The notes under the pieces were generated by a model. It had not been told where the DNA came from, did not search any database, and was given only the letters and a program-made list of their open reading frames with translations. A stretch of DNA of 32,000 nt from an uncultured archaeon (lineage in GTDB: Archaea > Asgardarchaeota > Lokiarchaeia > Sigyniarchaeales > Promethearchaeaceae): assembly GCA_964426185.1 (NCBI GenBank), contig CAYRPF010000010.1, positions 26,186-58,185 of the forward strand. The letters run 5' to 3'. Below, one piece after another: positions 1-32,000 of the stretch (position 1 is its first letter; every line of letters begins with the position of its first letter). The translations under genes and the position numbers were made by a program.

Positions 1-47
1 AGTAGATATAAAAATTAATGAATGAAAAAAATGATGTGAGGAATGTT

Positions 48-1415
48 CTAAAACTGCTTTTTAGATTTTTTCACTAACATCGGAAGAATTAAACCAGCAA
101 AAAGCAAACCTTCCCACCCGAATGGAACGCTTCTTTTTGTAGCTGTATCATTCGACACTGGAGATGGTCCAGGATTTAATATATCAACTCGATCGATGCC
201 GCGGACACCATCAGCAATATAAAGATATTTCCCTTCTACATCAAAATTATAAGCATTTCCCAGTGAATTATAAACCCTAGACGTATTTATATTTGGGGAA
301 AAAGGATTTGTGATATCAATAAAGAAAGTTCCGTTGTCAGGTGTATTATAAAAGAGAGTATTCTCAAAAATAAACTGATTTTGTCCAGGATTTGCGGTAA
401 AATTATAAGAATTAATTAATTCTGGGGCAGATGGATTAGAAATATTATACAAAATCAAACCATGATTTGAAGTGGATAGAAAAATTACATCGTTTTTCAT
501 TTCGATATCGTTAAAAGTATCATTTGAAATTTGAATAGTGTACAAATCAATCGGTGAATTAAAATTTGAAACATTGACAATTTTTAAGGCAGGATTTGAT
601 GAAACAGAATAAATTAATAAATCGGAAGATAATTTTGCACTTAAAATAGAATTATTTGCTTCCAAATAGACCAAATTACTCGGATTTGCTGGATCTAAAC
701 AGTCAATTATGAAAATTCCATCATTCGCTGTTGCGACAATCATTTTTGATTGATTAAGCAAAAATTTTGTAATAGAGCTATTAATTTCTATTTTACTAAT
801 CATATTGATATTTGTGGGGTCAGATACGTCTAAAATCCGAATTCCATAATTATTATCTACCAAGAAAGCATTTTTTCCTTGTTTCTCTATAAATCGTGCA
901 TCTATATTATTTGTATAATATTTGCCTAGAAGAATTCTAGAATTGTAATTTGAAATATCTAAAACCAACAAACCATTTTGACCATCTGCAACATAAGCGG
1001 TATGATCTTCGATTATAATATCATATGTATCGGCGGGATTTACAACCTTGTCTTTGTAATCGCCATAAGTAATTATAGTAAAGCATACTGTTGAGATTAG
1101 CATAAATGAAAAGAAAAAGGCACCTACTCCCGTTTTCAATATTTTTTTCCAATCCCATTGTTTTTTCTTATATGGAAGTCTGAAAATTACAAAACTCTGA
1201 AGAAATGGCCAAACTAGCATAAATCCTGCTAAATATAAAAACATCCACCATCCTCGTAAATCAAATACTAATACACCAAATAATGATGACACAACTGCTG
1301 TAATTACTTTTACCCAGTAGAATTTTTCTTCAATTGTTCGTTCTTTAGTTTTTTCTTTCTCTATGGCTTTCTTCTTTTTTTTAACTAAATATTTGGGTTT
1401 TCTTTTTCTAACCAT
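48..1415 (-). CDS. Membrane protein: N-terminal EMC6/Rab5ip-like 3-TM domain, LVIVD-repeat beta-propeller, C-terminal TM/sorting-like tail
   Basis: Basic N-terminus, then three hydrophobic segments (YWVKVITAVVSSLFGVLVFDLRGWWMFLYL...ILKTGVGAFFFSFMLISTVCF). Repeated AYVADGQNGLLVLDIS / LYIADGVRGIDRVDI motifs are LVIVD-type. C-terminus is VPFGWEGLLFAGLILPMLVKKSKK. ATG at 1415 preferred over the ORF-track start at 1439. Confidence 0.8.
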   Translation of the reverse strand: MVRKRKPKYLVKKKKKAIEKEKTKERTIEEKFYWVKVITAVVSSLFGVLVFDLRGWWMFLYLAGFMLVWPFLQSFVIFRLPYKKKQWDWKKILKTGVGAFFFSFMLISTVCFTIITYGDYKDKVVNPADTYDIIIEDHTAYVADGQNGLLVLDISNYNSRILLGKYYTNNIDARFIEKQGKNAFLVDNNYGIRILDVSDPTNINMISKIEINSSITKFLLNQSKMIVATANDGIFIIDCLDPANPSNLVYLEANNSILSAKLSSDLLIYSVSSNPALKIVNVSNFNSPIDLYTIQISNDTFNDIEMKNDVIFLSTSNHGLILYNISNPSAPELINSYNFTANPGQNQFIFENTLFYNTPDNGTFFIDITNPFSPNINTSRVYNSLGNAYNFDVEGKYLYIADGVRGIDRVDILNPGPSPVSNDTATKRSVPFGWEGLLFAGLILPMLVKKSKKQF

Positions 1416-1457
1416 AATGTTAATAATAGAAAATATCAAAAAAATTTTGTTTTTTTA

Positions 1458-1964
1458 TTAAAAACTAGTGCGCAAAATCTCATCTTGGTAAACTATCCGT
1501 TCACAATATGTACAAGCAATTTTTAGCGGATCTTCAGAAATAACTCGAAATTTAGTTTCTACTGGCTCTCGCTCTACATTTGTGATGCACTTTTCATTTG
1601 GACATTTAACAATTCCATGAATCATATCAGGAATTTTTACAACAAATTTTTTTACTACCTTGTAATCTTCAATAAAAGAAACTTTACATCTTGGGGAAAT
1701 AATCGCAATTTGATGGATTTGTTTTTGATCAAGCATTATCTTTTCAACTTTTACGATATCCTTCTTTCCACTTTGGGACGAATTTGATTTGACATTTATC
1801 CCTACTGTGATTAGACTGCCATCCTTTCCTTCTAGTCCAAGAATTTTCATTACAGAAAATGCAAAACCTTCTTTAATGTGATCGATAACGGTTCCACGTT
1901 GAATTTTCTCTACATAAAGTCTCTTACCATCTTTATCTGAGTTTTCTGAATTCATAATGCTCAA
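1458..1964 (-). CDS. pyrI: Aspartate carbamoyltransferase regulatory subunit
   Basis: VEKIQRGTVIDHI, KKDIVKVE, Zn ligands CPNEKCIT and CTYCE. Confidence 0.97.
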   Translation of the reverse strand: MSIMNSENSDKDGKRLYVEKIQRGTVIDHIKEGFAFSVMKILGLEGKDGSLITVGINVKSNSSQSGKKDIVKVEKIMLDQKQIHQIAIISPRCKVSFIEDYKVVKKFVVKIPDMIHGIVKCPNEKCITNVEREPVETKFRVISEDPLKIACTYCERIVYQDEILRTSF

Positions 1965-2004
1965 CTAATATAATATGGATTTGGATGCTAAAATCATTTT
2001 TTAT

Positions 2005-2388
2005 TTAAGAATTGAGTATATATGTAGAAAGCCATTTTTTGAGATCGGAACATACTTTTTTAAAACGTTTTGGATTACTATAGAAAAGACGATTATGAGG
2101 GCATTCATCATCTAAAACGCATGTTTTGCTCTCAAGATCATATATCATGGGATAGAATTTGCATCCCATTGGACGTATAGAATATATGGAACATTTTCTC
2201 GTTTCAGGTAAATAAAAAATACAATGACCATCGATATTTTTCAATCGGTAAAATTTACCATCAAAATCATAAAATGATTCAGAAGATAACGGTTCTTGTA
2301 AATTTTCTGAGATATTTAGTATGTCTTCCTTTGAAAGAATCATTTCTGTGTGGGTACAACAAATTCCACAAGTTTGACAAATTTTCAT
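2005..2388 (-). CDS. YkgJ/CxxCxxCC family cysteine-cluster protein
   Basis: CQTCGICC, GHCIFY, CSIYSIRPMGCKFYP. Confidence 0.9.
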   Translation of the reverse strand: MKICQTCGICCTHTEMILSKEDILNISENLQEPLSSESFYDFDGKFYRLKNIDGHCIFYLPETRKCSIYSIRPMGCKFYPMIYDLESKTCVLDDECPHNRLFYSNPKRFKKVCSDLKKWLSTYILNS

Positions 2389-2424
2389 TTTTCTTACAAA
2401 TAAAAGAGATAAAAAAGGTTATAT

Positions 2425-2604
2425 TTATTTTATTTTTGTATACATATTCTTCGAAATTCTATTAATATATCCACGTTTGTAGAATTGTTTTAAGATATTA
2501 CGTGCTTCACGCGCATCATCCTTTTCCATATCAAGGATTGCCATAAATTGATAAATGGAAAAATTGTTTGGTAACAGTTGCTCAATTAATGTATATAATC
2601 CCAT
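2425..2604 (-). CDS. Small (59 aa) putative winged-helix protein, absent from the ORF track
   Basis: Manual translation: MGLYTLIEQLLPNNFSIYQFMAILDMEKDDAREARNILKQFYKRGYINRISKNMYTKIK*, ATG at 2604, TAA at 2425-2427. Fills the gap upstream of the YkgJ gene on the same strand. The ARNILKQFYKRGYINRISKNMY pattern is typical of a wHTH recognition helix plus wing. Confidence 0.7.
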   Translation of the reverse strand: MGLYTLIEQLLPNNFSIYQFMAILDMEKDDAREARNILKQFYKRGYINRISKNMYTKIK

Positions 2605-2708
2605 AATTTTCAGCTTGATAAGATTTTATAATGATTAATCAAATGAATTGTACATAAATTTTAACTTTTTTGGGTGTATCTTTTACCTAAGCTTTGAGGG
2701 ATTAAATA

Positions 2709-5700
2709 ATGAAAATTCGAAAATTTGCTATTATTTTTTTATTGGGCTTAATGCTGATTACTATTCCTGTAAACCTTCAATTACATTCAAATTCTTTTTT
2801 GAATACAATAAAAAAAACCTCAAATCTTAATCAAATCTTTGTTTCTTCGCTAAATATAGAAGAAATGAATAAAGATTCTCATTTATTTTTGAGAGGTGAG
2901 TCTTATGAACATTTTTCAGATGATAGCGGATTTTCAAAGAAAATTTTCATAGTTTTTGATCCTACATTAGATTATAATGATCGAATTTTCTACCTTAAGA
3001 AAATTGACAGTAATGTGAAAATAAGATATAATTATAAATATATTCCTGTAGTATCGGTGGAATTTTCTCAATCTCCTCATACTTTGTTCAAACAGAATCC
3101 GCTGAAATTTTTGAGGATAACAAAAATTGTTAATCTTCATCAAACTAGGATTGAACGCCCTGAATACTCACGATTATTTTTTTCAGACGAACAAAAGAAT
3201 AATTCTTCATCAAACATGGAAAATTGGTGGTTAAATTCAATTGATGCTGCTGATGTCCAATATACCGGTAAAGGAGTAAAAATTGCCATTATAGATACAG
3301 GTATTTCTGTTCATCCAGATTTTTTCTCAAATGGGAACAGTCGTATTATTGCAAGTAAGAATTTTACTAGTGAAGCGGGAGTTACTCAAAATCAATATTA
3401 CTTCGATGATTATGGTCATGGGACTCATGTTGCTGGGATTGCAGCTGGTAACGGATTTTTATCCGATGGAAAATATAGAGGAGTTGCCTCACAAGCGCTG
3501 TTATATAATGCTAAAATATCAAATTCGACTGGATTTATTGAAGAAGATGATGTGGTTGCTGCGATTGAATGGTGCATTGACGAACAAGTTGATATTATCA
3601 GTATGAGTTTTGGAGATACTATTCCTGAAGTTTGGACAATTCAAACTATGGCAATTCAACAAGCAGTAGAACATGGAATTGTAGCCTTTGCATCGGCTGG
3701 GAATAGCGGTCCTGGTTTTTTTACTTCAGGGACTCCGGCAAGTGGACTTTTTTCCATCGCGGTAGGAGCAACAGATGAGAATAATCAAGTTGCTCAATTT
3801 AGCAGTTGGGGTCCGACTTATTCTAATCAATTAAATCCTGAAATTTGTGCCCCTGGAGTAAACATTATAGCACCTCTTTCTAAAAGTTCAATTTTAGATT
3901 TAGAAATGAATATTAGAGAAAATAAAATTGATTATTCTTCAAATTTTGGTTACATACCTTTATCTGGAACGAGTATGGCATGTCCTATAGCTGCTGGAGC
4001 TGCTGCTCTATTGATAGAAGCATATCCTAATGCTTCTCCTGAAACCATAAGAAATGCACTTATTGAGGGTGCAAAAGAGATTAATTCAGGGATTTTAGAA
4101 GGAAAAATGGTTAGAGCCGGAGCAGGGCTCATTAATATAAGTAAATCTCTGCAAATCTTAGAAGAATGGAGTACAAATTCTGATGGTGTGAATGATAATA
4201 TTCGAATTTTCCCTAATATTTTCCCTTATGCTCCTTATGATTTTTTTAATTATCCAGGGGATCAAATTATTCTAAATTATACATTGATAAAGGGTTCTTC
4301 GGCTACTATAAAGATAGAATTACCCAATATTCCAGGAATTGAGTTTCAGATTGTTTCTAACAATTCTTTTACATATGAGAAAAAGATTGTGAATGTTCCA
4401 ATTTATGCCCGTATATTATATAATGCAACTCCAGGGTATTATTCGGGGAATATTTTAGTAAAAAATGCAATTACCGGGACTTTACTTGACCAGATTGAGT
4501 CTAATATTATTATAAAAACTCCAAAAGCAAAAGTCTATTTCGATTCTTATCACGGTTTAAATGATTTCTACCCCAGTAACTTTTCTACATTTTCCCAAAT
4601 TGACCTCTATCATTTATTTAGTCTTTTAAACTCACAAAATTATCAAGTAGCATTTAATATGGAGCATTGGACGCCTTTCTACAATGCTTCGCTAAATTCT
4701 CCTATTCTTACCAGTGAAATTTTGAGTAACATTGATATACTTGTGCTCCAAGCGCCAATTATTCCATACAATCGATATGAAATTCAAGAAATAACCAATT
4801 TTTATAACGAAGGGGGTTCAATTTTATTTCTCGGAACAGTTAATAATCTTTTATGCACAGATTCACTAAACGCTTTGTTTGACTCATTAAACACTAATAT
4901 AAAATTTGGGGAAAATTTAGTTAACCTTAGAAATTTCGGTTATTTTTCACAAGCGATTCCCTTTAATAATTTAACTCTAAACGAGGAGGTTCCTCTCTTA
5001 ACTAATATTTCTGAATTTTATTATTCCTTTGGAACTTCTTTCGTTAATCAAACACCAGTAATTCCTTTAATCTCTGTAGATGGTAAAATAGTCGCAATGG
5101 ACGCAAGTTTTAATAGATCTACTGGGAAATTCCTTTTATTCGGCGATTATCATTTTCTAACTACCTCTGTATTCACATCAGAGAGACTTTATACAAATCT
5201 CTCTGCTTTTGCTACAAATATCTTCGACTATCTACGTCCTTCAGATAAGATTCGAATTGATCTCTCTTATAATCACCAATATACTGTAAATACTACAAAA
5301 ATTCCCATTAAACTTCAAATTCTTGATCAAATTTCCAAAGAACTCTATTCAAACTTCGCAATTGGCTCGGCTCTTAACATGTCTCTTCTTTTTCCTAATG
5401 GCACCGTAAAAAATTTGGATGTGATTGAAAATTCTAAATTGAAGGCTTATTTTTCGTCAATTCCGCTAAATAATTTAAATTTCAGCAGATATCCACTTAT
5501 TTTGACAGTTAATTTACAAATTAATGAAACAATTTATTCAGATACCTTTAAATTTATTCATGAAGTCTCAGATTTGATTTCTCCTTATAAAATAAGTAGC
5601 TTAGACGAGAAATTAGATCGATTAGAACCAGGACCTTCAATATTTGCTATAAATACTTCAGAAACGGACATTTTTAGATCAATAAACGCCATTATTTTCC

Positions 5701-6503
5701 CAAATTCATATTTTTCTATTAATAATCTTGAAATTTTGGAAACTAATTTATCTTCTTTTGAAAATTACTCAATAATTTCTTATGAATTTACTAGCAGAAA
5801 TCCTGCAGGAGAAATCATTTTCACCCCAAACGATCTCTCTAATCAATCTATTAATAGAATTGATTTGTATCCATCTCGTATCTCTTTTTCATTAATTGAT
5901 TATTTACCAGAAGTAAAAGAAACATCATCTTTCATTGGATCTAATCCATTCACAGAATATCAAAATGGCGATTACATCATACCCGTACAAATTTTGGTTA
6001 ACCAAGAAATTCCTCTTCAAGTTTCAATTGTTGATTATGATGATAATCCAGTAGATCGAAACAAATTCAAATTAAGTTGTTCCTTAATACCAGGCATAAT
6101 TTATCATAACTTTTTCAATCCGATATTTCCTCAGAAAATATGGTATTTTAACTTAAATTATAATACTACCAGTCAATTTTATGAAGGAAATATTGTGATT
6201 CCTGCAGAATTTCAATTCTCTGGTTTTTCTGGATCTGTGAAATATTCCAGTGAATCTGATTTCTTGAATTTCTATACATTGGCATTAATATCCGTAATCG
6301 ATCCGAGTGGTGGGTCTAATTTTTATCCATTACTCTTTATGCCTTATGAAAAACCGATCCATCTTTTTAATTTAACTCCAATTTTCATGCTATATGGATT
6401 GATTGCGTTATCAATCGTCTTTATAGAAAAAGGCTCAAAATGGAAGCAAAAAATAAGATTTCACAGAATTTCCCACAATCTTGTAAGCAAAAAAAAATTT
6501 TAA
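2709..6503 (+). CDS. Secreted, membrane-anchored S8 (subtilisin) serine protease with site-1-protease-like C-terminal domains
   Basis: Signal peptide; catalytic Asp (IAIIDTG), His (GHGTHVAG), oxyanion Asn (SAGNSGP), Ser (GTSMACP). Downstream VYFDSYHG...DILVLQAP...EGGSILFLG domain (DUF4350/GldG-like), then a C-terminal TM and basic tail. Confidence 0.93.
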   Translation: [1264 protein letters not shown]

Positions 6504-6550
6504 TCAATTGATTTTTTTTTGATCCTTCGTTGATAAGAATAGAGATTTTC

Positions 6551-6787
6551 ATGTCGAAATATGATAAATATAAAAATGATGGTATTTTTCCCCATAAACA
6601 CTGTCCAATATGTTTTAAAATAATTCCTGAAGAAGGAACAGAATACGGCGAGTATTGCTCTGCTGAATGTGCTGGTGTAAAAAAAACGGAGAAAAAAAGC
6701 AAGAAACGACGCTATATCATTATGTTTGCATCATATGGAATAATGATTGTTGTATTTGTAATAATGATGATCCTTTCTAGAGGTTAG
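6551..6787 (+). CDS. DUF2116-family Zn-finger protein with C-terminal TM helix
   Basis: PHKHCPICFKIIP...EYCSAEC, followed by a basic stretch and a hydrophobic helix. ATG at 6551 preferred. Confidence 0.8.
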   Translation: MSKYDKYKNDGIFPHKHCPICFKIIPEEGTEYGEYCSAECAGVKKTEKKSKKRRYIIMFASYGIMIVVFVIMMILSRG

Positions 6788-6805
6788 AAAAAAGAAAGTG
6801 TATGA

Positions 6806-8563
6806 TTATTTTTTTTCTGAAAGATGTATTACATGTTGAATCCGTTTTCTAATCCAAACTGGGGCCATCATTGACATGAGGGGACCCAATCGTGGTCCTT
6901 TTTTACTCCCCAAAAGGATAAGATAAAAAGCTTGGAATATCTTCATGGGTTTTACTTGTAACGTATCTCTTAGATGAACCATAATCTCTTTTATCCGATC
7001 TTCTGTTAATTCTTCTGCTGTTTCAATAATGTTATAGAACTCTCTTAGAATTTTAATTTGTTCTGCTGATAATTTAGATACAAGTTCATCTGGAAATTCT
7101 TCTAAAATGGAGAAGAGTATTATTTTTCTTTCCATTTCCTTTTTATTTTGTAGATTTTTCTCATTTTCAATTAAATTTCTCATTTCTTGTATCCAATTAC
7201 TTGTTTTTGCCAATTGCATCTTAAATTCTTCAACATCAAATTCTTGGTTTCCATACTCTTTGAGCAAATAATGTTTAGTTTTTGTTAGTACCCCAGATTC
7301 TTTCAAAATGGGTTTTAATTGTGCCAGAATTGTGATTAATCGAAATGGAATTTGATATTTTAATTTTGCTTTTATTTTATCAGGAATAATTAACGGATAT
7401 ATATACTTAATTTCTCGATATTCGTTATCTGAAATTGCAGGCTCTAAATCATAGTATATTCTTTCTATTCTTTGAAATTCATTATAATATTGTTCCATTT
7501 CTTCAATTCGAATTGAAATATGTTTAGTTGGATTTGCTTGATAAATTAACATTCTGAGAATTTTGGCTTCTGCCATTTCAAGAAATTTAGCAGGTGTAAA
7601 AACAATACCTTTAGAAGTTTTCATGTCTCGATCCCCTAAGCGTAACCATTCATATGCTACTTTAATGGGTCCTTCATATCCGTAGATTTCTTTGCATAAT
7701 TCTAAACCTGTGTCATAGGATCCACCTGGAGTGCAATGATCTTTTCCTGCAGGTTCACAAATAGTATTAAAAATTGTCCATTTGGCGGGCCAATCTAATC
7801 TCCAATTTAATTTGACCAATCCACTTTGAATCGTCACTTTTCCTTCGTAACCGCAGCTTGGACAGCGATAAACACATTCGTCAGTATCCTCAAGATATTT
7901 CAAAACGCGATTTGGGCTGATTGTTCCATCCTTTTGTTTTTTTTGCGTTGCTTGACATTTTTCACAAATAACCATGGCTCCCATCCAAGTTTTTTGTTGT
8001 TGTAGATATTCTTCTTTTTTTTCAGGGGCCATTGATCTTGTGAGATATTTTGCAACAATTTCCTTTACTAATTCATTTTTCTTTAGACCAATACGAATTT
8101 TCTCTTTCATTTCTTCTGTTTTATATAAATTGTGGGTCCAAACAATTTCCGCTGAAATACCCATTTCTTGAAATGTTTGAGCTAATTCATTACCAAATAT
8201 TTCTGCATAACTTTGAGAATCTGATGGATCAAGTGGATTCGGGATTAGAGCAAATGGTTTGCCCAAATGTTTTTTAGCATAATCTGAAGGGATATAGGAA
8301 GGAAAACGCTTTGCGGCATCCAAATCATCAATAAATAGACGAAATATTACGCGAAGGCATCTTTCCGCATATTTTCTTCTGATCGCTTCGCATATTAAGA
8401 GTTCTCGCATAATTCCCAAATGAATATGTCCACTAGGTGTTTTCCCAGTAGCTAAATTTATTTCATTAGGATTTCGAGCATCAATATCTCTTATAATTTT
8501 CTCAAGCCAATGATCTGGAAAGTGTGTAGGATTATTGGAGGTTGATTGATTCATTTCTTTCAT
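6806..8563 (-). CDS. lysS: Class I lysine--tRNA ligase
   Basis: GKTPSGHIHLG (HIGH), KLNWRLDWPAKW, EPAGKDH, DMKTSKG (KMSKS-like), GPRLG. ATG at 8563 (or 8554) preferred over 8614. Confidence 0.96.
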   Translation of the reverse strand: MKEMNQSTSNNPTHFPDHWLEKIIRDIDARNPNEINLATGKTPSGHIHLGIMRELLICEAIRRKYAERCLRVIFRLFIDDLDAAKRFPSYIPSDYAKKHLGKPFALIPNPLDPSDSQSYAEIFGNELAQTFQEMGISAEIVWTHNLYKTEEMKEKIRIGLKKNELVKEIVAKYLTRSMAPEKKEEYLQQQKTWMGAMVICEKCQATQKKQKDGTISPNRVLKYLEDTDECVYRCPSCGYEGKVTIQSGLVKLNWRLDWPAKWTIFNTICEPAGKDHCTPGGSYDTGLELCKEIYGYEGPIKVAYEWLRLGDRDMKTSKGIVFTPAKFLEMAEAKILRMLIYQANPTKHISIRIEEMEQYYNEFQRIERIYYDLEPAISDNEYREIKYIYPLIIPDKIKAKLKYQIPFRLITILAQLKPILKESGVLTKTKHYLLKEYGNQEFDVEEFKMQLAKTSNWIQEMRNLIENEKNLQNKKEMERKIILFSILEEFPDELVSKLSAEQIKILREFYNIIETAEELTEDRIKEIMVHLRDTLQVKPMKIFQAFYLILLGSKKGPRLGPLMSMMAPVWIRKRIQHVIHLSEKK

Positions 8564-8656
8564 TAGTAAAAATATCTCGCGAATTATGAATTTTTCTAAA
8601 AAAAATAGAAGCAAAAAAGATAAGAATTAGGCCAAATTTCCTTTAATGAGAAGAAT

Positions 8657-10471
8657 ATGCGAATTGCAGTAATTAACCGCGATAGCTGTAAACCCACTGA
8701 TTGCGCATCGGGACCAAACAAACCATGTATAAAATACTGTCCTAGAAATCGAACTGGTGATGAAACGATTAAATTAGGGGATGACGGATATCCCCACATT
8801 AATCCCCTTTTATGCTCAGGTTGCGGAATTTGTGTAAAAAAATGCCCTTTTCATTGTTATACAATTATAAATATTCCCGAAAAGCTGGAGAGCGAAGTTG
8901 TTCATAAATATTCACCTGATGGTTTCAGCCTTTTTCGAATGCTAATTCCTTCTAAAAGTAGAGTTCTTGGAGTAGTAGGTCAGAATGGAATTGGAAAATC
9001 AACCGCGCTAAAGATCCTTTCGGGTTCATTAAAAATGAATTTAGGTAAATTCGGAGAAGAAACACCTGAATGGGATGAAATCATTTCAAATTTTAAAGGA
9101 TCTACCCTCCAAGAATATTTTACTTTATTGAAAGATAAGAAATTAACAATAGTTCATAAACCTCAAGAAATTACCGAAATTCCGAATTTTGTAAAAGGAA
9201 AAGTAGTTGATCTACTCAAAAAAATAAATAACTCCCCAAAGATGGAAGAAATCGCTAAAAAATTAGATTTAGTTCATCTGTTAGAGAGAAATATTGGTGT
9301 TTTAAGTGGAGGGGAATTACAACGAGTTGCAATTGCAGCAGCACTACTACGGGATGGTGATTGTTATTTAATTGATGAACCTTCTTCATATTTAGATGTT
9401 TCTCAAAGGCTGAGGATGGCAAAATTAATACGAAATCTTCCTCAAGATTCAAAACGGGTGGTTGTTATCGAACATGACTTAGCGATTCTCGATTTTCTGA
9501 GTGATCAAGTATGTTTACTTTATGGAGAACCGGGAGCGTATGGTATAATTTCAAATGTAGCTGGTGTACGGGTTGGAATCAATACATTTCTAAATGGATA
9601 TATTAAAAGTGAAAACATGCGATTTAGGGAAGAGCCTATCCATTTCCATGAACGCCCTCCAACACAATCTCTTTTCTATTCTTCTAAGGTTGTTTGTGAA
9701 TATAACGATATGGAAACCCACCTGGGAGATTTTAAATTAAAAGTATGTGCTGGAGAAATCCATGCTGGTGAAGTAATTGGTATATTAGGTCCAAACGGAA
9801 GTGGAAAGACTACTTTTATAAATCTTATCGCTGGAAAAATAAAACCAACAAAGGGGATAAGCATCAATACTGAAGAATTAAAGATTGCAGTAAAACCTCA
9901 ATATATTGAATATGATCCAGAAAAATCTGTTTTGGATATACTTCAAAAAATCCGAGGATCCCCGTATTTTGATACTCAATATAAAAAACGAATTCTTCGA
10001 GGATTAAAAGTCGAACAATTAGAATCTAGAACAATAGGAGAACTTTCGGGGGGTGAATTACAAAGAGTTGCAATTGCCGATTGTCTTACTGAAGATGCGG
10101 ATCTTTACTTAATTGATGAACCTTCCGCATTTTTGGATGTAGAAATGCGCCTTGCTATGGCTATGATTCTCCGTAGATCAATAGAAAGTAATAAAAAAGC
10201 GGCATTTGTGGTAGAGCATGACATTATCACTCAAGATTTTATTAGTGATTCATTAATCGTATTTAAGGGCGATCCAGGGAATAGTTGTGCGTGCACGCCT
10301 CCTCAAGACTTACGTTCAGGAATGAACGAGTTTCTAAAGATGATGAACATTACTTTTAGAAGAGATCTCTCTACTGGGCGGCCTAGAGTAAACAAGTTGG
10401 GATCAAATATCGACAAAATGCAGAGAAAAATTGGAGAATATTATTATATTCCAACTAAAGACGAAGATTAA
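8657..10471 (+). CDS. rli: Ribosome recycling ATPase ABCE1/RLI
   Basis: N-terminal Fe-S cysteines (CKPTDC...CIKYCP, CSGCGICVKKCP), two ABC domains (GQNGIGKST, GPNGSGKTT, LSGGELQR twice), C-terminal GRPRVNK...GEYYY. Confidence 0.98.
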   Translation: MRIAVINRDSCKPTDCASGPNKPCIKYCPRNRTGDETIKLGDDGYPHINPLLCSGCGICVKKCPFHCYTIINIPEKLESEVVHKYSPDGFSLFRMLIPSKSRVLGVVGQNGIGKSTALKILSGSLKMNLGKFGEETPEWDEIISNFKGSTLQEYFTLLKDKKLTIVHKPQEITEIPNFVKGKVVDLLKKINNSPKMEEIAKKLDLVHLLERNIGVLSGGELQRVAIAAALLRDGDCYLIDEPSSYLDVSQRLRMAKLIRNLPQDSKRVVVIEHDLAILDFLSDQVCLLYGEPGAYGIISNVAGVRVGINTFLNGYIKSENMRFREEPIHFHERPPTQSLFYSSKVVCEYNDMETHLGDFKLKVCAGEIHAGEVIGILGPNGSGKTTFINLIAGKIKPTKGISINTEELKIAVKPQYIEYDPEKSVLDILQKIRGSPYFDTQYKKRILRGLKVEQLESRTIGELSGGELQRVAIADCLTEDADLYLIDEPSAFLDVEMRLAMAMILRRSIESNKKAAFVVEHDIITQDFISDSLIVFKGDPGNSCACTPPQDLRSGMNEFLKMMNITFRRDLSTGRPRVNKLGSNIDKMQRKIGEYYYIPTKDED

Positions 10472-10636
10472 TTTCAACTAACCCTAACTTTTTTCTTCCA
10501 TCCAAAATTTCTGTTTTTTAACCTTAATATTTAAATTTATCGACATTATTCGAAAAATTTAACTTTTATATTCACTTTTCTAAAGTAGATCCTTCATCTG
10601 AAGGATTCGAAAATAGTCATTCTGAGTGTGAAATAA

Positions 10637-11662
10637 ATGGGACATAGAAGGCAATCCGCCCCTCGACATGGATCTTTAGCATATCTTCCTCGAAAACGCG
10701 CAAGATATAATAAAGGTCGTGTCCGTCACTGGCGTCCTTATCCAGATAAGGACATTAGGTTCCAAGGATTTGCAGGATTTAAAGCAGGGATGACTCATGT
10801 TGCGTATATTGAAGATCAAGAACACAGTGCCTTTTTTGGAAAAGAAATCGTAAAGGCAGTTACTGTTCTTGAAACCCCTCCCTTAGTATTATTTGGAGTA
10901 AAAGTTTATCATAGGGATGAATACGGTTTAAATACCATCGGAGAAGTATATGCTAAAGAGTTAAAACCTGAATTAGGAAGAAAAATCCAATTACCAAATC
11001 CAGAGACTTATAATTTCGAGGAAAAACTTAAGGAATTAGAAGCAAAGATCCAAGATCATGATGAAGTTCGTGGATTATTCCATACACAACCATGGAAATC
11101 AAGTGTACCACGAATTAAACCAGATATTCTCGAAATAAATGTGACTGGCGGCAATGGCAATGCAAAAGCTCACTTCAATTTTGTAAAAGAGCGATTAGGT
11201 CAAGAAATAAGAGTTCGTGATGTTATCGAAGAAGGATCACTAATCGATACGATTGGTGTTTCCAAAGGTAAAGGTTTTCAAGGCGCAGTTAAAAAATTCG
11301 GGATAAAATTAATGTCTCGGAAAAATCGTAAAGGAAAACGACGAGTTGGTTGTATAGGTCCTTGGAAACCCCCAAAATTATTGTATACCATCGCCCGTTC
11401 GGGACAAATGGGATATCATCAACGAGTAGAATATAACAAACGAATCTTAAAGATTTCAGAAGATAGTGATGAAATCAATCCAAAAGGAGGATTCATTCGC
11501 TATGGTCTAGTTAAAAGTGATTATATGCTTTTACTTGGCTCAGTTCCAGGTCCTAAAAAGCGATTAATCCGACTGAGAGATTGTATGAGACCTCGTGATA
11601 ATTTCAAGGTATCCTCCCCTGAGATTACTTATATTAGTAAAATCAGTCAACAAGGAAAATAG
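10637..11662 (+). CDS. rpl3: 50S ribosomal protein uL3
   Basis: [45 protein letters not shown]. Confidence 0.98.
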   Translation: [341 protein letters not shown]

Positions 11663-11666
11663 GTGA
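11662..11666 (+). promoter_or_regulatory. Shine-Dalgarno motif GGTGA before rpl4 (GAGGTGA at 12459-12465 before rpl23)
   Basis: GGTGA lies 6 nt upstream of ATG 11673; GAGGTGA lies 6 nt upstream of ATG 12472. Confidence 0.7.
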
Positions 11667-11672
11667 AGAAAA

Positions 11673-12470
11673 ATGGCGAAAAATACGAAATCTGTTAAAA
11701 TACTCGGCTTAGATGGGACAGAAAAAGGAAATATCGAATTACCAGATGTGTTCAACCTATTTCCAAGATTTGATCTGATTCATCGTGCTGTAGTTTCTTC
11801 AGAATCTGCTCAAAAACAACCACAAGGAAGAGATCCATTAGCAGGAAAGCGAAACACTGCAGGAAGCTGGGGTACTGGATATGCTTCTGCAAGAGTTCCT
11901 CGTTTAACCGGATCTGGTTATCCATCTTCAAGAAATGCAGCATTTGCACCAGGAGTTGTAGGTGGGCGATTAGCTCATCCTCCACGTGCTGAAAAAGTAA
12001 TTTTAAAGCGAATAAATAAAAAAGAAAAAGTGAATGCTTTATTATCAGCTATTTCTGCAACTGGAAAATTTGATCTTATCCAAAACCGAGGGCATAAAAT
12101 TACTGAAGAAATGGAATTTCCATTGGTTATCGACGATAAACTCCAAACGTTAAAAAAATCTTCACAAGTGATGGAGGTTCTTGAAAAACTTGGCTTAAAT
12201 TTGGAATTAAAGCGAGTGAAAGAAGGAAAACAAATTCGAGCAGGAAAGGGAAAACGTCGAGGACGGAAGTACAAACGAAAAACTGGGCCTTTAATCGTTA
12301 TTAAAGATGATTTTGGGATCTTTAAAGCAGCTCGTAATATTCCAGGTGTTGATGTTATCAATGTTAATGAACTTAGTTGCAAATTATTGGCTCCAGGAAC
12401 CCATCCTGGTAGATTAGTTCTATGGACTCAATCTGCTTTCCAGCAGTTAAAGAAATTTGAGGTGAACTAA
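11673..12470 (+). CDS. rpl4: 50S ribosomal protein uL4
   Basis: [48 protein letters not shown]. Confidence 0.98.
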
Positions 12471-12471
12471 A

Positions 12472-12738
12472 ATGGCAGATAATTATTACGCGATAATTAA
12501 AAAGCCTCTGGTAACTGAAAACACTTTTGATTTAATTGAAGATCAAAATAAAATCGTTTTTATCGTTGACCGTAAAGCAAATAAGTATCAGATCAAAAAA
12601 GCTATTGAAAAATTGTATGACGTTCAAGTTATTAAAGTCAATACATTAATTAATACTAAAGGAAGCAAAAAAGCATTTGTAAAACTCCATCCAAACTATT
12701 CTGCTGCAGATTTAGCAATAAAGCTTGGAATCTTTTAA
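12472..12738 (+). CDS. rpl23: 50S ribosomal protein uL23
   Basis: [34 protein letters not shown]. Confidence 0.98.
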
Positions 12739-12739
12739 G

Positions 12740-12775
12740 TTTCTTTTTTTTTCAATTCTTTCTTTTCTTTATTTC
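12740..12775 (+). terminator. T-rich archaeal terminator of the rpl3-rpl4-rpl23 operon
   Basis: Long oligo-T/pyrimidine tract immediately after the rpl23 stop, facing a convergent gene. Confidence 0.55.
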
Positions 12776-12855
12776 GTTCTAATGGGCAATCTACTAAACT
12801 TAGGTCAAATAGTCTGGTCTCTATCTAACAGTAGAGAAACGACAAGAAATCTTTA

Positions 12856-14358
12856 TTAAAAAAAATTTGAAAAGATCAACATTTTTACTACTAATGAAAT
12901 CACCAAAAAAGATCCTAAAAATAACAGATCCACTTTTTTAAGAATTTTTCCAGAAACCATGGTATTAAAAGAAAATAAAGTTATAATTAAAAAATAAAGA
13001 GGAAGAATTAAAAAATACCATAAATCATAAGTTTGTCCTATAAGTGGGGTATTACTTGAGAAATAATTGAAAATATGCATGTAATTTGAAAATATTACAT
13101 GAAAAGCATACACAAAGGGGCTTAAAATACTTAAATTGATCATCGATACTAATTTGAAAATTAAAGATTTACTTCGTATTTCGTTTTGTATGAGTTCTTT
13201 TTGTTTCTTAATTTTTTCATGTTTGATCAAGATGTCCTTAAAGGATTTGAAGAAATCTTGTCCTTGTGTGCAATTTATTTTTAAGATCTGAGAAAATGCT
13301 TCTATAATGATGAAAATACTCTTGTTTTTGGTTCTCTCTTTTAGAATATGAAAAAAAGCGTCAATTGGATTAAAACTTCCAATTATTAGATCTCTAATAT
13401 CTTTAATAGGTTTATTTGATGATTTTTGGAGAGAATTTAGAAGAGCTAATGGAGGAGAAAAGAATTGTAATTCGTAACTAAATAATTCAAAGAAATCAAT
13501 AACTTCATTCAATCCAATGTTCTTTGAATTTTTGCTTTTAATATAAATTAAAGGAAAAGAACTCTTCCATCTTTTAATTAAAAAGAAAAGCAACATCGTG
13601 AAGGATAAAATAATGAAAATAATATCTAAAATTGACTGAAAATAAAAAAGATTGACAGAAAAGAAAACAATTGGGAAAAAAAGGGTTAGAAAAACTAATA
13701 TTTCTAAGTGAGTCTTAAATTTTGGCAAATTAAATTCAAATTTATTCAACGTTTTTTCATCGAATTGAGAAATTAAGGAATTATTCAGATCATTTCGCTC
13801 AAGAATATAGCAGAATAAATCTTTAAATTCTTTTGAATAAAACTGAATTTCTTGCAAATTTTTGGTAATATTACCCCCACGAAAAATATTTTGAATTTTC
13901 TCTTTAATATTTATACCTAAACTTGGATTCTGAAAAAATATCTCAAAAATATATTGAAATGTATTAATTTGCCCAGAAAATGTTTTAGAAAAAAGTGACA
14001 AATTCAACAATATAAACCGATAGTTATCCATATTTTCATATTTTCGTTTTTGGATTTCTACATATAAGAAATTGTGAAGAAATGAGCCTAAAATAAAGAT
14101 AATAATTAAAGAAAAAAATAAAAATCCCGTAATTTTAATTAATAAAATATAAACAAAGAAAAAAAGGATGAAGATTAAGCAAAATATAAGTAAGTTAAAT
14201 TTTTGAATCTGAAATTGGGAAATTCCAAAAATAATTTCTACATCTCTCCATTTTTTTTCCCTTTTACGAAATAGAATTGGTGTAGATTTAAACATCAAAC
14301 ATGATTTAATATAGTATTTGAGAAGGAGATCATTCAAATGAAAATAAATTTCAATCAC
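12856..14358 (-). CDS. Multi-pass membrane protein, probable divergent TadC/FlaJ (T2SS-F) pilus platform
   Basis: Alternates TM pairs with ~120-aa soluble helical domains; FSYELQFFSPPLALLNS resembles the T2SS-F domain start. Lies downstream of the pilus ATPase. Start uncertain (GTG 14358 or ATG 14295). Confidence 0.6.
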   Translation of the reverse strand: MIEIYFHLNDLLLKYYIKSCLMFKSTPILFRKREKKWRDVEIIFGISQFQIQKFNLLIFCLIFILFFFVYILLIKITGFLFFSLIIIFILGSFLHNFLYVEIQKRKYENMDNYRFILLNLSLFSKTFSGQINTFQYIFEIFFQNPSLGINIKEKIQNIFRGGNITKNLQEIQFYSKEFKDLFCYILERNDLNNSLISQFDEKTLNKFEFNLPKFKTHLEILVFLTLFFPIVFFSVNLFYFQSILDIIFIILSFTMLLFFLIKRWKSSFPLIYIKSKNSKNIGLNEVIDFFELFSYELQFFSPPLALLNSLQKSSNKPIKDIRDLIIGSFNPIDAFFHILKERTKNKSIFIIIEAFSQILKINCTQGQDFFKSFKDILIKHEKIKKQKELIQNEIRSKSLIFKLVSMINLSILSPFVYAFHVIFSNYMHIFNYFSSNTPLIGQTYDLWYFLILPLYFLIITLFSFNTMVSGKILKKVDLLFLGSFLVISLVVKMLIFSNFF

Positions 14359-14877
14359 CTATTTAAAATGAATGTAGCCTATTGAATTACTAATTCCTGC
14401 TGTGTAGGTTGTTACAGAATTATTCAACCCATAAATTTTTGTATTTTTCGATATTTTGAATACATATTTTTGGAATAAACTGAAATTTTCAATATAAAAA
14501 AAAAAGGTAATTTCTAGATACTTCTTTTCAAAATATCCTTCAATTGTCCCATATTGGCAAAAACTAAGTTGTACCGTCTCATTAAATTCAGAATTTATTG
14601 ATGAATTTTCAATTCTATTCAAATTTTCTTCCAATTTAGAAGAGTCTTCCTTAACACTTTTTTCCCAGAAATCGTTTAATTGAAATTCAGGTAGTAAATA
14701 GTCTAAAGGAAAAAAAAACGGCAAAAACATTAAATTAAGAAGCAATCCAAAAGATATAATTAAGTATTTTTCAAGAATTTCACTCATTTCGTTATATTTC
14801 AGAAATAAAAGTATTAATATTCCGATATAACTGGTCAATTTGAAAAAAATTAAATTTTTTATTATTATTAAGTTCAA
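14359..14877 (-). CDS. Hypothetical membrane protein of the pilus cluster
   Basis: Two N-terminal hydrophobic segments then a soluble domain. Fills the gap between the ATPase and TadC-like genes and overlaps the ATPase 3' end, so the start is uncertain. Confidence 0.45.
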   Translation of the reverse strand: MNLIIIKNLIFFKLTSYIGILILLFLKYNEMSEILEKYLIISFGLLLNLMFLPFFFPLDYLLPEFQLNDFWEKSVKEDSSKLEENLNRIENSSINSEFNETVQLSFCQYGTIEGYFEKKYLEITFFFYIENFSLFQKYVFKISKNTKIYGLNNSVTTYTAGISNSIGYIHFK

Positions 14878-16825
14878 TGATAACCTCTTTAATTTTATCT
14901 AAAATTGATTGTAGTTGATTTCTTTTTAAGATAAAGATATTTTTATATTTATTATCTAAAAATTCTTGGATTTGTAACGCATTTTTTTTCCATCTGTGCT
15001 CTTGAAAATCAAAATTAAATAGTTTTAATATCTTTATTTCTTTCAAAACAGGAATGTAAACAATCTGGTAAATCGAGTGAATAAATCGTTGATGATTAGT
15101 TCTTTTCATTAATATAATGATCCCTAAATCATTCAAGCATGATTGGTTAATATTGTAATGAAAAATCCATCTGTTTATTAATCCATTAATTGAAGAGGCA
15201 TGCGTTGTTTGAAGTCCTTTTAATCCAGCACTAAGACAGTGAAACATTGCATGTGTTTCTAAATTGCTTAAAATCTCACCAAGAATAATGAAATCACCTG
15301 AACGATGTAGTAATTTATAAATCTGTTTTTGTTTAGAATCTTTTTCTAAAGCTTCTGGTTTCACTATATATTTCAATTGATGAGATAAATTATTGATTTT
15401 ACCTAAGGTTTCAATATTTTCTTCCACATAAATTTTCCTAAAATGAGAAGGGGCATACATATCAATTGCATTGAGTAATGTCGTTTTTCCAGAATTTACT
15501 TCTCCCACAATGGTTATATTTATTCTAAAATAAACTGAAAACAAGATAAAGCTAGCAATTTCAATATTTAAGGTCTTTAAATTAACTAGATCTAAAAGTG
15601 TTAAAGTTTTTTTTTTCAAATTCCGAATATCAATAGCTATATTTTTCCAATGTGATGGATAAATATCTACACTAAATCTCGCGTAAAAATACTTTGATTG
15701 AAAAACATGCATAACATTTGGATGTTCTAAATCTAATCTCTTTTTACTTTCCAAACACACATAAGTCTTGATTGCTTCAATTTCTACATTAGAAAGCATT
15801 AGATCACTTTCTAATCTACCGTAACGTTGATGGTTAATATATAATGGAGTTTCAATTTCATCTATAAAAATTTCTTCAATCATTTCATCTTGAAGAAAGA
15901 TAAAAATTTTCTCAAATTTTAAATATCTCAGCATTAAAATTAATGAAACTTTCTTTCGATCTTCACTAGTAAGTGAATTATAATATCCTGCTAAGTAATG
16001 AAAGAATTTACACGAAATATCATTGATTCGTTCAGATAAATTGGAAGAAATTAAAAAGTCAGATTTTCGGACTTTAAGAGAAACAAATTCAAGGATTTGA
16101 TCTAATTTTGATAAAACATCTGATCTTAAATTTATTTCATAACGGATTTTTTTACAATGAATATTATTTTCATATATAATGATGTCGATTAAATCTTGAA
16201 AAACTTGATACCTTGTAATTAGTTTCTCTTGATTATTTGGAATAATTCTGCTTTTTATTGGCATGCTTTGAGTTAAATTTACGAATATTTTCTTCAGAGT
16301 ATTAATATTCCAAGAGAGAATGGCATAGCTTATCCTAAGGTATTGTGAGATTTTTGATTTGTACTTTAATTTTTCAAATCCACTTAATATTTTTTGATTT
16401 TTTTTTTCATTTCTGTTCATTTTTTTATTTGAATTATCACTTAATTCCGAATGATAATCCAAAATTTCATAGAATCGTATGATAGAAAAAGGTTCTTTGA
16501 AAAAAGTATTACTTAAGATTTTTTTACTACTTCTACTTAGTTTCTTTCTTTTCTTACTATATTTCTTTTGAAATGATATATATAATTCTCTTAGTAGAGA
16601 GAGTACATTTATTTCTTCTTTTGATAGTACTTGATTAAAAGGGCATACCACTTCTTCGATAATTTTGTCTTTGTGTTTTATAAAATAACTGAAGATACAA
16701 TCAAAACAATCAGAATGATCACAATTTTTGAACCTTGAAGATAAATTTGGCAACAGTTTGTAAGATAAAGACTTGGTTGTTTGATTTGGTGATATTACAA
16801 CTTGAAAGATATCCATAATCTTCAA
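14792..16825 (-). CDS. TadA/CpaF/VirB11-family pilus assembly ATPase with Cys-rich N-terminal extension
   Basis: DEMIEEIFID, IAIDIRN, Walker A GEVNSGKTTLLNA, Asp-box YVEENIE, Walker B FIILGEI, His-box QTTHASS. Confidence 0.9.
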   Translation of the reverse strand: MKIMDIFQVVISPNQTTKSLSYKLLPNLSSRFKNCDHSDCFDCIFSYFIKHKDKIIEEVVCPFNQVLSKEEINVLSLLRELYISFQKKYSKKRKKLSRSSKKILSNTFFKEPFSIIRFYEILDYHSELSDNSNKKMNRNEKKNQKILSGFEKLKYKSKISQYLRISYAILSWNINTLKKIFVNLTQSMPIKSRIIPNNQEKLITRYQVFQDLIDIIIYENNIHCKKIRYEINLRSDVLSKLDQILEFVSLKVRKSDFLISSNLSERINDISCKFFHYLAGYYNSLTSEDRKKVSLILMLRYLKFEKIFIFLQDEMIEEIFIDEIETPLYINHQRYGRLESDLMLSNVEIEAIKTYVCLESKKRLDLEHPNVMHVFQSKYFYARFSVDIYPSHWKNIAIDIRNLKKKTLTLLDLVNLKTLNIEIASFILFSVYFRINITIVGEVNSGKTTLLNAIDMYAPSHFRKIYVEENIETLGKINNLSHQLKYIVKPEALEKDSKQKQIYKLLHRSGDFIILGEILSNLETHAMFHCLSAGLKGLQTTHASSINGLINRWIFHYNINQSCLNDLGIIILMKRTNHQRFIHSIYQIVYIPVLKEIKILKLFNFDFQEHRWKKNALQIQEFLDNKYKNIFILKRNQLQSILDKIKEVIIELNNNKKFNFFQIDQLYRNINTFISEI

Positions 16826-16853
16826 ATTTCGTGCACCTTAATAAAAAACGACA

Positions 16854-17339
16854 TTAAAATGCCAAAGAAAAAAAAATAGAGAAAAGAAAAAAAGGTGCCA
16901 GTGGGGTTTTATCTTCTTTTTTCTTTCCAAAAAAAATTTTGTAGAAACAAATAGAAAGAAGAAAGAAGAAAAAAAAAGCAAATAAATCTGGAAACTCAAT
17001 TAAGAAAAAAGCACCACTCAATGACAAATTATGGTTAAATACAGGATTTACTAAAATAAGAAGAGTTATTTTAATATCAGCTCCCCCTAACTGCTCTTTT
17101 TTATATAATTGGAGAAATATAAGACTGATCAACACTTTGGTTAAAAAAATATCAAATTGCCAAACCCAATTGCCTAAAAAGAAAGAAACTATTGAAATCA
17201 ATAAAATCATAATAAAAGCTTCAAAAACTAATATCGAATCAATTTTCTGAAATAAAATATCTTCCAAACTAAAAAGAAAATAGAAAAACAGACTCATAAA
17301 ATATAAAAGAATAACAATATATCCATTATTCATAATCAT
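16854..17339 (-). CDS. Prepilin peptidase (A24 family)
   Basis: Multi-TM; first Asp in SLEDILFQKID, catalytic GGADIK, C-terminal PLAPFF. Confidence 0.85.
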   Translation of the reverse strand: MIMNNGYIVILLYFMSLFFYFLFSLEDILFQKIDSILVFEAFIMILLISIVSFFLGNWVWQFDIFLTKVLISLIFLQLYKKEQLGGADIKITLLILVNPVFNHNLSLSGAFFLIEFPDLFAFFFFFLLSICFYKIFFGKKKEDKTPLAPFFLFSIFFSLAF

Positions 17340-17628
17340 CCCAAAATTCTATAAGGTTCTTAATTGCACGAGCTCGTATATTTTCATCACAAAACCTATA
17401 GATTTTAATTCGACCAAAACACTTTTCTTCTACAATCTTTGCTTTTATTAGTAATTCTAAATGTTTTTTTACGCTATTATGGTTTAAACCGGACATTTTT
17501 ACAATATATGAGATATTTGTTTCATGAGAAAAAACTAAGATTTTAATTATTTTTGTTCTTCCTTTAGAAGCAAAAATATCTTCAATATTGTATGAATTTT
17601 CTTTAATTATACTTTGCATAATGTTCAC
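17326..17628 (-). CDS. Winged helix-turn-helix (ArsR-like) protein
   Basis: IFASKGRTKIIKIL...NISYIVKMSGLNHNSVKKHLELLIKAKIV...GRIKIY. Alternative start is ATG 17619. Confidence 0.88.
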   Translation of the reverse strand: MNIMQSIIKENSYNIEDIFASKGRTKIIKILVFSHETNISYIVKMSGLNHNSVKKHLELLIKAKIVEEKCFGRIKIYRFCDENIRARAIKNLIEFWDDYE

Positions 17629-18855
17629 TTATACCTTTGAATTAAAATCACGAATTTTATGATTTAGTCTTTCATGAATTGCATGGATAGGTAGATCAGC
17701 ATTTGAAATTATCGATTTCCTTCCTTTGATGTTTTTCGAAACGACATTTGCTTTAACTAATCCAAAATGTGAAAAATGTTGCAAGTAAATCCATAATTGT
17801 GTATTTTTCCTTGGTTTTTTTTGCAAATTGTCGCATATTTTTTCATAATGTTGTTTTAAATCTTTAAAAAGAAGATTTTGTTCACCTGTGTTAATCATTA
17901 AATCCATTATTGAAAATAGAAACAATATTTCATTGAAAGATAAAGAACCAATTAAATCGACATATGAATTTGGAATAGTATTACTTAAGGCGACATCTAT
18001 CTCTTCCTTTGAAACATTTTTCAATTCTTTTGATTCAGCAATCTTTACGGCATTTCTTATGATGTTTAATCCTTTTCTAACATCGCCTGAATCATCAATT
18101 TCACTCACAATATATTCAAGTGAATCTTTCGAAAACACACCAGGCTTTATGGCAGTTTTAATCCGGGCTGAGAGAATATCAAATAATTGTTCTTTGGTAT
18201 ATTTTTTCAAGGTTATTACATTCCCTTGCAGTGTACTTTTTGTAGAATCATCCAAATTTCCTAATAATATTAAATTTCTAACGATAACTATTAAAGAAAT
18301 ATAGTTTTTTCGATCAAAATTCGATTCATTAAGGCGAGAAAGGCTGTATATTAAATTGAAATGGGTCATTCGTAAATAATTCAGTTCATCTAAGGTTAAA
18401 ATCAAGTAAATTTCAGATTTAATTAAGTAATCTTCTAAAAATAATATAAGTTCTTGAACAGAATAACCCCTAATTGGAATGCTACAATTCAAACATGAAA
18501 GAATACGATTAAGGATGTTATTTGGGGTTTTTTCTTTTCGACAATTAATATGAATATATTTTATATTTAAATTTCTCTTCATTGATGACATTAAAACCAT
18601 TTTTCCAAACGTTTTTGCAATAACGGTTTTTCCAATACCAATTTCTCCTTGAATTGTAACTTTTCGAGATATCAAAAATGGTTTTTCCAATAATTTTACG
18701 AATATTTTAGAGAGTAATATTAATTCTTCTTCGCGATGAAGTAAAATATCAGGAATATAATTGATTTCTAAGTGTTCTTCATGTAAGAATAAAGTATTTA
18801 GCAAATATTGCTCTTCCAGATAGTTAATATCCGAGTTTTGTTCCATAATTATCAA
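17629..18855 (-). CDS. cdc6: Orc1/Cdc6-family replication initiator AAA+ ATPase
   Basis: YIPDILLHREEEL, Walker A GEIGIGKT, HINCR, Walker B LTLDEL, YTKEQLFDILSARI, sensor-2 GDVRKGL, C-terminal wHTH. Confidence 0.95.
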   Translation of the reverse strand: MIIMEQNSDINYLEEQYLLNTLFLHEEHLEINYIPDILLHREEELILLSKIFVKLLEKPFLISRKVTIQGEIGIGKTVIAKTFGKMVLMSSMKRNLNIKYIHINCRKEKTPNNILNRILSCLNCSIPIRGYSVQELILFLEDYLIKSEIYLILTLDELNYLRMTHFNLIYSLSRLNESNFDRKNYISLIVIVRNLILLGNLDDSTKSTLQGNVITLKKYTKEQLFDILSARIKTAIKPGVFSKDSLEYIVSEIDDSGDVRKGLNIIRNAVKIAESKELKNVSKEEIDVALSNTIPNSYVDLIGSLSFNEILFLFSIMDLMINTGEQNLLFKDLKQHYEKICDNLQKKPRKNTQLWIYLQHFSHFGLVKANVVSKNIKGRKSIISNADLPIHAIHERLNHKIRDFNSKV

Positions 18856-18907
18856 TACATCTTAAATTGTCGGTATTAAATTAAAGAGAAAAAGAATGAA
18901 GATTTTC

Positions 18908-19120
18908 TTATTTATTATAAAAATCTTCGAAAAAGGATAAAACTGAACTAAATTGATCTTCAATCCATCCGTAGATATTTGTTACAATCCCAATTAAAAT
19001 TAAAAACAAAATTAATGAAAGGGCAATAAGTAATCCAGTTTCAAGCATCGAACTGCCAGAATTATCTCTTAATAGTTTTTTCCAAAACTTTTCTTGTTTA
19101 TTATCAATTTTTCTAAACAT
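18908..19120 (-). CDS. Flp-like short type IV pilin (class III signal peptide)
   Basis: Basic leader ...LLRDNSG|SSMLE (Gly at -1, Glu at +5), a ~20-aa hydrophobic helix and a short amphipathic tail. An A24 peptidase and pilus ATPase are in the same cluster. Confidence 0.82.
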   Translation of the reverse strand: MFRKIDNKQEKFWKKLLRDNSGSSMLETGLLIALSLILFLILIGIVTNIYGWIEDQFSSVLSFFEDFYNK

Positions 19121-19488
19121 AATCCTTAATTTCTCTAAATAATAAAAATTCCGAAATTTTAATAAATACGTTTCATTGTGATATTTGTTTAGGATTTAAA
19201 GATTTACGTTGTTTTTTAACAATGAGGAACCTCGCTTCTTGCTCTTGACCGAGGATTTTTAAATAGATGAAAATCTAATCTTAGAATAGAAACGTCTTCG
19301 ATGTCAGGGATTTTGATGATTTATCAAATGAAAACCTGAAATTGAATTGAAACGACTAAGAACCTCGAAGAAAGGGAAAAAAAGCATTAAATTTGTCAAG
19401 AATTTGCTTTGAGTATCCCGAATAGTTGGATATCTTAGTATTATATTCACATAATACACAAAAAAGCGGGTATTAAATCCATAAACAT

Positions 19489-22400
19489 CTATATTAATAT
19501 TTTTTTTCCCATTCTCTTTTTTGGGCGGAATTTTATTATATTTTGCTTTTTCAAAAAACTAAATGAGCCTATTATAAATAAAACCCCAAGAGTGCTTGTT
19601 AGATAGGGTTTTATCTTATCCAAATTATAATAAACATGAAAAATTATTGCAATTTCATCATATTCATTATTTAAATCTCGAATTTTAAGTGTAATATTTA
19701 AATCAATATTATAATCATTAATAAATACAATAATTTCTGATTTATTTATGGAATAAATAACTTGATCAACTAACCAAATAATGGTAGCTGGAAGATTACC
19801 CAAATCTCCAATAAAAATAAATTTTACATAAGTTTGACTTACAATTTTTGAAACATTTGATGTAAAAGATGCATTAGGCATAAGATTTGGAAATACTTCT
19901 ATAAATCTATTAATAATTAAAAAATCTTGATCTCCATCTATATCAAACACATTTAAAGAAACTGAATAATTTCCTTGAGTTAAATAGCGATGTACGGGAT
20001 TTTTTTCCGTTGAATTATTTCCATCTCCGAAATCCCATATCATTTTTTGCAATCCATTTCCTTCAAATCCAGTAAAGAAAAATAAAATATCCTGGGTTTC
20101 TACAGTTAATGAAGAATTTGTGGAAAAACTGGCAATTGGAAGTAGATCAGGGTTTACTTGTATCATACAAGTCGTGATATTTTGTTCATCTCCATCCCAA
20201 TCAATAATTATCAAAGATGCTTGAAATATTCCTGGGTCCAAGTAACGGTGTATAGGTGAAATATCACTTGAATTACTTCCATCTCCAAAATCCCAAAAGA
20301 AAGTACTTGGATGATTTCCATAATTACCAATAGGTGAAAATTCAATATACTCTCCTTGAATGCATATTGAATTATTTACTCTAATTGAAACATTGGGAAA
20401 ATAATCTTCATTAATAAAAAACGAAATATTTGTTAGAAATACATCTAAATCAAAATCTACAATTGTTAGAGTTAAATTGACAACACCTGACGAATTAAAA
20501 GAATAAGAGAATGTCTCTTGATAAAGAAATATTCCATTCCCTAAATCCCAGCAGTAGGAAATGGGTAAATTTCCAGTAACATTTAATGCTTGAAAAGATA
20601 TAGAGTAATTTCTTATCAATTTGGATGTATTTATATGAATATATCCACTCGGATGTAGATCTTCAGAAACACAAAGTGGAACTGAATTTAAATATTGATC
20701 TTTATCAGAATTTTGATCAATTACTGTTAATGTAATTGAAAAATTCCCTGGAAATTTATATATATGTGATGGAGTCCTTTCTGTGGAATTTTTTCCATCT
20801 CCAAAGTCCCAAAAAAAGCAATTTTTTCCATTACCTTCCAAACCATTGAATTGGAAATCCACAGATTGTCCCGCAACTATATTATTTTTGCTTATATTAT
20901 AAGATGCTTGTGGAATAAGATTCTGTTCTATTGATATTGTTTTGGTTGTTGAAAAACAATCGCCATCGTGATCAGTAATCAACAAAGTAACATTGAATAT
21001 ACCAGGATATTCATAAATATTACTCGGTGAATCTTCTTGAGTAAAATTTCCATCTCCAAAATCCCAAAAAACTAAGTATGGTGAATTTCCAAAACACCCA
21101 GAGAAATTAAAAAGAACTAAATCACCAGTATAAAAAGTAATATTTTCATAAGAAATATTGCCATTTGGAAGAAAATCGATTGATATATTTAATACTTTTA
21201 ATATTTGCGATTCTTGCATGTCTTGATCTCTAATTTTTAACTTTACATTTATCATTCCCGGTTCTGAATAGATATGGATTGGATTTCTTTCACTGGAATT
21301 AGTTCCATCTCCAAAGTCCCAAAAGAAAACTGTTGGATTATTTCCTAGTTGTCCCGTAAAATTGAATTGTATCTCCTGACTCATAAATAAAAATGGAGAA
21401 CTGATTGAGAAATTTGCTATTGGATAAAGATCCATTTCAATATTTACAAGCATATAGTGAATTGAAGTATCATTATCTTTGTCTATGACAGTTAAACTAA
21501 TATTGTGGATTCCTATTTGTTGAAAGAAATGAACGGGGTTAATATCAGATGAATTTGTTCCATCTCCGAAGTCCCAAAAGAAAACTGTTGGATTATTTCC
21601 TAGTTGTCCCGTAAAATTGAATTGTATCTCCTGACTCATAAATAAAAATGGAGAACTGATTGAGAAATTTGCTATTGGATAAAGATCCATTTCAATATTT
21701 ACAAGCATATAGTGAATTGAAGTATCATTATCTTTGTCTATGACAGTTAAACTAATATTGTGGATTCCTATTTGTTGAAAGAAATGAACGGGGTTAATAT
21801 CAGATGAATTTGTTCCATCTCCGAAGTCCCAAAAGAAAATTGTTGGATTATTTCCTAGTTGTCCCGTAAAATTGAATTGTATCACAGAAAAAACATATAA
21901 TGTTGAATTAGAAATTAAGAAATCTGAAAAAGGAACGAAATTTTGTTCAATTTTGATAAAATTTTCTTTTAATAATATATCAAAATTTCCTTTATCATTA
22001 AAAATTTTTAATGTAACTGAAAAATTACCTACAAAATTATAACAATGAATAGGATTTCTCTCAGTAGAATTTGTTCCATCTCCGAATTCCCAAAGGAAAT
22101 TGCAAATAGAATCTCCATCCAAACCTGTAAATTCAAAAGCAATAGATTCATTCAAATAAGCATAAGATGTGTTTGCTTTAAAATCTGAATATAAGGGGCA
22201 AGGAATTTCCAATGAATTAGATGTGGAATTGGTTATATATTCATTTCCATTAAAAATTACTTTGAAAATATAATATGGTGGATTTTCTGTTTTTGAAAAT
22301 TCCTTCAATTGACTCCAAGATATTTCATAAAAAAAACATGATGAGTTCAGTATGTTTTCAAGTGAAGAATTAACTACAATCCAAGTTTGATTTAATATCA

Positions 22401-23589
22401 CCATTAGATCAAATTCATTCAAATTAAGCTGAGATATTTTAATCTGATTAGTTTCTTCTAATAACAAACGAATAGAGTTCTCATTTGAGTAATTTAACAG
22501 TGAAAGTTTTAAATTTAATACTTTTGGTTTGAAATGAACAGCATATGTAGTATTTTTTATCTCATAACTTGGATAGCTCCCCCAAAGACTAAATGAGAAA
22601 TTTCCCACTTGATTTGGATTGGAAAATAAAATTTTGTAAATTCCATCTTTGAAAATGATTTCTTGATAGTTGAAATTTGCTCTAACACCCCAGACAATGT
22701 CTTCTTGAGTAAATGAAATATTTTTAGAGTTAAATAATCTAAAATCAAATTCAATCATTGGACTAAATAAAATAATTTCTTGGTCAGAATTATTGAGCAT
22801 TTGGGGATAAATTCTACATGGAATAATCTCAACTAATAGGTTGATTTGATGATTTAGAAACTGGAGATTAGATGAAATATTTATTATAAGTGAAAAATTA
22901 CCGATTGAAGTTAAATTGAAATTATTGAAATCTATTTCAAATTTTCCAGATAAATTTACACAAAAATGAGAAACAATGACTTCTGTCTCATTTTTATAAA
23001 AGAAAAGTTCGACTAATCCAGTGTATTTTTTATCTGGATTTTCAAAAGCTACGATTTCATTTGTATATTTGTAATAATTATCAAATTCAAATGAAATTTT
23101 TGTAGAATTGTTATATAATAAAGGAGAATATTTCTTAATTTCAATTTTTTTTTCATATTTGTCAACCATCGAATTACTCGGTTCATCATTTATGTAAACG
23201 AAAAAAACTAAGACAATCCAATAAATCTTAGAAATTTGAGTTTGATTTAGTGAAATTTCATTGAGATTAAGAGATGTATTATAAAAATGGCATCCATTTG
23301 TAGATGGACAATTATTTATCCAAATAGCATTATCTAATAACTCATAAATTGAATAATTTTCTGAACTTTCATTAATAAAAAGAAGTTTCACAGACATATT
23401 TTCAGAACTTTGTGAATAGTAATCCCAAGTGGCATTTATAAGGATTTGTTCATCCATAAAATAACTATTTTTGTTCGTTTCAATTCGAGGTAAAGGTTCT
23501 AACGGTATAAATGAAGAGATGTTTTTGATATTTACCAAAAATAAAGTGCAGATTAAAATCCCTATCTTTATTATTACAGATCTTTTCAT
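19489..23589 (-). CDS. Large cell-surface PKD-repeat protein
   Basis: Signal peptide, nine W(D/E)(F/L)G(D/N)G PKD motifs plus one degenerate repeat, C-terminal TM with basic tail, many N-x-S/T sequons. Confidence 0.92.
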   Translation of the reverse strand: MKRSVIIKIGILICTLFLVNIKNISSFIPLEPLPRIETNKNSYFMDEQILINATWDYYSQSSENMSVKLLFINESSENYSIYELLDNAIWINNCPSTNGCHFYNTSLNLNEISLNQTQISKIYWIVLVFFVYINDEPSNSMVDKYEKKIEIKKYSPLLYNNSTKISFEFDNYYKYTNEIVAFENPDKKYTGLVELFFYKNETEVIVSHFCVNLSGKFEIDFNNFNLTSIGNFSLIINISSNLQFLNHQINLLVEIIPCRIYPQMLNNSDQEIILFSPMIEFDFRLFNSKNISFTQEDIVWGVRANFNYQEIIFKDGIYKILFSNPNQVGNFSFSLWGSYPSYEIKNTTYAVHFKPKVLNLKLSLLNYSNENSIRLLLEETNQIKISQLNLNEFDLMVILNQTWIVVNSSLENILNSSCFFYEISWSQLKEFSKTENPPYYIFKVIFNGNEYITNSTSNSLEIPCPLYSDFKANTSYAYLNESIAFEFTGLDGDSICNFLWEFGDGTNSTERNPIHCYNFVGNFSVTLKIFNDKGNFDILLKENFIKIEQNFVPFSDFLISNSTLYVFSVIQFNFTGQLGNNPTIFFWDFGDGTNSSDINPVHFFQQIGIHNISLTVIDKDNDTSIHYMLVNIEMDLYPIANFSISSPFLFMSQEIQFNFTGQLGNNPTVFFWDFGDGTNSSDINPVHFFQQIGIHNISLTVIDKDNDTSIHYMLVNIEMDLYPIANFSISSPFLFMSQEIQFNFTGQLGNNPTVFFWDFGDGTNSSERNPIHIYSEPGMINVKLKIRDQDMQESQILKVLNISIDFLPNGNISYENITFYTGDLVLFNFSGCFGNSPYLVFWDFGDGNFTQEDSPSNIYEYPGIFNVTLLITDHDGDCFSTTKTISIEQNLIPQASYNISKNNIVAGQSVDFQFNGLEGNGKNCFFWDFGDGKNSTERTPSHIYKFPGNFSITLTVIDQNSDKDQYLNSVPLCVSEDLHPSGYIHINTSKLIRNYSISFQALNVTGNLPISYCWDLGNGIFLYQETFSYSFNSSGVVNLTLTIVDFDLDVFLTNISFFINEDYFPNVSIRVNNSICIQGEYIEFSPIGNYGNHPSTFFWDFGDGSNSSDISPIHRYLDPGIFQASLIIIDWDGDEQNITTCMIQVNPDLLPIASFSTNSSLTVETQDILFFFTGFEGNGLQKMIWDFGDGNNSTEKNPVHRYLTQGNYSVSLNVFDIDGDQDFLIINRFIEVFPNLMPNASFTSNVSKIVSQTYVKFIFIGDLGNLPATIIWLVDQVIYSINKSEIIVFINDYNIDLNITLKIRDLNNEYDEIAIIFHVYYNLDKIKPYLTSTLGVLFIIGSFSFLKKQNIIKFRPKKRMGKKILI
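21302..21883. repeat. Tandem 255-bp repeat (~2.3 copies) encoding an 85-aa PKD unit
   Basis: GTCCCAAAAGAAAA occurs at 21316, 21571 and 21826 (period 255). The copies are nearly identical at the DNA level. Confidence 0.95.
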
Positions 23590-23708
23590 ATTAATAATTA
23601 TACACTTTTATTTTTTAATCTCGATAGAATATAATTTTAGTTTCATTTGCTGTTAATGAATCATAAAATTCAAATTATTGGGGTAATTGACTATTTTAGG
23701 TGTTAGAA

Positions 23709-23909
23709 ATGGGTAAAGTTAGACCAGTCTTTATTAAAAAAGTCTCTAAAGAATTAATTCAGAAATATCCTGAAGTATTTTCAGTGGATTTTGAAGAAAA
23801 TAAAAAAAAACTTCAAAAATATACCGTTATTCAATCTAAATTAGTAAGAAATCGTATTGCAGGATATCTTACTCATTTAGTAAAGAATAAAAAAGAAAAA
23901 ATTGAATAA
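23709..23909 (+). CDS. rps17e: 30S ribosomal protein eS17
   Basis: MGKVRPVFIKK...DFEENKK...SKLVRNRIAGYLT. Confidence 0.97.
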   Translation: MGKVRPVFIKKVSKELIQKYPEVFSVDFEENKKKLQKYTVIQSKLVRNRIAGYLTHLVKNKKEKIE

Positions 23910-23914
23910 ATTCG

Positions 23915-24325
23915 ATGCCTATGTCGGAAAAATCAGTGAAAAAAATGGCAAATTTGCTCCGAAAAGGGGCAACTATGCTGGATAAGTATTGTCCTCAATG
24001 TAATGGGATTTTATTTAGGTTACAGAATAATGATCTTTTTTGTCCTAATTGTAATCAAAAAGTAATCATTGTAAAAGATGAGGATAGTATTTCAAATACA
24101 AATTATTCAGATGATATCGAAAAAAGGGATAATGGTTATAAGAATCCAGAATCTTCAAAATTTGATGATCTTTTTTTTGAACTCCAATTTAAATTTGTCC
24201 AATTGATGAAAAATCTAATCTCTCGAATAGAGCAAACTTCAGATTTATTATTAATCGAAAAAAGTCTTGCTTGTATTGAAAAAATAATTTCAATAATTCA
24301 GAAATTAAATGAATTAAAAAAATAA
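23915..24325 (+). CDS. Sjogren's syndrome/scleroderma autoantigen 1 (Auto_anti-p27/UPF0148) family Zn-ribbon protein
   Basis: MANLLRKGATMLDKYCPQCNGILF...FCPNC. Confidence 0.9.
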   Translation: MPMSEKSVKKMANLLRKGATMLDKYCPQCNGILFRLQNNDLFCPNCNQKVIIVKDEDSISNTNYSDDIEKRDNGYKNPESSKFDDLFFELQFKFVQLMKNLISRIEQTSDLLLIEKSLACIEKIISIIQKLNELKK

Positions 24326-24359
24326 ATTTAATGCAAGAACAAACAATTTCAAAATGGAA

Positions 24360-24434
24360 GCTTCCATAGTGTAGTTCGGTCAAGCATTTGAGGCTCTCAC
24401 CCTCAAGACTCGGGTTCAAATCCCGATGGAAGCA
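24360..24434 (+). tRNA. tRNA-Glu (anticodon CTC), intronless, CCA not encoded
   Basis: Acceptor stem GCTTCCA/TGGAAGC plus discriminator A; anticodon arm TGAGG-CTCTCAC-CCTCA; T arm TCGGG-TTCAAAT-CCCGA. Confidence 0.97.
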
Positions 24435-24483
24435 TCTTTTTCCTAAAATTCAATGATTTTAAGTTGAAATAAACGAGTTTTAA

Positions 24484-25779
24484 ATGATGAATCCCAGCAA
24501 AACAAAATTTTTTTTCATTAAAACATTCGGTTGTACTTATAACTTAGCAGATTCTTTAAAAATTGAAAGGATTCTATCTACTTATCATTATATCAAAGTT
24601 GATGATATAAATTTATCAAATATTATTATTATAAATACTTGTGCAGTAAAACATGCAACAGAAACAAAAATTTTGTATTATATTCAGAAACAACGAAATC
24701 AATATCCTGATAAGCAATTTATTATTATTGGTTGTTTACCACAGATTGGAAGAAAAATGAAACAAAAGATTCAAAACTTGCTTTTAGAAAATGATTTTAT
24801 AGTAAAACCTTTAGAAATTAACAAAATTCCTTATTTATTGGACAATTCACTTAAAACTGATTCTTTAATTCCAAAGTCTGCAATTATTCCAAGTAAACTT
24901 AAACACCAAAATGTTGGAATTATACAAATATCTGAAGGTTGCAATAATTCTTGCACATATTGTTGCACTACAATTGCACGTGGGAAATTGATATCATTTG
25001 ATTCCTGCTCGATATTGGATCAAATAAAACTACAATATCTTGATGGAATTGATCATTTTTATTTAACTAGCCAAGATTTGGGTAACTATAATTATAATGG
25101 AAAAAACCTCATTCATCTTCTTAGAGATATCTTAAATCTTCAAGGAAATTTCCAAATTCGGCTTGGAATGACAAATCCCGATTTTCTTATCAAATCAATT
25201 GAAGAATTTCTAACAATTTTTCAAGATCATCGTATTTTTCGATTTTTACATATTCCTATCCAATCTGGAAGTAATAATATTTTGAAATTAATGGGAAGAA
25301 AATACAAAATCGAAGAAGTAAGGCAAATTATTCAGAAAATAAAGGAATTCGATAAAAATTTTACGTTTTCCACTGATATTATTGTAGGATTTCCAACAGA
25401 ACAAGAAGAAGATTTTCAAGAAACGGTAGATTTCATTAAAGAATGGCAACCTTTTAATTTAAATATTTCAAAATATTCGGTTCGACCAAATACTCTCGCA
25501 AAAAAAATGAATCAAATCCCATCTCAAGAAATAAAGCGTCGTTCCACTATTTTACATGAAATATATAAAGATTATTCGCATCAATTGCGAAAAAATTGGA
25601 TTGGTTGGGAAGGAACCGCAATTATTTCCAATTTTACTTCTGAGAAATGCAATAGTTTAGTTAGAAATGCTTACAATATCCCAATTTTTATTGAACAACA
25701 AATAGAAAAGAAGATTATCAAAATTAAAATTAAAAAAATCAAGCAAAATAAGTTGATAGGGATTTACTCTAAAGATTAA
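24484..25779 (+). CDS. tRNA methylthiotransferase (radical SAM; e-MtaB/CDKAL1-type likely)
   Basis: UPF0004 domain TFGCTYNLADS, NTCAVK, GCLPQ; CxxxCxxC (CNNSCTYC); HIPIQSGS; TDIIVGFPTE. Confidence 0.9.
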   Translation: MMNPSKTKFFFIKTFGCTYNLADSLKIERILSTYHYIKVDDINLSNIIIINTCAVKHATETKILYYIQKQRNQYPDKQFIIIGCLPQIGRKMKQKIQNLLLENDFIVKPLEINKIPYLLDNSLKTDSLIPKSAIIPSKLKHQNVGIIQISEGCNNSCTYCCTTIARGKLISFDSCSILDQIKLQYLDGIDHFYLTSQDLGNYNYNGKNLIHLLRDILNLQGNFQIRLGMTNPDFLIKSIEEFLTIFQDHRIFRFLHIPIQSGSNNILKLMGRKYKIEEVRQIIQKIKEFDKNFTFSTDIIVGFPTEQEEDFQETVDFIKEWQPFNLNISKYSVRPNTLAKKMNQIPSQEIKRRSTILHEIYKDYSHQLRKNWIGWEGTAIISNFTSEKCNSLVRNAYNIPIFIEQQIEKKIIKIKIKKIKQNKLIGIYSKD

Positions 25780-26860
25780 AGAATGGTTTGAAAATTTTTA
25801 CATAATGATCTCTAATAGAATATTCTGGAATTTGCATCGCTAAAGAAGCAATTTTTTGGGTTAAAATTGGTTTAGAATTGAATTCTCTTGCAAGAAGTCT
25901 ATCAGCACAATATACAACAGTAGATGCTAATATGTAGGGATTTCTTGATGCACGAATATTATAATGAAGAGTTTTTAAAATATGCAAGCATTTTTTATTT
26001 AATAACCTTCTATATTCTTCCTTATGCCATTGTGATCCTTTTTGGATCATTCTCTCCATTACATCTCTTGAACTAACTACATTATCAATAAATCGGCTAA
26101 TATAATCTTCGCTTTGATGTGGTTTTGTTCGAGTGGTTAGATATTTTTGATATTCCAAATAGTCACGGATTATTAATTTTGGATTTATTCTATGACCTAG
26201 TAATCTAAATGTATTACAGATCTCCTTGATACTAATTGGTGAATGAGATTTATTTTCTTTTGATGCTTGAAAAATACAAAAACCAATTAGAGAAACATGA
26301 TTTACAATAGCAGGCGCTTTTCTTTTAATTTCATGATATAGATATGCAGTTCGAGATTTTACGGGTTTAGAAAGGCATAAGTATTCTGAAATCTGGCCTA
26401 AAATTTTCAAAATTCTGTAATCCGTTTCATGATTTTTTATTTTTGTTGGAAGGGAATAGAATTTCTTGAGTTTGGAAAATTTCTTTTGATTTCTGGCTGA
26501 AATCAGTTTCTTTTTATAATCATAAAATGTATATTTAGAAAAAAAATCTATGTGACTACCTAAAGTACATATACTATCAACAGTTTTACCAATTGAAACA
26601 AATTGTGTACTTGAACATTGATGAAAATCTGAAATTTCATTAATTTGATAGCTTTCAGCGAAACTATAAGAATCAAAAACCAAACCACAATTTTGACAGA
26701 CAATTTCATGTTCATTATTGATTAAAACTCCACCACATTCAGAACATCGCTGTTTTTTTAAATGCTCTATTTTTGAGACATCTGAAGTCATAAGTTGAGA
26801 AATGATGCGTATTAGATTGTTAAATGATTTTTTGGGTTTAGATGTAATTTTGAATGTCAA
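25769..26860 (-). CDS. Divergent transcription initiation factor IIB (TFB) paralog
   Basis: Zn ribbon CSECGG...EIVCQNCGLV. Two cyclin-fold repeats (ISEYLCLS...LYHEI...SIKEI; SRNPYILASTVVY...LTQKIAS...EYSIRDHY). Start uncertain (TTG 26860 or ATG 26791). Confidence 0.8.
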   Translation of the reverse strand: MTFKITSKPKKSFNNLIRIISQLMTSDVSKIEHLKKQRCSECGGVLINNEHEIVCQNCGLVFDSYSFAESYQINEISDFHQCSSTQFVSIGKTVDSICTLGSHIDFFSKYTFYDYKKKLISARNQKKFSKLKKFYSLPTKIKNHETDYRILKILGQISEYLCLSKPVKSRTAYLYHEIKRKAPAIVNHVSLIGFCIFQASKENKSHSPISIKEICNTFRLLGHRINPKLIIRDYLEYQKYLTTRTKPHQSEDYISRFIDNVVSSRDVMERMIQKGSQWHKEEYRRLLNKKCLHILKTLHYNIRASRNPYILASTVVYCADRLLAREFNSKPILTQKIASLAMQIPEYSIRDHYVKIFKPFFNL

Positions 26861-26997
26861 TATTTCTCTTTCAAAGGATTGAATGATATTATATGAGAGA
26901 CTTAATTGAAAATAAAAAATAAGAATAAATTCTCAAAATCTAATTCGCAATATTATTTAGGAGTTTATATCCATTTGAAATAAATTTGTAGTATTGT

Positions 26998-28134
26998 ATG
27001 ACTAAAAATCCAAGTATTTTTGAATATTTTATAGACCAAAATTGCATCGTATATAAGTTCCCTAATTATTTACTAATATATAGAGGCGTAATTCTTACAA
27101 ATATTTCATACTATCGAGAAATAAATAAGAAATTGCAAGAGATTAGTCAAAAAAAAATCAATTCTATTATTTATATTTCTCCTTTGAAAAAACAAACAAC
27201 TCTTTGGTTTCATTCGAGAAATTTTGATTTATCTGATTTTAATTCAATTGTTAATAATCTATGTTTAAAATATTCCAATTATATTAAAGAAATTCCTGAT
27301 GATTCAATTGTGGATGAATTTTTTATACATCCTTACATCCAAAATGAGAATTTTATTATTCTTGATGATAAGTCCAATGGAAAATTCGAAATAAAAGCAA
27401 ATCTCCAGAAATCAGTTTTCCTTTATAAAATTATTTTAGAAAACAAACGAAATCAGATTGAAAATAATCAATTTTTACAAGAATTCTTTGATTATTTGAT
27501 AATTGCTAGAATCCCTGGAATAATTCAATTGAAAATACCGGAAAACTTGTTTCATAAAGTATGTATTATAATTTTTCTTGAGAAATTAGAATCTAAAATT
27601 GCTTTTGAAGGATATTTAAAATCCCTTCAGATTTTGAGCATGATCAAGTTTGAAAAAATAAAAATTCAAGATTTCAGGCGAATTTTACAAAAAAAAATAA
27701 TAAAACCACATTACCAAATGAATTTTAATGATTTTTACAATAAATTCTTCAGAAACCTAGAAAAGAATAAGCAAATTACACAATTGGAGAATAATTCTGT
27801 GAAATTACTAGAAAAATTAGATCTTGAAAATTCTGGATTGTACAAATTATCTACAAATATCTACAGAAATGAAATTAATCAATTTCTTTTCTTGTTAACA
27901 ATAGAAACATTTCCCAATTTAGTTTTCATTCTAAAAAATTACTATAGAAGCTGTAAATCTTTATTTATTATTTCATCAAATCTGGAATTGATTAAATTAA
28001 TAAAAAACAGAAGTAACATCGAAAAACTACCAAAAATCTCCTTCTTCTTCATCCAAAATCCAAAAAAATTTCTTGAAAATTGCTTAAACTATGAAAAACC
28101 AATTTCTTCAAAATCGTTGCATTTGTCCAATTAA
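26998..28134 (+). CDS. Hypothetical soluble protein
   Basis: 378-aa ORF, divergent from the TFB paralog; no recognisable motif. Confidence 0.6.
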   Translation: MTKNPSIFEYFIDQNCIVYKFPNYLLIYRGVILTNISYYREINKKLQEISQKKINSIIYISPLKKQTTLWFHSRNFDLSDFNSIVNNLCLKYSNYIKEIPDDSIVDEFFIHPYIQNENFIILDDKSNGKFEIKANLQKSVFLYKIILENKRNQIENNQFLQEFFDYLIIARIPGIIQLKIPENLFHKVCIIIFLEKLESKIAFEGYLKSLQILSMIKFEKIKIQDFRRILQKKIIKPHYQMNFNDFYNKFFRNLEKNKQITQLENNSVKLLEKLDLENSGLYKLSTNIYRNEINQFLFLLTIETFPNLVFILKNYYRSCKSLFIISSNLELIKLIKNRSNIEKLPKISFFFIQNPKKFLENCLNYEKPISSKSLHLSN

Positions 28135-28142
28135 ATATAAAA
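28131..28142 (+). promoter_or_regulatory. Probable TATA box of the SRP RNA gene
   Basis: TTAAATATAAAA lies about 20-25 nt upstream of the predicted SRP RNA 5' end. Confidence 0.5.
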
Positions 28143-28155
28143 ACAATGTTCTATT

Positions 28156-28484
28156 ATGTACATTGATCGTGGGGATCTAGGCAATCCCTTGAAACTCTAT
28201 ACAGAGTGGAGCCGTGCCTATAGCGGACTGAGAAAATTTCGAAGGAATATGATTCTTTTTGGAGAAATATTCTTACTAACCAATGATACACTCCCTATTT
28301 GAGATGGGTTACGGTAAAGTCGTTTTTGTAGGAAAACGATAATTACCTTAAAGAACAAAAACGATCAGGCCAGGGATGGAGCAATCGTAAGTTCAATAAC
28401 TCATGCACAAGTTGTGGGGTGTTAAGGTCCAAGAATATGGACTCAAATAGATGATTATTTTTGACAAATTGATCACTGATATAT
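28156..28484 (+). ncRNA. ffs: Archaeal signal recognition particle (7S) RNA
   Basis: Helix 8 ACGAT-CAGG-CCA-GGGA-TGG-AGCA-ATCGT (SRP54 site). Helix 6 GTCGTTTTT-GTAG-GAAAACGAT (GNAR loop). Alu helix 3 GGGAT/ATCCC with loop TAGGCA complementary to TGCCTA in the helix 4 loop. Terminal pairing CATTGATC/GATCACTG. Ends approximate. Confidence 0.9.
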
Positions 28485-28829
28485 TAACTGGAGAAGCAAG
28501 AATAAGAAATTAATTAACAAGGTAATAAAAACTCCCGTTAGTAATAGAGCTAATTTTACTTTAATTAAATATAATTGGTTAAATATAATTAGGTTTGATT
28601 TTATAGCAATTGAATTAAAAGAAATAAACTTATACATCTCGAGCAGAATACCATTTCTTATTTGAATTAATCTTAATGTTAAAATTTCTTGAATAAAAAA
28701 AACAAAACCTTTAATATAGCTATTAGGAATTATATGAAAAAAAAGTGAAAATAATACAAAGAGAATACATAAAATCTGAAAAGTTCGAAAAATATATATT
28801 AAATTAAAATTCAAAGTTATGGAAATCAT
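28473..28829 (-). CDS. Hypothetical small membrane protein
   Basis: Hydrophobic 118-aa ORF starting 14 nt after the GTPase stop on the same strand; very AT-rich. Confidence 0.45.
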   Translation of the reverse strand: MISITLNFNLIYIFRTFQILCILFVLFSLFFHIIPNSYIKGFVFFIQEILTLRLIQIRNGILLEMYKFISFNSIAIKSNLIIFNQLYLIKVKLALLLTGVFITLLINFLFLLLQLIYQ

Positions 28830-28843
28830 GATTATTCGGTTTT

Positions 28844-29428
28844 CTAATTAACAAGGATGGATGGAAATATCATTCCAAGTATTTTCTTAAATGCTTCCAA
28901 TATTCCAGAACTTTCAATAGCAATTGTTTGAATTAAGTGAATTTTTTCATTATTTTCTAATCCAAAGGATTCTGAAATTTCTTTTGAATCAATTAAATCA
29001 TCTAAATCTCTTTTATTTAAACAAATAACAACTGGTAATTCCTTGATTTTTTCTTGTAAATAGAAATTTAACTCTTTCCAAGAAGTTACATTATCTTTGA
29101 AATACTTTCTTTGAGAATCAACAATAAACATAATCCCATCAATTCCATAAAGAGTTGAAGGCCGAGTTGACGCATAGAAATCTTGGCCTGTTGCAGTGTA
29201 TAATGAGATTTTAACCGTCCATTCACTTCCTTTAAGCTGCAAAATTCCAAAATCAAAAAACAAAGTTCTACCTGTCGTTGTGTTTATTGAGGTGACTAAA
29301 TTCTCTTTATTAAACACACGAAATAAACTTCTCAAACTTGTAGTCTTTCCAGACATTGCACAGCCATAATATACTATTTTAATTTGAATTTCCCTTTTTT
29401 TGTAATTTATTATCATATTTATCCCCAT
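28844..29428 (-). CDS. MglA-type small Ras-like GTPase
   Basis: INYKKREIQIKIVYYG, P-loop GCAMSGKTT, switch I GRTLFFDF, G3 variant YTATGQ, G4 NKRD. Confidence 0.92.
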   Translation of the reverse strand: MGINMIINYKKREIQIKIVYYGCAMSGKTTSLRSLFRVFNKENLVTSINTTTGRTLFFDFGILQLKGSEWTVKISLYTATGQDFYASTRPSTLYGIDGIMFIVDSQRKYFKDNVTSWKELNFYLQEKIKELPVVICLNKRDLDDLIDSKEISESFGLENNEKIHLIQTIAIESSGILEAFKKILGMIFPSILVN

Positions 29429-30318
29429 AAACTTTCAAATGTATCAGAAAAATTTGAAGTATTTTGCATATTCAATAGATGCATGAAATTTTCACTCCAT
29501 TCATTATCAATAAATTGTAGAATTCTTTCAATAGGAGCTTGCTTATATGCAATTGTTCCAAATAAAACTCTAGGTGAAATATTTGTTTTAATATTAAGAT
29601 CGTACAAAATTTGCATCCGATGAAGAATGTTTATTGACCTTTTACAAGCATTGAAAAAATTCAAGATTTCCTTTTTAATAATGTTTTCTTTGATTTCCTT
29701 TTCTTCAATCTCAAAATTCATAATTGAATTTTTCTTTTCTTGAGGAATTTTTCGAAATTTTGTTTTTTTTGCAATAATTCGCTTCATTTTTTCAATCTCT
29801 ATTTCTGTACGATTAATTGCGTTCTCATAAATCCATTTTTCTAATTTTAAATCGAAATTTGGGAAAATTCTACCTACTATTTCTGTTTTTAAATTTGTAT
29901 TTCCAATTTCGAGTTTTAAAAAGTAATTTGTTTTTGCATATAATTCATTATAAACTTGTATATAATTTGTATACGAATTTTTGTCAATTAATACTCCAAA
30001 TATCCAAGATTGGAAAGTGTCAATATTTTTGATTGCATTTTGTATTGCGTGTGGAAAACATAAAAAAACATTTCGTTCAATATTTAAATCACTATCTTCA
30101 TAATTTGAAATTTCCATGAAGTCAATTTTATTGATAAAATCGGAGAGAAATATTAACTTGTTTCGAAAGGGGATTAAATCTGCTAGTTCATTAATAATAT
30201 CATCAATCCTTTGTTCATCATCTGATAAAACTACTATTGGAATTCGATCCAAAAGACATTTAATCAATAAAGATACATCTTCAATCTCTGAACAACTAAA
30301 AACATTTATTAGATCCAT
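29419..30318 (-). CDS. Hypothetical protein with a candidate cDENN-like domain
   Basis: LLIKCLLDRIPIVVLSDDEQRIDDIINELADLIPFR...SWIFGV matches by eye the cDENN core pattern (hydrophobic strand-S, helix, LL-PF, later hhhG). Overlaps both neighbouring genes. Confidence 0.55.
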   Translation of the reverse strand: MDLINVFSCSEIEDVSLLIKCLLDRIPIVVLSDDEQRIDDIINELADLIPFRNKLIFLSDFINKIDFMEISNYEDSDLNIERNVFLCFPHAIQNAIKNIDTFQSWIFGVLIDKNSYTNYIQVYNELYAKTNYFLKLEIGNTNLKTEIVGRIFPNFDLKLEKWIYENAINRTEIEIEKMKRIIAKKTKFRKIPQEKKNSIMNFEIEEKEIKENIIKKEILNFFNACKRSINILHRMQILYDLNIKTNISPRVLFGTIAYKQAPIERILQFIDNEWSENFMHLLNMQNTSNFSDTFESLWG

Positions 30319-31340
30319 TTTTCTCCTCCCAAAGGTAACTGATTAAAAATTGAATCAATCTTTATTGAAGGAACCAAACTATCCGATTTTTCTGCATTAT
30401 GAAGAATTTTTTCCAATTTCTTACAATATTTAGGTATTATCAGCCTAAGAAGACCTAATTTCTGTCTTCCTTTTATTATTTTTGCTGAAAATATTGCATT
30501 TTCAACTTTGTTTATAAATTGGAATTCATCAATACATTCAAGCAAGATTGAACTAACATGCATTCTTTTTAACTGCCAGGCACATTCGTCTGAAGTAAAA
30601 AATAAAGAATTGCTCAATGTTGCTTCTTTTTCTAAGTCTTCTTGAGATTGATGTAATCCATTAATAAAACTTGAAAGGATAAACCCCCCCTCAAAAGAAA
30701 CGATTGTATTGATTAAATCAAAAGTATTACTCGCAAATTCTTCGAGGAGTTTATCAATCATTTGATATGTTGTTTGTGAAAAACTTATAGAATATATTGG
30801 TATTCTTTCCTTTTTTTTCGAGACTTCAAATTTTTCTTGAGCAGAATTTAAAAATTCTTGCATTTCGGAAGATGAATAGTGTCTTTTTGGTGGTTTGAAT
30901 GAATTCTTAGACAAGACTAGACATTTCTTTATTTCAGTGAGACTATTTCTAATTTTTAAGAAAATCCCGCCTAAATTAACATCTGCACGCGTTGTTAAAG
31001 CAACATAAAATTCATCATCACAACCAGGCAAATTCTGAGTTTGAATGACTTTATTAACTGTAGAACTTCCGTAATTTTTAAGAGGAGTTATTAAAATCTT
31101 AGCAATTTTTCCCTCAATTAAAATATATTTTAATTTTTCATTATACAAGCTCAAACCACAATTATATATTGCAGAAGTTGCAGCACATATTCTAAAAAGT
31201 TCTTCTTTTGAAAGTAAAATACCGCTATGTTGTATAGGATTACCATCACGTTGTGTTAGCACAACATTTTCGACTCCCTTTGTCGCCTTAATAATATCTA
31301 AATACGTTTTGATTTTAGTTGACAGGGAAATTTTCTTCAC
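30309..31340 (-). CDS. Tandem roadblock/LC7 (MglB-like) domain protein
   Basis: Domain 1: GVENVVLTQRDGNPI...ICAATSAI...YILIEGKIAKILI...NLGGIF. Domain 2: NTIVSFEGGFIL...SILLECIDEFQFI...KLGLLRL. GTG start. Confidence 0.88.
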   Translation of the reverse strand: MKKISLSTKIKTYLDIIKATKGVENVVLTQRDGNPIQHSGILLSKEELFRICAATSAIYNCGLSLYNEKLKYILIEGKIAKILITPLKNYGSSTVNKVIQTQNLPGCDDEFYVALTTRADVNLGGIFLKIRNSLTEIKKCLVLSKNSFKPPKRHYSSSEMQEFLNSAQEKFEVSKKKERIPIYSISFSQTTYQMIDKLLEEFASNTFDLINTIVSFEGGFILSSFINGLHQSQEDLEKEATLSNSLFFTSDECAWQLKRMHVSSILLECIDEFQFINKVENAIFSAKIIKGRQKLGLLRLIIPKYCKKLEKILHNAEKSDSLVPSIKIDSIFNQLPLGGEKWI

Positions 31341-31367
31341 CTATTTTTACTTTTTATTTCTGTCAGA

Positions 31368-31377
31368 TTATATAAAA
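31368..31377 (-). promoter_or_regulatory. Probable TATA box of the roadblock-DENN-GTPase operon
   Basis: TTTTATATAA on the minus strand about 28 nt upstream of GTG 31340, compatible with a leaderless or short-leader mRNA. Confidence 0.55.
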
Positions 31378-31399
31378 TCCTAACATTTTTTTCCTTCTT

Positions 31400-31595
31400 C
31401 TCCCATAGTTGATTAGCACCAATTCATTCATCCCGTTTTGCCCAAACTCCAACCTTATGCTTCATTAAGACATAGTCAATCAATTACTATACCTTAGTCA
31501 TGGTGCCGATTGGCACCACAATCACGCTAAAATGTTAGGCTCATCCTCAGCAAATTACTGAAACTCACGTAACTCACTGTCCCAAGGACTTAAAC
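31400..31595 (-). ncRNA. Putative structured ncRNA with C/D-like boxes (U3-like candidate)
   Basis: GC-elevated non-coding island. Hairpins at 31501-31518 (TGGTGCC/GGCACCA) and 31466-31496 (11 bp, with G-U pairs that form only on the minus strand). GAGGATGA and TAGCGTGA motifs. Ends approximate. Confidence 0.6.
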
Positions 31596-31839
31596 AAGAT
31601 GTTAAAATCTAAAGAAATCTCAAATTTTCTAAAGAATTTTCATATTTTGATGATACAAAACTTTTTAAGATTCTTTTTTCATAAAATTAAAATTCTGAGA
31701 TTTTTCTTATCTTTTCTTTAACTTTTTTTTTCAAAGCCATTGAATGTTAAAATTTATTAAGGAAGAATCTCCAATAAAGTTTTTAATGAGACATTCGATA
31801 TGTTTAAATTAGGATTTACATTGTATATTTTGTAGTTGG

Positions 31840-32000
31840 AAACAACTCATTCCCATGTCAATCGGCGTGAATATGGATCAACGACATAGGTCTTGGAGAT
31901 GAAGTATTCCTTTCCTTGAACATGGGTGAACTATGAGGTCCTCCGAGGAGGACTGAAGTTGTTATGCACAGATGGTCGGTAAGTAAACGACCCCCAAAAA
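31840..32000 (+). ncRNA. Structured non-coding RNA, probably a pre-rRNA leader (5' ETS); may continue past the window edge
   Basis: GC-elevated, no ORF. CCCATGT/ACATGGG helix (31852-31858/31920-31926); K-turn-like hairpin 31929-31960; GGTCG/CGACC hairpin 31974-31992; TTTAAAT box at 31803-31809 upstream. The rRNA itself is not in the window. Confidence 0.55.

Follow-up and report, generated by a model that had tools for sequence, protein, structure and literature searches.

The gene at 48..1415 on the minus strand of the window (the whole stretch of 32,000 nucleotides analysed here) probably encodes the Lokiarchaeial ortholog of the EMC6/OPTI-type insertase partners, carrying a clade-specific extension made of an outward-facing LVIVD beta-propeller and a fourth transmembrane (TM) helix; this extension would have arisen by gene fusion, and the protein would dock on a YidC homolog. 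Its three-helix membrane domain is homologous to EMC6 and OPTI, as judged from the fold and from profile-profile comparison via intermediate sequences, and its status as an ortholog rests on the presence of one copy per genome and on a position next to PyrI and NFACT genes that is common to the stand-alone gene. The features of the locus are the following:

48..1415, minus strand: whole coding sequence, 455 aa, with its ATG at 1415 and its stop codon at 48-50 (open reading frame list and translation).
1320..1415, minus strand: residues 1-32, predicted polybasic cytoplasmic tail, with 15 K/R in 32 residues (charge count).
1062..1319, minus strand: residues 33-118, EMC6/OPTI-type three-helix membrane domain (model pLDDT 86, structure and profile matches), consisting of TM1 (33-53), TM2 (56-78), a basic, predicted cytoplasmic loop with a WDWK..ILKTG motif (79-95), and TM3 (96-118).
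1029..1061, minus strand: residues 119-129, linker from TM3 to the first blade, with an N-P-A junction motif.
180..1028, minus strand: residues 130-412, LVIVD beta-propeller of seven blades, with a predicted extracellular position (Pfam, model, Foldseek).
120..179, minus strand: residues 413-432, Pro/Ser-rich stalk, of low model confidence.
51..119, minus strand: residues 433-455, predicted fourth TM helix and basic cytoplasmic tail, with 4 K/R in 8 residues.
1458..1964, minus strand: pyrI, the upstream neighbour (Pfam PyrI and PyrI_C), a positional marker rather than a functional part.

The open frame starts at a TTG and covers 48..1439 on the minus strand (463 aa), while the ATG at 1415 gives the protein of 455 aa. 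Since the start of the 12 full-length orthologs coincides with this ATG in the alignment, 48..1415 is the likely coding sequence. The sequence-only reading, which had first likened the membrane domain to EMC6, followed the 463-aa TTG frame, so that its residue numbers and its span of 1065-1334 are offset by 8 residues; they were otherwise correct, and the strings it quoted lie at residues 33-62 and 92-114.

OPTI (C20orf24/RAB5IF; PDB 7tut chain 9) belongs to the GEL complex of the multipass translocon, where it is obligately paired with the insertase TMCO1. When the model of the three-helix domain was compared by Foldseek with 350,542 PDB chains, OPTI (7tut_9) came first, with a TM-score of 0.70/0.67, an rmsd of 2.3 and 28% identity, followed at ranks 2 and 3 by human EMC6 (7ado_F, with a TM-score of 0.70/0.73, and 6ww7_F), unrelated entries lying near 0.3. 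VIA-align, run on 48,161 chains, gave Z scores of at least 8 only for OPTI (11.6, rmsd 2.0 over 94 residues), human EMC6 (10.7) and yeast EMC6 (10.6), these three superposing at an rmsd of 2.0-2.5 over 91-94 residues, and the next chain reached 7.2. GET2/CAML, the three-TM partner of GET1 that has an N-terminal Get3-binding basic motif and an insertion in TM3, was absent among the entries listed by both programs, an absence that we do not take as a difference in fold; a polybasic N-terminal tail is found in the window protein as well. Bundles of three membrane helices are structurally simple, which counts against a case based on fold.

The comparison of sequence profiles leads to the same family. 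OPTI is also the best match when the wider family profile is searched against 177,635 PDB sequences (E 0.012, profile positions 9-95). As intermediates we used 21 Asgard open reading frames picked for reaching the cut-off of the Pfam EMC6 family (PF07019). Against this selected set, hhalign gave 97.5% and E 6.8e-12 for a profile of the fused proteins only and 98.1% and E 6.6e-14 for the wider profile, over 93-97 columns, and the set itself matched eukaryotic OPTI at 97.9% and E 3.6e-13. Direct profile similarity between the wider profile and OPTI is modest (hhalign P 0.0027, equalled by 1 and 3 of 100 shuffles) and becomes strong only via the Asgard intermediates.

Simpler searches stop short of this link. 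The window protein scores 10.1-10.6 bits against PF07019 (E ~1, under the gathering cut-off of 23.3), and 10 of 31 family members match that model at E <= 1, the best at 8e-4. Neither the window protein nor its orthologs match the archaeal family EMC6_arch (PF19094, cut-off 26.7 bits) at E <= 10; the best match in the same genome, of 15.8 bits, is a different open reading frame, and a thaumarchaeal relative of the family (P0145) reaches 20 bits. As the Pfam and NCBIfam matches of the three-helix part stay at noise level (EMC6 at ~10 bits beside Cornichon, a holin, DUF4231 and others), we take no support for EMC6 from those alone. A narrow profile of fused proteins, searched with hmmsearch against the PDB sequences, reached no EMC6 or OPTI (the top matches being GPR34 and eL22 at E 0.2), and the wider profile was therefore required. 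The fused-only profile retrieved 29 proteins at E <= 0.001 from 1.84 billion representatives, with no eukaryotic EMC6 directly among them; all except the last few lie at E <= 1e-10, and the sole named weaker match is thaumarchaeal. A search of a protein atlas by language-model features gave no usable match, and a fold search of the Atlas with our model of the three-helix part returned just weak unrelated bacterial entries; the Atlas's own model matched EMC6 and EMC6_arch clusters. The case for homology is carried by the OPTI and EMC6 structures and by the intermediate profiles, and not by the parallel with EMC6 that had been drawn by eye, the direct Pfam score being only about 10 bits.

Besides the fold, the window protein shares with OPTI its three TM helices, an N-terminus predicted to be cytoplasmic, and two motifs: (F/I)YW where TM1 starts, and W..K.G....F..FM in TM3 and the stretch before it. 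However, OPTI is a stand-alone protein of ~130 aa without an exoplasmic domain, whereas here a propeller of 300 aa and TM4 are added. EMC6, grouped with OPTI in one Pfam family, likewise has the same fold and the topology predicted here, but it is a protein of ~110 aa in a multi-subunit complex whose lumenal propellers lie on a separate subunit, EMC1. In size, the window protein departs from a small stand-alone subunit (~90-140 aa): it has 455 aa, with the propeller and TM4 placed after TM3. The closest eukaryotic relative is C20orf24/OPTI and not EMC6 itself, in agreement with Lewis and Hegde (2021, PMC8675477).

That work described archaeal EMC6-like proteins, such as Lokiarch_50810 and MJ0606 (Pfam PF19094, EMC6_arch), and proposed them as partners of YidC/DUF106 in a case built on AlphaFold models; a structural cluster of EMC6 from Lokiarchaeia and eukaryotes appears in a 2026 preprint (10.64898/2026.10.28.762692). 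The window protein is the same kind of protein from the same phylum, and the proposed partner, a DUF106/YidC homolog, is here linked to secY. Unlike it, the published proteins are treated in both works as small stand-alone subunits, and a propeller fusion is mentioned in neither (PMC8675477, 10.64898/2026.10.28.762692). Lokiarch_50810 (KKK40543.1) may itself be either a stand-alone gene or the first part of a fused gene that was split. We found no published report of the fusion, even though archaeal EMC6-like proteins have been published.

The extension follows the three-helix part. Residues N126, P127 and A128, at the junction of TM3 and the propeller, are invariant in the alignment of the 12 orthologs. 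The repeats that follow belong to the LVIVD family, as had been recognised from the sequence (Pfam PF08309, 64.5 bits in 4 stretches, where the cut-off is 20.2). The model of this part (pLDDT ~90) has 27 strands of at least three residues that form seven blades, six of four strands and the last of three, and Foldseek matches it to propellers of seven to eight blades at E 1e-12. A stalk with pLDDT below 50 at residues 422-434, in which P415 and P419 are invariant among the 12 orthologs, leads to the final TM helix, also rightly anticipated: TM4 opens with G433-W434, both invariant in the same 12 proteins, is modelled as a helix at 434-454 over a hydrophobic stretch of ~433-450, and ends in a KKSKK tail. 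Since no NCBIfam CTERM model matches an archaeosortase-type C-terminal sorting signal there, TM4 is treated as a plain anchor.

The distribution of charges and sequons suggests how this chain would be placed in the membrane. Lysine and arginine make up 15 of 32 residues in the N-terminal tail, which is K-rich also in stand-alone relatives, 7 of 17 in the loop between TM2 and TM3, and 4 of 8 in the C-terminal tail, and the ectodomain is net acidic. The latter holds 10 sequons in the window protein, versus 6.0 in shuffled sequences; among the 12 orthologs there are 7-12 per ectodomain, versus 4-7 in shuffles, and 0-1 elsewhere. Free LVIVD relatives, in turn, carry signal peptides and C-terminal anchors. 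On these grounds the N-terminal tail, the TM2-TM3 loop and the C-terminal tail are predicted to be cytoplasmic, and the propeller to face outwards with a membrane tether at either end, in agreement with the outer-face position given by the sequence-only reading. Positive-inside counts and sequons thereby predict for the window protein the same topology as in EMC6 and OPTI, with a cytoplasmic N-terminus and an exoplasmic end of TM3.

The candidate partner would be found in the same genome, which encodes a YidC/DUF106 homolog directly after secY and a second paralog. In the proposed mechanism, the three-helix domain would still dock on the YidC homolog, as EMC6 does on EMC3, and would so keep the propeller positioned on the insertase's exit side. 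Complex prediction with the three-helix domain alone and the YidC homolog gave a score of 0.41, versus 0.00 for the best control, a band in which the tool is more often wrong than right unless the pairing is likely beforehand. Of 80 solved complexes, 58 reach the mark applied to this score, as do 2 of 110 mismatched pairs, but among passing scores of up to 0.60 there are only 7 of the 80 solved complexes and both of these mismatches. Three runs share at least 81% of their contacts, with a partner pLDDT of at least 68; as similar complexes have already been solved, the pass may reflect likeness only. The prediction gives a weak hint that the three-helix domain may bind the YidC homolog of the genome. 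A propeller over an insertase core, as first proposed from the sequence, is predicted as far as the outer face is concerned, and the association with the insertase has weak predicted support.

With an insertase signal of this kind, the EMC6-type bundle might instead serve only to hold a surface LVIVD propeller in the membrane, its insertase work having been lost. Among the surface proteins of the order, LVIVD propellers that stand free and bring their own anchors are common, the support for YidC binding from complex prediction is weak, and the propeller accounts for two thirds of the protein. However, the three-helix region is the best conserved part, with a mean pairwise identity of 70% versus 35% for the propeller, and its cytoplasmic loop keeps invariant motifs that would be superfluous in a plain anchor. 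Moreover, the fused gene is the sole EMC6-type gene in these genomes and has kept the ancestral PyrI/NFACT position, so that EMC6 function, if needed, must come from the fused protein. We consider the loss of insertase work unlikely, and favour an EMC6/OPTI-type subunit that would have kept its role.

As to the propeller itself, it could be a working exoplasmic module of a YidC-EMC6 insertase, which would receive, hold or help to fold the translocated, glycosylated segments of clients. This is a speculative proposal, to which we give rather little weight; if true, it would make the protein a convergent single-chain counterpart of the lumenal cap formed by EMC1, testable in a cultured Asgard archaeon.

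The three-helix region recurs in 142 of the 400 genomes of the phylum, as one EMC6-type copy per genome; this recurrence and its high conservation go beyond chance. Only four genera, all of one Lokiarchaeial family and with Lokiarchaeum ossiferum among them, have the fused form, which is the sole copy of its genome; in line with a single origin, these genera form one clade on the YidC tree with an SH-aLRT of 97, a tree of one gene on which the groups are set by the very trait that is counted. In the sister family, 113 of the 135 genomes have stand-alone relatives of the domain, which also occur in other classes of Asgard; in most genomes these are an open reading frame of ~90-160 aa. In three of the genera (g1 of the window's own genome, g5 and the P0009 lineage), the fused gene adjoins NFACT and PyrI; the stand-alone gene adjoins NFACT at two loci (L012 and L018), with PyrI adjacent too except at L012.

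A gene split in one genome raises the question of whether the long open reading frame could be an artefact, either a read-through call or a misassembly joining an EMC6-type gene and a propeller gene. In the fragmented genome L007, a frameshift breaks the copy in two, one piece having 186 aa and the other 272 aa, and a search for the exact sequence of the first gave no match. Single-contig genomes nevertheless hold uninterrupted open reading frames of ~440-470 aa, as do independent assemblies taken from ENA, NCBI and Logan, and the frame, together with the invariant N-P-A, is kept in 12 orthologs down to 36% identity, which leaves an artefact with next to no credibility. The combination of three TM helices, propeller and C-terminal TM in a single chain, as originally described, is intact in closed genomes.

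The same architecture invites the thought that it is an ancestral Asgard arrangement from which eukaryotic EMC6 and EMC1 were derived. The architecture is analogous in that an EMC6-type bundle is combined with a propeller on the exoplasmic side and a TM helix at the C-terminus, and among archaeal proteins the EMC6-like ones of Asgard are closest to eukaryotic EMC6/OPTI (PMC8675477, and our own OPTI profile match). Nevertheless, the fusion is confined to four genera of one derived clade, whereas 53 of 201 Asgard genomes have a stand-alone open reading frame, mostly of ~90-140 aa, that clears the Pfam EMC6 cut-off; the propeller, in addition, is of the LVIVD type and 26-28% identical to local free surface proteins. 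Such an ancestry is very improbable, and from its distribution and the YidC tree we conclude that the fusion is real but clade-specific, and no forerunner of the eukaryotic EMC. The EMC-like architecture proposed from the sequence is real as an architecture, though derived and not general in Asgard or ancestral, and the search for the fusion in other Asgard genomes found it again within the four genera, with the stand-alone form elsewhere.

In the eukaryotic complex, EMC1 is a subunit of its own, ~1000 aa long, which carries two propellers, an EMC1_C domain and a C-terminal TM. The likeness is one of outline only: an exoplasmic propeller at an Oxa1-type insertase and a C-terminal TM helix. When residues 125-455 were scanned with Pfam at E <= 10, LVIVD and DUF5074 were the only families listed, and the domains of the EMC1 type (PQQ-like PF13360 and EMC1_C PF07774) were absent. 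No EMC1 chain is found in the 50 best of at least 500 Foldseek matches, which are WD40, designed, BamB and other propellers; as at least 500 chains match the propeller, EMC1 may rank below these 50. The caution with which the propeller had been called analogous rather than homologous to EMC1 was well placed, since the LVIVD type is common in free type-I surface proteins of the same order, and no specific link to EMC1 came up in the Pfam scan or among the 50 best Foldseek matches. With respect to EMC1, the extension is of independent and late origin, as judged from its distribution and the YidC tree.

The extension seems to derive from a type-I surface protein of the local LVIVD kind, in which the EMC6 domain took the place of the signal peptide. 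The free surface proteins of Lokiarchaeia (340-382 aa, PF08309) have the same repeat family, about seven blades and 26-28% identity to residues 125-455, and three of the four examined end in a propeller, a TM helix and a basic tail; they differ in having an N-terminal signal peptide or single anchor in place of the EMC6-type bundle. They are multi-copy in many genomes, and in the window's genome the fused gene is the only LVIVD gene. An EMC6 gene would thus have been joined to the gene of such a surface protein, with TM3 taking over the role of the signal peptide. At the stand-alone loci L012 and L018 no propeller gene lies beside the EMC6-type gene, so that the fusion did not simply join two adjacent genes that can still be seen side by side.

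EMC6/OPTI-type partners of Oxa1-superfamily insertases link the membrane-protein biogenesis of archaea and eukaryotes, and the archaeal side of this link has so far been based on sequence comparison and predicted models. The protein described here is a warning that such architectures should not be read as ancestral, its origin being late, local and from a common family of surface proteins. It indicates that an insertase core can gain an exoplasmic propeller through a simple gene fusion, in an independent parallel to the EMC1 cap, and the exposed propeller would offer a built-in handle for the pull-down or imaging of an archaeal insertase complex in a cultured Asgard archaeon.

The only EMC6/OPTI-type gene of this genome belongs to a fused form, confined to one clade, that adds an LVIVD propeller and a further (fourth) transmembrane helix. 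It occupies a single open frame (window 48..1439, minus strand) with its start at the ATG at 1415, which is the start position in 12 full-length orthologs, giving a protein of 455 aa. The genome is a Lokiarchaeial (Asgard) assembly of 3.26 Mb, 92% complete. Orthologs of the protein occur in Lokiarchaeota/Promethearchaeota assemblies and also in Candidatus Lokiarchaeum ossiferum, whose copy is named at NCBI simply "LVIVD repeat-containing protein". The translated protein contains both strings quoted in the sequence-only reading (residues 33-62 and 92-114); that reading counted residues in a TTG frame that is 8 residues longer. The protein is organized as follows:

Residues 1-32, minus strand: polybasic tail with 15 K/R
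Residues 33-118, minus strand: three hydrophobic helices, with an invariant, very basic loop (RLPYKK.QWDWK.ILKTG) between helices 2 and 3
Residues 119-129, minus strand: short linker with an invariant N-P-A
Residues 130-412, minus strand: LVIVD propeller (Pfam LVIVD, 4 stretches, 64.5 bits), modelled as seven-bladed with a pLDDT of about 90
Residues 413-432, minus strand: Pro/Ser-rich stalk
Residues 433-455, minus strand: final helix and KKSKK tail

Among the orthologs, mean pairwise identity is highest in the 3-TM part (70%), and falls to 35% in the propeller and 31% in the last helix. The strongly polybasic N-terminal tail (window 1320-1415, minus strand) is common to fused and stand-alone Lokiarchaeial EMC6-type proteins (P0136, P0140, P0142). 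Basic N-tails act as a docking element in GET2 and, by analogy, this conserved tail could be a candidate docking element for the ribosome or Get3.

Against the Pfam EMC6 family (PF07019), the window protein scores about 10 bits, no higher than against Cornichon or a holin family, with the cut-off at 23.3; likewise, no EMC6 chain is found among the PDB sequences matched by the narrow profile of fused proteins only. The window protein by itself is thus insufficient to establish EMC6 likeness, and the case rests on structure, intermediates and direct profile signal. Residues 23-127, modelled from 31 family members (pLDDT 86), have as their first Foldseek match in the whole PDB the TMCO1 partner OPTI (7tut_9; TM 0.70/0.67, rmsd 2.3, 28% identity), followed by human EMC6 (7ado_F, 6ww7_F), with yeast EMC6 lower and unrelated rows near TM 0.3. 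The independent structure comparison VIA-align gave Z of at least 8 for 3 of 48,161 chains: OPTI (11.6) and EMC6 from human (10.7) and yeast (10.6); the following chain scored 7.2. A cluster of EMC6 proteins (TM 0.75) and another of EMC6_arch were likewise matched by the Atlas's own model of the window protein.

The intermediates come from other Asgard classes, where the profile built solely from fused proteins matches small ORFs. ORFs above the curated Pfam EMC6 cut-off occur in 53 of 201 Asgard genomes, and in five of them (G305, G306, G307, G007 and G087) they are the same ORFs matched by the fused-only profile. In hhalign, a profile of 21 such ORFs matched the fused-only profile (97.5%, E 6.8e-12), the wider family profile (98.1%, E 6.6e-14) and eukaryotic OPTI (97.9%, E 3.6e-13). 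Directly, the best match of the wider family profile among 177,635 PDB sequences was OPTI (E 0.012), with the whole domain aligned and the most conserved motifs of the family paired; its hhalign comparison with OPTI gave P 0.0027, a score that 1 and 3 of 100 column shuffles also attained. The 3-TM region is therefore an EMC6/OPTI-family domain, and the EMC6-like N-domain proposed from sequence is borne out by the fold matches and by hhalign through the Asgard intermediates. This identity is already known: Lewis and Hegde (2021, PMC8675477) detected a single EMC6-like protein in each of the archaeal proteomes they queried, that of Lokiarchaeum being the nearest to EMC6 among the archaeal ones and nearer still to C20orf24 (OPTI), and in a 2026 preprint (10.64898/2026.10.28.762692) 22 Lokiarchaeia proteins cluster with eukaryotic EMC6.

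The window's genome has one copy of the 3-TM domain, and a genome-wide Pfam search there returned no further PF07019 or PF19094 candidate. In the phylum, the domain is detected in 142 of 400 genomes. Across these 400 genomes, the long form, with open frames of about 450-500 aa, is restricted to four genera of the window's own family (g1, g3, g5 and g6); the ORFs in its genera g2 and g4, in 113 of 135 sister-family genomes and in more distant classes are short (about 100-260 aa). The order CxxCxxCC, PyrI, fused gene, NFACT is shared by the window's genome, Lokiarchaeum-like contigs and one split copy; the stand-alone gene is flanked by NFACT and PyrI in the sister family and adjoins NFACT in g2. 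Since these neighbours are shared, the fused and stand-alone forms are positional orthologs. The YidC homolog served as an independent marker: its tree groups the four fused genera into one clade (SH-aLRT 97) and leaves the stand-alone genera of the family outside, which argues well for a single gain of the fusion, even though this is a single-gene tree with groups defined by the trait being mapped. In the split copy (L007:821-2196; genome G138, genus of Lokiarchaeum ossiferum), a frameshift separates a 186-aa ORF, with the EMC6-type domain and the first blade, from a 272-aa ORF with the remaining propeller and TM4; in that assembly the first piece would pass for a stand-alone EMC6-like protein.

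Other EMC6-type proteins also carry additions. In another Asgard family (G087), L086:172-849 encodes a 226-aa ORF at the Pfam EMC6 cut-off (23.3 bits) which, past TM3, adds a short stretch rich in Thr and Asn and then a hydrophobic C-terminal helix whose tail is RRRR, a layout of 3-TM domain, short ectodomain and TM4 without a propeller; similar frames of 228-260 aa are present in G082, G085, G088 and G092. The layout is a second elaboration of the EMC6-type protein, independent of the propeller fusion. P0134 (212 aa, from the representative search) has about 110 soluble residues, ending in a CxxC motif, before its EMC6-type domain, which could reflect either a genuine fusion at the N-terminus or read-through of the upstream gene; frames of about 200 aa lie at the EMC6-type gene in several sister-family genomes. 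Further matches of the Atlas model of the 3-TM domain were a mostly Nitrososphaerota cluster (771 members, about 188 aa) and a Bathyarchaeota cluster with PKD domains (224 members, about 178 aa), hinting at EMC6-like bundles with other extracellular add-ons elsewhere in Archaea.

The remaining annotated features of the window include two very large predicted surface proteins:

2709-6503, plus strand: S8 subtilase, predicted surface protein of 1264 aa with a TM helix at its end, in the same place in relatives
Within 6806-18855: class I lysyl-tRNA synthetase, twin-ABC ATPase, ribosomal proteins L3 and L4, T2SSE-type ATPase and Cdc6/Orc1 (housekeeping)
12856-14358: 500-aa ORF with no Pfam match
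19489-23589, minus strand: predicted surface protein of 1366 aa with at least 8 PKD repeats

K and R make up 15 of 32, 7 of 17 and 4 of 8 residues in the predicted cytoplasmic segments, and acidic residues outnumber basic ones in the 314-residue ectodomain (34 D+E vs 20 K+R). All 12 orthologs, which are kin and so not independent tests, have 7-12 N-x-S/T sequons per ectodomain, against 4-7 in shuffles, and 0-1 in the rest of the protein. LVIVD propellers are abundant across other genomes of the order, the fused gene being the only one in the window's genome. Four free relatives were read (26-28% identical): each combines a propeller of about 300 aa with a signal peptide or an anchor at the N-terminus, and three also have a C-terminal TM helix with a basic tail. 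Charge distribution, sequon excess and these signal peptides or anchors argue strongly for a propeller on the outside, as the sequence-only reading had placed it, and the extension most probably derives from the local surface-protein family. In the simplest origin, a type-I LVIVD surface-protein gene would have been joined to an EMC6-type gene, TM3 taking the place of the signal peptide. Such an origin also speaks for a propeller that is extracellular and has no specific EMC1 kinship. The Pfam scan of the window protein found no EMC1 family, and the best 50 of at least 500 Foldseek matches for the whole model were generic propellers, in line with the earlier caution that the propeller may be analogous to EMC1.

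As for the insertase, a DUF106/EMC3_TMCO1 gene (63 bits) lies immediately after secY in the window's genome, and a second, divergent paralog of 223 aa (30.3 bits) is found outside the window (contig C100, L002:1450-2121). The complex predicted for the secY-linked protein and the 3-TM domain, from alignments of 29 and 31 rows respectively, scored 0.41 (runs of 0.44, 0.41 and 0.38), against 0.00 for the best control, passing a mark that 58 of 80 solved complexes and 2 of 110 mismatched pairs also attain, where passes at 0.60 or under comprise 7 of the 80 solved complexes and both mismatches. At least 81% of contacts agree between the three runs, with a partner pLDDT of at least 68. Because EMC3-EMC6 and TMCO1-OPTI are solved structures, this pass may reflect likeness to them and not binding of this copy, and the model is at most suggestive of pairing with the secY-linked YidC homolog. 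Taken with the high conservation of the 3-TM part and its being the only copy, this weak predicted interface makes it reasonable to propose that YidC has remained its partner.

Our literature search found no published mention of an EMC6-propeller fusion. The earlier description, a single-chain EMC-like architecture, is fair for the shape of the protein and does not hold for an EMC precursor: its distribution, limited to one clade, marks the fusion as a late, convergent parallel to the EMC.

Follow-up and report, generated by a model that had tools for sequence, protein, structure and literature searches.

A covarying RNA module with a probable K-turn in the 16S rRNA leaders of several Asgard archaeal families

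Introduction

Reviews describe U3 as unknown in archaea (PMC3608112, PMC8339473). The locus analyzed here raises the question of whether an Asgard archaeon carries something of its kind directly ahead of its small subunit rRNA. It lies at the end of a stretch of 32,000 nucleotides, referred to as the window (G000:C10:26186-58185), whose last base is also the last base of the contig. A preliminary description of this DNA pointed to a structured RNA at 31840-32000 and offered two identities for it: a 16S pre-rRNA leader with a cis-acting element resembling U3 box A and an L7Ae site, or a stand-alone guide RNA. It further suggested that U3 functions are split between this element and an RNA on the opposite strand. 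The letters on which it relied are in place, with GGATCAAC at 31875-31882, TCGGC at 31862-31866 and a GA-flanked hairpin at 31929-31960. The larger structure to which they belong was examined in the DNA beyond the contig end and in the corresponding leaders of related genomes.

Results

Position Upstream of a 16S rRNA Gene

A search of the genome assembly of the organism (G000) found no 16S gene. A 35-nt word specific to the hairpin of this species retrieved a public metagenome contig of 2985 nt (L081) as its sole match, and this contig is identical to the window over 31712-32000, the final 289 bases. Past the window end, L081 continues through 56 more leader bases into a complete 16S gene (L081 349-1844) and then tRNA-Ala(UGC) (1947-2021); the assembly broke 56 nt ahead of the 16S gene. 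Logan contigs from three runs also extend past the window end, by 123-341 nt. Since L081 is identical to the end of the window and runs into 16S and tRNA-Ala, positions 31832-32000 represent 5′ leader (5′ ETS) of the 16S rRNA of a Harpocratesius-like Lokiarchaeon, probably its initial ~170 nt. The complete gene found to the right of the window, its start 56 nt away in an identical contig, bears out the leader identity proposed in the preliminary description. The proximal leader starts at 31993-32000 and, as read from L081, runs on for 56 nt past the contig end to the 16S 5′-end. The 16S gene is not linked to 23S, which is a known arrangement in Asgard archaea (PMC8997704).

A putative archaeal promoter was located on the same strand at 31794-31809, where a BRE-like block accompanies the TATA box TTTAAAT (31803-31809). 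The promoter block is present in six leaders of family f1, namely those of the window, G001a, G002, G010, G011 and G013, with TTTATAT as the TATA box in the last two. G001 is the closed genome of Candidatus Harpocratesius repetitus (Promethearchaeaceae, Lokiarchaeia), of the same genus as the window organism, and its two leader copies are designated G001a and G001b. Spacing alone would place the transcription start near 31832; the sequencing runs listed for this stretch include no RNA run. About 30 nt upstream of the TATA box there is a 27-nt plus-strand element (31746-31772) that is identical in the window, G001a and G002 (A1, A6), with a related AGGAAGA core in G010, G011 and G013; this element is possibly a promoter-upstream or regulatory site of the rRNA promoter.

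Distribution of the Leader Module

Relatives of 31780-32000 detectable by BLAST were found in G001 (two copies), G002, G010, G011 and G013, each 50-75 nt upstream of a 16S gene, and every copy of the module whose surroundings were checked lies at this distance from 16S and on the same strand. A covariance model built from seven family-level leaders (R1) identified one site per 16S copy in the order and also matched the leaders of three further families (28 loci across the phylum, L043-L072 minus L052 and L053). A broader covariance model (R2) matched 32 of the 151 phylum genomes sampled, distributed over seven families (f1, 1/1; f3, 21/26; f5, 4/4; f15, 2/3; f17, 1/4; f21, 1/6; f23, 1/3). All but one of these genomes have a single match, and many of the matches lie at contig ends. 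The R1/R2 matches amount to one per 16S copy, with two in G001 and three in G010; the genome of the window organism has exactly one match. Family f9 contributed two leaders with weak R2 matches. An Rfam scan of 31300-32000, at gathering thresholds and at E ≤ 10, returned nothing relevant. The leader module is a conserved RNA element across several Asgard families, and since Rfam is without an entry for it, it constitutes a candidate new RNA family.

Some copies are found in a different setting. The second 16S copy of G001 (G001b; L023 = G001:C1:2303400-2306900, 1-435 and 722-2215) has the order 23S, ~286 nt, 16S. This copy, which follows the 23S gene, keeps the leader module from the K-turn designated Kt-A (see below) onward and is missing the promoter block. 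A metagenome contig from run X3 has the same kind of 23S-16S junction. In family f9, two GAUGAUG words with the look of a canonical box C occur in each of the leaders L067, L069 and L068, ~150-250 nt upstream of 16S; one of the two is closely trailed by CUGA in a manner that resembles a mini C/D K-turn hairpin. The f9 words suggest, from their letters, K-turn sites in the 16S leaders of further Asgard lineages.

Covarying Helices

The order of the module is the word GGCGU, helix P1, Kt-A with a C-helix hairpin, hairpin P2, a GA-bracketed hairpin (Kt-B) and hairpin P4. An unguided RNAalifold prediction on seven leaders recovered P1, a 2-bp stem, the small hairpin, P2 and P3, the last being the hairpin already noticed in the preliminary description. 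This first prediction is independent of the covariance model. The pair counts come from alignments fitted to the model, so the pairing that they show is somewhat inflated: in 39 leaders, 88.7% of the cells are paired compared with 73.8 ± 0.9% in shuffles, and 17 of the 23 pairs have changes on both sides. When the column of the 3′ partner was slid by one to three, pairing in the 39 leaders fell to 31-50%. Smaller alignments agree with these counts. The leader helices are backed by compensatory changes.

Folding of single sequences was uninformative. Minimum-energy structures, computed for the leader by itself and together with the 16S start, had z values of -0.8 and -1.5, no better than those of shuffles, and neither P1 nor a duplex with 16S was recovered in them. 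Nearest-neighbor energies penalize K-turn loops.

The 5′-terminal hairpin P0 (31834-31847), with 5 bp and a GAAA loop, was read from the sequence and appears in the single-sequence fold. It is kept in G002 with a compensatory change, and in G010, G011 and G013 its position is occupied by other hairpins. No word of the leader is better conserved in primary sequence than GGCGU (31864-31868), which lies immediately 5′ of P1; each of the 39 aligned leaders, drawn from seven families, has it as GGCGU or GGUGU. A consistent partner for this word was not found in the trailer, in the proximal leader or in the stretch after P4, where only lineage-specific matches of 4-6 bp were seen. In hairpin P2 (31912-31927), 31912-15 pairs with 31924-27; both sides vary in each of the four pairs, and pairing holds in 83.5% of the cells. 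Hairpin P4 (31974-31992), formed by 31974-78 and 31988-92, was seen in the folds, and hairpins of unrelated sequence occupy the same place in G010, G011 and G013; what is conserved in P0 and P4 is the structure.

Kt-A, a Conserved Probable K-Turn

The center of the module is a loop of 3 nt opposite 6 nt that was absent from the preliminary description. The helix on one side of it, P1, is formed by G31867 and 31869-31874 (5′ strand, 31867-31874) pairing with 31904-31910. Its covariation, which is shared by the two strands, is extensive, with changes on both sides in five of the six pairs and 98% of the cells paired in alignment A7 (four of six and 93% in A10). The loop itself consists of GGA (31875-31877), which is also the first three letters of GGAUCAAC, facing GAU-GA-A (31898-31903). 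On the other side is a helix at 31878-31897 that begins with U31878-A31897 and C31879-G31896 and continues as an imperfect stem with a GAC/GUC hairpin, where 31883-85 pairs with 31890-92 around the loop 31886-89. This helix includes UCAAC of the 8-mer.

Read as a K-turn, the loop has every expected component. GGA supplies the 3n, 2n and 1n positions of the non-bulged strand, and the bulged strand is made up of the 3-nt bulge GAU (L1-L3), G31901 and A31902, which are predicted to form sheared pairs, and A31903 at 3b. The tandem pairs place G31901 opposite A31877 and A31902 opposite G31876, and the 3b-3n pair is A-G. P1, which follows the G-A pairs, corresponds to the NC helix and the helix on the bulge side to a canonical C helix. 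The letters at these positions are strongly constrained. The bulged strand reads N-A-U-G-A-(A/U) in 39/39 leaders, with AUGA invariant; the non-bulged strand reads NGA in 33 of them and NAA in the other six, with the A at 1n invariant. The -1 pair is U-A in 31 leaders and C-G in six, and the middle pair of the small hairpin in the C helix switches among A-U, G-C and G-U. The six leaders with A instead of G at 2n have a non-standard K-turn.

An A-G pair at 3b-3n is also found in Kt-7. A comparison with the standard K-turns bound by L7Ae, such as Kt-7, box C/D, C′/D′ and the 5′ UTR of the L7Ae mRNA (PMC3884654, PMC5539422, PMC6298567), reveals the 3-nt bulge, the tandem G-A/A-G pairs, the A-G at 3b-3n and the Watson-Crick C helix as common features; the NC helix of Kt-A, in addition, covaries. 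G at 3n favors K-turn folding (PMC4382518). The topology of Kt-A, in which the non-bulged strand is 5′ and the C helix is a hairpin, is that of the C′/D′ motif. Unlike the standard L7Ae-bound K-turns, Kt-A is located outside a guide RNA or an mRNA leader and has no guide segments, its 2n position is A in some families, and the binding of L7Ae to it is a prediction. The genome of the window organism has genes of the L7Ae family. Judged by its letters and their conservation, Kt-A is probably a textbook K-turn and a probable L7Ae site.

The GA-Bracketed Hairpin Kt-B

The K-turn proposed in the preliminary description, at 31929-31960, was only partly sustained. The letters and the GA dinucleotides hold, and the hairpin is conserved; the pairing of the flanks is not kept in relatives, and the AACU/AGUU pairing leaves a bulge of 2 nt where a K-turn has 3. 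The element, Kt-B (31932-31956), consists of the proposed bulge (31932-34), GA (31935-36), a 7-bp stem (31937-43 with 31948-54) around the loop 31944-47 and GA (31955-56), so that G-A/A-G pairs in tandem would flank a helix. Five of the seven stem pairs have changes on both sides, and 95.8% of the cells are paired. Families f1, f5 and f23 retain the GA/GA bracket, and f3 has U at 2b. Pairing of the flanks is absent in G001a, G001b, G011 and f5, and RNAalifold on 12 extended leaders did not find a conserved C helix for Kt-B. Kt-B thus appears to be K-turn-like and less secure than Kt-A. Pairing of 31842-47 with 31957-62 was also considered as the C helix of Kt-B and was rejected: its 5′ partner is the 3′ strand of P0, and RNAalifold on the same 12 leaders gave it no support.

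Complementarity to the 16S 5′-End

The U3 box A comparison was based on the 8-mer GGAUCAAC, which is indeed the exact complement of GUUGAUCC in the organism's own 16S (L081). Of 5000 dinucleotide shuffles of 31840-32000, 6.1% contained a perfect complement of at least 8 bases to 16S positions 1-30, as did 14 of the 398 real 161-nt tiles cut from the window, so the match is only weakly beyond chance. The second pairing that had been proposed, of UCGGC with GCCGG, does not form as described, the 16S of this lineage having GCCAG, which leaves three Watson-Crick pairs, one G-U and a C-A mismatch.

Alignment of the Asgard 5′ ETS sequences placed the 8-mer in its structural context. The full GGAUCAAC is present in four of the 39 orthologous leaders, all of them of the Harpocratesius level, the genus of the window. 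The same columns elsewhere read GGAUUAC (14 leaders), GGAUGAC, GGAUCAC, CGAUCAC, UGAUCAC, AAACCAAA, UAACAGC, AGAAAAAG and others. The first five letters of the 8-mer are the 3n, 2n, 1n, -1n and -2n positions of Kt-A, and the last three fall in the imperfect C helix. Since GUUGAUCC is invariant in 16S, a covariation test is impossible at that site. Helix 1 of 16S does vary (CCGG, CUGG/CCAG, CUAG), and the leader CGGCG or CGGUG does not follow its changes. The 8-mer is therefore the non-bulged strand of Kt-A plus a strand of the C stem, and its match to 16S is coincidental and specific to the genus, or has at most some secondary use; that it serves such a use within the genus is improbable. Across the leaders compared, pairing with 16S cannot be the core function of the module, since f5, f9, f15 and f23 keep the module and lack the complementarity, and g5, g6 and g13 are at the level of shuffles.

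The other attributes of a U3-like RNA were sought as well. In orthologous leaders outside the genus, complementarity to the SSU 5′-end is in a different register or absent; after GUUGAUCC, a second pairing that changes with 16S was not seen, the 16S having GCCAG here; and the element is located within the 16S leader, whereas U3 is an independent trans-acting gene with B/C and C′/D motifs. A likeness of CGGCGUGA to U3 box B was set aside, as Watson-Crick pairs hold its G and A in P1, with a compensatory change (GUCG in f5, f15 and f21).

The Opposite-Strand Region

The RNA on the opposite strand that was to share U3 functions with the leader fared no better. The region 31395-31555, used as a minus-strand query, has ten other matches in the genome of the organism (contigs C4, C9, C18, C22, C31, C53, C65, C82, C111 and C120) with 73-88% identity, for a total of 11 copies. 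It has no match in 20 relatives, including both genomes of the same genus, and it is absent from the syntenic position in G001 and G002. With many copies in its own genome, none in relatives and no synteny, much of the region looks like a dispersed repeat private to this genome, not a conserved housekeeping RNA, and a split U3 is not supported.

Proximal Leader and Trailer

Cofolds of short pieces predicted a duplex between the leader at -47 to -7 and the trailer at +57 to +94 of L081, beyond the window, as would be expected of a processing helix between the two flanks of a 16S rRNA. Equivalent duplexes were predicted in G001a/b and G002, with compensating differences when L081 or G002 is compared with G001a. 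A canonical bulge-helix-bulge (3-4-3) motif was not seen in the minimum-energy leader-trailer duplexes of L081 and its relatives; degenerate processing stems are known where rRNA genes are unlinked (PMC8997704).

The 16S start finds a complement in the proximal leader as well, at -16 to -21 kcal/mol in f1, and in f5 the last 30 nt of the leader reach -27.5 kcal/mol with the 16S start, a value attained by 0 of 200 shuffles. If any pairing in cis between leader and 16S exists, the proximal leader is a better candidate site for it than GGAUCAAC.

Two further observations concern these flanks. A conserved 10-mer near -30 of the proximal leader (in L081 302-342, leader -47 to -7, and in relatives) is able to base-pair with the U-rich trailer, and G002 and L081 show compensating changes; the same 10-mer can also pair with 16S at ~10-19. 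Just after the 16S 3′-end, every f1 trailer (L081 1852-1877 and L022, L024, L025 and L026) has a GC-rich hairpin and then a U-rich run. The hairpin sequences are entirely different between genera, which indicates that the hairpin is kept by structure; together with the U-rich run it could be a terminator-like or processing signal.

Discussion

Taken as a whole, the locus is probably best explained as a 16S leader with a folded module around Kt-A to which L7Ae would bind, the resulting RNP organizing the 5′ flank of the rRNA. The position upstream of 16S, the conservation and the covarying helices are observations; the transcription start, the binding of L7Ae and the function are what we infer from them. 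In the mechanism we propose, the leader would fold into the module as it emerges from the polymerase, and L7Ae would bind Kt-A and perhaps also Kt-B. The bound leader would then be kinked and locked as a compact RNP that protects or organizes the 5′ flank, while the processing helix would be formed at the same time by the proximal leader (-47 to -7) and the 3′ trailer (+57 to +94).

A structured leader could also be read in other terms. The asymmetric loops may not be K-turns, and GGCGU, P1 and the loop may instead be bound by some other factor (for example a ribosomal protein, a nuclease or an assembly factor), with L7Ae uninvolved. The most conserved word, GGCGU, is indeed outside the K-turn and not explained by it, the non-bulged strand is NAA in six leaders, and Kt-B lacks a conserved C helix and has U at 2b in f3. 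Nevertheless, 33 of the 39 leaders match the K-turn consensus in every letter, N-A-U-G-A facing N-G-A with a covarying helix on one side and a hairpin on the other, and C/D-like K-turn structures were predicted earlier in archaeal 16S spacers, as the account of Tang et al. 2002 given in PMC7038931 has it; we consider this reading unlikely. A stand-alone box C/D-like guide RNA that adjoins 16S by chance, the other identity put forward in the preliminary description, is so improbable that it can in practice be set aside. Words resembling box C (AUGA) and box D (CUGA, GGA) are present, but their order is D-like, C-like, C-like, D-like, where a box C/D sRNA has terminal C and D, internal D′ and C′ and free guides of 10-12 nt 5′ of D and D′. 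Here the positions where guides would lie, 5′ of the D-like words, are taken up by covarying helices of the leader, and bases paired in this way cannot act as guides. The closed genomes have one copy per 16S gene, every checked copy abuts a 16S gene at 50-75 nt, the G001b copy sits between 23S and 16S without a promoter block of its own, and no Rfam family matches.

The alternative in which the leader acts as a cis U3 box A-like chaperone deserves a more detailed consideration. It holds that GGAUCAAC and its flanks pair with GUUGAUCC in the helix 1 loop, so that formation of helix 1 and the central pseudoknot would wait for removal of the leader; such pairing might alternate with the Kt-A fold. 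Besides the exact 8-bp complement to the organism's own 16S, it can point to the four genus-level leaders, in which no other stretch of 16S is as good a target for the segment as its 5′-end (0/492 windows), to an extended duplex of -18 to -23.5 kcal/mol that is reached by 0.7-4% of shuffles, and to the many f3 leaders (GGAUUACGG) that can pair with the first 26 nt of 16S and rank in the top 0-24% of windows, mostly the top 10%. It also has a precedent. Dennis, Russell and Moniz de Sa reportedly proposed in 1997 (RNA 3:337, listed as ref. 114 of PMC3608112) that U3-like sequences of the prokaryotic 5′ ETS pair in cis with the SSU 5′-end and time the pseudoknot, which is the same idea as the chaperone of the preliminary description; here, the 16S-start complementarity that recurs more widely is in the last ~40 nt of the leader, not in GGAUCAAC. 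Against this alternative, the 8-mer is confined to one genus, and a chance 8-mer is found in 6% of shuffles. The register shifts with the lineage (16S 7-14 in g1, 14-26 in g5, g6 and f3), the score of g5, g6 and g13 is no better than that of shuffles (0.19-0.47), and four families keep the module with no complementarity at all. The K-turn already accounts for GGA-U and, when bound by protein, would not be available for pairing. The changes of 16S helix 1 go untracked by the leader, and the proximal leader beyond the window is at least as complementary to the 16S start. A chaperone of this kind is thus quite unlikely. A combination of the two, in which the 5′ strand of Kt-A in Harpocratesius and its relatives doubles as a cis anti-16S element and the leader toggles between a K-turn locked by L7Ae and a duplex with the helix 1 loop, the K-turn protein timing the 5′ pseudoknot, is more doubtful still. 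If true, the toggle would represent a cis-acting forerunner of the U3 snoRNP in the archaeal group closest to eukaryotes.

The comparison with the 5′ domain of U3 snoRNA (boxes A′/A) can be summarized in the same terms. As in U3, there is in this genus a complement to the helix 1 loop ahead of the SSU rRNA with K-turns nearby. Unlike U3, the leader would act in cis, its complementarity is not conserved, and a second conserved pairing and covariation with 16S are absent.

The leader that carries Kt-A has closer counterparts among the flanks of other archaeal rRNAs. In Archaeoglobus fulgidus, the 16S spacers that result when leader and trailer are processed and ligated were predicted to contain a C/D box-like structure (Tang et al. 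2002, NAR 30:921, as summarized in PMC7038931). As far as that summary goes, both cases have K-turn or C/D-like motifs in the transcribed flanks of 16S, which are thought to recruit proteins of the L7Ae type in maturation. Unlike the Archaeoglobus element as summarized there, each Asgard leader K-turn has both strands inside the 5′ leader, and so the ligation of leader and trailer is not needed; the order in Kt-A is D-like before C-like, and covariation across Asgard families serves to define the module. The likeness drawn here is one of description. Conserved secondary-structure elements in archaeal rRNA flanks (Kjems & Garrett 1990, as reported in PMC7038931) are, in that report, likewise helices of the leader and trailer, not of the mature rRNA, that are conserved across lineages; that study is older than the Asgard genomes and the K-turn concept, and the two are compared by description only. 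C/D-like motifs in archaeal rRNA spacers are therefore already known, and the Asgard leader module is a new variant.

The module bears on how pre-16S is folded and processed in archaea without U3, and does so in the Asgard group, to which eukaryotes are most closely related. The present analysis removes a false lead, as neither the "anti-16S" word nor its "U3-like" neighbor is evidence for an archaeal U3. It leaves in their place a sharply defined module, backed by covariation and with a putative K-turn of the L7Ae type, that occurs once per 16S gene in several Asgard families.
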